Source of the DNA: Bdellovibrionales bacterium
Lineage (GTDB): Bacteria; Bdellovibrionota; Bdellovibrionia; Bdellovibrionales; JAGQZY01
Direction: 5' to 3'
Assembly: GCA_031426555.1 (NCBI GenBank)
Contig: JANPLN010000030.1
Span: 87,792 to 151,791, forward strand
DNA: 64,000 nt
Shown: one piece after another, positions 1 to 64,000 of the stretch
Numbering within the stretch: position 1 is the stretch's first letter
How the letters are laid out: the number at the start of each line of letters is the position of its first letter
Made by a program: the position numbers and the translations under genes
Notes under the pieces: generated by a model
What the model saw: the letters and a program-made list of their open reading frames with translations, nothing else
Database searches by the model: none
What the model was told of the DNA's origin: nothing

Positions 1-191
1 TGCCGCAAAAACTTATCAATTGATACACCGGCAACGTGTATCGTAAAAGGGACCAATGAGGGAGATGCAGTGCGCAGTTCACGCTGATTGAGACGCGTGT
101 GCCTATTTTTGTTGCTACGGCGGATTTTTTCCAGTGGTCAGCAAGGAATAGTCGTTTACCCTGGCGCGGGATTTGATAGGGTTTATCGATA

Positions 192-1733
192 ATGGAAGAT
201 ATCTTACAGACGCATTTTTCGATGCCGGCCTTTCGCAAGGGACAAAAAGACATTATTAAGTCTGTATTGGACGGCAAAGACACCATCGCTGTTTTACCCA
301 CCGGCGGCGGGAAATCGCTTTGTTACCAGTATCCAGCGGTTTTTAAAAATCAGTTAGTTATTGTGGTGTCGCCTTTGATCGCGTTGATGAACGACCAGGT
401 CGAAAGTTTAACCCGTATGGGAATCCCGGCAGGCTGTGTTCACTCGGATCAAAGCACCGAGCAAAAACGTGAGATGTTTCAGCGTTTGCAGCGCGGAGGG
501 GCTTTTGTTTTGTATGTTTCGCCCGAGCGAACGCAAAAAGAGGCCTTTTTAAATTGGGTGCAAAAAATTCCCGTGGCGCTGTTTGCGATTGATGAAGCGC
601 ACTGCGTGTCGGTGTGGGGACATGATTTTCGCGAAGAGTATTCGCTTTTAAATAAACTCAAAGAGCTTCGCCCAGATGTGCCGATGTTGGCATTGACGGC
701 ATCGGCCACTCCTTTTGTGATCAAGGACATCGCCAAGCAGTTAACACTCGTTACACCGTCGCGCCATGTACACGGGTTTTATCGCAGCAATTTGTATTAC
801 CAGGTAGAAAATTGCGCCGACGAGTTCGAAAAGCTAGAGTTATTGCAAAAGGCGCTTTCGCAAACTCCCGAGGGGCGCGTGATTGTTTATTGTGGGACAC
901 GCAGCCGAACAGAAGAAATCGCAGAGATTTTATCGCGAGAGTTTTCGGGCGTTGATTTTTACCATGCGGGAATGGGCGGAGAGCAGCGGCAAAAAAAGCA
1001 GGAAGATTACAATCGAGGGTCTACGCGAATTCTCCTTGCGACCAATGCCTTCGGCATGGGAATCGATCATCCTGATGTGCGCTTGGTGGTGCATTACCAA
1101 ATGCCCGCCAATATCGATTCGCTTTATCAGGAAATGGGTCGGGCCGGGCGCGATGGCAAGATGTCCACTTGTTTGTTGTTATATGCAAAAAAAGACAAAG
1201 GTCTGCAGTCATTTTTTATTCAGAACTCAAAGGCACCGGCTTCGGTACAAAGTTCTCGCTGGCGGGCGCTGGAAAATCTCGTGGGGTATGCCGAAGGCGG
1301 TGAGTGCCGGCATGCGGAAATTTTAACTTACTATCAAGACTCCCAGCGGATTGAAAGCTGCGGTCACTGCGATGTGTGCGCGCCCGAGTCCACTTTGCGA
1401 ATTAAAAAGCCAGTGTTTTCCGCGACAGCGCGCGGGCCTGTGGCATCGAGCGCCGCGGTGAGGAAAACAAAAAGTCGTTCCTCCAAAGGCGCCGCCGAGA
1501 ACGCGGAACTGACAAAAGATCAACTTCGCATTTTCGAAATATTAAAGCTGTGGCGAAAAGACAAAGCCAAGGAGCTCGACACGCCAGCTTTTATTATCTT
1601 TAGCGATAAAACATTGCGCGATCTTGCGCGCAAACACCCCGTGAAGATGGACGAATTCAAAAGCGTCTACGGCATGGGCGAGTTTAAAATCGAAAAATTT
1701 GGCAAAGAGCTTCTCATGGGACCGCTTTCTTAA
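192..1733 (+). CDS. recQ: ATP-dependent DNA helicase RecQ family (helicase core, Zn-binding region, C-terminal HRDC)
   Basis: LPTGGGKSLCYQ, DEAHCVSVWGHDFR, QEMGRAGRDG, CR...CGHCDVC, HRDC-like WRKDKAKELDTPAFIIFSDKTL. Confidence 0.93.
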   Translation: MEDILQTHFSMPAFRKGQKDIIKSVLDGKDTIAVLPTGGGKSLCYQYPAVFKNQLVIVVSPLIALMNDQVESLTRMGIPAGCVHSDQSTEQKREMFQRLQRGGAFVLYVSPERTQKEAFLNWVQKIPVALFAIDEAHCVSVWGHDFREEYSLLNKLKELRPDVPMLALTASATPFVIKDIAKQLTLVTPSRHVHGFYRSNLYYQVENCADEFEKLELLQKALSQTPEGRVIVYCGTRSRTEEIAEILSREFSGVDFYHAGMGGEQRQKKQEDYNRGSTRILLATNAFGMGIDHPDVRLVVHYQMPANIDSLYQEMGRAGRDGKMSTCLLLYAKKDKGLQSFFIQNSKAPASVQSSRWRALENLVGYAEGGECRHAEILTYYQDSQRIESCGHCDVCAPESTLRIKKPVFSATARGPVASSAAVRKTKSRSSKGAAENAELTKDQLRIFEILKLWRKDKAKELDTPAFIIFSDKTLRDLARKHPVKMDEFKSVYGMGEFKIEKFGKELLMGPLS

Positions 1734-1749
1734 GCAGCCCAGTAAACTA

Positions 1750-2708
1750 TTATTCTTTTTTCAAGCGAATGGTTGCAACCTCGTAAAGATTGCTGCCGTC
1801 AACCTGAACCAAGGTTCCAGTGAGGTCTCCCAAGCTCCAAATTTGCGCGATGAGAACTAATTTTCGCCTGGATGAAGAAACGTAAGTCGTTTCGATGGCC
1901 GGGTACTCCGACACCATTAATTCCGTGACGTCAAACAGGTTTTCTTCCTCTTGGAACACATAACTTTCACCGTTATAATTAATTGAGTTGCCAAATTTTA
2001 CGATATATTTTTCGTTGGCGCTTTCGCGAATTTCTAGCTTCTGCAATTGATTTGTAGCAAAACCACTCATCAACGAAAATGCATCACCGGACCATGCTCC
2101 AAAATACTGCTTATAAAACAGTTGATTTGCATCAGAGCGATACTTTAGATCCACTTGGTCAGAGGTCGATTCATGCACGGTTTTACCGTCTTTAACTACT
2201 TTTCGTGAACGGTGCCACTCCAGCGATAGTTTGCCTTCCATTTTTTTGTCATTTTTAGAGATTTTCCCATCCATGCAATAATAAACAACGTATTCCTGGT
2301 TGTATCGAAGGATGTTGGAGCAGACTATAAACTGACTGGTTTCGCCGAGATCCTCGGAGATGTTTTCCCCGCCATCAAGCTGAAGGTTACTGTAGCCCTT
2401 CCCGAGGACCAGAGGATTTTTGAAGTAATTCTTTACCGTCTCAGGATTGATATTTTGGCGGGTTAAAAGCTGAGTCTCTTGGGGAGTCAGTTCGCCGTTG
2501 CGAATCGCGGTGATAACAATGTCGTGGCGCCCAGATTCGTTTTTGATTTCGAACTGCAAATCCAATTGCGATCCAGCGTCAACGGTGGCCTTATACTGCC
2601 CCGAAATATCGAGAGAGTTTTCACGTCGCTCTTTTTTTTGGCCTCCGAGGCGCACGAAACCAAAATCATCAACCCAAAGACCATTGTGAAAAGTTTTACG
2701 AATGTCAT
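1750..2708 (-). CDS. Putative lipoprotein split by a frameshift at an A8 tract (frameshifted gene, pseudogene or sequencing error)
   Basis: AGGAG RBS, ATG 2708 and signal peptide/lipobox (MTFVKLFTMVFGLMILVSC) are in one frame; the ~295-codon body (ERRENSLDISGQY...) continues in the -1 frame after GCC AAA AAA AAG (T8 at 2632-2639 on +). Confidence 0.7.
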
Positions 2709-2888
2709 TGTTTCTCCTGAAATTTATAGGGAGCCAATATTACCATCGGCGGCGATCATTTGCTTTTATGCTCGAACACTAGAGCAACAATTACAAAGTT
2801 GTCAAAAGCTTAAACAGGCGGATCGCTCTTTCCTCTTTTTGTTGCCAGTAGATAACTAGCTGATTTGTGCAAGGTCGGTGCTCAGTCC

Positions 2889-3230
2889 TTAAGGAGGAGG
2901 GTTTCTCCTTGGACCGCGCATGGCATAAGGTACGATTCGGCTCACTTCACAGTCGTTCAGCAGAATGTAGTCCAGCACACTCAAGAAATCTCGCCCCCAT
3001 GTGACCACCCTTGAATAGGGTTTCAATATCCAAAGCCCCTTTCCCAACTTTTGAGAAATGACTCCCGTGAGCGCTTGAGAAAAAAGATTTGCACTATTTT
3101 TAGATTTCAAAACAAAATGCAGAGGTTTACGACTGTCCAAAATACGAGCGATTTTGCGTTTTCCTTTTACAGATAAAGAGCCACCAAACTCCTTCACAGT
3201 TGGTTTAAAAAAACTCATTTGTCGGGCCAT
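2889..3230 (-). pseudogene. Internally deleted Y1/HUH (IS200/RAYT-like) transposase derivative
   Basis: N-terminal QMSFF..KEFGGSL..GKRK.AR.LDS.KPLHFVLKS and C-terminal W...PYSRVVTWGRDF..V.DYILLN resemble Bdellovibrio-type Y1 transposases as I recall them; the central HUH segment is absent; only 113 aa; GGAG RBS before ATG 3230. Confidence 0.6.
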
Positions 3231-3700
3231 TATTTTCTCCACTGTTTTCTCTTCTTAAAAAAACAATATACATCCATTTTTAAAAAACTATTTTTGAAGA
3301 AAATAAAAAATAAAACCCCAACTAGATATAACGCTTTATCGTGTTTTAAACAGCGATAATAGCTTTGCCCCGAAGAGAAAATCGAATCACTGAACCGCTT
3401 GGTGAGTTTTCGACAAAAACCCTAATGAAGAAAATTTAAGGAGACAAAACAAGCGTCAAGGACTGGCGACGGTTGTCAGAAAATATTTATCAGAAACCTA
3501 TTTTCAAAAAACCTACTTCGTACAGCTTTTTGGGAGCCCAATGCATTAATGGTGCTGGAGCGAATTTCGACTAACCAGGAGGATTGCAAGACTGGTGCTC
3601 TGTTGATCAGGAGGATCAGACGAAACGGGATTAAAAGGGCAGCGGCCCTTTTTGTTCAGGATGAACTTTTCCACATAAAATAAAAACTTCTAAACGCAAT

Positions 3701-3728
3701 AAAAAAGGCTTCAAATATTTTTGAAGCC
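3701..3728 (-). terminator. Rho-independent terminator of the 6095-3750 gene
   Basis: GGCTTCAAA/TTTGAAGCC stem followed by T6 on the minus strand, ~20 nt after the stop. Confidence 0.7.
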
Positions 3729-3749
3729 GTTAAGCTGAATGATTATTAA

Positions 3750-6095
3750 TTACTTCTTAATTTCTCGAAGCATTTCGCGCAAATCCAGCATTAAATCTTG
3801 TCGTCTGTTGCTGTACTCCAACATTTTCGCAGGGTACACTTTATCGTTATAAGCAGTCATGGCCACTTCGTAAGCCTGGAGTGCTTTTGGATAATTATCC
3901 ACAGCGAGATCCTGAGTGATTTTTTTTGCAAAAATCTCGATACCAGCATGATACTTCTGCTCATACGCGTTTAAATTCAAAGTACGACCTTTTTTAAGAT
4001 CTTTACCAACCAAGTTTAGAACTCTCGCGGGAACTTGCTTCACCAGTACGCTTTCGTCGGATGTGTAACTGTAGCGTTTTTGAGCAACGGGTTTAGTAGG
4101 TTCTACCAGACCACTTGGTTTAAAGCCTTTGAGTGTGAGGTCAGAAAACTGTGACTTGGACGTATTCGTCGCCTCTAAATCAATCGGAAGTTTGATTTCG
4201 ATTTCGCCACGGTTTGCAAGTTCAAGAGAATGGATAGCTGTGTCGCCAATGGTTCCTGCTTGAAAATACTTTGCCATGTCTAAACTGTCATTTTGACCGT
4301 TAACGATATCTACCATCGAAATTTCATACGAGATCTCGATGCGTTCGAGCACAGGTTGGCTGGCTAGATTTTCGAGAACTTCTTTGTTTTTTAAAAAAAC
4401 ATCGATCGCAGACGTATCTTTGCTTTCAATCGTTTCAAAGTCCGTGTACTTGCCGCCGTACCAATTTCGTTTTTCAACGGGCATGACTCTTTGAGTAACA
4501 ACGATTTCAAAACCATTTTGTTGAGCTTGTTTAATTTCGTTTTCTAATTTGAGCTTAGTCAAAGAACGATCAATCAAACGTTCGAAATAATCCGCGTAAG
4601 TGCCCTCGAACTTTTCAAGGGATCCATCTGTAGAAATCAGTTCAAAGCTTGTTTTGTGATTAAGAAGTCCAAGGGAATTGAGCTCCGAAATACATTCTTT
4701 TCCAACAACATCACATACATTTTGTTTGTTTTGGCTAAGAACGAAACTAGATGGCTTTGATAAGTTGAGGTTTTCAAGAGAGCGTATAGGTGTATTTAAG
4801 GGACGAACTTTTGTCATCTCGACAATCAATTTTTCTTTACGATCAAAACTCATATCAGAAGAACCGTAAAGGGAAATTTTCATGTTCACGCGAATTTGCT
4901 GAATGGGGCGTACAATCAGCCACATGTTGGCGTTGGCGTTGCCAGTTGTACTGGCGATCTCGGAAAGATTTTTATTGATTGAATCACGTAAAACTTTTAT
5001 TTCAGCTGCAGTTCCAGTAACAATAAACGAATCATCCACACGACTGACTTCTTTTTTAGTCTTAACATACATCGTACGGGTCTGATTTTTATTTCCAATA
5101 GCTGCGGATCGATCTCCAGTAGAAATTTTGAATTCAGGAAGGTATGCTTTGTGTGCATTGTCCGAGCTAAGACCTTCTTTGGTATTGAAGTTGATAATTT
5201 GTTGGCGAACGGTCTCGATATTTTCAACGCTGCCGAACCCCCAAAGAGATACTCTAAAAGCAAAGTTGTCATTAGCTTGAATTTTTTCGAAAACATCGCC
5301 ATTTCCTGATTTGATAAAAAAGTCGCGCGCGGCTCCAACGTCAGCGGCAAATTTACTGATCTGTTCATTCAAGGCCAGCTGGTCATTAGCGAACTTCTCT
5401 TGAGCAATTTTTAACGTTTCTTGAGCCTGAGCCAAGGCTTTTTGGGCTGAGACCAAAGATTTTTCACGTGCGTCCAGTTCTTTAAGGTCCGTTTCGAGCT
5501 CTTTGAGTTGCTCGGCAAGATTTTTTTCAGTGGCCGCATACTTTTCGTTTCTAGATTTTTCTTCTTTATCAAGAGCAATTAATGTGTCTTTTTTTAATTT
5601 TTCTATGTCACTGTTCGCGCGAGCTTTTTCGGTGGCGAGCTCAGATTTAACGCGATTAATTTCGGCAACAAGGTCACTTTTTTCCTGTGCAATGGTTTCA
5701 CGAGTTTGACTAAGAACCATCTCTTGCTTGGCGATTTCGCTGCGAATGACAGCGATTTTCTGTTCAATTTGGTTTAGGCGAGCGGAGGCATCGCGGATTT
5801 CTTCGTTCAACTTACTAAGTTGATGTTCACGGTCGCTTCTTTGTCGAGAGAAAATCATTTCTTTTTCTTTAAGTTCTGTTTTCAGGGTTTCTGATTCTGA
5901 GATCAGTTGTTGTAATTGCGCGTTCAATTCTTGGTTCTTTTGAGTTTCACTTTTTGCTTTTTCAGTTTCTACAGCAAATTGACCCTTTTGATTCTCAAGA
6001 TCTCTTTTTTCACTTTTATTGTTACATGCCATTAAGACTGAGGCGCAAATTCCGGTGGAAATTATTGTTCTGAAAACTTCTTTTTTATTAATCAT
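3750..6095 (-). CDS. Large lipoprotein with long N-terminal coiled coil; function unknown
   Basis: GGAGG RBS, ATG 6095, lipobox VLMAC, ~220 aa of E/K/Q/L-rich heptad-like sequence, unrecognised C-terminal region. Confidence 0.75.
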   Translation of the reverse strand: MINKKEVFRTIISTGICASVLMACNNKSEKRDLENQKGQFAVETEKAKSETQKNQELNAQLQQLISESETLKTELKEKEMIFSRQRSDREHQLSKLNEEIRDASARLNQIEQKIAVIRSEIAKQEMVLSQTRETIAQEKSDLVAEINRVKSELATEKARANSDIEKLKKDTLIALDKEEKSRNEKYAATEKNLAEQLKELETDLKELDAREKSLVSAQKALAQAQETLKIAQEKFANDQLALNEQISKFAADVGAARDFFIKSGNGDVFEKIQANDNFAFRVSLWGFGSVENIETVRQQIINFNTKEGLSSDNAHKAYLPEFKISTGDRSAAIGNKNQTRTMYVKTKKEVSRVDDSFIVTGTAAEIKVLRDSINKNLSEIASTTGNANANMWLIVRPIQQIRVNMKISLYGSSDMSFDRKEKLIVEMTKVRPLNTPIRSLENLNLSKPSSFVLSQNKQNVCDVVGKECISELNSLGLLNHKTSFELISTDGSLEKFEGTYADYFERLIDRSLTKLKLENEIKQAQQNGFEIVVTQRVMPVEKRNWYGGKYTDFETIESKDTSAIDVFLKNKEVLENLASQPVLERIEISYEISMVDIVNGQNDSLDMAKYFQAGTIGDTAIHSLELANRGEIEIKLPIDLEATNTSKSQFSDLTLKGFKPSGLVEPTKPVAQKRYSYTSDESVLVKQVPARVLNLVGKDLKKGRTLNLNAYEQKYHAGIEIFAKKITQDLAVDNYPKALQAYEVAMTAYNDKVYPAKMLEYSNRRQDLMLDLREMLREIKK

Positions 6096-6447
6096 CGTAT
6101 CCTCCGATAAATTTTTAAATAAATAACCTTTTCTGTGTACTAAGCATGAAGTGTACCAACCTACCTCCGCGTCCATATTTGCAGTTCTTCGCGATGAGAG
6201 GTTGAGCTAAGTAGTTGAAAGTCAGAAGGATAAGTCAGAAGTGTTTAAGAAATTGATAGTTTCAATTTTCGATTCAAGCGCTGTATAAAAGAGTATAGAC
6301 TGTCAACTTGAGCCCCTGAGTGTCATATGAAAATGCATATATTGAATTTGAGTTTTATAAATTTTCATTTTATTGCGATTAAGACCCTTCGGGACACAGC
6401 CTTAATCACCTTTGACAAAGACCTCAGCTCCTTTTAGCTTTCTGCCC

Positions 6448-6924
6448 ATGAAAAGATCAATTCGCCCGGCCACCGCTTTAGATGTTCCATTTATTTTGCA
6501 AATGATTCGCGCGCTTGCGGACTATGAAAAAGAGCCCCTAGAGGTCACGATCACAGCCGATGAGTTACTGAGGGATGGATTTGCGGACAAACCTTTGTTT
6601 CAGTGTTTGGTTTTACAGCTCGATGAAAAGCCCGTGGGATTTGCTTTGTCCTACAATCGGTATTCTACATGGAAAGGGAAGACACTTTATTTGGAAGACT
6701 TGTTTGTTATTCCCGAGGCCCGTGGTCAGGGGTTAGGCAAACTGGCCATGGTGGAGTTAGCAAGGATTGCTCGAGATTCTGGTTGTGTTCGCTTTGAGTG
6801 GCAGGTTTTGGATTGGAATCAGCCGGCTATAGATTTTTATAAATCTTTCGGCACTTCGTTGCAGCCGCAGTGGGTAACATGCCGCCTGGATAGGCAGGGT
6901 GTGGACGAGCTGGCACGCGAGTAA
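6448..6924 (+). CDS. GNAT N-acetyltransferase (SSAT/polyamine acetyltransferase-like)
   Basis: YSTWKGKTLYLEDLFVIPEARGQGLGK, WQVLDWNQPAIDFY. Confidence 0.9.
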   Translation: MKRSIRPATALDVPFILQMIRALADYEKEPLEVTITADELLRDGFADKPLFQCLVLQLDEKPVGFALSYNRYSTWKGKTLYLEDLFVIPEARGQGLGKLAMVELARIARDSGCVRFEWQVLDWNQPAIDFYKSFGTSLQPQWVTCRLDRQGVDELARE

Positions 6925-7016
6925 ACGCCTCAAAATGATCCATAATATCATTATTGCCATCTTAACTTACGCAGACGCCTTGAAGTTTGCTAAGATAAGG
7001 AGGTACGGGGGATTCT

Positions 7017-7817
7017 ATGTTTAAATGGATAAGCGCCTGCTTTGCTATTTTAGTTGTTCTTTTTGCATTCCAAAACTGCTCACAAAAATCATTCAGTGCC
7101 AAAGAGAGCGCGTCTGCGCTGTCCGTTGGATCAGATACTGAGTCGCAGTTCGACGAGGACGCCACTACTGACAATAACAACTCAACGACGCCCAAGGATT
7201 TAGATGAGGACATCGTAACATCTCCTCCGAGAGAGGAAGTTAACTTTACCAATTGTCAGTCTTTCCAAGAGTTAACGGGCGATTCCATCGTTGTTCCAGC
7301 GCGCACAGCAAATAACGTCTGTTACTACGTGCGATTCATGACGGAACAATCAGCGGCAAAATCCGGGACTCGCGGTGAAGCTTTGGCGAGTGATGTGATT
7401 GCCAGTCCGCATACGCGACCCGACGGGGATATGCATCCCTATGTTTTGGGACAAAAAGAAATCACTCAGTTACAACTTTTAGGACCTCGCAATGTGGCTT
7501 TGTCGGGAAGTTTTTCAAACGCCCAGGCCAGCATGTCGATCGATATCTTTTTTCTTTTGGAACAGAGCACAGAGGTGGGATCGTACCGCGCTTGGGCTTA
7601 CGGGACGGCCGATGCCGAACCTGCCGGGGGCAAGATCACAGTTGGCAATTATGTGGTTGAAAATTTTTATTCCTACGCATCAGGAGGTACGGCTAGGGTC
7701 ACTGCCATCGACATGACTTCGGCGATCCCCTCAGGCCTTAAAATGAGCATTCGTTTTCGCGGCCTCGACTGTGGTTCTTCGGCCCAGGCCAGCGATGTGT
7801 TTATGGTGTTTCACTAG
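7017..7817 (+). CDS. Hypothetical lipoprotein
   Basis: Signal peptide ending FAFQNC, acidic linker, beta-rich C-terminal domain. Confidence 0.75.
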   Translation: MFKWISACFAILVVLFAFQNCSQKSFSAKESASALSVGSDTESQFDEDATTDNNNSTTPKDLDEDIVTSPPREEVNFTNCQSFQELTGDSIVVPARTANNVCYYVRFMTEQSAAKSGTRGEALASDVIASPHTRPDGDMHPYVLGQKEITQLQLLGPRNVALSGSFSNAQASMSIDIFFLLEQSTEVGSYRAWAYGTADAEPAGGKITVGNYVVENFYSYASGGTARVTAIDMTSAIPSGLKMSIRFRGLDCGSSAQASDVFMVFH

Positions 7818-8769
7818 TCTCTTCGATAACAATAAGATCCGTCATGTCCTGATAATCATCAATGTTCATAAAAACATCAGGGAGTTGGTTGATGAGCCAC
7901 GGGACATCGTTTTCGGCGTTTTCCATAACCAATTGTGCTGTGGGCGACGAACTAAATTCTTGCGCGTAAGTGATGCTCCACTGTTTCAAGCTCTCAATTT
8001 CGGCTTGAGACACTAAGATTTTGATATTTTCAAATTCGTTGGTCTGGGATAGTTCCTTTGCGATCATATGCTTCCCATACAGAAAGTAGAAAACTTTATA
8101 GACGAGGTCGCTGCCGGGAATGAAGTAGTCTTCTGAGCGCCAATCAACACACATGGCAAACTCAATTCCGCCATCATAGGGAGATTTCATGCGAGCGCCG
8201 GTACGTTGTAAAAAACTAAGTGTGTCTCGCATCTGCTCAGAGCAGTCGGCAACATAAAAGCTCATGATGTCAGAGTTGATCAGTTTGCAGCTCTTGCTTG
8301 CGATATCAAAGGAGTAAAGATTTTTTTCGCTTTCGCACTTGCAGCTGTTCACGTTTACATTTCCGCTAGCGTCGAGACTGCACTGAGCTTTGGGCTGTGA
8401 AGGGGTATAACCCTCGTGTTGATTGATCTCGCTGGTTATTTTGTTGATTTCGTTTTTGATATTTTCTACGGTCAGTTCTATGCCCATATCGACAGTCATT
8501 TTTTGTGAGATCACTTTGCTATCTCTTTCGGGAACACAAAGGTACTGACCAGATACAGAATTAAGCTGCAGTTTAAAGGCAGGCATTCCCTCTTGCTGGC
8601 CAAGTTGCTCACAATTGCTGGAAATTAACTGGCCTGCTTGAATGACCACATCGGCCTGTACGGCTTCGATTGTTTCACTCTTTTCGAGGACCACGGTGAT
8701 CGTGGTATTTTGCTGAGCGGTCGCTACGGCGGTGAAGGTGTTTAAAAAAACTAAAATTGTTGAGATCAT
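7801..8769 (-). CDS. Hypothetical secreted protein
   Basis: AGGAG RBS, signal peptide ending ATA, several Cys; 322 aa ORF. Confidence 0.7.
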   Translation of the reverse strand: MISTILVFLNTFTAVATAQQNTTITVVLEKSETIEAVQADVVIQAGQLISSNCEQLGQQEGMPAFKLQLNSVSGQYLCVPERDSKVISQKMTVDMGIELTVENIKNEINKITSEINQHEGYTPSQPKAQCSLDASGNVNVNSCKCESEKNLYSFDIASKSCKLINSDIMSFYVADCSEQMRDTLSFLQRTGARMKSPYDGGIEFAMCVDWRSEDYFIPGSDLVYKVFYFLYGKHMIAKELSQTNEFENIKILVSQAEIESLKQWSITYAQEFSSSPTAQLVMENAENDVPWLINQLPDVFMNIDDYQDMTDLIVIEETSETP

Positions 8770-8882
8770 ACAGACTCCTTAGAGTTATTTTTTGGAGTTG
8801 TAACACAGAAAACAGAGATTTTATTTGTGGTGTAGATGATCTGCAAAAAATTCAAAGCCTTTTGTAATAATAATTTGAACGT

Positions 8883-9638
8883 CTACGAGGGCGTCGATGC
8901 TCTAGACATCTCATAAAATAAAATGCTGGCAGCGATGGTTGCATTGAGGGATTCAATGTCTCCTGGGTAGGGGATGGAAACCTTTTGGCAGCGGAGGGAC
9001 GACGGTACACCTTGACCCTCTTCGCCTAGCAAAATACGCCATGGCTGCGAAAAATCAGCGGTTCGCACGCTGGGGGCCGCGAGATCCATAGCCAGCAGGC
9101 GTTGCACGTCTCCAAGATGTTTAATCGAAGGACCTTTAAAATAATTAAGGCCAAAGCAGGCGCCAGAGGCGGCTTTGATGGCTTTAGGGTGGAAGGGGTG
9201 GCAGCTCTCTTCTAATAAAATCACATTTTGTATTCCGAAGGCTTTGGCGCTGCGAAGAAGGGCGCCAAGGTTATTAGGGTCCCCCAGAGCGCAGAGAAGC
9301 TCGTGGGACTGGGGCATGGCCTCGTGTTTCCATTTCTGGATTTCGGGAGTGGGAAGGCAGGCTAAGGGCTTTTCGCTGCCCACCACATCGAGAGTGCTGA
9401 AAAGATCTTTTGGTAAAACCACGCACTGCAGATCGGGCTGCATGGCAAAGAGGGGGTGCGAATCGGAATGGAAAACCCAAAAGGCGTCTTTCGGTGGTTG
9501 GAGCGCCATCTGCTCCGCAATGATTCTTTCGCCGCTGACTAAGCAGAGTTGTTCTTCACGAACTCCTTTGCTTTTTGTCAGGGAGAGAAGTTTTTTGTAG
9601 AGCGCATTTGCGCTACTTTCGATTTTTTTAATTTTCAT
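8883..9638 (-). CDS. TrmH/SpoU family RNA methyltransferase
   Basis: DPNNLGALLRSA, LGEEGQG, IESLNATIAASILFYE SPOUT motifs. Confidence 0.92.
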   Translation of the reverse strand: MKIKKIESSANALYKKLLSLTKSKGVREEQLCLVSGERIIAEQMALQPPKDAFWVFHSDSHPLFAMQPDLQCVVLPKDLFSTLDVVGSEKPLACLPTPEIQKWKHEAMPQSHELLCALGDPNNLGALLRSAKAFGIQNVILLEESCHPFHPKAIKAASGACFGLNYFKGPSIKHLGDVQRLLAMDLAAPSVRTADFSQPWRILLGEEGQGVPSSLRCQKVSIPYPGDIESLNATIAASILFYEMSRASTPS

Positions 9639-10425
9639 CGTCTTCGAAATCCTCATCCGTCGCAGGCTCTAATTCCTTGCTACGAATTTTACGAAATACA
9701 ATTAACCGACGTTCGTGTTTTGTGTGCGGTAAAACATAGGGTATGTTTTTTTCGAGCTCGTAGTAATGTCCCCAGTCTTGGATTGCCAAATCGATTTCGG
9801 GTTGAACGTTGGGACCCTTCATTAAAAACACTTTGCCGTGGGGCTGTAAACAATGAATAACGTTGGCGAGAGTGTTGCGGCAGTCTTCGACCGCGCGAGT
9901 GATCACTCCGCCCACCGGGTAAACAAAATCGGAATTGATATTTTTCCCGAGGATATCCAAGTTTTCCAGTTGCAGATGTTCGCGAGCTTTTTTTAAAAAC
10001 TCCACGCGCTTTTGCACACCCTCGGCGAGCAAAATGCGTTTGTCGTAGGGGATCACCATTCGCAAAGGAATTCCTGGAAAGCCCGGGCCCGTGCCGACAT
10101 CGAGTAGAGGAAACGTGAGGTCCACCAGGCGCGGTACAATGAGGCAGTCGATGAAATGTTTAATCGCCACATCACGGAAGTTGTGCAGGCGCGTGAAATT
10201 TTCACTATTTTGTTGCTCCATCAACAAAAGATAAAACTTCACCAACTGAGTGCGAACCTCGTGGGGGACGTCTGCAAAATCATGATTCCGAAAAATATCG
10301 TAAAGCCGATCCTCGGCATCATTTTGTTTTAATATAACGTTGGGTTTTTTATGTTTTCCAACTCGGAGATGGGCTCCTTTATGGTGACCCATGGGACTGA
10401 TGTTTGTTCGATTTTTGTGCGCCAT
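9628..10425 (-). CDS. rsmG: 16S rRNA m7G527 methyltransferase RsmG (GidB)
   Basis: NFTR...[37 protein letters not shown]. Confidence 0.9.
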
Positions 10426-10477
10426 GTTAGGCGCCAATATGATTGATAAAAAGTCTGCAGGCAATCATATTTTGGAC

Positions 10478-11500
10478 ATGTTAAAACAAAAGCTCCAAGA
10501 TCTTAATAAAAGTGCAGAAATCGAGCTCGCCAAGGCTCAAACTTCCGAAGAACTCTATCAACTGAAGGTGAAGTATTTTGGTAAACAAGGTGAGCTCACG
10601 CTGATCATGAAAGATATGGGCGATATGCCCAAGGAAGAGCGTCCTGTTTTTGGCAAAGAGGTCAATCTGGTTCGCGATGCTTTGACCAAACTCCACGATG
10701 CACGGCTTGCCGAGCTTTCGCAAAAAGAAATGTTAGCAAAACTTGCTAAGGATTCTTTGGATCTTACGCTTCCCGGGCCGCAACTCTCCCCTGGAGCTCG
10801 GCATCTGATTCCTGTGGTGATCGACGAGATCGTGGATATCTTAGCGCGCATCGGTTTTTCGGTGCGCACCGGGCCTTTTATCGAAGACGACTTTCATAAT
10901 TTTTCGGCGCTGAACATTCCTGCCGATCATCCCTCGCGCGACATGCAAGATACGTTTTACATCGACGAGACCCATGTACTTCGCACGCACACCAGTCCCA
11001 TTCAAATTCGCACCATGGAAACCGAAAAACCACCCATCCGCATTTTGGCTCCCGGCGGAGTGTTTCGTCACGATTACGATGCCTCGCACTCTCCGCACTT
11101 TCATCAGATTGAAGCGCTCCTGGTGGATAAAAATGTTTCTATGGCGGATCTCAAAGGAACCATTTCGTATTTCATCAAAGAATTTTTTGGGCAGAATATT
11201 AAAACGCGATTCCGTCCCAGCTTTTTTCCCTTCACCGAGCCATCGGCGGAGGTGGATTGCTCGTGCCCGTTGTGTGAAGGCAAAGGTTGCAAAATGTGCA
11301 AACACACAGGCTGGATTGAAATCGGTGGAAGTGGTCTTGTGCACCCGAATGTGTTCAAAGCAGTGGGGATCAATCCCGAAGAGTGGCAGGGTTTTGCTTT
11401 TGGTTTTGGAATTGAACGCATGGCCATCATAAAGTACGGCGTGAGTGATATTCGTTTGTTTATGGAAAATGATGTGCGTTTCCTGGAGCAGTTTCGATGA
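10478..11500 (+). CDS. pheS: Phenylalanyl-tRNA synthetase alpha subunit
   Basis: [48 protein letters not shown]. Confidence 0.98.
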
Positions 11501-13914
11501 AGATTTCTTTTAAATGGCTCAATGATTATATCGACCTTTCAGACTATCAAAATAAAATTGACGATCTTAGCAAGCTGCTTACACAAGCGGGTCTTGAAGT
11601 TGAAGGCGTTACGGATCAGAAGGCGCAGTTTAACCACGTTGTTGTGGGAAAACTTTTATCCGTTGAAAAACATCCCGACGCCGACAAACTAACTCTTTGT
11701 CAGCTTGATATGGGCGAGGGCGCGCCAAGACAGATCGTTTGCGGAGCTAAAAACCACAAGGCCGGTGATTATGTGATTGCCGCTTTGCCCGGCGCCGTCT
11801 TGCCAGGGGATTTTGCCATTAAAAAATCCAAGATCAGAGGCGTGGAATCTTTAGGTATGCTTTGCTCGCCCAAAGAATTGGGATTGAGCTCGGACGGCGA
11901 AGGAATTATCACCATGCCTTCCGGAAAACCCGGTCAGCCGATGAGTGAGTTGTACGGCATGGATGATGTGATCATCGAGATCAACGTGACCCCAAACAGG
12001 GCTGACTGTTTGAGCCATTTGGGTTTGGCTTTTGAGATCTCTGCACTTCTTGATCGACCGTTGATACAAAAGAAAGCCGAATTTAAGACGGGCAGCTTTA
12101 AAACCACCGAGTTATCCAAAGTGACAGTGCGCGATCCCCAGCGCTGTCCGCGCTATGCAGGACGCATGATTCGCGGGGTGAAGATTGCACCTTCTCCATC
12201 CTGGTTGCAAAAACGTTTAGAGAGCGTTGGTCTGCGTTCGGTGAACAACGTTGTCGATGTGACAAACTACGTGATGTTTGATTACGGTCAACCGTTGCAC
12301 GCATTTGACTGGACACAAATCAACGGCGGCGAAATTATTATTCGCGGTTCAGAAAAAGGCGAAAAATTTCAAACCCTGGACGGAACCGAATTAACTCTCA
12401 CGGGTGATGAGCTGGTGATTGCCGATCAAAAGCGCGCGGTGGCTTTGGCCGGCGTTGTTGGCGGTTTGAATTCGGGTGTGACTGACATTACAAAAGATCT
12501 TTTTGTGGAAGCGGCGTTTTTTAATTCGCAAACAGTTCGCCGAACCTCTCGACGTTTAGGAATTGATACAGATTCATGTTATCGTTTTTCGCGCGGAGTG
12601 AATCCCGAGCAAACGATTCTCGCTTTGGAGCGCGCCTGTGAATTGATTCAACAGGTGGCGGGTGGAGAAGTGGCCAGTGACGCTTACGATATTTATCCTC
12701 AACCGCTGACAAAAGCCGCCATTACTGTGGATGTCCGCAAAGTAGAAAATCGTTTAGGGTATACCGTGAAGGATGCCGACTTTTTTGCGGTGATGAAGCG
12801 TTTAGGCTGCAAGATGAATGGAGCGCAAGTTATTCCTCCCATGCACCGCTGGGATTTATCCATCCCCGAAGATCTCATTGAAGAGTACGCTAGAGTTTAT
12901 GGCTACGAGCATTTACTCGAGCGTTTGCCAAAACTGGTCGAAGAGCCCACCAAGCACAATGCAGATTATCTCAACACCCGAAAGCTTTCGTCCTATTTAT
13001 CGTCGCAGGGTTTTGACCAAGCTGTAAACTACGCCTTTGTGAATAAGGCGTTGCAGGATTCGGTGTTGGGGTCTGCCGCGGAACGAACGGCCTTGGGGCT
13101 GTCGGACCTCGAGGAGATTTCGGTGCGCAATCCAATCAGTGAGGATTTTGCAGTCATGCGAATGTCCACTCTGCCAAGCCTCGTGCAAAACGTTTCGCAC
13201 AACCTTCGCCATGGCAATTTGCATGGCCAACTTTTTGAAGTGGGCAAAGGACATTTTCGGGTTGGTCATGGGGGGGCCGGGCAGTATGCGGAAGATCAGC
13301 GTTTGGGCTTTGCCATGTGGGGAACACCGCAAACTCTGTGGGCGCAAAAAGTTCCTGCCGTCTATCGCTTGAAGTCGCTTATAGAGAACTTACTTGAGGT
13401 TTTTGTGCCCGGCGGAAAATGGCAGTGGAAGAGCTTAGAATCGTCGTTGGCATTGATTCACCCAGGACAAATGGTTCAGTTGGTTGTGCAAGGTCAACCA
13501 GTTGGATTTATCGGAACAGTTCATCCGCAAAAAGCCAAGGAGTGGAAGTGGCGCGAGGACGTGGCGTTTGCTGAACTCAATCTGGCGGCCTTGTTTAATA
13601 CGGGGAAAGTTCCTCGCTATCGAGGGATCTCCGCTTTCCCAGCGGTGGAAAAGGATTTAGCGTTTGTGGTTCCTAAAACATTGCGAGCTCTGGATATTCA
13701 AAAAGAAATCACCAAAACCGGCGGCGCTCTGTTAACGGACGTGAAAGTTGTGGATATGTACGAAGGAGAGGCCTTAGGCACAGATCAACGCTCACTGGCC
13801 TTCCGTATGAAGTTTCAAAGCCCTGAGCGCACGCTGGCCGACGACGAAGTATTAAAACTGGTGCAGCAGATTATCGAAGCCGTTTCCTCGCGGTTGGGGA
13901 TTCAATTGCGGTAG
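11497..13914 (+). CDS. pheT: Phenylalanyl-tRNA synthetase beta subunit
   Basis: [37 protein letters not shown]-terminal FDX-ACB; ATGA overlap with pheS. Confidence 0.98.
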
Positions 13915-14025
13915 TCGCTTGTGTTAAAAGAGTGTTCTGAAGCAGGTAAAAATCACTTACCCTTCGGTTATGCCTTGTGACCTTTCTTTTTATTCAATAG
14001 TTTGCAGTCACCTGAGGAGGTTTGT

Positions 14026-14403
14026 ATGACAAAGTTTTTTATGTTTTTTTTCAGTTTACTAGTAGCGGTTTCTGCATCTGCATATCAGTTTTGCGAAAAT
14101 GGAAGCTTTAACCAAATGGGCGATGGATATTTTAGCATGGAAATCCATAGCGATAAGATTGTGGTTTCTCCCTACGAGTCCGGTTTCACAGTCCTAGGCC
14201 AAGACGTCGTACGAAAAGGTTCTACGATTTTGGTTGGCGACACAAAAGTTGAGTATACTTCTGAAGGTGACGTTTATAGCAAAACTGTTGATATGATTAT
14301 CAACGGACAACCTTCTATGGTTTCAATTAGCAAAATCAACGTCGCGATAAGTACCGATAAAAGTGCGTTCAACAATTACGAAATGACGTGCTATTTACGC
14401 TAA
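14026..14403 (+). CDS. Small hypothetical secreted protein
   Basis: GAGGAGG RBS, signal peptide ending ASA, one N-terminal and one C-terminal Cys. Confidence 0.7.
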   Translation: MTKFFMFFFSLLVAVSASAYQFCENGSFNQMGDGYFSMEIHSDKIVVSPYESGFTVLGQDVVRKGSTILVGDTKVEYTSEGDVYSKTVDMIINGQPSMVSISKINVAISTDKSAFNNYEMTCYLR

Positions 14404-14622
14404 AGTTCTTTGGTCAAAAGGCGCCTCACCTTTGAGGCGCACTCGTCGTTCACAACGCAACCTCGTTAAAATCATTTTTCTGCCTCGACTTTCATCATAA
14501 TTATATCTAAGTAATGACCATGTGGGTCATAAACTCGGCCTTCCACTCAGATAAAAGTTGAAAGTTTTCAAGTACTTGCTAGCCTTTAGGAGAAGGGTCA
14601 ATCATGCCCTTGGGAGGACGCC

Positions 14623-14967
14623 ATGGCTGGTAAAAACGTTTCGAACTCGACGGTCACAAAAGCAGATATCGTGGACCGAGTTTATGAAAAAATTGGCTTC
14701 TCCAAAAAAGAAGCGTCCGACCTTGTTGAAATCGTCTTTGATGCCCTCCGCGGCACTCTGGTGAATGGCGAAAAAGTGAAAATCTCAGGCTTTGGTAAGT
14801 TCGAAGTAAAGCAAAAAAAAGAACGTGTTGGGCGCAATCCGCAAACCGGGGATCGCATCACCATTTCTGCTCGCCGCGTACTTAACTTTAGCCCCAGCCA
14901 AGTTTTAAAGGCCATGCTCAATGGCAAAGATGCTGAGTTTGGTGGAGATGAGTTCGACGATGAATAG
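14623..14967 (+). CDS. ihfA: Integration host factor alpha subunit
   Basis: [41 protein letters not shown]; canonical position after pheT. Confidence 0.95.
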
Positions 14968-14992
14968 TACGATGAATAGTACGATGAACAGC
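14957..14992 (+). repeat. 12-bp tandem repeat x3 (ACGATGAATAGT) spanning the ihfA stop and merR start
   Basis: ACGATGAATAGT ACGATGAATAGT ACGATGAACAGC read directly. Confidence 0.9.
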
Positions 14993-15508
14993 CCGCAAAC
15001 AGCCCAAACTGAACTCAAAGAGCGTATTCAATCCATTCCCAATAAAATGGGCTTTAAGATCGGCGAAGTGGCAAAGTACGTGGGCGTAAAGCAGTACGTT
15101 CTGCGCTATTGGGAGACGGAGTTTGAAGCTCTTCACCCAAAAAAATCCAACAACGGGCAGCGTTTTTATACTCGCAAAGACATCGAAATGGCGCTGACCA
15201 TCCGTAAACTTCTCCATGAAGATCGTTTTTCCATCGAGGGCGCTCGTGCGGTTTTAAAGAAAATGAAATCGCAAAAATCGCAAATCCAACCGATTCTTGA
15301 GGGGACCACCCAGGAGCAAGTCGTTGAGGCGCATCAGCCCGCGGCCGAAGTGGTATTTAGTAAGTCCTCTCCAATGCCCACGGCGGATCAGGTACAAAAA
15401 GCTGTTGTGCAACGTGAGCGGGAAATGCACCAGTACTGGGCGTCATCTGTGGATTATCTGGTTGAAGAAATTCGCCAAGCCAAAAAACGTCTTGCCGACG
15501 CCATCTAG
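14960..15508 (+). CDS. MerR family transcriptional regulator (ihfA-associated)
   Basis: [40 protein letters not shown]; start could be 14960, 14972 or 14984. Confidence 0.92.
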
Positions 15509-15554
15509 AATAAGTTACTGACTTCCTTGTTTAAGAAACAAAGGAAGTCTAAAA

Positions 15555-15944
15555 ATGAAACTCCTCCTCCTAGCTTTTTCGATCACTTTTTCATGTGCCG
15601 TAGTACAAGCGCAGGATAAGATCATCTGTACATTGAGTGAAAGTGCCAATCCATTAAACGTCGCCATTGGTGAAGCCGACTTAAATAACTTGAGTGAAGA
15701 GGGGCTCTACTCCATAGATGGGATCGACGTGGGAGACGACAATTACTCGTTTGATATGTCGATCACGAAAGAAGCGAACGGAGCCATTTTAGTGGACGTA
15801 ATTTTTTACGAAAACATCCACGTTCAAGACGAGGTGGCCAGCTACAGTTGGAAACTTCAACAAAAAGGCCTATCGGTCATCCAAGAGCCGTTGCAGGATA
15901 ATTCTAACGCAACGATCATGAACTTTGTTTGCGATTATAAATAA
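15555..15944 (+). CDS. Small acidic hypothetical secreted protein
   Basis: Signal peptide ending VQA; N- and C-terminal Cys. Confidence 0.7.
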   Translation: MKLLLLAFSITFSCAVVQAQDKIICTLSESANPLNVAIGEADLNNLSEEGLYSIDGIDVGDDNYSFDMSITKEANGAILVDVIFYENIHVQDEVASYSWKLQQKGLSVIQEPLQDNSNATIMNFVCDYK

Positions 15945-16020
15945 GAAAACGTCTCGGTTCTCGGAAGCGGAATCAATTTGACATTTTAGCAGGCTGGGGC
16001 GAAAGATAATCTTTCTAAAT

Positions 16021-16097
16021 CTGCCTGTGGCGCAGCTTGGTAGCGCGCAACCTTGGGGTGGTTGAGGTCGCAGGTTCAAATCCTGTCAGGCAGACCA
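16021..16097 (+). tRNA. tRNA-Pro(GGG)
   Basis: Acceptor CTGCCTG/CAGGCAG, A73, CCA; anticodon arm CAACC-TTGGGGT-GGTTG; T loop TTCAAAT; canonical position after ihfA-merR. Confidence 0.95.
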
Positions 16098-16121
16098 AAT
16101 AACCCAGCTGCAGAAAAAAAC

Positions 16122-16787
16122 TCACTGCCGCCGCAAAACCAAAACAAACTGCCGCGGAAGTTCAAAAAGCTGTTCGCGCTTGAGATTAAGCGATTTCAAT
16201 TCCTCCTCAATCTGTGGTGGTTGAAAGCGAAACTTCTTTGGTGGACCCACTGGCGACGAGGGTAAAAAATCAACAATCACAATTCGCGCACCGGGTTTAA
16301 GCTGCGAAAGAATTTTTTGAAAGTACTTTTCCCGGTCCGGCAGATGATGATAGGTGTCCACGATTAAAAGAACATCCAAAGGTTGATCAACAGTAAAGCC
16401 GTCGGTTTGCGAAAGCACAGGCTTGAGATTTAAAAGTTTTTCTTTATCAGCGCGCTTTTGCAAAAACACCGTCATGTCTTTTTCGTTGTCGATGGCATAG
16501 ACGGTGGCCTTTGGAAATTGTTTAGCAATTCGCGAGCTAAAATAACCAGTACCGGCGCCGAGGTCCCCAATCACAGCATTTTCGGAAATTTTTAGCGCGT
16601 TAATCAGATCCTGAGGTTTTTGCCACTCATCGCGCGAAGGATCGTCAAAATTTTTGGTCCACTTCTCGGCATTTTTAAATGCCATGTTGTGATGGTGGTG
16701 AGAGCCACCGTTGTGAGGTTGGTGGGATTGATGCTGTTGGGCCTGTGTAGCGAGACTAACCAAGAGAAGGGAGAAGAAACTTTGCAT
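16122..16787 (-). CDS. Class I SAM-dependent methyltransferase with signal peptide and His-rich N-terminus
   Basis: RDEWQKP, IGDLGAGTGYFS, VYAID, DTYHH, LKPGARIVIVDF; HQSHQPHNGGSHHHH after a hydrophobic leader. Confidence 0.88.
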   Translation of the reverse strand: MQSFFSLLLVSLATQAQQHQSHQPHNGGSHHHHNMAFKNAEKWTKNFDDPSRDEWQKPQDLINALKISENAVIGDLGAGTGYFSSRIAKQFPKATVYAIDNEKDMTVFLQKRADKEKLLNLKPVLSQTDGFTVDQPLDVLLIVDTYHHLPDREKYFQKILSQLKPGARIVIVDFLPSSPVGPPKKFRFQPPQIEEELKSLNLKREQLFELPRQFVLVLRRQ

Positions 16788-16905
16788 GCGTGGAATCCTT
16801 GTAAAACATTCATTTAAAAACACTATAAGTTATCATCAAACAGATGAGTCGTCATAGATATTTACAAAAAAGAGACTACAGATACAGGGAGAGAAGTGAG
16901 GTTCT

Positions 16906-18123
16906 ATGAAAAGTTATTTTTTTGCTATCAATCTATCTGTGATTGTCGTGTTTTTAACGGGATGTTCAACAACCGATTCAAAATTGAATGCCACAGGCGG
17001 TACGAGCTGGTACAACACCATGCATCGATTGTCCGTTAACCATTCGGCCGTGGCTCCGATGTTGGCTGACCCTAAAGAGTTCTACGATCCAAAGAATATT
17101 TCTTTTTTGCGCGAAAAAGCCAACGAAATGATGCAAGCCTCGGTAGAGATGACAAAGGACACGTCAGCTCCCAACGCCGATCCGATCATTGCATTTACTG
17201 CTAACGAATTTTCGCAGGAGCTTCAAGGTGTCAGCGAAATGCTCGATACTGGTAAGTTACAAGCGGCCCACTATTCGTTATCGCAAGTTGGTAACTACTG
17301 CATCAGTTGTCACAGTCGTGCTGATCGAGGAAGTAAAAACTTTCCGCTAGCGTGGGCAACAAGTCTTTCTGATTTGTCTTCCTCGCAAAAAGTCGCCTAT
17401 TATCTTGCAAACCGACAGTACGAAGCTGCTCATCAAGAAACCGAAAAATTAGCACAAGACAGTCTTGTGATGATGAAGGATCCCAATGCCTGGTTGTTGA
17501 TCTTACAAAAAGATCTATCAGTGATTGTGCGTGTACAAAAAGACCTGCCTCGAGCGCAAAAATTAACGGCTCTCGCTTTAAAAAATAAGAATTTACAAGA
17601 GTATATTAAAAACGATATCCAAGCGTGGTCTGAAAGTCTGAAGTCATGGAAAGCAGAGGACAAACGCTCCATCGAGGGAACGAAAAGCCTGGCGAGCGCA
17701 AAAAAACTATTAGACCAGGCGAGAACCCCAAAATACTCCCGCGGGCAATCGGGCTTTGTGCTTTATTTGCGAGCCTCGGGAATTTTACATGAGCTTTTAG
17801 AAGGGCCGCGTAGCGACTCTGGGTATGCATCGGCTCTCTACTTTGCAGGCGTTGCCGCGGGGGGCCTCAAGAACGTGGATGTTTGGAAGCTCGGCGAGCA
17901 CTATTTTGAAGTTTGCATCGAGAATTCTCCTAACTCGGCGGTGGCGATAAAGTGCTATCAGCAACTGGAAAACTTGCTGTTGTCTTCGCACCCAAATATG
18001 AAATTGCTCCCGGATCTCGAAAAGCGCATTAACGACCGACTGGCTAAATACAAAGACCTTGCGCGAGTGCAGAAGATTCAGGATGGGGTGAAACCCATGA
18101 GCGGTCATGAGGGAGCGCAGTAG
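16906..18123 (+). CDS. Lipoprotein with a single CxxCH (putative c-type cytochrome) and TPR-like helical C-terminus
   Basis: Lipobox FLTGC; YCISCHSR ending a helical segment; ALYFAG...YFEVCIENSPNSAVAIKCY. Confidence 0.7.
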   Translation: MKSYFFAINLSVIVVFLTGCSTTDSKLNATGGTSWYNTMHRLSVNHSAVAPMLADPKEFYDPKNISFLREKANEMMQASVEMTKDTSAPNADPIIAFTANEFSQELQGVSEMLDTGKLQAAHYSLSQVGNYCISCHSRADRGSKNFPLAWATSLSDLSSSQKVAYYLANRQYEAAHQETEKLAQDSLVMMKDPNAWLLILQKDLSVIVRVQKDLPRAQKLTALALKNKNLQEYIKNDIQAWSESLKSWKAEDKRSIEGTKSLASAKKLLDQARTPKYSRGQSGFVLYLRASGILHELLEGPRSDSGYASALYFAGVAAGGLKNVDVWKLGEHYFEVCIENSPNSAVAIKCYQQLENLLLSSHPNMKLLPDLEKRINDRLAKYKDLARVQKIQDGVKPMSGHEGAQ

Positions 18124-18245
18124 TCCTTTGAATCCACAGACGCGCCGAATAATCGGTGAGTTTATGTCTAATGCCAAAAAATGCATTCAACCTTGGTTCT
18201 TTTTTAAAAAATTGCGTAGACTTGTTTTCAACAGGAATGTGGAAA

Positions 18246-18977
18246 ATGAATCTCGCGCAGTACAAACTGAACCAGGCAGCACGTCTGCTGAAACAACCAA
18301 GATATCGCGTGATCTGTGAGGCGTGCGATCAGCCGGATTTTTGCTGCTATTGTGCACAGCTTGCGGCCTTCGATCCGCAAATCAGTTTTGTCATTCTTAT
18401 TCATCCCATCGAAGTGAAGCGGCGGATTGCTACGGGAAGGATGTCCCATCTTTCGCTGAAAAATTCGCATTTGATCGAAGGCCAGGATTACTCTCAAAAT
18501 TTGCAGGTGAACGAGTTGCTCGAGGATAAAAACTATCATTCGGTGGTGTTGTACCCGGGAGTCCATTCGCAAAATTTATCCACTCTGAGTAATGTAGAAA
18601 AAACGAAGCTATTTCCAAAAGAAAAAAAACTGCGCATCTTCGTGGTGGATGGAACTTGGGCCACAGCTCGCAAAATGATGCGCTTAAGTGAAAACCTCAA
18701 AAATCTTCGACGGGTGTGCTTTTCGCCGGATAAGCCTTCAAACTTTCGCGTGCGCAAGCAGCCCCATCCCCAATGCTACTCCACGATTGAGGCCGTTCAT
18801 CACACCATCGAACTCCTGGGAGATTCTCGGGGGTTTCCGGTGAAAACTCGTCTTCATGATCGACTTTTGCGGGTGTTTGAGTATATGGTCGAGCGGCAAT
18901 TGCAGTTTATTAAGGTTTCGAAAGAGACGTCTAAAATGGGCAATTACCGCAAAATAAATTTAGATCGAGAACTCTGA
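18246..18977 (+). CDS. DTW-domain tRNA-uridine aminocarboxypropyltransferase (TapT-like)
   Basis: CxxC...CxC, HPIE, TGR, LYPG, VDGTW, STIEA. Confidence 0.9.
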   Translation: MNLAQYKLNQAARLLKQPRYRVICEACDQPDFCCYCAQLAAFDPQISFVILIHPIEVKRRIATGRMSHLSLKNSHLIEGQDYSQNLQVNELLEDKNYHSVVLYPGVHSQNLSTLSNVEKTKLFPKEKKLRIFVVDGTWATARKMMRLSENLKNLRRVCFSPDKPSNFRVRKQPHPQCYSTIEAVHHTIELLGDSRGFPVKTRLHDRLLRVFEYMVERQLQFIKVSKETSKMGNYRKINLDREL

Positions 18978-18987
18978 GGACTCCATT

Positions 18988-20373
18988 TTGAAAGCAAAAG
19001 ACTTTAGCTCCCTTCCCTTGTCGCAGTCCCTGTTAAAACTGATCGCTGAAATGGGTTTTTTGGAAATGACACCCATCCAAGCGGCAAGTATTCCTTTGCT
19101 GCTGTCGGGAAAAGATCTTGTGGGTCAATCGCAAACGGGCAGCGGAAAAACTGCCGCGTTTATCATACCAATTCTGGAAAAAATTAAAGTCAGCGATCTC
19201 TTCGCCCAGGCATTGATTTTGTGTCCAACGCGGGAACTGTGTGATCAGGTCTTGCGCGAATGCCGCAAATTTTCCAAGGCGTTCCCCGGTGTACAGACGG
19301 TGGCGCTTGTGGGTGGGCAGCCGTACCCGCAGCAGCTTCAGGCCCTCGAGCGCGGCGCCCAACTGATCGTTGGAACTCCGGGGCGAACCTTAGAGCATCT
19401 CAACGAACGAAATGCACAGTTGGATCGCCTTAAAATATTTGTGCTCGACGAAGCCGATCGCATGTTGGAAGAGGGCTTTACCGACGAGCTCACAGCCATT
19501 ATCGACCAGTTGCCCAAAGACCGACAAACCGTGTTTTTTTCGGCAACGTTTCCCGAAGGCGTGGAAGTACTTTCGGATCGCTATCAAAAAAACGCCGAGC
19601 GAGTTACCATTGAACAAAGTTTGTTAAACACACCGCAAATCGAACAGTATGTTTACGCCAGCGAAAACCCCGAAAAAGGAGAAACTCTTTTCAAAATTCT
19701 AAAAAGTCATCCGTCTCAGTGCACGTTAATCTTTTGTCGGATGAAAACCGCGGTGGCGCAAATAGGCCAGCAGCTGGCAAAACACAAAGTGAGCTGTGGG
19801 GTTTTGCACGGAGATCTCGAACAGGTGGAGCGCGATCGAGTGACAACTTTGTTTCGCAATGGAAGCCTGCGAGTTTTAGTTGCCACCGATGTGGCGGCCC
19901 GGGGCTTGGACATTGATACTTTAGAACTTGTCGTAAACATGGATATGCCTTCGAGCACAGAGATCTACGTGCATCGCATTGGCCGCACTGGCCGAGCCGG
20001 TCGCAAAGGCACAGCGGTGTCTATTGCCACTGAGTATGAAGTTCCGATGGTGGCCGAGATCGAAGAGCTGACGGGTGTAAAGATGCGCCGTCAGGCTTTG
20101 AGCGAAAATAGCGACTTCCCTGAAGAAATGCAGAGATCCCTCACACGCACGCTTTATATTTCGGGCGGCAAGGGCAACAAGCTTCGACCGGGAGATATTT
20201 TAGGAACTTTGACGGCGGAGCCAAATGCCATCGCCGGAAAAGACGTGGGTAAGATCGAGGTGCACGATCGCTTCAGTTATGTAGCCATCAAATCCTCTGA
20301 CGTCGACAGAGCTCTGGCAAAGTTGCAAAGCTCAAAAATCAAAGGATCTAAATTTAAAGTGCACTTACTGTAA
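18988..20373 (+). CDS. dbpA: DEAD-box RNA helicase DbpA
   Basis: QTGSGKT, PTREL, DEADRML, FSAT, HRIGRTGRAG, C-terminal KLRPGDILGTL RNA-binding domain. Confidence 0.92.
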   Translation: MKAKDFSSLPLSQSLLKLIAEMGFLEMTPIQAASIPLLLSGKDLVGQSQTGSGKTAAFIIPILEKIKVSDLFAQALILCPTRELCDQVLRECRKFSKAFPGVQTVALVGGQPYPQQLQALERGAQLIVGTPGRTLEHLNERNAQLDRLKIFVLDEADRMLEEGFTDELTAIIDQLPKDRQTVFFSATFPEGVEVLSDRYQKNAERVTIEQSLLNTPQIEQYVYASENPEKGETLFKILKSHPSQCTLIFCRMKTAVAQIGQQLAKHKVSCGVLHGDLEQVERDRVTTLFRNGSLRVLVATDVAARGLDIDTLELVVNMDMPSSTEIYVHRIGRTGRAGRKGTAVSIATEYEVPMVAEIEELTGVKMRRQALSENSDFPEEMQRSLTRTLYISGGKGNKLRPGDILGTLTAEPNAIAGKDVGKIEVHDRFSYVAIKSSDVDRALAKLQSSKIKGSKFKVHLL

Positions 20374-23300
20374 CTTTGTTTCCTTTGTAGTGCTTTCATG
20401 ACTCACGTTCATCAGATTGTCTTTGGAGTTTCGATCAATCAAAACATTCAGAGGATCTATTCCAGCCTTAAAAGGCTCCTCTTTGACCACAATTTCAAAT
20501 TTGTTTTCACCAGTTTTAATCGTATGTTTTTTAAGATAAATGTACTTTTCATCTTTACCAAGGATGCCCACATCCATCGCTTGGGAAAACTCTTTATTTT
20601 CCTCTTTTCCTTCTTTGTCTGAATAGACTTTTTCAGAAGAAATATTCATACTCACTTTAAAAGTGCCATCCGACAGCTTTTCCACTTGCGCCGTGAGCGG
20701 TCGATTTTCAAAAATCACAATTTTTTCCATCAAATCTGTGACCAGGGCCTTTTGATCGTCTGTGGCTTTACTTTTGACCACGTTTAAGAAATCGATGGAG
20801 GTCATATAAGGAGGTGCCATCCGTGAGTACTTGCCAAGGGTTTCCTTGAGAGCGCCATTAAAAGTGTCCTCGCCCATGTAATCTTTAATGGAATACAAAA
20901 CCACACTGCCTTTCCGATAATGAAGATACTGTTGGGATTCCGCCAGATATAGCGGATTCTCGTACTCAGTCTCTTTGCTGCGCCCAAATAAATAACGGTC
21001 CAATTCGTATTGTAAAAACTTTTTCATCTTTTCACGGCCGTACTCGTGCTCCATAACCATAAGGGCAGAATATTGCGAAAGTGATTCGGAAAGCATGTCG
21101 GCACCCTGCACATTGGCTCCCATCATCTGATGGGGCCACCACTGGTGAGCCAGCTCATGGGCCGTGATATAAAAAGGGTAGTCAATATCGTCTTCTTTAG
21201 AATCATCCACTTTGGCAATAAAACCAACTCCTTCAGAAAAGGGAATGGTATTAGGAAAAGACTGTGCAAAGGTTTCGTAGCGTGGAAACTCAATGATGCG
21301 ATACTGTTTGTGCTGGTAGGGTCCAAAGTTTTTTGTAAAATAATCTAAGGATTTTTTGGTGGCGTTCACCATTCTATGCAGATTGTACTCGTGCCCTTTG
21401 TGATAATAAATCTCGATATTCACATCGTTCCACGTGTCGCGAAGGACTTCATAACGTCCCGACAAAAACGCATAAAAATTAATAATTTTTTGATCCATCT
21501 TGTAATGAAAGTAACGGCGACTTCCCTCGGTCCATTCTTTTTGCAAGTAGCCCGGCGCGATAGCTATTTGATCTGCTGTTGTGCTGACGATGGTTTCAAA
21601 ATCAATCCAATAGCCGTTAACGCCGAGGAGCGAATTTTGCCATTGATCTTTGTCGTCGATGGCGGGCTTACGTAATTTGGGTGGAAGCCCGCGCTTTTCG
21701 CGAGCTTTGCGCTCGCCGAGCTCGGAAGACGATTGATATCCAAACGACGGAAAATAATCGAAGTTATTAAAAAAAGTGCCGTTGTAATGAATTTTCCCGA
21801 TGTTGGTACCGTTTTTAATAGTGGATTCATCCACGGTGACGGCATAGTCGCCCTCAAAATCTTGATTGGGCTGGATAGGCTGCGCAAACGTATAGACAAC
21901 CACTTTTAAGCGATCGTCTCTTTTTTCTATTGTAGGTATCGAGAACGAAAGTGACCAATCGGCGTCGGGGACGCTAATGAGTACATCATTGATCGCTTGC
22001 TGTGTGGTATTTTTGAACTTGATTTTTAGTTTCGCACGAACTTTTAATTGTTCTGGAAAAATATCTACGTTGGCAAAAACGGAGGTCAATTGAGCCACGG
22101 GGCGCTTATCGAATATTTTGTACTGTTTTTCGTAATCGTAAGATCGTTTTTCGGCTTCTTTACGAGAGATATACTCGTTGACGACATTATTTTGATAGAA
22201 AAGATAAGAACCCAAGACTAAAAAACCAAGGATTGAGGTTGCTAAAGCAGTTTTGAGCGGAGGAGTCAGGATGGCTCTTAACGGAGTTCGCATTTTTTTT
22301 AAAGATGTAGCTTCCGTTCCTCGATGCCAGAGGGCATAGGAAATAATGACGAGCACAGCGGATAAAAACAGCCAGTAAAAATTATAAAGGTGAAATATTC
22401 TAAACAAGTGACCAAAGCCATTCATGTCGGAATACATAGGGAAAGGCTTTTTGTTAAACAGATACAAATAGTGCTCAAAACCAAGGGCCTCGGCGAAGAT
22501 ATCAATAAGATAATAAATAACGATCATGCCGTGGGCGAGATATTTATTTTTAAAGACAACCTGAAAAAAGAACGTTAGCGCAATAAGATTGACGTAACTT
22601 GGCAATTCCACCAAATACAAACGAACCAAATACTGCGTAAGCTCGAAGTTGGTGTAGCCATAGGCCAGTTGGATGGCGATTCCTGAAAACAGAACAGCGG
22701 TTAACAATAAAATGGTGACGAGAACCATATTGATAAATTTTGCAGCAAAAATCACCCCATTAGGTGTGGGCAAAGCATCAATGATTTGATTAATTTTTAG
22801 ATCGCGGTCGCGCCAAACAGTCTCCCCCGTGTAAAGAGTAATAACAATAAGTACAAAAAGTGAAAATGTTCCACCAATAAAATCGAGCACGTTGTATGTA
22901 ACCGGGTAGGCGTTGGTGCCAAACATTTTTCCAACCTGTGTGCCGGTGATAAACATGTAACCCACGCCAGCTAGCACGATAACGACAAAGTAAATACTTT
23001 TGACAGTTTGCAAGAATTCAAAGGAAAGCTGCTTCAGCAGCAAGGGGGCCCATTTGATATTTTTTAAATCCAGAGCACGCAGAGGATTTATTGATCGAGC
23101 CTGGAGAGGCTCGGCGATAACGGCGTCTGCCTTGCGAGTTTTTGCTTTTTTCGCTGTCTTCGAAAAATTAATGAGCGTTGTGGCAAGTGCGGCAAAGCCT
23201 ATACCCAGCCACAAGACGCGATTCCATAAGAAGTAACTTTCAAAAGAGATAGATTGTTGATTTTGTTGATAAACAGTCCAATAGCGGATGGTTTCCGAAA

Positions 23301-23973
23301 TGGCGCGAAGACCTAGGGGATCCATCAATGTGCGCAACCATTTGTTGTCGAGATCGTCTAAGAGCTGTCCCGAAGAGGACCACAGCAGAAACAAGAGCGT
23401 GACAGCGATGTAAATCGGCGCCATTTTTTTGGTTCGAGAACCTATGAAAAAGAAGATAGAACCAAAAATAAAGATGTTTGGCAGTGCAACGGTGAGCAGG
23501 GGAAGTAAATAACCCTTAAGGGTGTTCACGCCGAGCATAGATGGAAGAACAAAAGGGAGTTTGCTCGCAACAAAGACACCCAGGGGAATGCTTGAGAGAA
23601 CGAAGAGCATAAACAACAGGGCGCCAATAAATCGCCCGATCAAAAAATGTTTTACTTTTAGCGGAGTCGAGAAAATAATTTGGTCGATGTTGTTGATAAA
23701 ATCTTTGCAGATGGCCTGTCCAAAAACGGGTGCGATAATAAAAAGATTGAAAGCCGTGAGCAGTGCCACGTAAAGAGTAATGCTCATGGGTGAGTTCACG
23801 AAAACCCGAGCCCCGGTTCCAAAGTTGATTGAAGCTCCGGGAATGGCTCCGCCGGCCGCAAGAGTCATCAACACGGATAGCGCAAAAAACATAACGAAGT
23901 AGATGTAACTCGACATGGAACGATAGCGGATTTTTAGCTCAAAAGCGATATTTGCAATAATGGCTGTTATCAT
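20365..23973 (-). CDS. ABC-2 type permease fused to an M1 family aminopeptidase
   Basis: Two multi-TM permease repeats in the N-terminal ~590 aa; FAQSFPNTIPFSE; HELAH-x18-E; YRKGSVV. Confidence 0.9.
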   Translation of the reverse strand: MITAIIANIAFELKIRYRSMSSYIYFVMFFALSVLMTLAAGGAIPGASINFGTGARVFVNSPMSITLYVALLTAFNLFIIAPVFGQAICKDFINNIDQIIFSTPLKVKHFLIGRFIGALLFMLFVLSSIPLGVFVASKLPFVLPSMLGVNTLKGYLLPLLTVALPNIFIFGSIFFFIGSRTKKMAPIYIAVTLLFLLWSSSGQLLDDLDNKWLRTLMDPLGLRAISETIRYWTVYQQNQQSISFESYFLWNRVLWLGIGFAALATTLINFSKTAKKAKTRKADAVIAEPLQARSINPLRALDLKNIKWAPLLLKQLSFEFLQTVKSIYFVVIVLAGVGYMFITGTQVGKMFGTNAYPVTYNVLDFIGGTFSLFVLIVITLYTGETVWRDRDLKINQIIDALPTPNGVIFAAKFINMVLVTILLLTAVLFSGIAIQLAYGYTNFELTQYLVRLYLVELPSYVNLIALTFFFQVVFKNKYLAHGMIVIYYLIDIFAEALGFEHYLYLFNKKPFPMYSDMNGFGHLFRIFHLYNFYWLFLSAVLVIISYALWHRGTEATSLKKMRTPLRAILTPPLKTALATSILGFLVLGSYLFYQNNVVNEYISRKEAEKRSYDYEKQYKIFDKRPVAQLTSVFANVDIFPEQLKVRAKLKIKFKNTTQQAINDVLISVPDADWSLSFSIPTIEKRDDRLKVVVYTFAQPIQPNQDFEGDYAVTVDESTIKNGTNIGKIHYNGTFFNNFDYFPSFGYQSSSELGERKAREKRGLPPKLRKPAIDDKDQWQNSLLGVNGYWIDFETIVSTTADQIAIAPGYLQKEWTEGSRRYFHYKMDQKIINFYAFLSGRYEVLRDTWNDVNIEIYYHKGHEYNLHRMVNATKKSLDYFTKNFGPYQHKQYRIIEFPRYETFAQSFPNTIPFSEGVGFIAKVDDSKEDDIDYPFYITAHELAHQWWPHQMMGANVQGADMLSESLSQYSALMVMEHEYGREKMKKFLQYELDRYLFGRSKETEYENPLYLAESQQYLHYRKGSVVLYSIKDYMGEDTFNGALKETLGKYSRMAPPYMTSIDFLNVVKSKATDDQKALVTDLMEKIVIFENRPLTAQVEKLSDGTFKVSMNISSEKVYSDKEGKEENKEFSQAMDVGILGKDEKYIYLKKHTIKTGENKFEIVVKEEPFKAGIDPLNVLIDRNSKDNLMNVSHESTTKETKLQ

Positions 23974-24842
23974 TTTACAAATCCCTTGATGTGAGCAAAG
24001 TAATAGTCTTCCAGACTGGCTTCTGCGCGATCAAAGTTTTCGGGGGCCACCGTCGAATAAACCTTTACGATAATTTTCCCGGCTGAAAAACGGGAATTGA
24101 TCACTTGGTACTGCGTTTCGATTGCGGGAACAGATTGTTTCTCAACGATGCGCGACCACACCTTTCCTTCGATATCTTTGAGGGCTTTTTCGGGTGTGGT
24201 TTGCACAAGCACTTTGCCATTATTGATAATTGCAAAATTCTGGCAGAGATCGGCCACATCGCTGACAATGTGAGTGGATAGAATCACGGTCACATCGGAA
24301 CCGATTTCGCTGAGGATATTATAAAAACGCAGACGCTCTTCTGGATCCAAGCCCGCCGTGGGTTCGTCCACGATCAGAAGCTGCGGCTGAGCAATGAGGG
24401 CCTGGGCAATACCAAAGCGTTGTTTCATGCCACCGGAGTAAGTATTGACCGATTTATTTTTGTGTTGCGAAAGATTTGTGAGCTCTAAAAAATGCAGGAC
24501 ACGTTCTTTACGTTGTTGGGGGTCGGTAATTCCTTTCAGCGTGGCGATGTAGTCCAAGAGATCAGTTGCTGAAATTTTAGGATACACGCCAAATTCCTGG
24601 GGCAAATAGCCTAAAACTTTTCGCAGATCTTCTTCTTGCGTCAAGGCGTCTAGATTTTGAAATTGAATGGAACCGGTGTCGGGGGCTTGCAAGGTGGCGA
24701 TGGTGCGCATAAGGGATGATTTTCCAGCCCCGTTTGGTCCAAGGAGGCCAAACATTCCCTTGGGAATTTGCAGATGGATGTTTTGCAGTGCGCGAACACC
24801 ATTGTCGTAGGTTTTACTAACGTTTTCGATCGTTAAGCTCAT
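23970..24842 (-). CDS. ABC transporter ATP-binding protein
   Basis: GPNGAGKS, YSGGMKQR, IVDEPTAGLDP, STH; ATGA overlap with the permease-peptidase. Confidence 0.95.
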   Translation of the reverse strand: MSLTIENVSKTYDNGVRALQNIHLQIPKGMFGLLGPNGAGKSSLMRTIATLQAPDTGSIQFQNLDALTQEEDLRKVLGYLPQEFGVYPKISATDLLDYIATLKGITDPQQRKERVLHFLELTNLSQHKNKSVNTYSGGMKQRFGIAQALIAQPQLLIVDEPTAGLDPEERLRFYNILSEIGSDVTVILSTHIVSDVADLCQNFAIINNGKVLVQTTPEKALKDIEGKVWSRIVEKQSVPAIETQYQVINSRFSAGKIIVKVYSTVAPENFDRAEASLEDYYFAHIKGFVK

Positions 24843-24908
24843 GAGTCCCCCTCAGTAAGCTGGTGTTGTGCCTTACGGGGAGTGGCGATTCAATGGGCGG
24901 GGCGTTGT

Positions 24909-25715
24909 TTACCTGTGAAGGTGAAAGATGCGCTCTTCGGGGAACATTTCCAAGCGAGAGTAATCGGCAAGCATGGCGTTTTCGAACTTTGAAATGCTCT
25001 GCCTGTACAGGCCAAAATATTTAATCATATCAATCATCCAAATGGGCACTTTTGTGGTGGATTTTAGCTCCAGGATCACCATGCTCTGCGTGTCCTCGAA
25101 GGAGGCTGTGTGGTCATAGTGTTGAAGCAGCTGGTCGTTGGGGATCACATTCCAGTCTGTCTCGTGCTGAAAACGCATGTCTCTGTCGAAGGTCACTCGG
25201 GCGTAGTCGTCGACGGTGGAAATATAGGCTTTGCGGCGATATTGTGTTAAAACTTTCGGGCGCGTATTCAGGCGATAGCGCCAGTATAAAAATTCATTCA
25301 CGGCGCCTTGCGATTTTTCATCAATCACAATCTCGCCTTCGAGGATTTTATCAATGTAGAGTCTGAGATCAGTTTCAAAAACTTTTCCGCGAATTTTTCG
25401 AACGACGTCATTGCTCTTCTTCTTAACTTCGAAAAAATACGGAGGTTTCGGGTGCGTTCCATAGGAACGGATTCGCAAATTAAAACGGTTGGCCTGCGAA
25501 AGTTGTTTATAATTAAAAATCTTAAAGTCGTCCGAGTCGAAATAAAGCGAGTTGATCGTGTAAAAGTGATCGGCCTCGAGCTGCGAATAATAGTCCATTT
25601 CGCAATACATCTCTACATACTGCGAAATCGGCGCCACGAGGTCCAAGGGAACCAGATATTTAAGCTCGTAGCGTTCAAGAATTAGCGGCGAAACTGCATC
25701 GACCGTTGGGATCAT
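24909..25715 (-). CDS. VTC-domain (polyphosphate polymerase domain) protein
   Basis: RYELKY, YTINSLYFDS, RFNLRIRSYG, FEVKKK, YRRKAY, RVTFD, ILELK, ISKF. Confidence 0.9.
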   Translation of the reverse strand: MIPTVDAVSPLILERYELKYLVPLDLVAPISQYVEMYCEMDYYSQLEADHFYTINSLYFDSDDFKIFNYKQLSQANRFNLRIRSYGTHPKPPYFFEVKKKSNDVVRKIRGKVFETDLRLYIDKILEGEIVIDEKSQGAVNEFLYWRYRLNTRPKVLTQYRRKAYISTVDDYARVTFDRDMRFQHETDWNVIPNDQLLQHYDHTASFEDTQSMVILELKSTTKVPIWMIDMIKYFGLYRQSISKFENAMLADYSRLEMFPEERIFHLHR

Positions 25716-26923
25716 AAAAGTCCATTCTGGTGAAAGAGAAACGACGACTGAAAGTCTTGGCTTTCGTTGAGCCATTCGGTATAGGACAAAAACAAATCCC
25801 GTTCAGATTCAACGCTGGAAATTTTGGCAGTGAGGTAATCCGCATAAAGTGCGATGGTTGAAATGGGCTCGGAGGCTTTGAGGCGTTTGAAAGTTTTTTC
25901 GATTTGCAGGTCGTATTTGGAAGTGACGTCCAAGTCGAGATCATTGGCCATGCGGATGATTTTGTTGCGAAGCGTGTAGACCTGAACCTTTTTTTCGTTT
26001 TTGTCTAAAAGGCTCTGGCGCTTGGTTTCGATGATTTTGTTCTCAAACTGCCAATCCTGAACCGGGTTCGAGGAGAGAAAAGGCATATTCACGGACACGC
26101 GAAATGTCATCTGCGTTTGATTCTCTCGAGTTTTATCCACCCCAACGCTAAACGTATCGATGAGTCGGTTGTTTTGCGAGGCGGTGTAGGCTTTTAAATA
26201 TTCGAGCTGTTGCAGTTGTAGATCGAAAAGCTGAGTGTATAGTTTTTCGCGGGCGGGGTCGTAACTTTTTACATGTTCCAAAACTTTCACGCGACTCAGA
26301 AGGTTCTCGTCAGCCTTAAATCCGTCGATGGTCCAGTCCGGGTTGATGTTGGCAATGCGTTGCTCAATCTCGGCGCGCTTATCGTGAATCTCGATCACTT
26401 TCTTGCGAAAGTTTTTTATCGCAATGCTCGACTTGATAAAGTCTTTAATGCTGCCGCTTTCCACGCTCAGCAAGGACTTGGACTGGGCTCGTTTTTGCGC
26501 TTCTAAGATAGCGATGGTTTTTTTAGATAGATCTTCAATTTTTTTCGTGTACATGATTTCGATACACAAAAGCAAAAACTCAAGCTGGTCTTGTTGATCC
26601 CACAATATATTTTGTTGCTCAGCGATCAGTTTACTGGTGGAAGCAATACGCTGTTGAGCGATCGCCTCTCGCCCACCACGAGGATTGAACTTGAGAAAGT
26701 ATTCATACCCAGCGCGGTCGTCTTTGCCGGCTTTAACATCGCGGCCATCATCTTTTTCGACAACAAGCTGAATTTGACTAAATCCCATTTCTAAAAAATT
26801 GCCACCTTCGAAGGGTTTTAAGCGAAGATCCTCTTTTTTTTTCTCTAGCAAATCCTGCAGAGTCCATCCATGGCTCAGGGGAGCAAAGGAGGTTATTAAA
26901 AGAATGAGGACCAGACGTTTCAT
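25712..26923 (-). CDS. Secreted alpha-helical protein, divergent TolC/outer-membrane-factor-like
   Basis: Signal peptide; two repeats of a beta-hairpin (e.g. FSVGVD...MTFRVSVNMPF) followed by long helices; ATGA-coupled to the adaptor and VTC genes. Confidence 0.55.
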   Translation of the reverse strand: MKRLVLILLITSFAPLSHGWTLQDLLEKKKEDLRLKPFEGGNFLEMGFSQIQLVVEKDDGRDVKAGKDDRAGYEYFLKFNPRGGREAIAQQRIASTSKLIAEQQNILWDQQDQLEFLLLCIEIMYTKKIEDLSKKTIAILEAQKRAQSKSLLSVESGSIKDFIKSSIAIKNFRKKVIEIHDKRAEIEQRIANINPDWTIDGFKADENLLSRVKVLEHVKSYDPAREKLYTQLFDLQLQQLEYLKAYTASQNNRLIDTFSVGVDKTRENQTQMTFRVSVNMPFLSSNPVQDWQFENKIIETKRQSLLDKNEKKVQVYTLRNKIIRMANDLDLDVTSKYDLQIEKTFKRLKASEPISTIALYADYLTAKISSVESERDLFLSYTEWLNESQDFQSSFLFHQNGLL

Positions 26924-27858
26924 TGTTTGGGCTCTAGATTGGAGGCAGAGGTTGCAGGATTGAGCGATGTTTTTGGTACCGGCAGCAGTTCGTCGGGGAT
27001 CCAAGATTTAGGGTAGATCACAACTTTTTCGCCCATCAAAAACGTATTAGTTTCGGTCAGTTGAACAAGGACTTCGCGACCCCAAACCTTGATGAGCGAT
27101 GAGTTGGTTAACCGCTCTGGCATTTCGACGATGCGCGAGCCAATACTGATCACCCGGCCTGAGAATTTTTTGCGTTTGTCGGCGATGGACGCCAATCTTA
27201 GCTCTTGATTCATTTCGACCTGTGAATAGACGTTTTCGTGAATGTAGGCTTTGATCATGTCGGGTTTTTGCGAAAGGATTGAAAGCAAAGTTGTAAATGG
27301 CGGAACTGTTTGGCCACTTTTAAAATTCACAGCGCCAACGATTCCGCTTTTTTCGGCAAAGATCAAAAGATGATCTTTTTGCGATTGGGCGAATTCCAGT
27401 TCTCTTTTTGCACTTTCAATATCCAGGGACAGTGAGCTCCCTTTTGGAGAAATATCATTGATGGATTCATCCAGAAGATTCTTAATCTCGTTGCGCATAT
27501 TTTTTTCGAATTGAAGTTTTAGAAGAGTGGTTTCCATTTCGCGAATGCGAGCATCGATTTCGTTTTGGTTGAGTTCGGCGAGAAGAGTGCCTTTTTCAAC
27601 AAATTGGCCAGAGATCACATGAATGCGTTTAATTTTAACGGGATACTCAAAGTTGATAGATAGTTCGTAGGAGTCGGCAATGCCAAAAAAGCTCAAGCGA
27701 TTGGTGCTGCCGAGGGTGCTGACCAACGTGATCAACAGGACAGCGAACGCCCAAGCGATCAGGAGAGTTTTGTTGTCGCCTTCGATAAATTGCTGTTTAA
27801 ACTCTTTTAGACCCCATGGGCGTGAAATCCTGGATGCTCGCATCTGTTTAAACCTCAA
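26920..27858 (-). CDS. HlyD/membrane fusion (periplasmic adaptor) protein
   Basis: Single TM, IHVISGQFVEKGTLLAEL, coiled hairpin, IFAEKSGIVGAVNFKSGQTV, GRVISIG. Confidence 0.85.
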   Translation of the reverse strand: MRFKQMRASRISRPWGLKEFKQQFIEGDNKTLLIAWAFAVLLITLVSTLGSTNRLSFFGIADSYELSINFEYPVKIKRIHVISGQFVEKGTLLAELNQNEIDARIREMETTLLKLQFEKNMRNEIKNLLDESINDISPKGSSLSLDIESAKRELEFAQSQKDHLLIFAEKSGIVGAVNFKSGQTVPPFTTLLSILSQKPDMIKAYIHENVYSQVEMNQELRLASIADKRKKFSGRVISIGSRIVEMPERLTNSSLIKVWGREVLVQLTETNTFLMGEKVVIYPKSWIPDELLPVPKTSLNPATSASNLEPKQ

Positions 27859-28531
27859 TAGTGCTTTCCTGCATCAGCAGTTGGGCACCCTTTACTGTTG
27901 GAATCGTTCGAACGTCTTCGATCAGGTGGTCGAAACTGGATTGGGTGTGAAGCTTAAATTGATAGGCATAGTCAAAACGATTTCCCTGGGCCATTTCGCG
28001 AAGGGTGACCAGCGAAAACATTTTGCAATGCTTGTTGAGCGTTGTTTCGAGCTGTTCGCGCGAGTCTTTGCTGGGCTCGAAGTTAAAGCGCAAAAGGCCA
28101 TCAAACTGAGCAGGGGTTACAAACTCCACACGATCCAATACAAGCACACTGGCAATAAAACCCATGCAGCCGACGCAGGCGATGGCGTAAGAGTGCACGC
28201 CGCACGCCACACCCACGGCCATGGCGCCAAATAGAAAAAACATATCGCGCGGGTCTTTCAGGTTTGAACGAAAGCGTAGCAATGAAATCGCACCCATCAT
28301 CCCGAGGCCGCGAGCGAGGTTGTCGCCAATGGCCTGCATGGCGATTGTAGAAACGATCGGGCAAAGGACAAGAGCGTGGAGGAAATTTTTAGAATAGGAG
28401 AGGCCGCGGAAGGTGTAGTTGTAAATCAGTGCGATTCCAACCCCCAAAAGAAACGACAAACAAATACCATAAATAACAGCCCAAATTCCGGCGTTTTCAG
28501 TGGATGTTTGTAAAACTTGGAAATCTAGCAT
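27848..28531 (-). CDS. DUF4956 membrane protein
   Basis: IGDNLARGLGMMGAISLLRFRSNLKDPRD, FGAMAVGVACG; several TMs plus an ACT-like tail. Confidence 0.9.
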   Translation of the reverse strand: MLDFQVLQTSTENAGIWAVIYGICLSFLLGVGIALIYNYTFRGLSYSKNFLHALVLCPIVSTIAMQAIGDNLARGLGMMGAISLLRFRSNLKDPRDMFFLFGAMAVGVACGVHSYAIACVGCMGFIASVLVLDRVEFVTPAQFDGLLRFNFEPSKDSREQLETTLNKHCKMFSLVTLREMAQGNRFDYAYQFKLHTQSSFDHLIEDVRTIPTVKGAQLLMQESTIEV

Positions 28532-28622
28532 CGCTGAACTTATATGTTGATTGTTAAGACTTTGCTAAGATATCCCCTCGACCAAGTAATAAAAATAGAC
28601 CTGTCTAAAATCTACACACTCC

Positions 28623-30176
28623 TTAATTGAGATATGGGCGGGCTTGTTTTAAATAAACTTGGCGCGCGTCGGTGTCTTCGGCATCCACCTTGAATTCGAT
28701 ATCCAAAGAAAAATCAGAAGTCTCTGTTTTGCTCCCTAGAAGAGGGCGGAAGTGCTCAACCGCTTTCAAACACTGATACGAAAGATCTTTGGCTTCTTCG
28801 TCTGTCATCACGGCTGTTGGATTGTCTTGCGGAAGAATCGTTTCCATGTCGTTGGCAATGTTGGACTGCTGCAGAACATTCACAGTGTACTTGTCTTGAT
28901 TGAGGGGATCTTGCTTGTCGTAGAGAACAAGAATTTTTTGCGGGCGAATGCCGGGATTCGGGTTCGCAACACTATGGAAGTCGCCCCGCTGGGCTTCGAT
29001 GTAAACACCCTCGCCAGAAAGCATGGGAACATTGGCAATGTTCTTGGTGACCACAACACCATCTGCCAGCTCGTCGCCAAAGGAGGGGTTGATCTGAATT
29101 CCCATGTAAACATCTTGATGGGGAATGGAAAAGTAATTTCGCTCTTCGAAGGCGCGTAAATTCCAGATCGATCCCCAAACAATTTTGAGAGCCTCTGTGA
29201 GATTCGCGATTTTTTCTTCCTTGCTTAGATCTTTTTTCTTCTTCGTGGCTTTGTAAGCCGCCGACGTGTAAAGACCCGCACCATTAAAATTTGGAAGATC
29301 TTCGGAGTTTGTGGCACTGCGAAGCTTCATGTTGCGCTTCTTACCTTTTTTGTCAGTAATAGTATCAAAAAGTGCGAGCATGTTTTCGATGAGAACAGAA
29401 TCCACAACTGTTTGTGGCGACATAATCAGCGCATTGAGTTCGTTCAATTTAGTGGTGCGATATTCTGTGGCGGCTACGCGCTTCATGAGTGGATCGCGAG
29501 TCACTTTTTGAATCATTGTTTTTACTGCAGGATTACTTTCAACAAATTGACTATAGAAAGAAAATGGCAGCGCATACGAGTAACGAACTACAGTGCGCTC
29601 AGGAGTGTTGAGGGCCTTGGCGAGTTCGGCGTAGTTTGCGGCTTTGGAGCCAACTTTGTCGGCGAAAGTCCAATCCATTTCATCCATTGTTAAAATTCGG
29701 TCGATGGAGAGATCGTACTTCAATTCGACTTTTTGTTTCGCATTGCTATTGTAAAAAGCAAGAGCAGCTTCTTCTGTGCTCGGTGAAATCTTGATGGTAT
29801 CTGGAGCAATCAACTCCATTTCGATATAACTTCCGTCCTGGACGCCGTTAAAGATAGGATTATTAATCCCTCCTTCAAGCTGAGAAATATCCAAATTAGG
29901 AGTTTTGCGCGCGCTGGATTTAATTTGTACGTGCGACAGAAGATTTTGCTGCTGCAGCGTGATTACACCAGAAACCACAGACAGATTCATCGGCAGCTCG
30001 GCAAAAACCGGAATCGCCAGAGGATTCAGCGATTTGTATTTTGCGTTTTCAGAAAGCATATCTTGGGCCGACAAGATCACCAGTTGTCCAATAGCTTTTC
30101 CTGGGTTCATAACCATAGCCTGAGCAAAGCCGCTCAGAGAGTAAAAAAGCGTGAGTGTAAAAATTAAATTTTTCAT
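28623..30176 (-). CDS. Exported PEP-utiliser-type dikinase: His-phosphocarrier domain plus PPDK_N ATP-grasp domain
   Basis: Signal peptide MKNLIFTLTLFYSLSGFAQA; GVIT...LLSHVQIKSSARKTPN; VGSKAANYAEL; RSATNSEDLPNFNGAGLYTS; VWGSIW; DIEF...YLKQARP. Confidence 0.85.
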   Translation of the reverse strand: MKNLIFTLTLFYSLSGFAQAMVMNPGKAIGQLVILSAQDMLSENAKYKSLNPLAIPVFAELPMNLSVVSGVITLQQQNLLSHVQIKSSARKTPNLDISQLEGGINNPIFNGVQDGSYIEMELIAPDTIKISPSTEEAALAFYNSNAKQKVELKYDLSIDRILTMDEMDWTFADKVGSKAANYAELAKALNTPERTVVRYSYALPFSFYSQFVESNPAVKTMIQKVTRDPLMKRVAATEYRTTKLNELNALIMSPQTVVDSVLIENMLALFDTITDKKGKKRNMKLRSATNSEDLPNFNGAGLYTSAAYKATKKKKDLSKEEKIANLTEALKIVWGSIWNLRAFEERNYFSIPHQDVYMGIQINPSFGDELADGVVVTKNIANVPMLSGEGVYIEAQRGDFHSVANPNPGIRPQKILVLYDKQDPLNQDKYTVNVLQQSNIANDMETILPQDNPTAVMTDEEAKDLSYQCLKAVEHFRPLLGSKTETSDFSLDIEFKVDAEDTDARQVYLKQARPYLN

Positions 30177-30185
30177 AGAGACCAC

Positions 30186-31541
30186 CTATTTCGTCAAGCT
30201 CAACGCCGCTGTGTTGAGAGAGGAAGATTTAATTGTGTTATCAGTAAACATTTCAAGCTTTCCGTCCGGCGCGATGCTGATCCACTGCTCGAGACTGCCA
30301 GTAAAGGCCTCTTGCAAGGTCATCGTCGCTACTTCAATCACTTCTGGCATTGTCGCTTTGGCTTTTTCTAAAGATAAAAATTCACTTTGATAATAAAGCC
30401 AGTTGTCTTGAATCAGGAAGCCTTCGCTGTAGATCGTATTGAGCATCGCCTGATACGCAGCAACCGAAGTCACCGTCGACATTCGATTGATTTCCTTGTT
30501 GATAAACTGACAAGATTTGGCGATGAGCGCAAGTGCCGGAGCTTTCTTTTCCCAAGGAATCGACGCAACAATGTTAGTTTTTAGGTCAGCTGTCACGGAC
30601 GAGAGAGCGAGTAGATTCTCGGGATTTATTCCTTGAGCAGCAAACGTTTGCGCCGCAGCTTCCACAGAAATGACGCCAGCCTGTTTTGCTAGAGCTATGA
30701 GTGCCTCGGGTGTGAAGTTGTAATAGCGACGAAGCAACACAAGGATCCGTTGCAAATAATTGTGGCCGTCTTTTTCATACCAAGGATTTTCGCGAAGGAA
30801 TCTTTCGATGCGACCTATCACATCCTCGCTGAGCTGATTATGAATGGTATTGCGAATTTTATAAAGTTCCAGAACTCGGCTGTCTTTTGTCCCATAGGTC
30901 GCAGAAAAGAAGTCATACACCTGTGTGATAAGGTTGCGCGCTTCCGCCAGCTCCGAAGAATCCGCGATGGGGCTTTCTTTAGCGAGCAAAAAAGCTGGAA
31001 GAAATTGATAATCATCATTGATAGAGCTCATGTAAAAATTAAAAAAGTGAGCCGCAAATTTGATCTCGTACTCCATTCCACTGATTCCGCGCATCGCAAA
31101 AGATCTAGCGAGTTTGGAGTCTGGGTAGATTTCCACGTAATAGCGTTCGAGAACCCAGTTTTTAACCATTTCCACAGCTCGCGGCATAGCTGCATTGGCG
31201 ACTGCCGCTAAGGCTTCGTTGTCGATACCGTGATTTGTGCTCAACGCATTCCCATACACAAATTCGCTGTTGAGTTCGTAATAATTGGTTGTGAACAGGT
31301 TGCCAGTGTACATTCCATACTGATCAACGAGCACACGTGCTTGGGCGTTACGAAAAGCAGAGGTAAATAGGTGACCTTTTGGAAAGACATCGTAGGCAGT
31401 TTGGCCCTTAGGTCCCTGGCTCACGTTGGAGCCAAACGGACCCTTGTTCTTTTCGAGAATCGCTTGAAAGTCAGACTGAAGATCGGCGCTGGCTAAATTG
31501 GCGCTGAAGAGAAGTGGTAACAGAAGTACGAGCTTCATCAT
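30186..31541 (-). CDS. Hypothetical exported alpha-helical protein
   Basis: Signal peptide ending ASA; GGAG RBS; tightly packed between neighbours. Confidence 0.8.
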   Translation of the reverse strand: MMKLVLLLPLLFSANLASADLQSDFQAILEKNKGPFGSNVSQGPKGQTAYDVFPKGHLFTSAFRNAQARVLVDQYGMYTGNLFTTNYYELNSEFVYGNALSTNHGIDNEALAAVANAAMPRAVEMVKNWVLERYYVEIYPDSKLARSFAMRGISGMEYEIKFAAHFFNFYMSSINDDYQFLPAFLLAKESPIADSSELAEARNLITQVYDFFSATYGTKDSRVLELYKIRNTIHNQLSEDVIGRIERFLRENPWYEKDGHNYLQRILVLLRRYYNFTPEALIALAKQAGVISVEAAAQTFAAQGINPENLLALSSVTADLKTNIVASIPWEKKAPALALIAKSCQFINKEINRMSTVTSVAAYQAMLNTIYSEGFLIQDNWLYYQSEFLSLEKAKATMPEVIEVATMTLQEAFTGSLEQWISIAPDGKLEMFTDNTIKSSSLNTAALSLTK

Positions 31542-31543
31542 GA

Positions 31544-33310
31544 TTATCTCCCGCCTAAAACTTTATTTTTTTCTTGCTCAAAAGCAGCTTCGCCACAGGC
31601 GTTTTTGTCGCTGTCGGGTGCGCAACCACGCACGCGGCCCATCAGGCGAATACGAATTTTATCGATACCTCTTACGGCGTAAAACTGAACTTTGTCTTGT
31701 TCGTAAACCTGCTCGTAGAGGGGATATTGGCCTTGCATCGCATACGAAGTTTTTGTGATTTTCTTTTTGTAATCGAGGTAGGAGGGGAAAGAAACTTCGG
31801 GATTGTTGAAAACAAACGAATTGCCACGTTTTTCAAAAACATTTTTCGAGCCATACAGTCCTTTGTAATAAGCTTCGCGACTATCTGCACTCAGTAATAG
31901 GTCCGCACCCTCGCGTTTATCTAATCCGTTGGAGCCTTTTGTGTCATAGGTGATTTGATACTCAACTCCCATGACTTCCAGTTCACTATCTCCGTTAATA
32001 TCATAGAGGTCGAAATCTGCTGAGTTGTTACCAAAGAAGTAAACCTGTTTCATTTTTTCATTCTCGACCGGCATAACGTGTCGCATTTCCCACACGTGAC
32101 CGAGCGACAACCGCAAGCAACCGCTGGAGACGCCTCCGCGTTTGACAGCCCAAAGCTGGGTGTGGTCTTCAGGGGCGCTGAGCGCTTCTCTCGTAGCTTT
32201 TGAAAAATTACTACCGTTGAAACGAACAGCTGGATTGTGGAATCCATTATGGATTTCTTCGAAATCCATTTTTGGTGCCCATCCGTAGTAAGGTTCATCA
32301 CGGATGTTATCAACATTTCGATTGCTATGGGCGAGGAACGTCCAGAGGCCAGGTGTTGCAAATTTGGGAATGTCGTTGCCGAAATTATCGTTTGTGGTGC
32401 CCTTAAACGAACCTGTCGGGTAGATTGCCGTGTATTCAGGATAATTTAGGCTACAGGATCCTTGTACGCAGGAAATTGCAGACGCCCACTTTCCGTTTTG
32501 ATCGATGATTTTGATTTGATATTTTACCCCAGTGGCCATGGCAAAAAGCTCTGTGGCCTGCGGAGCGAACTGCTCTGAAGAGTTCGACGCGAGGGCCTGA
32601 GTGGCGGTGGCCTGCAATTTGGCAAGCAGTGCACTGTTCGGCTGCTCAGTGATATTCACACGTCCCCAAACCAAACTATTCAGGGCAATGACTGTTTCTT
32701 CGGCAGTGGCAGTGAAAACAGATTCTGGTCTGCGGCCGTCGAGGAGGGAGGCAACGATTGTTTGCCATCGAGCGTATTCTTTATTGAGATCCAGGTCGAT
32801 CATAAACACGCGACCTGGGTTAAGCGCGATGATTGTTTCTAAGCTTTTTTGATAAAGTTGCTCTGCGGAAAGAGTGTCCTGCACTGAATTTTGAATGTTG
32901 TACTGAGACGAATTTACGATTTGTGAGAAGAGGTCCATTTGTGGAGTGACATCGCCGTTGACGTTCACATTCACAGCGGGTCGACTGCCGCTGGTTGCTT
33001 CTTTGTAAAAGGTGTCGCGATAAACGAGGTCGTACATGTAGTCTTTGATGGTCTGTTCGTCGAGGATCACCGAAACGCGTGTTTGGTTTCCGCGAGCTGT
33101 GCGAATGTGAATTCGCGAAGGATATTCACTGCGTGGTGCGAAGCCTACGTAAAAGCTTGGGTAGTAGCTCTCGGTGGCATCATTGCCTGGGTTCCAGCTG
33201 GTTCCCCAAAAGGGAAGTTGCTTCGCGTAGTCCTGAATTGTTTGAATTTGAGCAGCTGAAGCGACGAGGACGGTGGCGATGAAAAACTTTTTTAAAAGGG
33301 AAAAAAACAT
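31544..33310 (-). CDS. Hypothetical exported protein with an L,D-transpeptidase-like motif
   Basis: GGAG RBS; signal peptide; GFHNP...RGGVSSGCLRL resembles the YkuD (S/T)HGC(I/V)R motif. Confidence 0.6.
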   Translation of the reverse strand: MFFSLLKKFFIATVLVASAAQIQTIQDYAKQLPFWGTSWNPGNDATESYYPSFYVGFAPRSEYPSRIHIRTARGNQTRVSVILDEQTIKDYMYDLVYRDTFYKEATSGSRPAVNVNVNGDVTPQMDLFSQIVNSSQYNIQNSVQDTLSAEQLYQKSLETIIALNPGRVFMIDLDLNKEYARWQTIVASLLDGRRPESVFTATAEETVIALNSLVWGRVNITEQPNSALLAKLQATATQALASNSSEQFAPQATELFAMATGVKYQIKIIDQNGKWASAISCVQGSCSLNYPEYTAIYPTGSFKGTTNDNFGNDIPKFATPGLWTFLAHSNRNVDNIRDEPYYGWAPKMDFEEIHNGFHNPAVRFNGSNFSKATREALSAPEDHTQLWAVKRGGVSSGCLRLSLGHVWEMRHVMPVENEKMKQVYFFGNNSADFDLYDINGDSELEVMGVEYQITYDTKGSNGLDKREGADLLLSADSREAYYKGLYGSKNVFEKRGNSFVFNNPEVSFPSYLDYKKKITKTSYAMQGQYPLYEQVYEQDKVQFYAVRGIDKIRIRLMGRVRGCAPDSDKNACGEAAFEQEKNKVLGGR

Positions 33311-33493
33311 GATTTCTCCATGTTGCGGTTGGTTAATGCAGTTCGCGCAGTATTTAGCCGCACAAAGTCAAAAAAGATACAGCAAATTCAGCTTGAGAAT
33401 TTTTTTCAACGGACTGCGCCAGGGAGAATGAACCTTAATTTCAATAGGATATAGAGTTCGTCACCCGTGACCAGGGCGACTTATAGCAAGATT

Positions 33494-34039
33494 TTAATAG
33501 ATATTTTGCTCGGTTTCGTCGGTGGCCGAAAGGTAAATATCAAAGCCTCGGGCCTTGGCCAGTTGCAAAAATTTTTGCGCGAAAGTCTCGGGGTGCATGG
33601 CATAGTAAATTTGTAATGCACTGAATGCACTCGTATATTGCTCCAGCACGTCGACCTTGAAGTACTCTTTACCCGTGGCATAGCCGAAATTAAAAAGCAG
33701 CTTGTTGGGGCAAGCGGCATTGTAGGCCGCATTGTCGAAGCGGTAACCGGCAAACTCGGCAAACACCGAGAACGCAGCTCCGGAGGCCCAGCTCGCCACG
33801 TCCATCAACTCCCAATAAGTGTGCTCGGGCACGTAGGGCTTTGGTTTGAGATTGTGTTTCTCGAAGCTGATGGCAAAGCTCACTAGTTTTTCGTGATCGA
33901 ATTTTTGTTCATTTTCCCAGCGTATGAGCAACTGAATTTGAGTTGGGTTTAATTGATAGGCACTAGACCAATGGTTCTCTGTGGCGAAGCCAGATGTCGA
34001 AACTAAAAGACACAAAACAAACGTGGAAAAATTTAGCAA
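33494..34039 (-). CDS. Hypothetical secreted protein
   Basis: TTG start after AGGGG; signal peptide ending GFA. Confidence 0.6.
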   Translation of the reverse strand: MLNFSTFVLCLLVSTSGFATENHWSSAYQLNPTQIQLLIRWENEQKFDHEKLVSFAISFEKHNLKPKPYVPEHTYWELMDVASWASGAAFSVFAEFAGYRFDNAAYNAACPNKLLFNFGYATGKEYFKVDVLEQYTSAFSALQIYYAMHPETFAQKFLQLAKARGFDIYLSATDETEQNIY

Positions 34040-34207
34040 AACAGCCCCCTGTTTTAGATAGAACCCTTTAGCGCCCCCGCTGCGGAATTCTTTTTCATTG
34101 AGACTGGATGTAACACAATTCGCGTTAAATAAAGCAAAAATTATGGCTTTCAGCTATGCAGCGAAAAAAATTCAATTTATAGCTAGTGGTAAGAGTGAGG
34201 TGAAGGC

Positions 34208-34786
34208 GTGAAAAAAAAGTTATTCGTAGTCTATATTGGCGGCAGTACAACCCAATCTTTAATTGAGCTGCACGACATGCGCTTTGTGCTGGCAGAAACC
34301 ATCGAAGATACTTTTGAGACGTTAAAAAAAACCTGGTGGGGTGTTCCCGAAAGTTTGCATCTGGACTGCTGGGGGGCGCTGGAGTCGACCGATGGCCACA
34401 AGATTGATGTGGTCGAAACGCCGGTCCAGGCTTCCAAAAAGTTGTACTTTATAAATCTTGGCGCCTATTCCTCGCAGGAGTTTACCGAAGTCCATCGCAA
34501 TTTGTTTTTGGTGGCAGAAACCGAGGCCGAAGCTAAAAAGCGCGCGGTGGCCTCCATTCGAGACTTCGAGCAGGGTCACAAGGACTACTTGTACGAAGTG
34601 GATTCGGCCATTTGTTTAAGCCAGATCGTCAGCAGTCATATGGATGGTAACCAGTTTTTGCATTTGCAGTTGAGTCCGGAGGAGAACTTACCAAAGTTTA
34701 AATTCAACTATGGGTACGTTCCAATTGGTAAAGCAAAAGGCCTCACCGGTCGAGAAGCCTCGGGAGAAGCGGTTGTGACGAAATAG
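34208..34786 (+). CDS. DUF1543 domain protein
   Basis: LFVVYIGG...IELHD..FV, LHLDCW, LYFINLGAY...FTEVH, HKD (two-repeat layout). Confidence 0.85.
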   Translation: MKKKLFVVYIGGSTTQSLIELHDMRFVLAETIEDTFETLKKTWWGVPESLHLDCWGALESTDGHKIDVVETPVQASKKLYFINLGAYSSQEFTEVHRNLFLVAETEAEAKKRAVASIRDFEQGHKDYLYEVDSAICLSQIVSSHMDGNQFLHLQLSPEENLPKFKFNYGYVPIGKAKGLTGREASGEAVVTK

Positions 34787-34894
34787 AGGGTTTGATTTTT
34801 TAAAAAGTTCTGTTACGCTGGTTTTTCGGTTGCACTCTGTGCAGCTAATAACAGTCGCTCAAAGGTTGGAGCGCTACACATCAAGGAGCTGATT

Positions 34895-35278
34895 ATGAAA
34901 AGCCTATCTTTTTTAGTTTTCACGTTATTACTTACCAACGCTTTTGCCGAAACGGGTTGTGATTCGGACGCGAATTACCCAGAAGTTTCCAAGGCCGAAT
35001 TGCAAAAAATGATCGATGAGAAGAAAGCGGTTATATTCGACGTAAATTCCAAGGCGTCTTTTGATAAACAACGCATTCCGGGCGCCGTGCATTTTGACTC
35101 GCAAAAAAACATCGCTGACGTTTTACCAAAAAGCAAAGATGCGCTGATTGTTGCCTACTGTGGTGGCACGATGTGCACAGCCTGGAAAAAAGCGGCCATG
35201 GCAGCTTGTAAATTAAACTACAAAAATATCAAACACTTTAAACCCGGCATTACAGGCTGGGTTCAGAAAGACGTTTAA
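34895..35278 (+). CDS. Exported rhodanese-like domain protein
   Basis: Signal peptide; IFDVN, RIPGA, IVAYCGGTMC, GITGW. Confidence 0.88.
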   Translation: MKSLSFLVFTLLLTNAFAETGCDSDANYPEVSKAELQKMIDEKKAVIFDVNSKASFDKQRIPGAVHFDSQKNIADVLPKSKDALIVAYCGGTMCTAWKKAAMAACKLNYKNIKHFKPGITGWVQKDV

Positions 35279-35280
35279 GC

Positions 35281-35949
35281 ATGGTGCGACGTCTTCTACT
35301 TTATTTTGCAGTGGTTTTTGTCATCGTGATTTTAGCCACTTCATTCAATCGGTTTGTTATCGACAAAAAGAAAACCGTGAACGAAGTGATGGTTGAGACC
35401 TCGGACTATTTTAAAACCAGCGAAGAAGAAAAGTTTAAGACGGAGCCGAAACTTGCTCGCGCAACCGCAACTACAGAGATTGATGGCGTCGAGCCCAAAT
35501 TTAAAAGATGGTTTGGTGAAGAAACCAGCCAGATGGGCTCCACGCAATTAAATAGCGGACAAAAAGAAACTGAACTCCGACAAAAAGCGAAATCTTTTAC
35601 GGCCCGTCAGATTCAGTTTTTAAAAAATAAAATCACAGATTCGACCTCTACCCAAGACGAGAAAATACTTTCCACTTATCTGCTATCCATCGCGGGCGAC
35701 GTTGAGAGTTTGAGCGAAGTGGCTTCGCAATCGTTAAAGGTGGAGTCGGCGGAACCCCATTCCCTGCAAGAAATTCAGAACAACCAAGAGCGCGCGAGGG
35801 CCATTATCGCCATCGATGCCATCGCTGAAAGTGGTCGCTCATTGAGTGTGCGAATTGATGAGCTTAGCAAAGTGATCAATAAACAAAATGATGTGACTGT
35901 AAAAAACTACGCGCAGCGTAAGCAGTCTGAACTTCAATCTGAGCTCTAA
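35281..35949 (+). CDS. Hypothetical membrane-anchored helical protein
   Basis: N-terminal TM, helical C-terminus; 2 nt after the rhodanese gene. Confidence 0.7.
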   Translation: MVRRLLLYFAVVFVIVILATSFNRFVIDKKKTVNEVMVETSDYFKTSEEEKFKTEPKLARATATTEIDGVEPKFKRWFGEETSQMGSTQLNSGQKETELRQKAKSFTARQIQFLKNKITDSTSTQDEKILSTYLLSIAGDVESLSEVASQSLKVESAEPHSLQEIQNNQERARAIIAIDAIAESGRSLSVRIDELSKVINKQNDVTVKNYAQRKQSELQSEL

Positions 35950-36050
35950 AGCCTTTCCTTCGAAGTTGCCTCAATAAAATACTACTTGTCCTAGGGCTGG
36001 TTTTCTGTGACCCTATTTAGAGTCTTCTATGGATAGAAGAGGGGGATCAA

Positions 36051-37427
36051 ATGGATTTATCAAAACGAGTCCTATTCGGACTATTCTTTATTGCTCAATT
36101 AATAACAACCAGTGTTCACGCCGCCGACTGCATCTCAGCCGCCGACATGTCTGAAATTGCAAAAAAGTTCACGCAGTTTCAAAACTTAGCCGGCAAAGAG
36201 TATTGCTACGACAACTCAGATATTTCACGCTTGATGGCGGGAATTATGTTTATGCGCGAAACCACATTCGATGCGTCGATGCCGGCGAGCAAAGATCAGG
36301 TGTTCTCTGGAAAATTCGCCACCAACTGGTGGACCTATTTTACGGGGCGAATCAATAAGTTCAACATTCAAGCCAACTGTCCTAAAGGGGCTGGCGCTTT
36401 TGTGATGCCAAACTTTGGCAGCAAGACTATGTATGTGTGCCCGTTGATGCTTTCGGATGCGTTTACGGCGCTAGATAGTGCCAGCGTATACATGCACGAA
36501 GCGCGACATATCGATGGCTTTCCGCACACCACGTGTACAAACGGTCCTCGCAAGGGGCTTCAAGGAGCCTGCGACACGCGAATTACAGACGCAGGATCCT
36601 ATGCTGTGACTGTTGAAACCTATGCACAGATCGCGCGCTACTCGCAAAATGTACATCCAGCACAGAAAGCTTATTCCAAGGCGTCGGCCTTGGTTTACGC
36701 CTTTGAAGCGTTTGAATATCCGGTGACCATTCATTTTTCGCCAGATTTCTTAGTGCTGAATAAAGATCGCGGATTTCATAAAATCGATTTTGATCAAGGA
36801 AGTACAAAAATCACCAAGCTTGGCTCGGCTCCACACCTTGGACAGATCATGATCCGCCGTGATTATTATGTACTTTTTCCAGATGATAAAACCCTTCCAG
36901 CCGCGTATGTTTTTACCCAAGATGAAGGCGAGCTCACTCAGTCTGCTGGGGCCGACGCCATCGAGTACAATGGTCAAACGCCTGCCGAAAAAGCAAAACT
37001 AGTGGGGATTCACTACGGCGGCATGTGGTCAGCCCGAGTTACCAACGACAAAGTTCGTTTTGTATGTGACCCCTACGGCAGTGGCACCAAGGTGGAACAG
37101 GCGATCACTGGTGGAACTCCCACTTCGATTGTTTACCCCAATGGCTACGACAAGCTAAGCTTGGTGGCTTACCTACAAATGGACAATGGGTCCATCGTCG
37201 AGTTTGGCTGCGATGCTAAAAAGAATCCTTACATGAAAACCTCTGGCCTTCAGTATGACCAGGCCTTTAAACGAATTTATAAATCTGGTAGCGTTACTTT
37301 AGGGCTGACAGAAGACGGACTTCTTTATCAGTTGCAAAATGGCGTATCCACGCCCCTTACGACACCGTTTGATGGCCAAATTCACGAGCTAATAGCGAAT
37401 AAAACCTATAGTTTTTTTGATCTGTAA
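36051..37427 (+). CDS. Secreted protein with HExxH motif (putative zinc metallopeptidase) and beta-rich C-terminus
   Basis: Signal peptide ending VHA; YMHEARHIDGFPH; multiple Cys. Confidence 0.65.
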   Translation: MDLSKRVLFGLFFIAQLITTSVHAADCISAADMSEIAKKFTQFQNLAGKEYCYDNSDISRLMAGIMFMRETTFDASMPASKDQVFSGKFATNWWTYFTGRINKFNIQANCPKGAGAFVMPNFGSKTMYVCPLMLSDAFTALDSASVYMHEARHIDGFPHTTCTNGPRKGLQGACDTRITDAGSYAVTVETYAQIARYSQNVHPAQKAYSKASALVYAFEAFEYPVTIHFSPDFLVLNKDRGFHKIDFDQGSTKITKLGSAPHLGQIMIRRDYYVLFPDDKTLPAAYVFTQDEGELTQSAGADAIEYNGQTPAEKAKLVGIHYGGMWSARVTNDKVRFVCDPYGSGTKVEQAITGGTPTSIVYPNGYDKLSLVAYLQMDNGSIVEFGCDAKKNPYMKTSGLQYDQAFKRIYKSGSVTLGLTEDGLLYQLQNGVSTPLTTPFDGQIHELIANKTYSFFDL

Positions 37428-37436
37428 GGAGACAAA

Positions 37437-37904
37437 ATGATAAAAGCAATACTAGTGACAACTCTATTTCTAAGCCAAACAGTGGGGATGGCAGCGCCAA
37501 TTCAAGCCATGAACCTAAAAGATTTTAAAATGACCAGCATCAACAGCCAAATGACTGAGCTTGTTTACAAAGGTGAAACTCTCACTGTAGAGCGCGTTGG
37601 CAATACGCATTTTAAATTGAACGGCAAAGATGTTATTTTTAAAAACACCGACACCCTTGAAGCTGTTTATGACAAAACACAAGCGGCTTACAGAGCTGGC
37701 GGCAAAAAATCAGCAGCGCTTGAGGAAATCTTTATTCCTCGCGCCCACGCCGTACCACCACCATTATTCTTGCTCCTCTTCGGTGGCATGATCGGTGGCG
37801 CTATTGGACATGCTTCGGGCCAAAGACAATGTGAAAAGGAAGCTGGTGGTTCTGGAACTTCACCGAGTTACCGAGAGCCTTTGGATGTCCCTGTTACACA
37901 ATAA
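37437..37904 (+). CDS. Hypothetical secreted protein with a C-terminal Gly-rich hydrophobic segment
   Basis: TAAGGAG RBS; signal peptide; IFIPRAHA followed by LLLFGGMIGGAIG. Confidence 0.7.
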   Translation: MIKAILVTTLFLSQTVGMAAPIQAMNLKDFKMTSINSQMTELVYKGETLTVERVGNTHFKLNGKDVIFKNTDTLEAVYDKTQAAYRAGGKKSAALEEIFIPRAHAVPPPLFLLLFGGMIGGAIGHASGQRQCEKEAGGSGTSPSYREPLDVPVTQ

Positions 37905-37910
37905 AATAAC

Positions 37911-39863
37911 TCAATCGGCCACCGGGCCGATTTCTTTATGCAGTCTTAAATCAAAGCTGCGATCATTAATTGTATTGAGAATATGTTCCACTTCTTTGTA
38001 GAGGTGGGACATTCCCGCTGAATGGCTAACCACTTCGATGGTCGGTGTGTCTTTGGCGCCGATGGTGAGCGTGGCCTCTACCAGGGATCGAATTTGTTCC
38101 TGCGGGAGAAGAGTTAAGATAAATCCTGCCCCCAAATCCTGAAACAATGGGTTTTTTCGGAGTGAGCTAAAGGCCTTCACGGCCACTTCCACTGTAGTTC
38201 CATGATTAAAAATCAAAGTCAGGCGACGAGCGATGGTCGCGGAGTCTTTGGTAAAACGATTAAGCCCATCGTCAGGTTTACCGCCACCAGTGGTGGAGAG
38301 TTCATTTTTGTAGGGATAGCGCCGGATATAGTTTTGCAAAAGAGTCATGAGTTGGGCTTCGCTGAAATTTTTCTGTCGGAGAAGCGCCACTGAACGCGCA
38401 TCAAAAATCATTTCAACTTTAGAGTAAGCTAACTGCTTGGTGTGCACATACTGCGACCAATCGATGTTCGAAAAAAACTGCGGGTATTGGTACTCCAGGT
38501 CTCGGCGGAAGGTGCGGATCTCGTTAATCAGCGTGCCCTTTCCTAAGAACTTTTTATCCTTAAAAGAGCGAATCAGTACTAGGTCCGAGATTGCCACCGG
38601 CTTTAAGGATAGGGGGTTTTGTGGGTTTTCTCGTTGGGCGCGAAAAAGAGTGTTCACTTCGAGCGAATGTTCTTCGTCGAAGAGGCCAAAAAGAAAGTTA
38701 AACTCCTGCTGCTTTTGTGTGCCCAAATAAAAGTAATCTTCGGTGGCGTCTTGATCATTGAAAGAACGAACTCCGGTGGTGGCGTGATAAACCTCTTTGT
38801 CCACATCCCAGAGCTTAAAACATCCAGAGCCGATAGAGATTTTTCTAAAATCCGTCAGCGTTCGTCCTTTAAACTCCCGTTGCACGATTCGATACTCGGG
38901 AGCTGCCTCGAGTTTTTCTTTTTGGTAGGCATCATCGATGATTTGCGCGTAATCCCAAACCGAGGTGTAAAACTGCTCGGGAGTTTGAAACAGTCGCAAG
39001 TGGTTAAGGACGTCCATGCTGAGGACTTTTTCAAAAAAGCGATTGTAGGTGTTTTCTCCAAGGGGGGAATCAAGAAAAAAAACATAGTCCACCATCATGC
39101 TGTCCACCGGGAGTTTATTGGTAGCGGTTTTTTCGCCTTCGATGGAAATCAAATCACAACGAAAGAGTTTGTTTAAAACGTTATCAACAAAACCTAAGCC
39201 GAAGTTGAGAGAGGTGAGGGGAGTGAGACTGGTTTTTGCTCCGAAGGAGCCCATGTTGCGAGTGGCGACCATGCGCACACGAACACGCGACTGATCCACG
39301 CGATACACATCGATGACATAACGAGTGCCTTTGCGAATGGCGCCGCTGAACTGGGCTGGGAACGTGCCAAGGCCGGTATTTGCAATATGCAAGAAACTCG
39401 CTCCGATATGGCCATCGGTAGCGAGCTCAAGCCGTGCCGCCGAACCACGTGCCAGCGTGCGCAGAGCTGTTTCTGCAGTGAAGGGAAACGTGCGCGGAGA
39501 TTTTGGCGTGGCAAAAAGGGCTTGATGCTTCCGATTGAAAAGTCGCGAGAAGGAGATTTGCGCTTCTGCAGAACGGCCGGCGCCCAGGGGCTGACCGATA
39601 TAGGCTCCTAGTTTTAGGCCATAACTATCTATGCGCTGATGGCGATCCTGCACATAGGCTGGCATGATCGTGTAGCTGTAGCCAATTTGCCCAGACAACG
39701 AGGACAGGCTGCCCACGTTGATTCCCGTTTTGAGTTTGGGGTTGGCTTTGAGAGTGGCGTCGTCCCACTCCTCTTGTATCTGTTCGGTGATGTTTTGCAA
39801 AATCTCCGCAGAGGAAGTGGAGAGAAAGACTATTAAGGACAAAAAGATCAAAACTCGCATCAT
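37911..39863 (-). CDS. Hypothetical secreted protein
   Basis: Signal peptide ending SSA; 650 aa ORF. Confidence 0.75.
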   Translation of the reverse strand: MMRVLIFLSLIVFLSTSSAEILQNITEQIQEEWDDATLKANPKLKTGINVGSLSSLSGQIGYSYTIMPAYVQDRHQRIDSYGLKLGAYIGQPLGAGRSAEAQISFSRLFNRKHQALFATPKSPRTFPFTAETALRTLARGSAARLELATDGHIGASFLHIANTGLGTFPAQFSGAIRKGTRYVIDVYRVDQSRVRVRMVATRNMGSFGAKTSLTPLTSLNFGLGFVDNVLNKLFRCDLISIEGEKTATNKLPVDSMMVDYVFFLDSPLGENTYNRFFEKVLSMDVLNHLRLFQTPEQFYTSVWDYAQIIDDAYQKEKLEAAPEYRIVQREFKGRTLTDFRKISIGSGCFKLWDVDKEVYHATTGVRSFNDQDATEDYFYLGTQKQQEFNFLFGLFDEEHSLEVNTLFRAQRENPQNPLSLKPVAISDLVLIRSFKDKKFLGKGTLINEIRTFRRDLEYQYPQFFSNIDWSQYVHTKQLAYSKVEMIFDARSVALLRQKNFSEAQLMTLLQNYIRRYPYKNELSTTGGGKPDDGLNRFTKDSATIARRLTLIFNHGTTVEVAVKAFSSLRKNPLFQDLGAGFILTLLPQEQIRSLVEATLTIGAKDTPTIEVVSHSAGMSHLYKEVEHILNTINDRSFDLRLHKEIGPVAD

Positions 39864-39934
39864 GGCCCCCCATTTTGGGTTTGAGGGCGCAGACTACGTT
39901 ACCCACCTTCTTTTAACAAGAGGGTGGGAAGAGC

Positions 39935-40924
39935 TTACATGGTACTGTGCTTATTATAGGTGTGAATGATTTTCCAGAAGGCGGCTAAACGCTGAACTTC
40001 CTCGGGGTTGTACTTAACAACCAGTTTGTCGTTTTCGACGGTTTTATCTTTAACAACGCCCTTCTTGAGAAGAGAATCCACGTTGTCGCCTTTAAACTCG
40101 ATATCGATATCGTCAAATGCGTTTTCCTCGGCGTCTTTAAGAGAGAGGGTAACGAGGCCATTTTTTACGGTGAGATCTTCGCCGTAATGAGCAAGAACTT
40201 GCAGAGCCGGAAGCTCCTTCTCTTCGATTTGTATCTGGTCACTCTGACTTGTAGAAATAAAACTATTGTACCAAGTGGTAAAGCCCGAAAGCAGATCAGA
40301 CTCCACCAAGGTCACCTTCTGCGCACCTTCTGTTTCGTCCATTTTAATGATTTCTAACTTTTGTAGCACCTTTACACAGCGGATGATTTTTGGCGTGGTT
40401 TGGTGAAAAACCTGGTTGCAATAAAAATGCAATTCTTTGTATGGGAACTCGTAGCCCTCGTCGGTTTCTTCGGCCTTGTGTTTGAGAAGATCAATGATCG
40501 CACACACTCGCAAGAGAATGTGCGGGCCCAATTTATCTTTTGTGTCAGAAGTTATGTTTTCGAGATTTTTAATTCGCGTGTTTGCATCGCGAAGTTGTCC
40601 CACCGACGTTTTCATTAAAACTTTAATCCACATGGGAAATAAATTGAATTGCTCTTGCAGGGAGGCAAAGGGAAGTTCGATCAATTCGCAGATGCCAAGG
40701 GCCTGGGCGCCGGCAGAGCGAGGTTTGCTATCAAAAAAAGCCATTTCGCCGATGAGCTCGCCGTTGATTTTTTCGGCAAGAACAATTTCATCGCCTTCTT
40801 TAAAAGTTTTTTTGGTAATAGCGATGCGGCCGGATTTTATAAGATACATTGAATCGCTCGGATCTCCCTCGCGAAACAGATAATCACCTTTTGCCAACTT
40901 GATCATTTTGTTTGCTGCTGCCAT
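39935..40924 (-). CDS. Cyclic-nucleotide-binding (Crp/Fnr-like) protein
   Basis: LFREGDPSDSMYLIKSGRI, GELIGEMAFFDSKPRSAGA; winged-helix-like C-terminal region. Confidence 0.88.
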   Translation of the reverse strand: MAAANKMIKLAKGDYLFREGDPSDSMYLIKSGRIAITKKTFKEGDEIVLAEKINGELIGEMAFFDSKPRSAGAQALGICELIELPFASLQEQFNLFPMWIKVLMKTSVGQLRDANTRIKNLENITSDTKDKLGPHILLRVCAIIDLLKHKAEETDEGYEFPYKELHFYCNQVFHQTTPKIIRCVKVLQKLEIIKMDETEGAQKVTLVESDLLSGFTTWYNSFISTSQSDQIQIEEKELPALQVLAHYGEDLTVKNGLVTLSLKDAEENAFDDIDIEFKGDNVDSLLKKGVVKDKTVENDKLVVKYNPEEVQRLAAFWKIIHTYNKHSTM

Positions 40925-41007
40925 AACCCCTATTATAGCTAGGCTGGGCAGGGAAACAAACTTTCTCTAAAGACAGGACCTCGCCCCAAGTCCAGGGTGG
41001 TACGACT

Positions 41008-41961
41008 TTATTCAATTTCTAAAACATGATTTTTTTTCGTAGTTATTTTTCGTTGCAAACTTTCTGGTAAGTTTTCAAGAATAGATTGGGAAAGAGCTGA
41101 AATTAAATCGGTTTTCCATTGCGTTTGATGATAAACCAGGCTGATCTCCCGCGTCGGCACGGGATGAGTGAAAGGGCGAACATATTTTCGCGTTTCATCA
41201 GCAGACAATGTGTTCACCATAGAGGCGGGAAGAATTGTGTAGCCCCCATTGTTTTTCACTAGCAAGCGAAGCGTGTCTAGGTTTCCGCTTTGAAAAAAAA
41301 CGTTTTTAAAGATTGGCGACTCTTTATCAAGAGAACAAAGTTTAACAATTTGATTGCGAAAACAATGCCCATCTTCCAAGAGCCAAAGATCACTTCCGTC
41401 AAGATCCTGTTCGTTAATTATTTTTTTACGATTGAGGGGATGTGTGGGATTGATGTAGGCCAAAAAATCTTCGTAATAGATAGATTTTTCCACCAACTGC
41501 CGTTCGTGCAGCGGGGTTGCCAAAAGTGCCACGTCGAGTTCGTTATTTTTAAGCAAACGAATGATGTTCTCAGTTTTGTGCTCCTCGATCTGCAGTTGAA
41601 TTTTTGGATATTTTTTTGCAAAATGACCAAGAAAATAAGGAGTGATATAGGGGCTGACTGTGGGAATGATTCCCAGGCTGAGAGGGCCCATAAGCGACGT
41701 TTGCGAACTCTTTGAAATGTCTAAAAGCTTGGTGTGCTCGCGAAGAACCGTTTTGGCCTGATCGATAAAACTCAAGCCGCGACTGGTGACCGCAATGGGT
41801 TTTTTGTTGCGATCGAAAATGGGAAAACCAATATCCTCTTCGACCTTATGAATTTGTGCGCTGAGGCTGGGCTGCGAGACGTTACAGGCTTCAGCGGCTT
41901 TGCCAAAGTGCTTTAAACGTTCGACCGTAACGATATAGTGAAGTTGTGTGATAGTTGCCAT
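41008..41961 (-). CDS. oxyR: LysR family H2O2 sensor OxyR
   Basis: HFGKAAEACNVSQPSLS HTH; LLEDGHCFRNQIVKLC with two redox Cys; divergent from ahpC. Confidence 0.93.
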   Translation of the reverse strand: MATITQLHYIVTVERLKHFGKAAEACNVSQPSLSAQIHKVEEDIGFPIFDRNKKPIAVTSRGLSFIDQAKTVLREHTKLLDISKSSQTSLMGPLSLGIIPTVSPYITPYFLGHFAKKYPKIQLQIEEHKTENIIRLLKNNELDVALLATPLHERQLVEKSIYYEDFLAYINPTHPLNRKKIINEQDLDGSDLWLLEDGHCFRNQIVKLCSLDKESPIFKNVFFQSGNLDTLRLLVKNNGGYTILPASMVNTLSADETRKYVRPFTHPVPTREISLVYHQTQWKTDLISALSQSILENLPESLQRKITTKKNHVLEIE

Positions 41962-41992
41962 TTGGCAAAAATAGCCTAAATAATCAAAAATT

Positions 41993-42009
41993 GATAGTTT
42001 TATTCTATC
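41993..42009. promoter_or_regulatory. OxyR-type operator (ATAG-N7-CTAT)
   Basis: GATAGTTTTATTCTATC between oxyR and ahpC; second ATAG at 41971. Confidence 0.75.
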
Positions 42010-42112
42010 GTCCCATCGCTACGTTGTCTTGGATTTTTGCCTCCATTCTGACGTAAAACAAGGATAGAAATAACGACAACTGGAATACGCCCCTAGGGCC
42101 AAAGGAGACAAT

Positions 42113-42649
42113 ATGTTAAGTGTAGGAAAAAAATTACCCCCATTTCAATTAAAAGCCGTGGTGTCGAATGACGCAAAGACGGCCTTTGTAGACATTAACC
42201 AAGATACCTACAAAGGAAAGTGGCTGGTTTTATTCTTTTATCCCAAGGATTTTACGTTTGTATGTCCCACTGAAATTAAAGGTTTTGGCGACCTCAACGG
42301 TCAGTTTCGCGATCGCGATGCGCAAGTGTTAACTGCAAGTATCGATTCTGAATTTGTGCATTTGGCGTGGAGACAAAACCACAAAGATTTAAATGCTCTG
42401 CCATTTCCTATGCTTTCGGATATTAAGCGGGAGCTCTCTTCAGCCTTGGGAATAATCGATGAAGCCGAAGGTGTCGCTCAACGAGCCACTTTTATCGTCG
42501 ACCCACAAGGCGTGATTCGTTTTGTGTATGTGACTGATCTGAGTGTGGGACGAAATCCAAAAGAGGTGCTACGAATTTTAGACGGTTTGCAAACCGACGA
42601 GCTCTGCCCATGCAACTGGGAAAAAGGTCAGGATACCATTAACGTTTAA
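42113..42649 (+). CDS. ahpC: Peroxiredoxin AhpC
   Basis: FYPKDFTFVCPTE, LCPCNW. Confidence 0.96.
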   Translation: MLSVGKKLPPFQLKAVVSNDAKTAFVDINQDTYKGKWLVLFFYPKDFTFVCPTEIKGFGDLNGQFRDRDAQVLTASIDSEFVHLAWRQNHKDLNALPFPMLSDIKRELSSALGIIDEAEGVAQRATFIVDPQGVIRFVYVTDLSVGRNPKEVLRILDGLQTDELCPCNWEKGQDTINV

Positions 42650-42665
42650 GACCGAGAGGAAAGTT

Positions 42666-43208
42666 ATGAATTTAGAAAATTTAAAAGCACAAATTAAGGA
42701 TTATGCAAAAGATGTTCGACTTAATCTGAATGGAGTTCTTTCGGAAGAAGGAGCTCCAGGGCTTTCGCAAAAGCAGATCACCGCGCTTGCGTTGTCGAGC
42801 GCCTATGCAACGAAAAATAAAGAGCTGATCACGTTTTTTGAAGGCGCCTGTGCAGAAATATTAGACGACGCGTATTTAAACGCGTGCCGTGGAGCGGCCA
42901 CCGTCATGGCGATGAACAATGTTTATTATCGCTTTTTACATTTTTTAGACGAGGGAGCTAGTGCAGAGGCTGAGTTTTCGAAAATGCCGGCCCGGTTACG
43001 CATGAATATCATTGGGAGACCAGGAATCGAAAAAATGGACTTCGAACTCCTTTCGTTGGCTGTTTCGGCCATCGAGGGCTGTGGCAAGTGCGTGACATCC
43101 CATGTTCATGAATTGAAAAAAGCGGGCGCAACAGCGGAGGCGATTCAATCTTCGATTCGAATTGCAGCGGTTGTGAACTCAGCGGCTCAAGCCCTAACCA
43201 TTGGTTAG
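42666..43208 (+). CDS. ahpD: Alkylhydroperoxidase AhpD (CMD family)
   Basis: YAKDVRLNL, MAMNNVYYRF, FELLSLAVSAIEGCGKCVTSH. Confidence 0.95.
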   Translation: MNLENLKAQIKDYAKDVRLNLNGVLSEEGAPGLSQKQITALALSSAYATKNKELITFFEGACAEILDDAYLNACRGAATVMAMNNVYYRFLHFLDEGASAEAEFSKMPARLRMNIIGRPGIEKMDFELLSLAVSAIEGCGKCVTSHVHELKKAGATAEAIQSSIRIAAVVNSAAQALTIG

Positions 43209-43226
43209 GACTTGAACTGCGGAGAT

Positions 43227-44261
43227 TTAGGCTTTGCTACGAAGACTGTGGAAAAAGGCGGCGCCGATAATCACCAGGCCCGCGCCGCCAGTGATGACTT
43301 CTGAGACGTGCATGTGAATGCCAACGAACATCATCACCGCAAGCAAACCGATAGCCCAAAAAGCACCATGCTCGAGATATTTATAAGCTTGGAGCGTTCC
43401 TTGTTTGACCATGAGGACAATAAAGCTTCGCATAAACAAAGCGCCGGTTCCGAGGCCTATGGCAATGAGAAATAAATTGGTTGTAATGGCAAAGGCGGCA
43501 ATAACCCCGTCAAAGCTAAATGAAGCGTCGAGAACTTCGACGTATAAAAACAAGCCCAAACTTTGACGCTCGAGATTGACCTGGCTTCCATCGGGGACAC
43601 TTAAAAGATCACCGATCAATTTTACACCTAAAAAAGTGAGCACACCGGCGACACCAGCTTTGAATACAGGAAACCCCTCGTCCGCGGGAAGTGTGCCTGA
43701 GAACCACCATAAAAATAACAACATCAGCCCCACTTCTGTGGACTTCAAAGAACCGAGGCGGCTTAAAAATTTTTCGATGGGCCCAACCCAGTGTGTGTCT
43801 TTTTCGTGATCGATAAAATAACTCAGACTCACCAGCGCGAGAAATGTTCCACCAAAGGCAGCGACTTCGTGGTGAATGGACTGCATGACTGCCGCATACT
43901 GTTTTTGCTCGAAGATGGCCAGCTTAATGGCCTCCCAGGGTGTGACAGCGGCGGCGATGGACACGATTAAAATAGGAAAAACAAGCCGCATGCCAAACAC
44001 GGCAATAAAAATACCCCAAGTGAGGAAGCGTTTTTGCCAGAGAGGAGTCATTTGCTTTACGATGGAGGCATCGATCACAGCGTTATCAAAGGAAATGGTG
44101 ATCTCGAGGATCGCAAGAACTCCGGCAATGAGCATGAATTGCAGGGCGGTGGAATAACTGTGGCCTTCGATATATCCTAGGTAACCGGCGAGTAAGAGGC
44201 CCAAAAAACTCAAGATGAAAGTGAAGCCAAAGGCCTGCATAAAAGTGGTTTTAGTGTTCAT
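43227..44261 (-). CDS. DUF475 / TerC-like membrane protein
   Basis: LEITISFDNA, FLTWGIFIAVFGMRLVFP, EVLDASFSFDGVIAAFA, YLEHGA. Confidence 0.9.
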   Translation of the reverse strand: MNTKTTFMQAFGFTFILSFLGLLLAGYLGYIEGHSYSTALQFMLIAGVLAILEITISFDNAVIDASIVKQMTPLWQKRFLTWGIFIAVFGMRLVFPILIVSIAAAVTPWEAIKLAIFEQKQYAAVMQSIHHEVAAFGGTFLALVSLSYFIDHEKDTHWVGPIEKFLSRLGSLKSTEVGLMLLFLWWFSGTLPADEGFPVFKAGVAGVLTFLGVKLIGDLLSVPDGSQVNLERQSLGLFLYVEVLDASFSFDGVIAAFAITTNLFLIAIGLGTGALFMRSFIVLMVKQGTLQAYKYLEHGAFWAIGLLAVMMFVGIHMHVSEVITGGAGLVIIGAAFFHSLRSKA

Positions 44262-45477
44262 ACGATATTACGCTTCCATTTTTAAGGGTGAAAGAATCAA
44301 GGATCTGTCCTTTTTTATTGATAGCTTGAAAACTCAGTTTTTTTGGCGACGCCAAAACACGCCATAAATGCTTTTCGACTTTGGCCGTCTGCAAGTACCA
44401 ACGATCAGGATCTGCCGGGCGGGGAGCCACAGCCCATGCGCCGTCGCCCACATACAAAGTGCCGTTGTTGGAAACGATTTTTTCGTTTTTTAACATTTTG
44501 CTGCGTTTGAGAGCATGGTCATGATTTTCGAAAGCCACATCGAGTTGATATTCGTCGAACAGCGGAAGCCACGCCTTGCGCCCCTTTACCGATTTTTTTT
44601 CGTCATAGGGTCGAAACGACGGATAAAGCGGAACATGGTAGAGCGCGAGGAGATTGGGAATTTTTGCGTCCCGTTTGAGCTCTGTTTTGAGCCATTTTTC
44701 CTGCTGTTTGTCGTGGTCTGCAACATGACCTGTATCCAGAGTGAAAAGCGAAGTGTGTTTTCCAAAATGCCGCGTGAAATAGGTGAGTTGCTCGTTTTGT
44801 TCAAAAAATAAAAAATAAAACGGCGCTTTTTCTTTTAGATTTGAGCTCTTTGTTCTATTTGTTTCGTGATTGCCAATGGCCACAACCAGAGGGAGGAGCC
44901 GTCCGTCTGGCGAAATCATCGCCGTGTTCAGCAAATCCCATAACTGCAACCAAAGTTCGTAGCGCTTTGGGTTTCCATCTTCGTAGGCTAAGTCGCCCCC
45001 TAAAAACAAGGCCATGGTATTTTTAGTCACGGCCTGCTTGGTCACGCTGACCACATCTTCGTGGGGGCTTAAATCGCCACCACTGACAATTTCGATAGGC
45101 GTGTCGTCGTTGGGAAGGGTTGTAAATTTATAGGCGGTTTTCACCGGCTTTCCGTCGAGGAATACCTGGAAGTTGTACTGCTTTTTGGGAGCTAAGCTTT
45201 TAAAATCAAATGTGTATAAATGAAATGGAGTGTCTTTGAGCTCTTTATGGCGAGAATTTTTCTCACTGAGCTCATCGAAAATGATCTCGACAGAGGCCGC
45301 TTTTTGTAGCGTGAGGACATTGATCGTTATTTGCGAAGACGTGTCGGGAGACCCCCATGTTAAGTACACCGCTTTGAACTCGGTGATTATGGGCGCGGCG
45401 GGCGCCGCGGGCGGAGCTGCGACGCAAGAAATTGTGAGCCAAAAAGGAAGTAGAAAATAAACGGGCATAGATGCCAA
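44251..45477 (-). CDS. Purple acid phosphatase-like metallophosphoesterase (FN3-like plus calcineurin-like), probable lipoprotein
   Basis: LTISC lipobox; GGDL, GDLAY, GNHE, YHVP, ENHDH. Confidence 0.9.
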   Translation of the reverse strand: MASMPVYFLLPFWLTISCVAAPPAAPAAPIITEFKAVYLTWGSPDTSSQITINVLTLQKAASVEIIFDELSEKNSRHKELKDTPFHLYTFDFKSLAPKKQYNFQVFLDGKPVKTAYKFTTLPNDDTPIEIVSGGDLSPHEDVVSVTKQAVTKNTMALFLGGDLAYEDGNPKRYELWLQLWDLLNTAMISPDGRLLPLVVAIGNHETNRTKSSNLKEKAPFYFLFFEQNEQLTYFTRHFGKHTSLFTLDTGHVADHDKQQEKWLKTELKRDAKIPNLLALYHVPLYPSFRPYDEKKSVKGRKAWLPLFDEYQLDVAFENHDHALKRSKMLKNEKIVSNNGTLYVGDGAWAVAPRPADPDRWYLQTAKVEKHLWRVLASPKKLSFQAINKKGQILDSFTLKNGSVISYEH

Positions 45478-45824
45478 AACTATATAAGGTTTGGCGACCT
45501 ATTTCAAAACAAAAGTGTAGTTGCTAATTCGTTTAAGGGCAGTTTGTATTTTTGACACAGGCACGCAAGATCGTCGTTTTGTCTCAATGTAAAACACATT
45601 TTAGATGATTTTAATTAATTGTTGATCTTGGAAAAACAGTTCGAGTTTTGCTTTTAACGAAGAACTTTTCGACGAAAAAAAGTTTACTAAAAATCGAAGA
45701 ACTTTCGGGCATTCAATATGGATCTGTTTTCGCACTTTTCTAAAACGTTTTGTGATTTTGTTGCGAACTGCATGGAGATTTTATTTTTTTTCTTCCATAC
45801 TGGGTGAAAGAAAGAGGTGTGTGT

Positions 45825-47924
45825 ATGGATGCACTCAATATTAAAAAGAAGTTTTTAGGACTATGTCTGTTTGCGGTTTCCGCCTGTTCCAATAGTGGTT
45901 CTGAAATCGATGCGGCGGCAAAGAAAGAGTTGCTATCAAACACTGTCATTTTAGCAAGCGTCAAACAACAGTGCTTGCCGGCAGCTATTGTCGATGAAGA
46001 AGACATTCCTCTTATCAGCCGTCAGGGCTACACGTTATCACCGAACAATGAATACTGCTTACCACCCATAGATACAGATGACGGCGATGATACTGTGTCG
46101 AATTGTATTCGTGAAATTTTTATCGATGATGCCGACCTTGCTTACTTGGCATCGCTGGGTTACGTGCCAGGCGCTAACGGTGACTATTGTTTAGTGATCG
46201 GTGGCGGAACATCGGGAGGCTCTACAACGGGCAGTGATACTGGTGGTAGTACATCTTCTGGTTCTACAACTGGCAGTGACACGGGTGGCAGCACATCTTC
46301 TGGTGGCTCCACAACTGGTAGCGATACTGGCGGCAGCACAAGTGGTGGCTCAACTTCTGGCGGCTCCACAACTGGTAGCGACACGGGTGGCAGTACTTCG
46401 GCTGGTTCAACTTCTGGTAGCGATACTGGCGGCAGCACAAGCAGTGGTTCAATCTCTGGCGGCTCCACAACGGGTAGTGACACTGGTGGAAGTACATCGG
46501 CTGGCACAACCTCTGGCGGATCTTCAACGGGTGGTTCTACGACTGGTGGTTCTACGACGGGCGGAGAATGCGTTAAAGGTAATAACGGCCACGGTAATGA
46601 TCGCGATGGAAACGACTCTTCGAATCCTGGTCGCTCAAATAACGGCGATGGCACGGATGACGATGGTCGCCCAGGCCACGGACAATGCCCGCCTGTTGAC
46701 GACTGCGAAATGAATTTAATTCCTGGCTTAAACTCAGAAGTTAACTTTGCCAAATGTAACCCATGGAATGTACCGGTGGACAGAGTGTGTTCACGCATTC
46801 GCACCAGCAGTGGTCGCTTTAAACTTAAAGATCGTCTCGAGCTGGTGTTAAGAGTGGTCAAGCGTGTAGAGAGTGTTCAAGAGGTTGAAGTTTGCAAGAC
46901 CGAAAAAACCAATTGGTGGGATTCGGACGACGATGATGATTCACGCAAGAACAAAGACAGCAGCAAACATAGCGATAAAAAAACCGTATGCAAAAAAGAG
47001 AAGAAAAAAGTTGTGGCTATGTTGCCAGTCTGTGAATCACGTAATACGGCGCAAATTAAAAATGACGTAATCGAGAAAAAACGCTTGGACCTTTCAACTT
47101 GCGATATTTCTGGTCATAAAAAGTCAGACCTCTACGTAACATTGTTCTCTCCAGTGCAGGGCGAAGACTTACCAGTAAGCAACAGTGAATATGATAACGT
47201 TCGTTTCTTTGCGAAGGACTCTGATAAACGCGGAAAGGATGAGATCAGCTTTATCATGTACGGCTCGCGCGACGTTCGATATGCAAAACTTTCGGAAAAA
47301 ATTCAGGTAATCACAGACGATAACCCTGATTTTAATTCCAAAGTGGATAAAAAGAAGTGCGACATGAAAGCATCTCCTCTTATCGTGCATGTGAATCCAA
47401 ATCACGATCAAGCACGCTACGTGGAACTGTCGTCTATCGACGATGGTATTCAATTCAACATTCTTGGTTTCAATGCAGAGCCGCGAAAGAATGCGCGTCA
47501 CCAGATCAGTTGGCTAAATACGGAACAGTATATGTTCCTTGTTAAACCAAATAAAAAAGGTCGTGTGGAAGGCGTTGATGAAATGTTTGGAGACAATACG
47601 CGCGGACCAGACAAGGACTTCTCAGCTAACGGATTCTTGGCACTTGCCAAGTTCGATAGCAATGAAGATGGGTTAATTAACAGCAAAGACGCGGTGTTCA
47701 AGTCTCTGCGCCTGTGGAAGGATAAAAACTTTGATGGGATCGGCACAGCGAACGAACTTGTATCGCTCGAGCAAATGCAAGTGAAGAATATCGATCTCAA
47801 TTACGACCCAGGTTTTTACGAGCGAGACGCTCATGGTAACGAGACCGTTTATAAGTCGGTCATTCAATATCAAGACGGCTCGTTAGATCTGATCTTCGAT
47901 CTCTGGTTCAATTACAAGAAGTAG
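45825..47924 (+). CDS. Surface lipoprotein with G/S/T repeat linker, NNGHGND motif and C-terminal FrpC self-processing-module-like Ca-binding domain
   Basis: Lipobox AVSAC; SPLIV...EMFGDNT...NGFLALAKFDSNEDGLINSKDAVFKSLRLWKDKNFDG...ELVSL. Confidence 0.8.
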   Translation: MDALNIKKKFLGLCLFAVSACSNSGSEIDAAAKKELLSNTVILASVKQQCLPAAIVDEEDIPLISRQGYTLSPNNEYCLPPIDTDDGDDTVSNCIREIFIDDADLAYLASLGYVPGANGDYCLVIGGGTSGGSTTGSDTGGSTSSGSTTGSDTGGSTSSGGSTTGSDTGGSTSGGSTSGGSTTGSDTGGSTSAGSTSGSDTGGSTSSGSISGGSTTGSDTGGSTSAGTTSGGSSTGGSTTGGSTTGGECVKGNNGHGNDRDGNDSSNPGRSNNGDGTDDDGRPGHGQCPPVDDCEMNLIPGLNSEVNFAKCNPWNVPVDRVCSRIRTSSGRFKLKDRLELVLRVVKRVESVQEVEVCKTEKTNWWDSDDDDDSRKNKDSSKHSDKKTVCKKEKKKVVAMLPVCESRNTAQIKNDVIEKKRLDLSTCDISGHKKSDLYVTLFSPVQGEDLPVSNSEYDNVRFFAKDSDKRGKDEISFIMYGSRDVRYAKLSEKIQVITDDNPDFNSKVDKKKCDMKASPLIVHVNPNHDQARYVELSSIDDGIQFNILGFNAEPRKNARHQISWLNTEQYMFLVKPNKKGRVEGVDEMFGDNTRGPDKDFSANGFLALAKFDSNEDGLINSKDAVFKSLRLWKDKNFDGIGTANELVSLEQMQVKNIDLNYDPGFYERDAHGNETVYKSVIQYQDGSLDLIFDLWFNYKK
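46199..46566 (+). repeat. Degenerate coding tandem repeat (GGSTTGSDTGGSTS-like units)
   Basis: Six GSDTGGSTS units plus GGSTT units, synonymously diverged at DNA level. Confidence 0.9.
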
Positions 47925-47952
47925 TATTATTCAGTTTTTTACAGGGATTCTC

Positions 47953-47986
47953 ACGGCTGACTTTAAAAAAGTCAGCCGTTTTTTTT
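47953..47986 (+). terminator. Rho-independent terminator
   Basis: ACGGCTGACTT/AAGTCAGCCGT stem followed by a T run. Confidence 0.85.
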
Positions 47987-48072
47987 ACAAAAAACCCAGA
48001 GTGTTTCAGACTGAGAAGAAAATCTAGTCTCCACAGTTTTAAAATTGCCGCCGATGTGACTAAGAGGTGTTT

Positions 48073-48837
48073 ATGATTCTAAGTCGATCACAGTTGAGTT
48101 GGTTTTTGGCAATTATCTTAATCACACTGTCTGGATGCGGAAACTCCCTGGATTCCGCTATAGATTTAAACGAAAGAATGGTTCCCGTGGATTCGGGCTC
48201 AGCCACCCTTGATAGTGAAGAGCCTGAGATTGAAACACCTAATGAGGAAGAACAAGCTGGAGCCGTTGTGCCTGAAACTCCTTCTCAAGGCCCTTTAGTG
48301 AATTTGCGTGAACAAATTTTGGCGAATTCTTCGGTTCCACAAAAAGCCTTGGACTCTGCGTTTGCTTATTACAACAAAAATCAAAGCGTGATTCGCAACA
48401 AAAAGTATATCAGCATATTTGATATTGGTCAGCACTCTGGGCAACGTCGTTTGTATCTTATTAATGTTGAGACGGGCGCGGTACAATCGATGCACGTGGC
48501 CCACGGAAGCGGCTCGGACTCCAATCATGATGGCGTGGCCACCACGTTTTCAAATACTAGTGGCTCTCACATGTCATCGCTGGGCTTTATGCTTACTGCC
48601 GAAACTTACACCGGGAAGCATGGAGAATCTATGAAATTGGATGGGCTTGAGTCGCGAAATAGCAACGTGCGGGCGCGAGCCATCGTTGTGCACAGCGCCT
48701 CCTACGTAGATCCGAGTCTGAGCAAAATGGGCCGCAGCCAAGGTTGCCCGGCGGTCTCTTTGGCCAACATCAAAGATTTTATGGCCAAAACGAAAAACGG
48801 CTCCCTCTACTACATCTACCACGCCGCCCATGACTAA
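48073..48837 (+). CDS. Murein L,D-transpeptidase catalytic-domain family (YkuD_2) lipoprotein
   Basis: LSGC lipobox; VAHGSGS, FSN..GSHMSSLGF, RAIVVHSASYV, GRSQGCPAV. Confidence 0.9.
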   Translation: MILSRSQLSWFLAIILITLSGCGNSLDSAIDLNERMVPVDSGSATLDSEEPEIETPNEEEQAGAVVPETPSQGPLVNLREQILANSSVPQKALDSAFAYYNKNQSVIRNKKYISIFDIGQHSGQRRLYLINVETGAVQSMHVAHGSGSDSNHDGVATTFSNTSGSHMSSLGFMLTAETYTGKHGESMKLDGLESRNSNVRARAIVVHSASYVDPSLSKMGRSQGCPAVSLANIKDFMAKTKNGSLYYIYHAAHD

Positions 48838-48939
48838 AAATATTCAAACACAAATATTTTTCCAAAAAAAATATTCAATATAAAGGTCGCGTTATGAGCG
48901 CGGCAGTATTTGCCGATAGGCCTCTATCTGGAGGTTTAT

Positions 48940-49611
48940 ATGCTCTACGGACTTCTCTTCTTCTTGGTTTTAGCTGGCTGTCAGCAAGCCTCACAAGCTC
49001 CCTCGACGGTAGAAAACCCCTTAGCCATCGATGCCGCAGCCGAAGACGATCATGAGCTGATCGATGAGCTACTTTTTGAAAAAGCCAGTTGTGTGCGGGC
49101 CACGAGTGCACAAATTGCCACCGTCAATTCGGGAAGCGCAAAAAAGACAAGCTTCCTCAACGAGTGCGGTCGAGCTACTGCGGGTTCACCATGGTGTCAG
49201 CAGTTGGTTCGCCCCAATCCAAACAGTATTTCTACTTTTTATTGCACCTATGGTTCCCTACAAAAACATTTACTCATTCATCCCGACGAAAACACCTGGA
49301 AGTATGCGTATCAAGCGGTGAATTTACTGGAACGTCTCGAAGCCAATGGGGTTCGTATCAGCCAAATTTACAATTGGTGGAGACCCGAGCCCTACAACAA
49401 AAACGTGGGTGGTGCTGCGGGTCGACATCCCTACGGGACTTCGGTGGATGTTCGTTTCGCTTCAAAATCCCACCAATCGAAAGCCCATTCACTTCTTTGT
49501 AAATGGCGCAAACAGGGTGAGCTTAGAGCTTTGGGCTACTATTCATCGACTTCTTTGCATTTTGGAATCGGTGATTTCACGGCCAATACGTGGGGCAAAA
49601 GCTGCCCCTAG
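48940..49611 (+). CDS. Peptidase M15-like (Zn D-Ala-D-Ala peptidase fold) lipoprotein
   Basis: GGAGG RBS; LAGC lipobox; WRPEPYNKNVGGA..RHPYGTSVD...LHFG (H, D, H ligands). Confidence 0.8.
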   Translation: MLYGLLFFLVLAGCQQASQAPSTVENPLAIDAAAEDDHELIDELLFEKASCVRATSAQIATVNSGSAKKTSFLNECGRATAGSPWCQQLVRPNPNSISTFYCTYGSLQKHLLIHPDENTWKYAYQAVNLLERLEANGVRISQIYNWWRPEPYNKNVGGAAGRHPYGTSVDVRFASKSHQSKAHSLLCKWRKQGELRALGYYSSTSLHFGIGDFTANTWGKSCP

Positions 49612-49649
49612 CATTGACGAGTCGCATTTTTCAGCGATAAAAACCTGGG

Positions 49650-50564
49650 ATGGAATTTGGAAAGTTAGAAACCGTTGAAGGTGTCGATTGGACCCTTCCG
49701 GTGGTGTCAGAAAAGACGGTTCATTATCTGAATCATTATCTACTTCAACGCGACTTCGATTTGTGTTTTGGCACTCCGGCCTGGGCCCACCGCGAGTGGG
49801 TCGGCAAAATTTATCCCAAAGGTTGCAAGCCTGCAGATTATTTGTACCATTATTCCAGGCAGTACGGTGCCATTGAATTCAACTCCTCGCATTATCAAAT
49901 TCCAACACTTCAGCAGACGACGAAGTGGTTAGAAAAAGTTCCCTCCCATTTCCTTTTTTGCGCAAAGGTCTACCAGGGAATTTCGCATGCTCCCCGCGGT
50001 CTACAAAATTCTGTCTTGTTAAAGTCGTGGGTGGGTTTTCTCGAGCGACTAGGAGCCAACTGTGGTCCGTGTTTTTTGCAATTGCCGCCATTTTTTGATT
50101 ACCAACGAAAATCCGAACTTCACCAGTTTTTGAAGCAGTGGCCACGGGATTTTCAGCTCGCGATCGAATTTCGCCATCCGAGCTGGTTTGAAAATGGATC
50201 CGTATTGCCGATGCTCAGCGAATATCTCTTTCAACGCGGGATTGGAACAGTGCTCACCGACGTTGCCGGCAGAAGAGATGTTTTGCACTCCAGCGTGACC
50301 AGCACTTTTACCATGATTCGTTTTATTGGAAACAGCCTGCACGAGAGCGACACTGTTCGTATGCAACTGTGGGGCGAACGCCTCCAGCAGCTGCGCGAGA
50401 GCGGTCTGGCGCGGGTGTTTCTATTCATTCACCAACCCGATGATATTCTTTGTCCCGAAATGACAAATATTGCGGTGGATGTCTTGAATCAAAAAATGGG
50501 GCTGCAGTTAAAACCTGTGGGTGCGGAGGCACCGATGGAGTTATCTATGCAGGCGATCAAGTGA
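49650..50564 (+). CDS. DUF72 domain protein
   Basis: WVGKIYP, IEFNSSHY, FLQLPP, AIEFRHPSW, TDVAGRRDVLH, FIHQPD. Confidence 0.92.
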   Translation: MEFGKLETVEGVDWTLPVVSEKTVHYLNHYLLQRDFDLCFGTPAWAHREWVGKIYPKGCKPADYLYHYSRQYGAIEFNSSHYQIPTLQQTTKWLEKVPSHFLFCAKVYQGISHAPRGLQNSVLLKSWVGFLERLGANCGPCFLQLPPFFDYQRKSELHQFLKQWPRDFQLAIEFRHPSWFENGSVLPMLSEYLFQRGIGTVLTDVAGRRDVLHSSVTSTFTMIRFIGNSLHESDTVRMQLWGERLQQLRESGLARVFLFIHQPDDILCPEMTNIAVDVLNQKMGLQLKPVGAEAPMELSMQAIK

Positions 50565-51040
50565 ACGCGCGGCTCATCTCCTGTGTTCATCGCAGTATGA
50601 ATACGCGTGGTGTCCACAATGTAAGCGTTGTTTGACTCCAATTGGGTTAACTCCAAAGGGTTTTGAAACAGAATGTAAGATTTTGGTGAGGTGACGATAG
50701 GAATATGCAGCCGCTTCGACCAATCTCCGTGAAAGCTATAACAACTCTTTCCAATGAGTTTCATCCAACGGAGTCTATAGATATTAAGATTAAGAATCGA
50801 GCCCAGTTTTGCGATGTAGGAGTTTTGATAATAGGGATGAAGTTGATTGTACAGCTTCTCTTGCTCCTGACTAAAGTTGCCACCGCAGCATTTCAATAAA
50901 TCGTCTTCACTGCCGTTTGCGATGCTGATTCCCGATTGTAAAGTTGGGAAGGAGTCTGTCCACGGAAAGTTTTTTTCGGCATGATCAAAGAGTTGCCAAA
51001 GTTTTTCTGAGTCGATGTGTACATCGAGTTTTTGTACCAT
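50489..51040 (-). CDS. Aspartyl/asparaginyl beta-hydroxylase-domain (Fe/2OG cupin) protein
   Basis: RLRWM, YSFHGD, RLHIPIVT, DTTRIHTAMN, RVHLI. Confidence 0.82.
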   Translation of the reverse strand: MVQKLDVHIDSEKLWQLFDHAEKNFPWTDSFPTLQSGISIANGSEDDLLKCCGGNFSQEQEKLYNQLHPYYQNSYIAKLGSILNLNIYRLRWMKLIGKSCYSFHGDWSKRLHIPIVTSPKSYILFQNPLELTQLESNNAYIVDTTRIHTAMNTGDEPRVHLIACIDNSIGASAPTGFNCSPIF

Positions 51041-51054
51041 AGCAAAAGTCTAGT

Positions 51055-51603
51055 TTATGGCTGGCGAGCTGTCATGCATAAATTTGAAATATGCAACGTC
51101 TTTGGAATCTCAATGAGCCAATCGATCAGTGTGGACATTTCTTGAAGAGAGATTTTGGGATCGCTCACATTGAGCTTTTGAATACGTTCGGTGTCCAGCC
51201 AGCCTGGGCGTAGATTGGTGACTCGACACTGAGTTTCTCGAATGGCATTTAGCTGTTCACTCGCTTTGTCGAGAGCTGTTTTTTGGACCGCATAAGGGTG
51301 GACATAGTTTTTATTTCCATCTCCGGAGTTGCTGCTCACGTTGATAATGTGCTTGGATTGCCCTTTCCAGCATTCAAAAACGAGATAAAGCAGTTCCACC
51401 TGGGACCAGCCGGAGTAGGCGTTGTTGATGAAAACATCAAAGGAATTTATTTTTTGCACGACCCGCTGCTGTGCTTCGATGGCGGAAAGGTCATAACCGT
51501 TGGTACGGCTAAAGCCTTCTACTAAAAAGCCCTTTTGCTCAAAGTGCTTAAAAAGGCTTTTTCCAAGGCCCGAAGTGTGTCCTGTGATTGCTATTTTTCG
51601 CAA
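51055..51603 (-). CDS. Minimal short-chain dehydrogenase/reductase (182 aa)
   Basis: ITGHTSGLG, FINNA, IINVSS, YAVQK, PGWLDT. Confidence 0.88.
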   Translation of the reverse strand: MRKIAITGHTSGLGKSLFKHFEQKGFLVEGFSRTNGYDLSAIEAQQRVVQKINSFDVFINNAYSGWSQVELLYLVFECWKGQSKHIINVSSNSGDGNKNYVHPYAVQKTALDKASEQLNAIRETQCRVTNLRPGWLDTERIQKLNVSDPKISLQEMSTLIDWLIEIPKTLHISNLCMTARQP

Positions 51604-51620
51604 AACCGCCGCCCTATTTA

Positions 51621-52280
51621 CTAGTCGATGTGTTTCACTTCAATGGGTTGCTTGCTTTTTGTCGGAAACATAAACGAACTGTCCTCATGATGGGCAAGTC
51701 TGCTTTTTGTTACATCCCGGTGTCCGATGCCCATTAATAGTAGAGGGCTCTTCGACAACCCAAGAAGTGCTTGGATCCCATCTGCGTCAAAGCAGGCACA
51801 GCAGCCGGTGGCATACCCCAAAAGACTTGCTGATAAATTTAAGTATCCAGCCGCAATTCCGGTGGCCATGTTGCGATCGCGTTCAAGGCAATATTCTAAT
51901 GCAGTATCATGTTCAGTATTATTTTTTAAATCATAAGTCTGCTGGTTGCGAAACACATCTTTTTCGTTGAGAAGTTCCACATTTTTCGCTTCAAAAACAA
52001 CCAGTAGATTGGCAAGAACCTGTGGATTTGTTGTGCTTGCTCCATCTTTAAATGAAATAATAAAACCATCAGTCATTAGGTGAATTTTTTCAATAATTTC
52101 TCTGTTCGTAATGAAGTGTGCCGTGTAAAACGCAACGTTTTGTTTACTCGGGCACTGGCTCACGGCAGAAACAAACAGTTCGATGTCTTCTTTAGGAACT
52201 TCTTGCGATAGATCCCAATTACGCTGGCAATGCTGGCTCTTAAGAATCGCTTTTTTTACGTCAGTATGAGTGATAGTCAA
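51621..52280 (-). CDS. Nitroreductase-family protein, copy 1
   Basis: SQHCQRNWD, QCPSKQN, GIAAGYLNLSASLLGYATGCCACF; GGAGG RBS then TTG 52280. Confidence 0.8.
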   Translation of the reverse strand: MTITHTDVKKAILKSQHCQRNWDLSQEVPKEDIELFVSAVSQCPSKQNVAFYTAHFITNREIIEKIHLMTDGFIISFKDGASTTNPQVLANLLVVFEAKNVELLNEKDVFRNQQTYDLKNNTEHDTALEYCLERDRNMATGIAAGYLNLSASLLGYATGCCACFDADGIQALLGLSKSPLLLMGIGHRDVTKSRLAHHEDSSFMFPTKSKQPIEVKHID

Positions 52281-52564
52281 AAAACCTCCATGTAAGTTAC
52301 CCATTTAGAGTAAACAAAAGAATTCCAAAAAACAATGGGGGATCGCGGCAGCGCGCCTAAATTTTATAACTAAATAGTGAGTCCCATCTTTTTTGTCACC
52401 TGCGAATAGTCCAGTAATGAGTTATTTTTTGTAGATTGCCGGTCGATTCCATATTTATTGTGCCGGATCTTATGAAAAGTTCTTTTCTCGAACACCTTTG
52501 TTACCAACTAGCATGACAGGTGCTGTTGGTTGGCATATAGTCTGTTAGTGACAAGAGGAGGCAA

Positions 52565-54250
52565 GTGTCTCAAACAATACAAATTCCAAAGCAATCTGTT
52601 GAAGCCCCTAATTTTTTAAAACAGATCATCGAGTCAGACATTAAGGCGGGGAAAAACAACGGGCAGGTGGTAACGCGCTTTCCTCCTGAGCCCAACGGGT
52701 ATCTTCATTTGGGTCACGCAAAAGCAATTTGCCTAAATTTTGGGCTGGCAAACGATTACCACGGACGTTGCCATTTGCGCTTTGACGATACGAATCCCGA
52801 AACAGAAGACGTGGAGTATGTGGAGTCTATCAAGGCCGACGTGAAGTGGTTGGGATTCGATTGGAATGAACATCTTTATTTTGCATCCGATTACTTTCAA
52901 CAGCTTTACGATTGGGCAGATCACCTGATCTCCGAAGGCAAGGCCTATGTTTGCAGCCTCAACGAAGACGAACTCCGCGAATACCGGGGTGATTTCAAAC
53001 GACCTGGTAAAAACAGTCCTTACCGCGAACGTTCAGCGAGCGAGAATTTGGATTTGTTTCGCCGAATGAAGACTGGAGAGTTCTCTGAGGGGGAACACGT
53101 TCTGCGCGCGAAAATTGATATGCAGTCGCCCAATATGAATATGCGCGATCCGCTTTTGTATCGAATTCGCAAAGTGCAGCATCATCGCACAGGGAACGAA
53201 TGGTGCATCTATCCTATGTACGATTATGCCCATCCTCTGTCAGATGCCATCGAAAAGATCACCCATTCTATTTGCACTCTTGAGTTTCAAGATCATCGCC
53301 CCTTTTACGACTGGTGCATTGAAAATTTACCCACACCCGGGGAGCCGCGACAGTATGAATTTGCGCGAATGAACATGACTTACTTGGTGATGAGTAAGCG
53401 CAAACTTTTACAACTGGTTAAAGAGAAGTTAGTCAGCGGCTGGGATGATCCGCGAATGCCAACGATTTCGGGTATGCGCCGCCGTGGTTACACTCCCGCG
53501 TCCATTCAGTTGTTTGCAAAACGTATTGGGGTGTCGAAAGCCGAAAGTATTATCGAGTACGATATTTTGGAAAACTGCGTGCGCGAAGATTTAGACGCCG
53601 TCGCCCATCGGGCAATGGCCGTGCTCGATCCCATCAAAGTGGTCATCGAAAATTATCCCGAAAATAGCGAAGAGGAGATCGAATCTCCAGTGCATCCCAA
53701 AAAAGCGGAGATGGGAAGTCGCAAACTGATTTTTAGTCGCGAGGTTTTTATAGATCGTGTGGATTTTATGGAAAACCCGACACCTGATTTTTTTAGACTC
53801 GCTCCGGGCCGAGAAGTGCGTTTGCGAAACGCCTATGTGATCAAATGCAAAGACGTGATTAAGGATTCTCAAGGCAAGGTGACGGAGCTGCGCTGTGACT
53901 ATGATGTGGCCACGCTGGGTGGCAAGCCCACCTCAGATGGACGCAAGGTGAAGGCCGTCATCCACTGGGTCTCCGTGACAAAGTCCATTCCGGCAGAGGT
54001 TCGTATCTACGGTCGCTTGTTTAAAGTGGCAGACCCAGAAAATGTGCCAGAAGGAAAAGATTTTAAGGAGAACTTGAATCCCGAGTCTCTAACGATCATC
54101 AAAACGGCACGACTCGAATGGAGCCTCAAAGAGATTCAACCTGGATTACGCTATCAGTTTGAGCGCGTTGGGTATTTTTGTCTCGATAAAGACTCTCAGC
54201 CATCGTCTCTCGTATTGAATCGCATTGTGGACTTAGCTACGGGACGATAG
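52565..54250 (+). CDS. glnS: Glutaminyl-tRNA synthetase
   Basis: [50 protein letters not shown]. Confidence 0.97.
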
Positions 54251-54258
54251 AGGTTGTG

Positions 54259-55113
54259 ATGGCACCCACAAAAATCGTTTTTCTTTCCTGTGACAATCTC
54301 GATGGCTACATCACCGACGACAAATTGGCTCTACCAGCTCTGGAGGAGGCGGGTTTCCTGGTGGAGACGATGCCATGGAATGGCACTTGCGATTGGTCGC
54401 AGTACCGAACCGCCGTCGTTCGCACCACTTGGGACTACACGCAAAAGTTGGACGAATTTATAAAAACGCTTGCACACATTTCCTCGCAAACTCAACTTAT
54501 CAATGATTTGTCGGTCATCCAGTGGAACTCGCAAAAAACCTATCTGCGTGATCTCAAAGCCTGGGGGCTTAGAATTATTCCCACAGAGTTTTCGTGGCCC
54601 CACGACTGGGGAGCCCTCTTTGAACAATGGCAGACGACAACGCTGATGATAAAGCCTCAGGTGGGGGCAAGTTCCATGAATACCTTCAAAGTGACCCGGG
54701 AGAACATTCCTGCGGAACCGTTGTTTTTACAGGGACCGCTCATTCAACCCTTTCGGGATAAAATCCTCTCTGAGGGTGAATTTTCATTTCACTTTTTCTA
54801 CGGCGAGTTTAGTCATGCCATTCAAAAAATTCCAAAGGCGGGAGACTACCGAGTTCAGGAAGAGTATGGCGGCAACATTGTTTCCATTGCGCCCAGTCCC
54901 GAAGACCTTGAATTTGCCACGGCCATTTACAAAACTGTGGAAGGCAAATTAAAGACTCCCACCCTTTTTCACCGGGTAGATTTGGTGCGAAACAACGATG
55001 GGGAGCTCGAGATCATGGAACTGGAACTTGTTGAGCCGTCGTTGTATTTTAGGACAGATCCGACGGCAGCAGCAAAATTTGCATACGCGTTAAAGACATA
55101 CCTCGCTCGATAA
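54259..55113 (+). CDS. ATP-grasp protein (RimK/glutathione synthetase-like)
   Basis: RTTWDY, WNSQKTYL, IKPQVGASS, GDYRVQEEYGG, RVDL, MELELVEPSLY. Confidence 0.85.
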   Translation: MAPTKIVFLSCDNLDGYITDDKLALPALEEAGFLVETMPWNGTCDWSQYRTAVVRTTWDYTQKLDEFIKTLAHISSQTQLINDLSVIQWNSQKTYLRDLKAWGLRIIPTEFSWPHDWGALFEQWQTTTLMIKPQVGASSMNTFKVTRENIPAEPLFLQGPLIQPFRDKILSEGEFSFHFFYGEFSHAIQKIPKAGDYRVQEEYGGNIVSIAPSPEDLEFATAIYKTVEGKLKTPTLFHRVDLVRNNDGELEIMELELVEPSLYFRTDPTAAAKFAYALKTYLAR

Positions 55114-55175
55114 TTAAAAAAATCGATGGTATCTTGCGATTTCAATTCACTTTCAAAGGATCTATCATATTTACA

Positions 55176-55517
55176 ATGCTCCGCTATTTCGTACTTACAG
55201 TCGCCTTCGTTTCCATCGTCAATTGCTCGAGCACAACTTTGATTCGGTCTTCAGATCCCGAAGCTAAAATCTACGTGGATGGTGAATTTAAAGGCAAAGG
55301 CACTGTGAGTCACACAGATCAAAAAACCATCGGCGGAACAACTCAAGTGCGCATGGAAAAAGAAGGTTGCGAACCGGTTTATTACAACTTCTCGCGAAAC
55401 GAAGAGTTTGATGCCGGTGCCTGTATCGGTGGTGTTTTTGTTCTTGTACCATTTCTTTGGATTCAAAAATACAAACCTGAGCACACGTACGAATACGCAT
55501 GTTCCACAAAGAAATAA
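55176..55517 (+). CDS. PEGA-domain small lipoprotein
   Basis: IVNCSS lipobox-like; IRSSDPEAKIYVDGEFKGKG. Confidence 0.75.
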   Translation: MLRYFVLTVAFVSIVNCSSTTLIRSSDPEAKIYVDGEFKGKGTVSHTDQKTIGGTTQVRMEKEGCEPVYYNFSRNEEFDAGACIGGVFVLVPFLWIQKYKPEHTYEYACSTKK

Positions 55518-55873
55518 TTTTTTTATTTCTTCTGCTGGGAACAACGGTTTCGGCCGCGTTTAGCCGTAATCTCATCGATGAAAAGTTTAAACTCGGCCGC
55601 CAGGCCGAGGGCAAACCTGTGGTGAAAACCGAAATCGAGAAAATCTACAAAGACGTTTTTGCAAAGTCTATGTACTCCAAATGCCAGTGGCTTCCGTCAG
55701 ATAGCCAGTACCTAAAAATAAAAGCAAAACAGTGTGGGCAGGCCCGGGGCAGTTTGTTGGCCGTTGGAAGATTCCTAGCCGAGGCCGACGCGGCTTTGAT
55801 TTCGGCGCACGCGGTGAATGATCAGGGTCGTTTGCGCTTTGTAAACCTGCGAGAGTCCTGTGATATTTTTTAA
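55499..55873 (+). CDS. Secreted protein with a degenerate YidD-like domain
   Basis: Signal peptide; SKCQWLPSDSQY...G..RG.LL...R resembles YidD CRFxPTCSxY...G..KG..L...R. Confidence 0.5.
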   Translation: MFHKEIIFLFLLLGTTVSAAFSRNLIDEKFKLGRQAEGKPVVKTEIEKIYKDVFAKSMYSKCQWLPSDSQYLKIKAKQCGQARGSLLAVGRFLAEADAALISAHAVNDQGRLRFVNLRESCDIF

Positions 55874-56564
55874 TTTACTCATCCTATTCGCCACGTCCAT
55901 GGCTCACGGCGACTGCGCAGCAAAAACCGATAAGCTGTTTGAACAAGGCAAATCCTATTATTCAAACGGACAGTATTTATTGGCCGCCAACCAACTTGCC
56001 ACCTTTACTCTCCTCACCTGCAACGAAGCGCAATCTCTGGAGGCTCGCATTTTTTGGGCGCGCTCTCTTTACGAATTGAACGAGGCGGCCGAAGGCGAAA
56101 GAGTGATTTTGCCCATGGCGAAAAACCAACATTGGGAGAGCAAAGTTCGCATCGTCAGGGCCTGGTATCAGCCGGAGTTAAAGGAAAGTCTTGCCGTTAG
56201 TGAACGGGAACGTTTTTCGGAGTTTCAAAGACAAATTGCTCAGCTTGGGACGATCAAAAAACCATGGATTGCGGGAACACTAAGTGCAGTGCTCCCAGGA
56301 GCAGGCCAAGCCTATAACGGAAATTTTCAATCGGCTATTTTTAGCTTTGTGCTCAATTCCATTTTTCTCAGTGCGACCGTCGAACTGCATCGCGAAAAAA
56401 TGGGAGCAGCTGCCTTGGCTTCAGGAATGCTTTTCTCAGTTGTTTATCTGGGCAACATTATGGGTTCCATAGATTCCAGCCACTCACTGATTGAAAACCA
56501 TCAAAGAGCCGACAAGGAACGTATTCGCGACCAAGTTTTCCCCGAGTTGCGATTGATTGACTAA
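55860..56564 (+). CDS. TPR plus membrane (TM2-like) protein
   Basis: LFEQGKSYYSNGQY TPR-like; KKPWIAGTLSAVLPGAGQAYNG followed by TM helices. Confidence 0.7.
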   Translation: MIFFNLLILFATSMAHGDCAAKTDKLFEQGKSYYSNGQYLLAANQLATFTLLTCNEAQSLEARIFWARSLYELNEAAEGERVILPMAKNQHWESKVRIVRAWYQPELKESLAVSERERFSEFQRQIAQLGTIKKPWIAGTLSAVLPGAGQAYNGNFQSAIFSFVLNSIFLSATVELHREKMGAAALASGMLFSVVYLGNIMGSIDSSHSLIENHQRADKERIRDQVFPELRLID

Positions 56565-57220
56565 ACAATATGTTGAACCTCAATTTTTTGTTTAGACTTC
56601 GTCGGGAACATAAACGCACTTTCCGTATGGTGTGCTAAGCGACTTTTGCTGAGATCTCGGTGGCCGATGCCCATCATTAAAAGGGGTTGATTGGATAGGC
56701 CTAAAAGTTGCTGAATTCCCTCTCCATCGAAGCAGGCACAGCAGCCAGTGGCATATCCCATTAGGCTCGCCGATAAATTTAAATATCCTGCGGCGATCCC
56801 TACGGCCATGTTTTGATCACGCTGAAAGCATTGCGAAACTTCGTCAGATTTATCCGGGCTATTTTTAAAATCCCAGGTTTGTTGATTTCGATAAACGTCT
56901 TTTTCATCGGACAATTCGACATTTTTGGATTCAAAAACCACGAGGAGATTGGCCAAAACTTGCGGGTTGGTTGTGCTAGTCCCATCTTCGAAGGATATTA
57001 TAAAACCATCTGTCTTGTTGTGAATTTTTTCGATGATATCCCGATTTGTTATAAAATGAGCTTTGTAGAAGGAGATGTTCTGTTTGCTTGGGCACTGGCT
57101 CACGGCAGAAACAAACAGATCAATATCCTTTTGTGGAACTTCTTGTGAAAGATCCCAGTTTCTTTGGCAATGCTGGCTCTTGAGAATCGCTTTTTTGACT
57201 TCGTCGTGAGATATTGACAA
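56561..57220 (-). CDS. Nitroreductase-family protein, copy 2
   Basis: About 77% identical to copy 1 by hand alignment (50 differences in 219 aa); GGAGG RBS then TTG 57220. Confidence 0.8.
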   Translation of the reverse strand: MSISHDEVKKAILKSQHCQRNWDLSQEVPQKDIDLFVSAVSQCPSKQNISFYKAHFITNRDIIEKIHNKTDGFIISFEDGTSTTNPQVLANLLVVFESKNVELSDEKDVYRNQQTWDFKNSPDKSDEVSQCFQRDQNMAVGIAAGYLNLSASLMGYATGCCACFDGEGIQQLLGLSNQPLLMMGIGHRDLSKSRLAHHTESAFMFPTKSKQKIEVQHIV

Positions 57221-57296
57221 AAAACCCTCCATGTTAGTTACTAAATTTAGCGTAAACGAGAGTTTCTAAAATAACAACTTTTGTTCGCGGAGGCCT

Positions 57297-58541
57297 ATGT
57301 TTCAAACTCAAAATTGGTGTGCCTTGCCTTTTTTCCACTTGAGCACCGATCCCACAGGAAACATCCGCCCATGTTGCCGGGCAGAGCCCATCGCAAAGAT
57401 ACAGACGAGTTCATTTAAGAATACATGGAATGGTGAGTCAATTCGCGCTTTACGGAAAGATTTCTTAGCTGGTGAAAAATCAGAGGTTTGTCGAAGTTGT
57501 TGGAATTACGAAGATCAAGGAATCGTCAGTTTCCGTCAAAGAATCAATCTCAACTTTTCTAAGGCGTTCTCAGAAGGTCTATTAGAAAAAGTGGATGTTG
57601 AATCAGGGAAAATCGATGCGCCAATCCAGTACCTGGAGTTAAAGCTTACGAATAAATGCAATTTAGCCTGTCGAATGTGTAATCCTGAAAATAGCAGCCG
57701 TTGGGCTCAAATCAAAAAGCGCGAACCCGATCAATTACTGGTGCGTAACCATTTTAACTCACCTTTGGTTGTTAAAGAAATCGAAGAGATTTTGAACCAC
57801 CCGATGTTTAAGATCGTTTGTTTTGTAGGCGGCGAGCCATTTCTTGACGAAACACACTTTAGTTATTTGTCTCTGATTAAAGACAAATCAAAAGTGACCT
57901 ATGTCACGAATACAAATTTGACAAAACTTTCATTTGGTGGACGGGATATTTTGGATACGCTTGACGACTTTCAAGATGTACGTTTGATCGTCAGCATCGA
58001 CGGGGACGCCGAACGACAAAAATATATCCGTAAAGGAATTTCGATAGAAAATTTCGAGAAAAATTTACTACTTCTTAGGAGTCGCTGCTCTGCTGATAAA
58101 TGGAATTTGTTTTCGTCAGCCGTTATAAGCTTGTTAAATATTTATTACATTCCAGAATTGATCATGTACTCACTTCGGTTCGATTTAATTCCTGTTCCGT
58201 TTACAATCATAGATGACCCTATTCATTTACGGCTTAATTTGCTTCCTAAAGAACAAAAAGACTTAATAAAAAGTAGCATTCTCGACTGGTATCAAAGGTT
58301 TAATTTAAAAGAGTATGTTAGCGATAATAATTTGAAAAAAGTTAATAATCACTTTACCCAAGTCCAATTCAGCTTAGAGCAAAGTATAAAATCGGTGGTT
58401 AATGCGTTAGATAATTGCGATTTTCAAAAAGCAAATTGGAAAATATTTGAGCAAGAGATGAAATGGTTTGGCCCATCAGAAATGTCAGACATGCAAATCA
58501 ATCAACCAGAGCTATTCAAAATGATGGAGCGATTTTTGTGA
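57297..58541 (+). CDS. Radical SAM enzyme with N-terminal twitch/SPASM-like domain
   Basis: WCALPF...GNIRPCC...CRSC; CNLACRMC; GGEPF; NTN; SIDG. Confidence 0.9.
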   Translation: MFQTQNWCALPFFHLSTDPTGNIRPCCRAEPIAKIQTSSFKNTWNGESIRALRKDFLAGEKSEVCRSCWNYEDQGIVSFRQRINLNFSKAFSEGLLEKVDVESGKIDAPIQYLELKLTNKCNLACRMCNPENSSRWAQIKKREPDQLLVRNHFNSPLVVKEIEEILNHPMFKIVCFVGGEPFLDETHFSYLSLIKDKSKVTYVTNTNLTKLSFGGRDILDTLDDFQDVRLIVSIDGDAERQKYIRKGISIENFEKNLLLLRSRCSADKWNLFSSAVISLLNIYYIPELIMYSLRFDLIPVPFTIIDDPIHLRLNLLPKEQKDLIKSSILDWYQRFNLKEYVSDNNLKKVNNHFTQVQFSLEQSIKSVVNALDNCDFQKANWKIFEQEMKWFGPSEMSDMQINQPELFKMMERFL

Positions 58542-59293
58542 TTTTTAGCGATGGAATTGCTGAAAAATTCAATGTAAATAAGAAACATCCCGATGTGTTC
58601 AGAAAACAAATGAGCTTACTGAGTGATCCGATCTTGATAGAAAATTTTATAACACCAGAGGAAGTTGAAGAACTAAAAAAAATTGAGCTTTCAAAACCTG
58701 CTTCTTCCCGCGAAGGTCGACCATCAGCGGAGTACACCGAAGTTACTTTTAACAATTGGGAAGAAGCGGAAAAAAATCTACTTCAGCAACGGCTTCAACA
58801 GGTTTTGGGTGATTTTCAAGTTTGGGGGGGTAACTACTTTTCAACATCAGTGCCATACTTGCCGCACGTTGACACTGGAGCCAACATCAGTGAAGCCAAC
58901 TATAAAAATATTGTTATACCATTACAGACATATCCAGCGGGAAAGCTCACCCATTTAGTTTTGTTCAAGCAAAGGTATTTTGGTAACAACACTGGCTTCT
59001 ATGGCTCTGGGGTGGGAGGGGTAAGCGAGTTTACCTGCAATGAATCACTTTATGATTATTCCGCCATATTAAATCTGGAGCCCAACCATCAAATTGATTC
59101 GCAGATTTTAAAAACCCGTCTTAACCATGTGAATCATCTCAACTTAAAAGGGTTGAGTATTTCTCAAATAATTCCTTGGAAAGTAGGTTCGTGTATCATC
59201 TTTGACTCCGCGCAGATTCATTGTTCGTCCGATTTTACCCAGCAAGGTATTATAAGAAAATCAGGATACTCACTGTTCACACTCAAGTGTTAG
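58538..59293 (+). CDS. Putative Fe/2OG-dependent oxygenase-fold protein
   Basis: GTGA overlap with the radical SAM gene; PHVDT, IVIPL, WKVGSCIIFDSAQIHCS. Confidence 0.65.
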   Translation: MIFSDGIAEKFNVNKKHPDVFRKQMSLLSDPILIENFITPEEVEELKKIELSKPASSREGRPSAEYTEVTFNNWEEAEKNLLQQRLQQVLGDFQVWGGNYFSTSVPYLPHVDTGANISEANYKNIVIPLQTYPAGKLTHLVLFKQRYFGNNTGFYGSGVGGVSEFTCNESLYDYSAILNLEPNHQIDSQILKTRLNHVNHLNLKGLSISQIIPWKVGSCIIFDSAQIHCSSDFTQQGIIRKSGYSLFTLKC

Positions 59294-59546
59294 GTCAAAG
59301 AAAGAAAGCAGTGATTGGCTGTCGGCGCTAATAATGAGGTGCACCCTCTCGGTGGAGCCGTGGTTCACGGCAAAATGTTTGACTCCTGGATTTACAAACC
59401 AAACGTGTCCGTCAGCAGGCATATGAACAGTGACTTTTTCTCCAGACTTGTCCCATCCTCCATTAAAACAAAAATCATTTGTCTTTAGTGGAATGTGTAG
59501 TCGGATACCGTATAAAGTGTCGTAATCGATATGTGGCTTGACCCGG
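59270..59546 (-). pseudogene. 5'-truncated AspH-domain gene fragment (absent from the ORF track)
   Basis: Hand translation RVKPHIDYDTLYGIRLHIPLKTN...HMPADGHVWFVNPGVKHFAVNHGSTERVHLIISADSQ...*; no in-frame start before an upstream stop near 59615. Confidence 0.8.
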
Positions 59547-59889
59547 CCCCACCTCAGGGATGCTCCATGCCACCTTCCCAGTGAGTGGTGATTACCGACT
59601 GTGGATCCAATTCATCGACGGCGTGGACCTCAAATCAATTCCGCTTTCGGTGGTCGTGAAGTAGTCAGAGTTATAATGGATTGCTGTCGATCATTTTTAC
59701 GACAACGATATCTAGAAACATCCAATTCGCAAATTCCAGTCTCTGGATTTGGTTGGTTGCACACCCCGCGATAGCAACTGCAATGAAGATAGCTAGGAAC
59801 TTTTTCATAAAGCTCCTCGGACAGGATGGACATCCAGAATCCCGGATACCGTTAACGGTATTGTGGATACGGAATTTGCGGATTTAAAT

Positions 59890-59965
59890 TGGGGTGATCG
59901 ACGGAGCTTGAAACCGCGACAACTGGAATCACAATCCAGTGCTCTACCGACTGAGCTACGATCAA
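59890..59965 (-). tRNA. Degenerate (probable pseudo) tRNA-His(GUG)
   Basis: D arm GCTCAGTCGGTAGAGC, anticodon arm CTGGA-TTGTGAT-TCCAG, C73 and CCA intact; T at -1 and +1 instead of G/G; T53.T61 mismatch in the T stem. Confidence 0.8.
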
Positions 59966-60276
59966 AGGTACACCTCGTTTTTGCAAACACTTTAAGAAGC
60001 CTTAAGTAATTAAGTATTTTTTTAAAATGTATGTTTTAATTACGAAAATCACTTAAAGCTTTTTTTCGCATAGAATGAGGCAATAAATGAGCATTTTAGT
60101 CTAGGTTGACACGGGATGACTCAAGGTGAAAATGGTGCAAAGTCCTGGAGTAACCGCAGTAAGGCTTATCGTTTTGAGTATTGTTGCCAATTTTTAAGGT
60201 TATTTATATTAGTAATCTTGACAATTTTATTTGTGTAGATGAAAAATAATTTTCTTTCATAGACGAATGAGAATAA

Positions 60277-61128
60277 ATGAAGATATTTGTTTTGAAATAT
60301 AAAAAAATAAATGCATCAGTTAAGCTAAGATTTTTTCACCTTTTCAACCATTGTGCGCTCGTATCAGGCCTCTTCCTTTATTCTCCACTATGGCTCCTGT
60401 TAAGTTTTTTCGTATGGTGGTTGATTGGATCGTTGGGCATTAGCATTGGCTTCCATCGTTTACTTTCACACAAATCATTTCGCACCACATCATTTTTAGG
60501 AAACATATTTACATTTATAGGTTGCTTAGCCACTGGTGGAGGGCCCGTAGCTTGGGTGGGTGCTCATCGCATGCACCATATGCATACAGATAAACCAAAA
60601 GATCCTCATTCGTGGAAAGAAATTGGTGCGCTGAGAGTTTACACGCACTACTGGTCTCCGCTAACAATTCGCTATTCTGTGGTGCGAGATCTTCTCAAGA
60701 AGCCGTTTATCGTCTATTTACAGAGAAATTATTTTTTAATAATTTCTCTGTGGTCCGGGACCCTTTACTTATGGGATCCTGTTATAGGAATCTTTGCTTA
60801 TAGTGCGCCTTCAGTTCTTGCTTTTCATGCATTCGGGATGATCAATCTTTTTGGGCATATACATGGGTACCGCTCTTATAATACAATGGATTCATCAACA
60901 AATAGTTGGGTAGCAAATCTCTTAACTTTTGGTGAGGGATGGCATAATAATCACCATAAATATCCTACGTCTTACCGGATAGGGCTTGGTCGGCATGAGT
61001 ACGATATAAGCGCATGGTTTCTGGAAAAATTTAATATTATTTCTAAGGATAATTTTAAAACAGTAGGTGTTTTAGTTGATCGCCATTCCTCCAGTTATGA
61101 AGAGAATATGTATTATGAAAAAGTATAA
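60277..61128 (+). CDS. Membrane fatty-acid desaturase (delta-9/OLE1-like)
   Basis: His boxes HRLLSH, HRMHH, GEGWHNNHH. Confidence 0.92.
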   Translation: MKIFVLKYKKINASVKLRFFHLFNHCALVSGLFLYSPLWLLLSFFVWWLIGSLGISIGFHRLLSHKSFRTTSFLGNIFTFIGCLATGGGPVAWVGAHRMHHMHTDKPKDPHSWKEIGALRVYTHYWSPLTIRYSVVRDLLKKPFIVYLQRNYFLIISLWSGTLYLWDPVIGIFAYSAPSVLAFHAFGMINLFGHIHGYRSYNTMDSSTNSWVANLLTFGEGWHNNHHKYPTSYRIGLGRHEYDISAWFLEKFNIISKDNFKTVGVLVDRHSSSYEENMYYEKV

Positions 61129-61975
61129 GCTACATGGTATGGGATTCGAAGTTAAGGATGTCGACTTTAATAGTTTAACTAAAAATGAATTATTGGAATT
61201 TGGCCATTCCATTGCTAGTGATAATGTTGTTTTAATTCGAAATCAAAATTTAGATGAAAAAAGACTTCTTGAAATATTTGAGACAATAGGAGTTGTTTTA
61301 AAACCGAATCAGTTTTTCATTCATCCAGAATATCCAGGCCTATACCGAGTGACAAACGAGCGTTTGAATGGACAGAAAATAGGCATATTTGCTGACAAAG
61401 AGCTGGATTGGCACAGCAATGGTAATGGGCGACCAAGTGGCAAAGAATGCTGTGTGGCGCTTTATTGTGTTGAACCTGGAATTAATAGTGTGACTAGTTT
61501 TTGCGATACAAGGCGAGCCTATGAGGATCTTCCTGCAGATATTAAGGTCCTCGTTGAGGACATTGATTGCACTTTTCAATTTAAAAACAAAACATTTTAC
61601 CATTTAGATGAAGATGATAGAGAGCTTATGATGTTTGAAAATAAGCATTTATTTCCTGAGGGAATTACTAAACCGCTCGTCTACGAGCACCCTTTTGATA
61701 AAACAAAAGGACTTTACTTTGTATTTCATTATATTCAAAAAATGTGGAGAAGATCCGGGGAGCGCCTCGATGAAGAATGGCTGCGATCTTATTTAATGGA
61801 CCATGTTTTTCAAGAAAAATATATATACAGGCATGATAGATGGCAAAAGGGAGATCTTATATTCATGGATCAGTTTCATTCCATTCATAAAAGGAATGCT
61901 GTTGAAGGTAGTAGATTTTTATATAGGGCCACATTGGACTATAGGCACTCATGGAGAAAATTTGGAAATAAATAA
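61115..61975 (+). CDS. TauD/TfdA family dioxygenase-like protein
   Basis: VVLIRNQ, LDWHSNG, TSFCDTRRAYEDLP, PLVYEHP, WQKGDLIFMDQFHSIHKR. Confidence 0.85.
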   Translation: MKKYKLHGMGFEVKDVDFNSLTKNELLEFGHSIASDNVVLIRNQNLDEKRLLEIFETIGVVLKPNQFFIHPEYPGLYRVTNERLNGQKIGIFADKELDWHSNGNGRPSGKECCVALYCVEPGINSVTSFCDTRRAYEDLPADIKVLVEDIDCTFQFKNKTFYHLDEDDRELMMFENKHLFPEGITKPLVYEHPFDKTKGLYFVFHYIQKMWRRSGERLDEEWLRSYLMDHVFQEKYIYRHDRWQKGDLIFMDQFHSIHKRNAVEGSRFLYRATLDYRHSWRKFGNK

Positions 61976-62630
61976 CTTTACCTTTTGCCCATTCTTGGTC
62001 GACATAAGTGAAGAAGCCATGATCCTGATCCACCGAGAAGTTCTGTCTTTGAGCGAGGAGCATTGGCATTTTAATACCTTTAGAAATTGTAACATGTTGT
62101 CTATTTACAATCCGGGTGGCGTTCTAGGGCAAGTTTCTCTGAGAAAAAAGGGTGATTATCAGTTCACTGCGATAATAGAAAAGTGTCCAAATCTCAAATC
62201 GTTTATTGAGGAGAGGGTGTTTAACTGGATGGTGCCACGTGGCCGGATAACTATTTTGAGAACTCGGCCGCAAGTAGAAATGAAAGTGCATCTTGATTGT
62301 AGCTTACAGGAAGTCGGGACACCTCAATTTAAATGGCGATTTGTAATCTCTGGTGAAGTTGATAAGCTTTATTTTTTAGATGCAAACGGTGAGAAAGTCT
62401 ATATTAGCTCAAAGTATCGATGCTATGTTCTTGATGGAAGTCATCCACACAGCGTTGATGTGAGTCATTTTGAAAAATTAACTCTATGCATAGGTAGTCC
62501 TTGGAAGGGGAGTTTGGTAGAGGGGTTGTATAAAAATCATCTTGATTTTGAAAACGCGTTGCAAGTTTCTCGACCTAAAACTCGAAGCGCTTGGATTGAT
62601 CCTATTTTACTACATGAGAATTTGCGGTGA
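61962..62630 (+). CDS. Putative Fe/2OG cupin (AspH-like) protein
   Basis: GGAG RBS then TTG 61962; GRITILRT, VHLDC, LDGSHPHSV. Confidence 0.65.
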   Translation: MEINNFTFCPFLVDISEEAMILIHREVLSLSEEHWHFNTFRNCNMLSIYNPGGVLGQVSLRKKGDYQFTAIIEKCPNLKSFIEERVFNWMVPRGRITILRTRPQVEMKVHLDCSLQEVGTPQFKWRFVISGEVDKLYFLDANGEKVYISSKYRCYVLDGSHPHSVDVSHFEKLTLCIGSPWKGSLVEGLYKNHLDFENALQVSRPKTRSAWIDPILLHENLR

Positions 62631-63583
62631 AATTATTTTATAAACTTTTAGACGTGGGTGAAAATGATCAAAAAAAAATACGTGAAGAGGTTGTTTTAGG
62701 TCAAAAATTTTTTGCACCCATAAAGGCAGGTTTTGGGCAATACGCTTCTCAAACAAAAGAAAGAGAAATCATTAGTCTTCGAAACTTAAGAGAAGCACAT
62801 GAGTCTCGTAAATATCCGGATATTTTTCCAGCAAAAAATGAAGAAGTAGCAGATTGGAACGAGCTGATTGGTTACTTTCCATTTACTCGAGAATTCGTAT
62901 CGAAATTATTAATCTTTTTTGCCGCTCGATACCTGGGCAAGGTTATGTTTGCCAAAATGCCACCGGGCTGTATGATGAATTGGCATATTGATCCCTATCC
63001 GATATACAGTGGTTTTTCTCGGCTGCATATCCCATTATTTTCCGAGCAAGGAGCTTCCGACTTTTATACAGAACAAGGCAATTTTTCGATGCAAATTGGC
63101 TCGACTTATTTGTATGACACCGCACTCGTGCATACGGCAAAGAATAACAGTAATAAAGATAGAATACATTTGATTGTTGACGTTCTTCTTCCAAGGGAAA
63201 ACTTTTTTAATCAGGTTAGTTATTTTTGGGAAGAAATATATTTAGAGTTTGATCAAGAAGTAAATCAAGGATCGGCTATAGAAAAATTTGGTCTCGATTA
63301 TTCAGCTGAATTTTTAAGTGCACAAAAGAAGTATGGTACTCTGCTGGTCTTTATGAGCATTAGTTCCTTATTTAGTAGAAAAATAAAGCTTGCTTTTCTT
63401 TGGTGCTCCTTAGTGGGAAGAGATAAATTTTTTGAACAATGTAATTTACACAGACATTTTAAAGTTGCCTCTCGTAAATTTTCTTCTACTAGCGGAATTT
63501 GTCATTGGGAAGAGAGTTACGCATTTGTTAAAGATCGGTGCCTCGATAGTAAAGTCATTGTTTGTCGGAGAGATTATCAATGA
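62627..63583 (+). CDS. AspH-domain protein with C-terminal extension
   Basis: MPPG...WHIDP, RLHIPL, DTALVHTAKN, RIHLIVD; GTGA overlap. Confidence 0.85.
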   Translation: MKLFYKLLDVGENDQKKIREEVVLGQKFFAPIKAGFGQYASQTKEREIISLRNLREAHESRKYPDIFPAKNEEVADWNELIGYFPFTREFVSKLLIFFAARYLGKVMFAKMPPGCMMNWHIDPYPIYSGFSRLHIPLFSEQGASDFYTEQGNFSMQIGSTYLYDTALVHTAKNNSNKDRIHLIVDVLLPRENFFNQVSYFWEEIYLEFDQEVNQGSAIEKFGLDYSAEFLSAQKKYGTLLVFMSISSLFSRKIKLAFLWCSLVGRDKFFEQCNLHRHFKVASRKFSSTSGICHWEESYAFVKDRCLDSKVIVCRRDYQ

Positions 63584-64000
63584 GAGTGGTAAACTTATAT
63601 GATTTTAGCGAGAATCGTTTTGTTGCCATTCTAGAAAAATTAATAGAGACGTCTTCTGACAAAAATAAGGATTGGTTCCCTGTTTTAATTAAAAATTACA
63701 AACAGTATTGTGATTGGTTTTTTGTCTTAGGGCCGCAGGACCAATTTATTGCATTTTCAACAATTCAAGCTTATCAGCCCCGCTGCTTTAGACTGCTAAC
63801 AAGGTGCTACATTGTCCCGGAATTTCGGCGAGCAGTATTGCCTAAATTTGACAAGGAAATGAGCCCAGGTTCATATATGGTAAAGGCACAGCTTGAGTAT
63901 TTAAATCATAAATATGACAGTGTTTTTATATCATTAGAGCATATTCGGCGCCGAGCTGCCATCATGCGAATGGCAAAAAAAATACACTTTTCAACGGGAT
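63580..64000 (+). CDS. GNAT-fold-like protein, truncated by the window end
   Basis: ATGA overlap; MRVVNLYD...FIAFSTIQ...FRLLTRCYIVPEFRR; open to the end of the window. Confidence 0.55.
   Translation, partial: MRVVNLYDFSENRFVAILEKLIETSSDKNKDWFPVLIKNYKQYCDWFFVLGPQDQFIAFSTIQAYQPRCFRLLTRCYIVPEFRRAVLPKFDKEMSPGSYMVKAQLEYLNHKYDSVFISLEHIRRRAAIMRMAKKIHFSTG

Follow-up and report, generated by a model that had tools for sequence, protein, structure and literature searches.

A conserved four-gene cassette of a VTC-domain enzyme, DUF4956, an adaptor and a predicted TolC-fold protein as a candidate polyphosphate exporter in Bdellovibrionota

The window analysed here, a stretch of 64,000 nucleotides from a Bdellovibrionales genome (assembly GCA_031426555.1, contig JANPLN010000030.1), contains a block of four genes that may well encode a single polymerase-driven exporter, sending polyphosphate (polyP) out of the cell, probably as a phosphoryl supply for secreted kinases. 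I place the probability of this reading at about 0.45. The block was confirmed at 24909..28531 on the minus strand, in the order DUF4956, HlyD-type adaptor, predicted TolC-fold protein and VTC, and its gene content bears out the earlier statement that it includes no ABC, RND or MFS pump. The block and its neighbours are as follows:

30186..33310, minus strand: two secreted-type proteins of no recognised family, 451 aa and 588 aa, accompanying the PPDK-like gene beside the cassette
28623..30185, minus strand: secreted-type PPDK_N (ATP-grasp) protein, 520 aa, 91 nt upstream of DUF4956
27848..28531, minus strand: DUF4956 inner-membrane protein, 227 aa (PF16316, E 6.9e-15)
26920..27843, minus strand: periplasmic adaptor of the HlyD/MFP type, 307 aa (HlyD_D23, E 1.2e-9)
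25712..26923, minus strand: divergent outer-membrane factor (OMF), 403 aa, of predicted TolC fold, matching no Pfam family
24909..25715, minus strand: VTC-domain tunnel enzyme, 268 aa (PF09359, E 4.7e-46)
23970..24842, minus strand: ABC ATPase, downstream of VTC and co-directional
20365..23973, minus strand: ABC-2/M1-peptidase gene, downstream of VTC and co-directional

The successive genes had been described as overlapping by 11 nt, ATGA and ATGA. Both ATGA overlaps can be read in the sequence, at 26920-26923 (adaptor/OMF) and 25712-25715 (OMF/VTC), but the 11-nt overlap between DUF4956 and the adaptor requires a TTG start at 27858, which would make the adaptor 312 aa long. The alternative ATG at 27843 has GAGG upstream and agrees with the starts called in two loci of the same genus, which makes a 4-nt gap the more probable reading of this junction. 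A promoter/terminator scan of 23800-34300 returned 14 promoter-like sites (12.0 in shuffles) and 9 terminator-like sites (12.9 in shuffles).

The four genes are conserved together elsewhere, as the original prediction anticipated: of 301 genomes sampled across the phylum, 36 contain the cassette (16 of these 36 from one genus), as do 30 of 78 metagenome loci. Since 35 of the 73 classed genome VTC loci have the complete set, on a single strand and within 4.5 kb of VTC, the arrangement is not a product of chance. The OMF profile matches strongly in 36 genomes, and every one of them possesses VTC. In a quick tree with many long branches among the non-adaptor VTCs, the adaptor-linked proteins form one branch of 42 rows (SH-aLRT 99), comprising 41 adaptor-linked sequences and one on a 2-kb contig. 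In two loci (L150 and L154) a PiT phosphate transporter gene is located between OMF and VTC, which counts in favour of polyP export; loci with DUF4956, adaptor and VTC but no visible OMF, one in the genomes (L060) and two in the metagenomes, count against it. A single-protein scan of genome contigs returned 4 loci only, and a search of plasmids gave 3 matches, all distant. A literature search, from which subscription journals were mostly absent, turned up no account of the four-gene unit.

The VTC protein consists of the VTC domain alone (PF09359, 157.7 bits against a cut-off of 23); signal peptide, membrane or hydrophobic segment, SPX and DUF202 are all absent. Its profile matches the Vtc4 structure 3g3q with an E-value of 1.5e-26, and in a search of known structures it retrieved Vtc4, Vtc2 and Vtc3, whereas structures of CYTH hydrolases were absent at E up to 1. 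Each of the nine ligand residues that a cryo-EM paper gives for Vtc4 has an equivalent in the window protein: with yeast numbers counted by hand on the alignment of the VTC profile to 3g3q, K200, R264, R266, K281, Y359, R361, E426, S457 and K458 correspond to K19, R81, R83, K98, Y159, R161, E216, S242 and K243. In the alignment, these are kept in 40-41 of the 41 adaptor-linked VTCs. In the CYTH tripolyphosphatases AtTTM3 and YgiF, metal site 2 is made of an E-x-E motif and a third glutamate (PMC4641920). This full site is absent from the window VTC, where two of the three hydrolase metal-site glutamates are replaced (R15 and K218), as in Vtc4, leaving the motifs R-x-E-x-K (not E-x-E-x-K) and E216-x-K218 (not E-x-E), again in 40-41/41 adaptor-linked VTCs. 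With the Vtc4 ligands kept and two glutamates lost, the sequence does not bear out the suspicion that VTC might be only a CYTH-type triphosphatase, and supports an active site of Vtc4 type rather than hydrolase type. The third glutamate of the hydrolase patch, E17, is however retained at the position of Vtc4 T198, and is invariant in 71/71 rows with a residue there; this invariance, and the presence of a K458 equivalent in the plant hydrolase AtTTM3 too, count against a polymerase. The source genome encodes PPK1 and PPK2, and storage polyP therefore needs no VTC enzyme.

The adaptor matches HlyD_D23 (38.2 bits, cut-off 30) and, below that model's cut-off, RND_mfp (E 7e-15), and possesses a single N-terminal membrane anchor. 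Many of its homologs have a C-terminal propeller-like domain, weakly matching DUF3616 or Phytase-like families, that the window adaptor lacks. For the third gene, sequence searches reached only 6 close proteins and 9 representatives, and a profile search found no PDB match; a fold model was therefore needed. The AlphaFold model (pLDDT 82.8) matches TolC (7ng9) in Foldseek with an E-value of 1.5e-10 and a TM of 0.58, and the 40 matches at E up to 0.001, similar chains left out, are TolC, OprM, CusC and relatives. The N-terminus is signal-peptide-like, and the protein is assigned at 0.97 to an Atlas OEP cluster of which 11% of members carry OEP. Pfam OEP is matched by 4 of 47 homologs, the other 43 being too divergent. 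The product is thus predicted to be an outer-membrane factor of TolC fold, in line with the TolC-like character first proposed for it. An NCBIfam match to IS1380 (22 bits, cut-off 180) is noise. A basic lumen is not supported: whole-protein net charge, a crude proxy for the lumen, is mixed across the OMFs (-18 to +24), with no basic bias.

The model of the DUF4956 protein (pLDDT 78.9) comprises five predicted helices in the membrane part and a C-terminal ACT-fold domain, and its alignment shows R86 and R88 to be invariant and K92 near-invariant. A fold check had been suggested for this family, and it suggests an MgtC-like protein with an ACT domain, with no match to the yeast Vtc1 pore. The MgtC likeness is below the family cut-off in the window protein (16.9 bits against 31.4), with weak matches in 39 of 51 homologs; the ACT domain matches the MgtC C-terminal domain with a Z of 7.9, among many ACT domains reaching Z 9.7. 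The Vtc1 chain gave no match in the profile search with DUF4956, and is absent from the fold-search lists, which were filled by the ACT domain and barely probed the membrane part; DUF202 is not among the families listed for the 51 DUF4956 proteins. A channel role, with no sequence match to the Vtc1/DUF202 pore, therefore rests on analogy, and DUF4956 is a candidate channel partner of VTC in that sense.

I propose that VTC would build polyP from cytoplasmic ATP through a putative polymerase activity, docked beneath a DUF4956 oligomer in which R86, R88 and K92 would line the cytoplasmic entrance of a putative channel. The growing chain would supply the driving force instead of an ABC or RND pump, and the adaptor and OMF would carry the path on through the outer membrane. 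Loci with VTC and DUF4956 but neither adaptor nor OMF would release the product into the periplasm or cell wall. Secreted kinase-like proteins may then use it, directly or after ATP regeneration.

The cassette associates with four kinds of secreted phosphotransferase-like protein: CotH, a Fam20-like family, a second kinase-like family and a PPDK-like protein with a signal peptide. This association is new here; it had been missed when the block was first described. The genome-wide search covered the CotH, Fam20-like and PPDK-like families. Among the 36 cassette genomes, 32 have at least one of the three; among the 243 genomes that lack VTC, 18 do. This co-occurrence is inflated because two of the three profiles were built from cassette neighbours and because so many of the cassette genomes share a genus. 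For CotH, which has an independent Pfam model, 18 of 23 genomes hold VTC, against a base rate of 58/301. A kinase-like gene lies within the fetched stretch at 24/35 four-gene genome loci, 18/27 loci with VTC and DUF4956 only, and 17/30 four-gene metagenome loci. Hydrophobic N-termini were found in 25/28 CotH, 15/21 Fam20-like, 12/12 second-family and 7/8 PPDK-like proteins, and in 2/144 VTC proteins.

The PPDK-like protein is a candidate client of the cassette. It has an invariant L-S-H motif near its N-terminus, which I take to mark a phospho-His domain; its close family is found in 10 genomes, 9 of them with the cassette, and lipoprotein-type relatives are encoded co-directionally, upstream of the adaptor, in two loci (L163 and L170). 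The 451-aa and 588-aa secreted-type proteins, for which no informative Pfam or NCBIfam match was found, occur near VTC in 6 and 5 loci respectively, window included. The Fam20-like label derives from an Atlas assignment at 0.91 (160 shared features, where 170 is usual) and from the D-R-x-x-N and D-N-D motifs of these proteins, whose alignment gave no PDB or Pfam match. The second family (about 1100 aa, some members 500-550 aa) was labelled by eye from motifs only. The source genome, 100% complete by markers, has no match to CotH (PF08757), and encodes a Fam20-like protein on another contig as well as the PPDK-like protein adjoining the cassette. Lamin-tail, phosphatase and arylsulfotransferase-like genes are also found near VTC loci.

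This link suggests a purpose for the cassette, yet it also raises the main rival to polyP export, namely export of a nucleotide, either ATP or a nucleoside polyphosphate produced by VTC, for use by secreted ATP-dependent enzymes, with VTC binding or extending the nucleotide and then feeding DUF4956. The CotH, Fam20 and ATP-grasp enzymes characterised so far act on ATP and are not known to use polyP, which counts against a supply of polyP. The linked proteins have ATP-type folds (CotH, Fam20-like, ATP-grasp PPDK_N), mostly with hydrophobic N-termini, and the extra invariant E17 may mean a chemistry unlike that of Vtc4. I nonetheless consider nucleotide export unlikely, as plain ATP export would not need the complete set of Vtc4 polymerase residues, and a small nucleotide would leak to the medium through an open TolC duct. 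A Fam20-like kinase occurs in 45 genomes, 15 of which have no VTC match, and this argues against the nucleotide as well; together with the 4 of 36 cassette genomes in which none of the three searched families was found, it also counts against a supply of polyP to kinases.

Slightly less probable still is that the periplasm is as far as VTC and DUF4956 deliver polyP, with the adaptor and OMF being a scaffold or exporting another cargo, such as a phosphorylated protein or polysaccharide, or a metal-phosphate complex. VTC and DUF4956 are found without adaptor or OMF in 27 of 73 genome loci, so on this argument the pair works alone; the weakly DUF3616/Phytase-like domain of many adaptors would sit in the periplasm, and the neighbouring lamin-tail, phosphatase and arylsulfotransferase-like genes suggest modification of the surface. 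However, the adaptor and OMF genes lie between DUF4956 and VTC or directly next to them, stop and start codons of successive genes overlapping, they go with one VTC branch, and the adaptor has no other conserved inner-membrane partner.

That no polymer is made at all, VTC hydrolysing nucleotides or being a triphosphatase of CYTH type, and DUF4956 acting as an MgtC-like regulator or as a transporter of small solutes, is improbable. It would fit the retained E17 and the MgtC-like membrane domain and ACT domain of DUF4956, and my literature search found no report of polymerase activity measured for a bacterial VTC protein; against it stand the R-x-E-x-K and E216-x-K218 motifs, and a profile that reaches Vtc4, Vtc2 and Vtc3 but no CYTH hydrolase.

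No canonical pump is conserved with the cassette: no conserved ABC, RND or MFS pump was found among the scanned neighbours. The ABC genes (24842-20365), on which the original prediction was silent, begin 66 nt after the VTC stop on the same strand, but the idea that they encode the true pump for adaptor and OMF, with VTC and DUF4956 as bystanders, is rejected as highly improbable, because a co-directional ABC adjoins the block in just 3/41 adaptor-linked loci, all of one genus, and the permease gene is kept in two members of that genus (G004 and G005) with no VTC match; the transporter is a genus-only neighbour.

With its anchored adaptor and predicted TolC-fold OMF, the cassette resembles tripartite exporters (AcrAB-TolC, MacAB-TolC, type I secretion), but it has no conserved ABC, RND or MFS component, and its OMF is mostly too divergent for Pfam OEP. 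The proposed polymerase-driven export recalls synthase-dependent exopolysaccharide secretion (alginate, cellulose, Pel), where an inner-membrane polymerase drives export of its own product, and where alginate Alg44 holds an adaptor-like domain. In contrast to these synthases, the cassette is proposed to make an inorganic polymer, its catalytic and membrane components are encoded separately, and export would end in a predicted TolC fold, not a porin.

The eukaryotic VTC complex (Vtc4/Vtc3/Vtc1; PDB 3g3q, 8i6v, 7ytj) has a homologous tunnel domain, whose triphosphate and Mn2+ ligands are kept here, and one study describes polyP synthesis coupled to membrane transit in yeast (10.1101/2023.01.27.525886). 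The window enzyme differs in that its catalytic domain stands alone, lacking both SPX and a membrane portion, and in having E in place of T198; its membrane partner is the MgtC-like DUF4956 with ACT domain, with no match to the Vtc1 pore, and the cassette adds an adaptor and OMF. In Gram-positive bacteria, published descriptions report CotH, polyphosphate polymerase and DUF4956 accessory genes at pel loci (10.1101/768473), and VTC-domain and CotH genes in C. perfringens NELoc-2 (PMC2879425). These loci likewise combine VTC, a DUF4956-type membrane gene and a neighbouring kinase, to which the passages describing them assign no function, but those descriptions list no adaptor or OMF, both of which the cassette has; and unlike the pel accessory cluster, the source genome has no CotH, with the PPDK-like neighbour and distant Fam20-like gene instead.

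If polyP export is correct, the cassette would represent a tripartite exporter energised by polymer synthesis rather than by an ABC or proton pump, and would give a function to the uncharacterised bacterial VTC and DUF4956 families. It would also offer a testable answer as to where secreted bacterial kinases obtain their phosphoryl donor outside the cytoplasm, and the cassette is experimentally tractable, being a compact four-gene unit with a soluble enzyme of 268 aa. It is possible, though doubtful, that a dedicated bacterial exporter of high-energy phosphate powers a whole secreted phosphorylation system, with Fam20-like, CotH and dikinase-like writers and matching secreted phosphatases. Such a system would be the bacterial equivalent of phosphorylation in the secretory pathway, with polyphosphate or nucleoside polyphosphate replacing ATP, and in these predators it could operate on the cell surface or within prey.

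Four ORFs were found on the minus strand of the window, in the order DUF4956, adaptor, TolC-fold outer-membrane factor (OMF) and VTC:

28531-27848, minus strand: DUF4956 gene (Pfam DUF4956)
from the ATG at 27843, minus strand: adaptor gene, following DUF4956 (Pfam HlyD-type adaptor domains)
26923-25712, minus strand: OMF gene (no Pfam family; assigned from a fold model)
25715-24909, minus strand: VTC gene (Pfam VTC)

The window sequence contains the ATGA overlaps originally noted at the adaptor/OMF and OMF/VTC junctions, but the 11-nt overlap proposed between DUF4956 and the adaptor requires a TTG start of the latter. A GAGG element precedes the ATG at 27843, which matches the start at same-genus loci, so that a 4-nt gap to DUF4956 is the likelier arrangement. 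Three genes in the same direction (588, 451 and 520 aa) end 91 nt before the block. Elsewhere in the window, positions 60001-64000 have a GC of 0.36-0.37, versus about 0.46 for the remainder, and are possibly acquired DNA.

Sequence searches with the third product returned close homologs only, a profile search against solved structures gave no match, and Pfam OEP was matched by only 4 of 47 homologs (E up to 0.05). Built from 47 sequences, an AlphaFold model (pLDDT 82.8, pTM 0.74) consists of two repeats, each a beta-hairpin and a long helix, and Foldseek placed TolC as its top match (E 1.5e-10, TM 0.58), the matches listed to E 0.001 being outer-membrane factors. The predicted fold thus bears out the proposal that this protein is TolC-like, and identifies it as a divergent outer-membrane factor.

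Across 301 Bdellovibrionota genomes, VTC is present in 58. The OMF profile matches 42 at E up to 1e-5, of which 36 are better than 1e-40 and all 36 also hold VTC; the remaining six, whose matches were all weak, were excluded from the cassette count. I mapped 75 genome VTC loci and classed 73, after removal of one duplicate and one lacking a VTC ORF call: 35 carry the four-gene block, 27 VTC and DUF4956 only, 4 adaptor and OMF, no DUF4956 being seen there, 1 DUF4956 and adaptor without OMF, and 6 are partial. Among 385 metagenome hits, the 80 best gave 78 loci after removal of two duplicates (four without a VTC label), and the full block occurs in 30, in several gene orders, many of the others being short contigs. 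The four genes are therefore kept together well beyond the window, as the original prediction demanded, and the adaptor-linked VTCs group as a single branch in a quick tree. The length of many adaptors is 530-670 aa (for example at the mapped locus L034:5060-6808); these end in an additional domain that has weak DUF3616 or Phytase-like matches and that the window adaptor lacks. At locus L148 the adaptor is short, and a gene of its own, 297 aa long, separates it from the OMF. In two metagenome loci the gene between OMF and VTC encodes a PiT (PHO4) phosphate transporter (L150:6392-7954, L154:6368-7954).

The most likely mechanism, with a probability of about 0.45, is that VTC, to judge from its sequence, would build polyP from cytoplasmic ATP, that a DUF4956 oligomer would by analogy pass it through the inner membrane, that adaptor and OMF would carry it past the outer membrane, and that secreted kinase-like proteins would draw on it there. 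The observed part of this is the anatomy and the kinase linkage only.

This linkage emerged from clustering of flanking proteins, which gave recurrent secreted-type proteins. A Fam20-like family (∼450-550 aa, D-R-x-x-N and D-N-D motifs), for which no Pfam or PDB match was found, resembles Fam20C, FJX1 and FAM198 clusters (Atlas, 0.91), and is often encoded beside a metallophosphoesterase and a small H-C-x5-S protein, one member of which weakly matches tyrosine phosphatases. The window's own genome has a metallophosphoesterase homolog on contig C23, and a pair also found beside the cassette in other genomes:

G000:C15:240721-242986 (contig C15 of this genome), divergent pair: 474-aa Fam20-like kinase of secreted type, and a small phosphatase-like protein of 219 aa with the H-C-x5-S motif

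A second family has kinase-like motifs, as judged by eye. Secreted-type proteins of ∼1100-1200 aa that carry kinase-like motifs and match no Pfam family adjoin VTC loci in several families (L056:12558-16010, L057:8812-12129, L027:10052-13552). CotH is the usual partner at loci without adaptor (14/27), and occurs at 10 of 30 metagenome four-gene blocks. The protein encoded directly upstream (520 aa; 30185-28623, minus strand) belongs to PPDK_N; its start resembles a signal peptide, and its L-S-H motif is invariant. The order, His motif then ATP-grasp, resembles that of glucan water dikinases. In L163 and L170, relatives of lipoprotein type lie ahead of the adaptor. The secreted-type proteins at 31544-33310 and 30186-31541 matched no informative family; they occur together with the PPDK-like gene in mapped loci and are possible substrates or partners. 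Beta-lactamase2-fold genes lie between cassette and PPDK-like gene at L017:11839-12789, L019:13057-14127, L020:286-1302 and L063:10360-11346; the corresponding place in the window has none.

At least one kinase-like gene lies in the fetched stretch at 24/35 four-gene genome loci, 18/27 VTC and DUF4956-only loci and 17/30 four-gene metagenome loci, counts that are descriptive only because the families were defined after being seen there. Genome-wide, any of Fam20-like, CotH or close PPDK-like proteins is found in 32/36 cassette genomes (16 of these 36 belonging to one genus), 13/22 other VTC genomes and 18/243 genomes without VTC. The cassette is in 9 of the 10 genomes with a close PPDK-like protein (E < 1e-200, out of 15 matching). 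For CotH, the sole independent model, VTC is present in 18/23 genomes, and CotH is also found in all three named controls that hold VTC. Against a strict link, 15/45 Fam20-like genomes have no VTC match, and the genomes are related to one another, as the 16 from a single genus show. Export of a nucleotide or nucleoside polyphosphate in place of polyP would also suit these neighbours, the linked folds being ATP users, but is unlikely.

The DUF4956 model has five helices in its membrane part and a C-terminal ACT-fold domain. A weak MgtC match was seen in 39/51 homologs, and no Vtc1/DUF202 match appeared among those listed. The arginines R86 and R88 do not vary, and K92 is nearly invariant; in a topology of five helices with the ACT domain on the inner side, these residues would face the cytoplasm. 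A channel role is suggested by analogy only. Should polyP instead be released in the periplasm, the duct would serve another purpose, a somewhat less probable reading again.

The VTC protein has neither a signal peptide nor a membrane segment. A 14-sequence profile retrieved yeast Vtc4 (E 1.5e-26), Vtc2 and Vtc3, with no CYTH hydrolase among its matches. The nine Vtc4 ligand residues named in a cryo-EM preprint (10.1101/2023.01.27.525886) correspond, with Vtc4 positions hand-counted on the profile alignment, to K19, R81, R83, K98, Y159, R161, E216, S242 and K243, and are kept in 40-41 of 41 adaptor-linked VTCs. According to PMC4641920, three glutamates form a second metal site in hydrolases, a site absent from Vtc4, and the hydrolase AtTTM3 also has the K458 equivalent, so this lysine is non-diagnostic. 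Two of the glutamate positions are R15 and K218 in the window VTC, as in Vtc4, while E17 is retained where Vtc4 has T198. The concern that the protein is only a CYTH-type triphosphatase is thus countered by the ligands, R15 and K218, and kept partly alive by E17; polymerase is the better reading of the sequence, although not proven, and a hydrolase or regulator role for VTC/DUF4956 is improbable. The same genome encodes PPK1 and PPK2, and a second VTC and DUF4956 pair without adaptor or OMF (L023:6737-10524, contig C62), flanked by a divergent arylsulfotransferase-like gene. Next after this pair comes a CYTH-domain protein of 381 aa whose N-terminus is hydrophobic; if exported, this enzyme could act on the product there.

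One further neighbour was considered as a pump:

20365-24842, minus strand: ABC ATPase and a 1202-aa fusion of ABC-2 permease and M1 peptidase domain, beginning 66 nt downstream of VTC, co-directional

A co-directional ABC gene adjoins the block at 3/41 adaptor-linked loci, each of them from the same genus as the window, and the permease also occurs in two genus members lacking a VTC match; I therefore rejected it as the cassette's pump, a role that is very improbable for a genus-level neighbour.

VTC, DUF4956 and CotH genes have been recorded together, without function, in Gram-positive pel loci (10.1101/768473, available text), and VTC-domain and CotH genes in C. perfringens NELoc-2 (PMC2879425, in part); in a review (PMC12526157), VTC figures as the type of polymerase found in eukaryotes. 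Within such partly available sources, the literature search found no description of a version with adaptor and OMF. The cassette is a real, conserved module, apparently undescribed. It is a member neither of the yeast VTC complex, as its catalytic chain lacks SPX and membrane domains, nor of the tripartite exporters, as it has no ABC, RND or MFS pump. The proposed mechanism is plausible: the cassette would act much as the yeast VTC complex does, with a tripartite duct attached.

Follow-up and report, generated by a model that had tools for sequence, protein, structure and literature searches.

The window, a 64,000-nt stretch of a Bdellovibrionales contig, contains an operon of three minus-strand genes. 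The first (33310–31544) encodes a predicted exported protein of 588 aa with a predicted YkuD fold. It is followed by the gene for a predicted exported 451-aa protein (31541–30186), the split-off N-terminal (acceptor or central) domain of a dikinase, and by the gene for the dikinase's remaining part (30176–28623), which is 517 aa long from the ATG at 30176 or 520 aa from an upstream GTG. The open reading frames confirm the layout first described, with gaps of 2 and 9 nt between the three genes. A 91-nt spacer (28532–28622) lies between the end of the dikinase gene and the start of a DUF4956 gene on the same strand; a search of this spacer for a sigma-70 site or a terminator found neither, a result that is uninformative. 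A literature search found no publication describing such a system.

The 517-aa protein is made up of a leader (residues 1–20), a phospho-His swivel domain with His82 (29931–29933) in an LLSHV motif, and an ATP-grasp domain (residues 157–517), which Pfam PPDK_N matches at residues 173–514 (E = 2e-16). In its AF2 model (pLDDT 92) the chain ends with the ATP-grasp domain and the PEP-binding barrel is absent, as had been read from the sequence originally. A mis-annotated PEP synthase was rejected because this barrel is missing, and the protein scores 55 bits against the PEP-synthase NCBIfam, which has a cut-off of 598 bits. The best solved structural match is the ATP-grasp from rifampin phosphotransferase (RPH), aligned to residues 157–517 (Z 29.5, rmsd 2.6, 300 aligned). 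A single-sequence search of the PDB gave no match, and in profile A6 the His82 region aligns with the swivel His of PEP synthase (8a8e, E = 2e-4). Fused relatives of the dikinase pass PF00391 and some match GWD1_pHisD weakly; PF22973 is matched neither by the 517-aa protein nor elsewhere in the source genome, and weakly by homologues. His82 and the ATP-site residues K178, R286, E494, Q511 and R513 are invariant in 74/74 homologues, the dikinase motifs are present in 110–114 of the 114 full-length homologues, and the ATP-grasp retains its nucleotide-binding motifs. An EDLxxFxGAGLY motif is common to the dikinase and GWD/PWD-like proteins, whereas PEP synthase and RPH differ there.

Leaders were assessed with a lenient rule of our own, defined by a hydrophobic core, an n-region without net negative charge and a small-x-small site. 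The rule was passed by 110/114 full-length dikinase homologues, 103/103 members of the 451-aa family and 104/113 members of the 588-aa family, and by none of the control proteins (0/14 VTC, 0/11 cytoplasmic GWD/PWD-like). It is permissive, with 497/1294 long ORFs passing genome-wide, as does the window's VTC ORF when listed with its upstream start. In dikinase alignment A1 the leader is variable, with a mean top-residue frequency of 0.38 at positions 2–19, and conservation sets in where the mature protein is predicted to start (0.75 for positions 21–40). Chance leaders were rejected because the leaders are conserved across the families. The three Sec-type leaders of the original prediction are thus confirmed by the rule and by their conservation, which also support export of the dikinase as a prediction from sequence.

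The 451-aa protein had been proposed to supply the third domain that the dikinase lacks. Natural fusions bear this out: the 451-aa domain is fused to the dikinase in 10/80 loci and in three genomes of the phylum, and all 55 of the 55 profile matches longer than 880 aa carry the dikinase. By the evidence of these homologous chains, the 451-aa protein is the missing N-terminal half of the dikinase. Its conserved motifs are R230-N-x-x-H234 and D434-N-x-x-K438, in which D434 and K438 are nearly invariant; the fused family reads DD-x-x-R at the latter. This region aligns to EE-x-x-R of GWD-like proteins, in a sequence alignment only. In HHalign comparisons the 451-aa profile matched the N-terminal halves of 42 distant fused proteins at 99.8% over 394 columns, and these halves in turn matched the central domains of bacterial PWD-like proteins at 86% (E = 5e-6) and of GWD-like proteins at 56% (E = 1e-4), rising to 96% and 90%, respectively, when all 54 fused halves were pooled. 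All controls, comprising 24 shuffled or reversed and 31 unrelated families, remained below 1%. Compared directly with GWD and PWD, the 451-aa profile gave no significant match (1.1% and 0.2%), so that the link to the GWD/PWD central domain is remote and transitive, made through the fused relatives. Profile A5, built on the 451-aa alignment, and profile A6 both miss the potato GWD central domain 9HA9, although it is present in the searched library; the bacterial GWD-like proxy matches 9HA9 at E = 8e-71. An LXG match of profile A5 (E = 3e-4) was read as helical noise, profile A2 found nothing useful in the PDB, and an Atlas search for a 451-aa homologue gave no usable match. A second type of N-terminal domain, of ~200 aa, occurs in 56/80 loci of the wider dikinase family; HHalign related it to neither GWD/PWD nor the 451-aa domain (<1%).

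The domain order central, phospho-His, ATP-grasp is found both in the gene order of the window and in the single-chain fusions, and is that of GWD1/PWD of plants, the nearest known architecture, which the original prediction missed; bacterial orthologues of these enzymes were found in Planctomycetota. Potato GWD has this order, with an all-helical central domain of 444 aa whose E900, E901 and R904 face His992 (PMC13553574). The operon shares with these enzymes the SH[VI] His motif and the GAGLY motif; by the transitive link it may also have their helical central domain of ~440 aa, with a putative counterpart of the acidic/basic pair at its end. It differs in its Sec-type leaders, its division into two genes, its YkuD-fold and SxxK partners, and the lack of significant direct similarity in the 451-aa half; Pfam found no CBM45 or CBM20 in either dikinase half, both being fully accounted for by leader and domain. 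RPH, HpeHI, CreHI and PpsAB resemble the operon's enzyme in the ATP-grasp fold (Z 29.5 and 23.1, the former for RPH), in the phospho-His swivel and as precedents for a split enzyme. Those enzymes, however, are cytoplasmic, follow the order ATP–substrate–His, and are split between the grasp and the substrate and His domains, whereas the operon keeps the His domain with the grasp, N-terminal to it, and places the acceptor domain in a protein of its own. The RPH-type order was not found, and the similarity of profiles A5 and A6 to RPH is confined to the grasp. PEP synthase and PPDK share the PPDK_N grasp and the PF00391-type His domain, but have a PEP/pyruvate barrel and a permuted order.

The 588-aa protein had been left without an explanation in the original prediction. 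Its AF2 model (pLDDT 95) was used in a structure search in which the top 16 of 50 entries were all YkuD-fold proteins; the best, 4xvo (Z 7.3, rmsd 2.5, 111 aligned), falls short of 8, the value below which the tool advises caution, and the first unrelated structure has Z 4.7. Foldseek returned noise only, an Atlas feature lead scored 0.79–0.85, and no Pfam family, including PF03734, was matched. The stretch with the His and Cys is connected to proteins which themselves pass PF03734. Residues H358, G397, C398 and R400 are invariant in 121/121 homologues, and His358 (32237–32239) and Cys398 (32117–32119, both minus strand) are the candidate catalytic residues. The canonical YkuD motif is H-x14-17-[ST]HGC; the His–Cys spacing of the 588-aa family is 37–41 residues, and the window's protein has SSGC, not SHGC (19/120 homologues do). 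Its fold is predicted to be that of YkuD (L,D-transpeptidase) proteins, interrupted by large insertions. It resembles the YkuD transpeptidases and carboxypeptidases LdtMt2, Ldtfm, Csd6, Pgp2, Bd1075 and DpaA in this predicted core and in a His...GC-x-R motif, and differs from them in that only ~111 of its 588 residues align, in its long helical insertion and in its spacing. The YkuD-fold gene lies beside the dikinase in 14/14 genomes with a strong match; it is absent from 3/16 loci with the 451-aa domain and upstream sequence present (L039, L041 and L042) and from 83/83 loci of the sister family.

A fourth gene, missed in the original prediction, belongs to the dikinase system. It encodes a PBP/β-lactamase-like SxxK protein, flanks 9/9 other split operons and has been cleanly deleted in the window; among 301 genomes, the SxxK/SxN/KTG protein occurs in only one further genome. 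SxxK genes also flank 64/83 sister-family loci. Comparison with the same-genus genome G258 (blastn against L117, and the gene map) shows that the 91-nt spacer is the junction of a deletion of ~1,019 nt, which held the SxxK gene convergent to the operon; the rest of it belongs to the stretch upstream of the DUF4956 block. The 91-nt distance to VTC/DUF4956 thus exists because the SxxK gene was lost. A contig from the probable source sequencing run spans the junction, on which ground misassembly was rejected, although this contig probably derives from the same source sample. With the SxxK gene gone, the window's copy of the operon may be partly decayed.

The block beyond the spacer is separate from the operon and consists of four minus-strand genes. 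They encode a DUF4956 membrane protein (27848–28531; PF16316, E = 7e-15), a HlyD/CusB-type membrane-fusion adaptor (26920–27858; Pfam HlyD_D23, with NCBIfam RND_mfp below cut-off), an exported protein of ~400 aa (25712–27004) and, last, a VTC-domain, polyphosphate-polymerase-like protein (24909–25775; PF09359, E = 6e-46). The ~400-aa protein has no Pfam match and a position conserved in other blocks, from which we would guess that it is an outer-membrane factor.

The reading that we tentatively favour, at somewhat less than even confidence, is that a single predicted GWD/PWD-type dikinase is exported in two separate halves, the 451-aa and 517-aa proteins. It would transfer phosphate from ATP through His82 to a hydroxyl group on a glycan of the envelope, probably peptidoglycan, alongside the predicted L,D-transpeptidase-fold partner. 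Conserved Sec-type leaders would, by homology, direct both halves and the 588-aa protein out of the cytoplasm, where, to judge from the fusions, the 451-aa protein would act as the domain preceding the His swivel. By analogy with GWD and RPH chemistry, ATP in the grasp would give its β-phosphate to His82, with release of AMP and Pi, and the His domain would swing to the 451-aa half, in which D434 and K438 may stand where GWD has E900 and R904. The neighbouring genes suggest a wall glycan or muropeptide as the acceptor; the YkuD-fold Cys enzyme, joined in relatives by the SxxK enzyme, would cut, exchange or hold its peptide stems. Known members of both partner folds act on peptidoglycan stems. 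On the other side, no carbohydrate-binding module or glycoside hydrolase that would point to the acceptor was found linked to the operon. Usable ATP is thought scarce outside the cytoplasm; donor supply would differ by clade, through an NTT-like gene in the fused sister family and the VTC/DUF4956 block in most split-operon genomes.

Other acceptors and roles can be weighed against this reading. The only characterised enzymes with such an order and central domain phosphorylate glucans, and the acceptor might be an extracytoplasmic α- or β-glucan (periplasmic glucan, environmental starch or prey glycogen), loosened as GWD loosens starch; the missing carbohydrate-binding module, the lack of a glycoside hydrolase or sugar transporter among the conserved neighbours of 451-aa-type loci, and the peptidase folds of the conserved partners make this quite unlikely. 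A periplasmic kinase resembling RPH, active in detoxification or on small molecules and accompanied by SxxK and YkuD-fold proteins that bind or hydrolyse β-lactam-like compounds, would suit the patchy distribution (10/301), the structural closeness of the ATP-grasp to rifampin phosphotransferase and HpeI, and partner folds of a kind acylated by β-lactams. The SxxK alignment, however, has no visible equivalent of Glu166, the class A β-lactamase residue taken as reference, and RPH differs in domain order and third domain. Split small-molecule dikinases do exist (HpeHI, PMC12167813), but the GWD ATP domain itself aligns best with RPH (10.64898/2026.02.06.704335), and we regard this role as improbable. 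Equally hard to credit is a set of effectors that a predator would secrete and that would draw on prey ATP for marking or remodelling the wall of the prey. The split form occurs in Bdellovibrionota, one homologue of the 451-aa protein carries the name of a Bdellovibrio bacteriovorus strain, and no NTT-like gene for an own ATP supply was found in the source genome; yet 0/19 genomes of the order's best-sampled genus have the operon, and close relatives accompanied by the same partners are found in Chromatiales and in other Gammaproteobacteria, so that prey ATP, offered originally as an alternative donor, is not general.

The same enzyme might instead take its phosphate from polyphosphate that the VTC/DUF4956/adaptor block would make and export, either as the immediate donor or as a means of regenerating extracytoplasmic ATP. 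Of the link first drawn to this block, the co-occurrence stands in part and the 91-nt adjacency, as a deletion product, falls. VTC is present in 9/10 split-operon genomes against 45/291 others, and adjoins the operon in 5/10, in three arrangements (the chance of adjacency being ~0.6% per genome), with a distance of ~9 kb in a sixth. A binomial figure for the adjacency was set aside, as it presumes independent genomes. In the source genome's family, VTC is present in each of the three operon-bearing genomes, and the four that lack the operon lack VTC as well. The sister family shows a complementary distribution: a TLC/NTT (ATP/ADP-translocase-like) gene lies beside 35/41 loci with at least 3.5 kb of downstream sequence and VTC adjoins 0/83, whereas none of the 14 carriers yielded an NTT-like gene. 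Against this, VTC was not found in G291, in 3/3 fused Bdellovibrionota carriers or in 7/7 gammaproteobacterial carriers (incomplete MAGs). In most genomes the block is found by itself; VTC occurs without the operon in 16/19 genomes of one genus; the co-occurring kin are not independent; the ATP-grasp keeps its nucleotide motifs; and the polyphosphate of a streptococcal VTC protein is predicted to stay cytoplasmic (10.1101/2024.04.20.589940). A polyphosphate donor is accordingly unlikely.

The favoured dikinase reading can be extended to a bolder one, rather unlikely to hold in full: an extracytoplasmic homologue of the plant starch kinases that phosphorylates peptidoglycan with an L,D-transpeptidase-fold enzyme, and that draws on interchangeable fuel modules: for one clade an ATP/ADP translocase, for the window's a polyphosphate polymerase–exporter of the VTC/DUF4956 type. 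If the acceptor is peptidoglycan, the wall modification would be new. The route of phosphoryl donors into the periplasm (PMC7432876) and the role of NTT proteins in free-living bacteria (PMC5381601) have been stated to be unknown; the system opens both, and the purpose of bacterial VTC/DUF4956, to tests with purified proteins.

A ~1,100-aa exported neighbour of VTC blocks, kinase-like by eye, matched neither CotH (0.55%) nor Pfam and was dropped. In 3 of the 20 VTC regions examined, VTC/DUF4956 does have the secreted kinase CotH as its neighbour, as in published pel clusters (10.1101/768473), which counts for the polyphosphate reading. That gene group resembles the window in placing VTC/DUF4956 beside an exported phosphotransferase, and differs in that the operon's exported enzyme is a dikinase and the window's block additionally contains an adaptor and a further, exported protein.

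The operon is composed of three minus-strand genes, encoding proteins of 588 aa (33310–31544), 451 aa (31541–30186) and 517 aa (30176–28623, starting at ATG 30176), which are spaced by 2 and 9 nt and followed after 91 nt by the DUF4956 block, just as the original prediction described them. The 588- and 451-aa proteins have no Pfam match. The 517-aa dikinase has a PPDK_N domain at residues 173–514 and scores 55 bits against the NCBIfam PEP-synthase models, whose cut-offs are at least 598. Its AF2 model (pLDDT 92) consists of a small β-rich domain containing His82, a linker and an ATP-grasp domain; among solved structures, the grasp is closest to rifampin phosphotransferase (Z 29.5, rmsd 2.6, 300 residues aligned). 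The best 120 of the 408 relatives found are 48–95% identical and belong to Bdellovibrionota wherever named; the dikinase motifs are intact, with His82, K178, R286, E494, Q511 and R513 invariant in all 74 aligned relatives. Export-type leaders, called on full-length homologues with a lenient home-made rule, are present in 110 of 114 dikinases, 103 of 103 proteins of the 451-aa family and 104 of 113 of the 588-aa family (controls: 0 of 25 cytoplasmic proteins and 497 of 1,294 long ORFs of the genome), and their sequences vary among homologues of all three. Export of all three proteins, by the Sec-type leaders proposed for them, is a prediction.

Among the best 80 of 591 confirmed genome loci, a 451-aa-type domain occurs in 16, as a separate gene in six and fused ahead of the His domain in ten, the fused carriers being Chromatiales, other Gammaproteobacteria, Bacteriovoracaceae and Bdellovibrionaceae. 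A profile of the 451-aa family found 157 matches in 1.84 billion proteins, and among the matches listed all 55 longer than 880 aa contain the dikinase module. PF00391 is passed by many of the 48 profile matches scanned, and a pooled profile aligns the dikinase His onto the PEP-synthase swivel His. The split and fused forms are equivalent, and the fusions bear out the proposal that the 451-aa neighbour is the acceptor domain; the pair is very probably a split dikinase of central–His–grasp order, with export predicted. HpeHI, as described in part of PMC12167813, is a precedent for a split dikinase, although cut at another place. A further 56 of the 80 loci (within L014–L080) encode exported His–grasp dikinases with a different, conserved N-terminal domain of ~200 aa that is not related to the 451-aa domain; such dikinases occur in Bacteroidota, Myxococcota, Fibrobacter, Planctomycetota and Verrucomicrobia.

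The acceptor–His–grasp order is common to the pair and glucan, water dikinase (GWD), in which, according to PMC13553574, an all-helical central domain (483–926) precedes His992 and a terminal ATP domain, and E900, E901 and R904 are proposed to act in transfer. Bacterial orthologues from a different phylum, where 6 of 201 genomes have them, served as proxies for GWD and phosphoglucan, water dikinase (PWD). With HHalign, the 451-aa family matches 42 distant fused N-terminal halves at 99.8% over 394 columns; these match the PWD-like set at 86% (E 5e-6) and the GWD-like set at 56% (E 1e-4), rising to 96% and 90% for all 54 fused halves, with all 55 control comparisons below 1%. Three points count against this kinship: compared directly, the 451-aa family reaches 1.1% and 0.2% with GWD/PWD, which is not significant; 451-aa-type profiles do not match the potato GWD central domain structure, 9HA9; and the 42 distant halves were themselves picked by the 451-aa profile. 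The transitive alignment places R-N-x-x-H234 on the KLH motif and D434-x-x-x-K438 on EE-x-x-R. The 451-aa protein is likely, on these profile comparisons, a remote homologue of the GWD central domain, and is not counted as a GWD member because the pair has no CBM. The proxy genes, in the phylum of genome G342, are tandem GWD-like and PWD-like genes of ~1,170 aa each without leaders (L177:3440-10505, L178, L179 and L180, from G485, G538, G521 and G465); one GWD-like copy matches 9HA9 at E 8e-71.

The 588-aa protein is predicted to adopt a YkuD (L,D-transpeptidase) fold. H358, S395, G397, C398 and R400 are invariant in all 121 family members; 120 homologues divide into HGCxR (93), SGCxR (19, the form that the window also has), RGCxR (4) and none (4), with a His–Cys spacing of 37–41. 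Foldseek gave no match for the AF2 model (pLDDT 95); in a wide structural search its top 16 rows are all YkuD-fold (best Z 7.3, rmsd 2.5, 111 aligned), including L,D-transpeptidases, Csd6, Pgp2, Bd1075 and DpaA, with the first unrelated row at 4.7. Atlas also points to YkuD, under its 0.9 bar, and PF03734 is passed by 4 of 10 weaker relatives. Strong matches occur in 14 of 301 phylum genomes, adjoining the 451-aa/dikinase genes in all 14; the gene is missing from loci L039, L041 and L042. A further exported YkuD-like family of 390–660 aa in Bdellovibrionota (L156–L164), some members at the PF03734 cut-off, has no dikinase link.

The second conserved partner belongs to the Beta-lactamase2 family, is exported and bears SxxK, SxN and KTG motifs; its gene flanks 8 of the 80 loci and, in an overlapping set, all nine other split operons, upstream or downstream and on either strand; elsewhere among the 301 genomes it occurs in one genome. 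It was not found in the window's genome or the four fused carriers. A deletion of 1,019 nt at the stop codon of the dikinase gene sets the window apart from the same-genus genome G258: the blocks on either side are 90% identical, and what has been lost is exactly the SxxK gene, which in G258 is divergent from the DUF4956 block; the 91-nt gap is therefore that block's own upstream region. The junction is bridged by a contig from what is probably the source run.

The expected co-occurrence with VTC/DUF4956 holds for split operons, with VTC (PF09359; 54 of 301 genomes) in 9 of 10 genomes that have one versus 45 of 291 without, but not for fused carriers (0 of 3 close and 0 of 7 gammaproteobacterial). 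VTC adjoins the operon in the window, G258, G217, G222 and G282, in three arrangements and three families, lies ~9 kb away in G158 and elsewhere in three genomes, and was not found in G291. It was found in 32 of 50 family genomes surveyed (of 80; all 18 of the close type and 32 chosen others), and one of the 80 loci itself contains it. Across 20 inspected VTC regions the block is mostly solitary, with CotH next to it in three; the VTC/DUF4956–CotH grouping is present in pel clusters, with no function given in the part consulted of 10.1101/768473. In three genomes of family f19 the block adjoins a gene for an exported protein of ~1,100 aa that belongs to no known family (L135:12058-15510, L136:8212-11529, L138:8666-11995); it is kinase-like by eye only, matches neither CotH nor Pfam, and is given no weight as evidence. 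The window's genome has a second VTC–DUF4956 pair (C62:50881-52313) with no adaptor genes near.

A sister family of fused ~975-aa dikinases (80 metagenome loci and four genomes, 83 scored; L187:2255-8832 with 80 related loci, and L265–L268) is accompanied by one or two exported SxxK proteins (64 of 83 loci) and a TLC/NTT ATP/ADP-translocase-like gene (43 of 83; 35 of the 41 loci whose downstream sequence extends for 3.5 kb or more). VTC and the 588-aa gene are each found in 0 of 83. Its Bacteroidota members have an NTT–HEAT form, and nine loci include a gene resembling class B acid phosphatase lipoproteins. Of the 301 phylum genomes, 83 have NTT-like genes, and none was found in the 14 carriers; because such genes are rare across the window's whole order, the VTC/NTT complementarity may be lineage history. 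Periplasmic ATP is reported in E. coli, with no inner-membrane route known according to sections of PMC7432876, and the NTT role in free-living bacteria is given as unknown in PMC5381601. Another exported dikinase type, of ~980 aa with a central grasp and a C-terminal extension, occurs in G258 (C61; L127:6700-9660), G068 and G150.

In the favoured model, which as a whole falls a little short of an even chance, the split exported dikinase would transfer the β-phosphate of ATP to His82, the His82 domain would swivel to the 451-aa half, and the phosphate would pass to a glycan hydroxyl, likely of peptidoglycan, favoured because the folds of both conserved partners act on its peptide stems. Polyphosphate as donor fits the VTC association of the split operons but not the fused carriers, and is improbable; glucan as acceptor, with the GWD kinship on one side and the missing CBM on the other, is slightly more so. 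Small-molecule detoxification, for which the rifampin phosphotransferase match and the partners' folds speak, and a prey-directed effector, for which the Bdellovibrionota carriers and against which the gammaproteobacterial ones speak, each have a slim chance.

The dikinase is of a known enzyme kind within an undescribed envelope system: searches of open-access literature turned up no exported dikinase of this kind, although a survey of GWD homologues in a paper's supplement might be relevant. What the present analysis adds is the split form, the partner with its predicted YkuD fold, the link by profile to GWD's central domain, the loss of the SxxK gene by deletion and the association with VTC. 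Upstream of the operon lies an exported 181-aa protein of no family (33494–34039, minus strand), kept among the loci examined only in G258, and downstream of the VTC block a 1202-aa ABC-2 membrane/M1 peptidase fusion with its ABC ATPase (20365–24842, minus strand).
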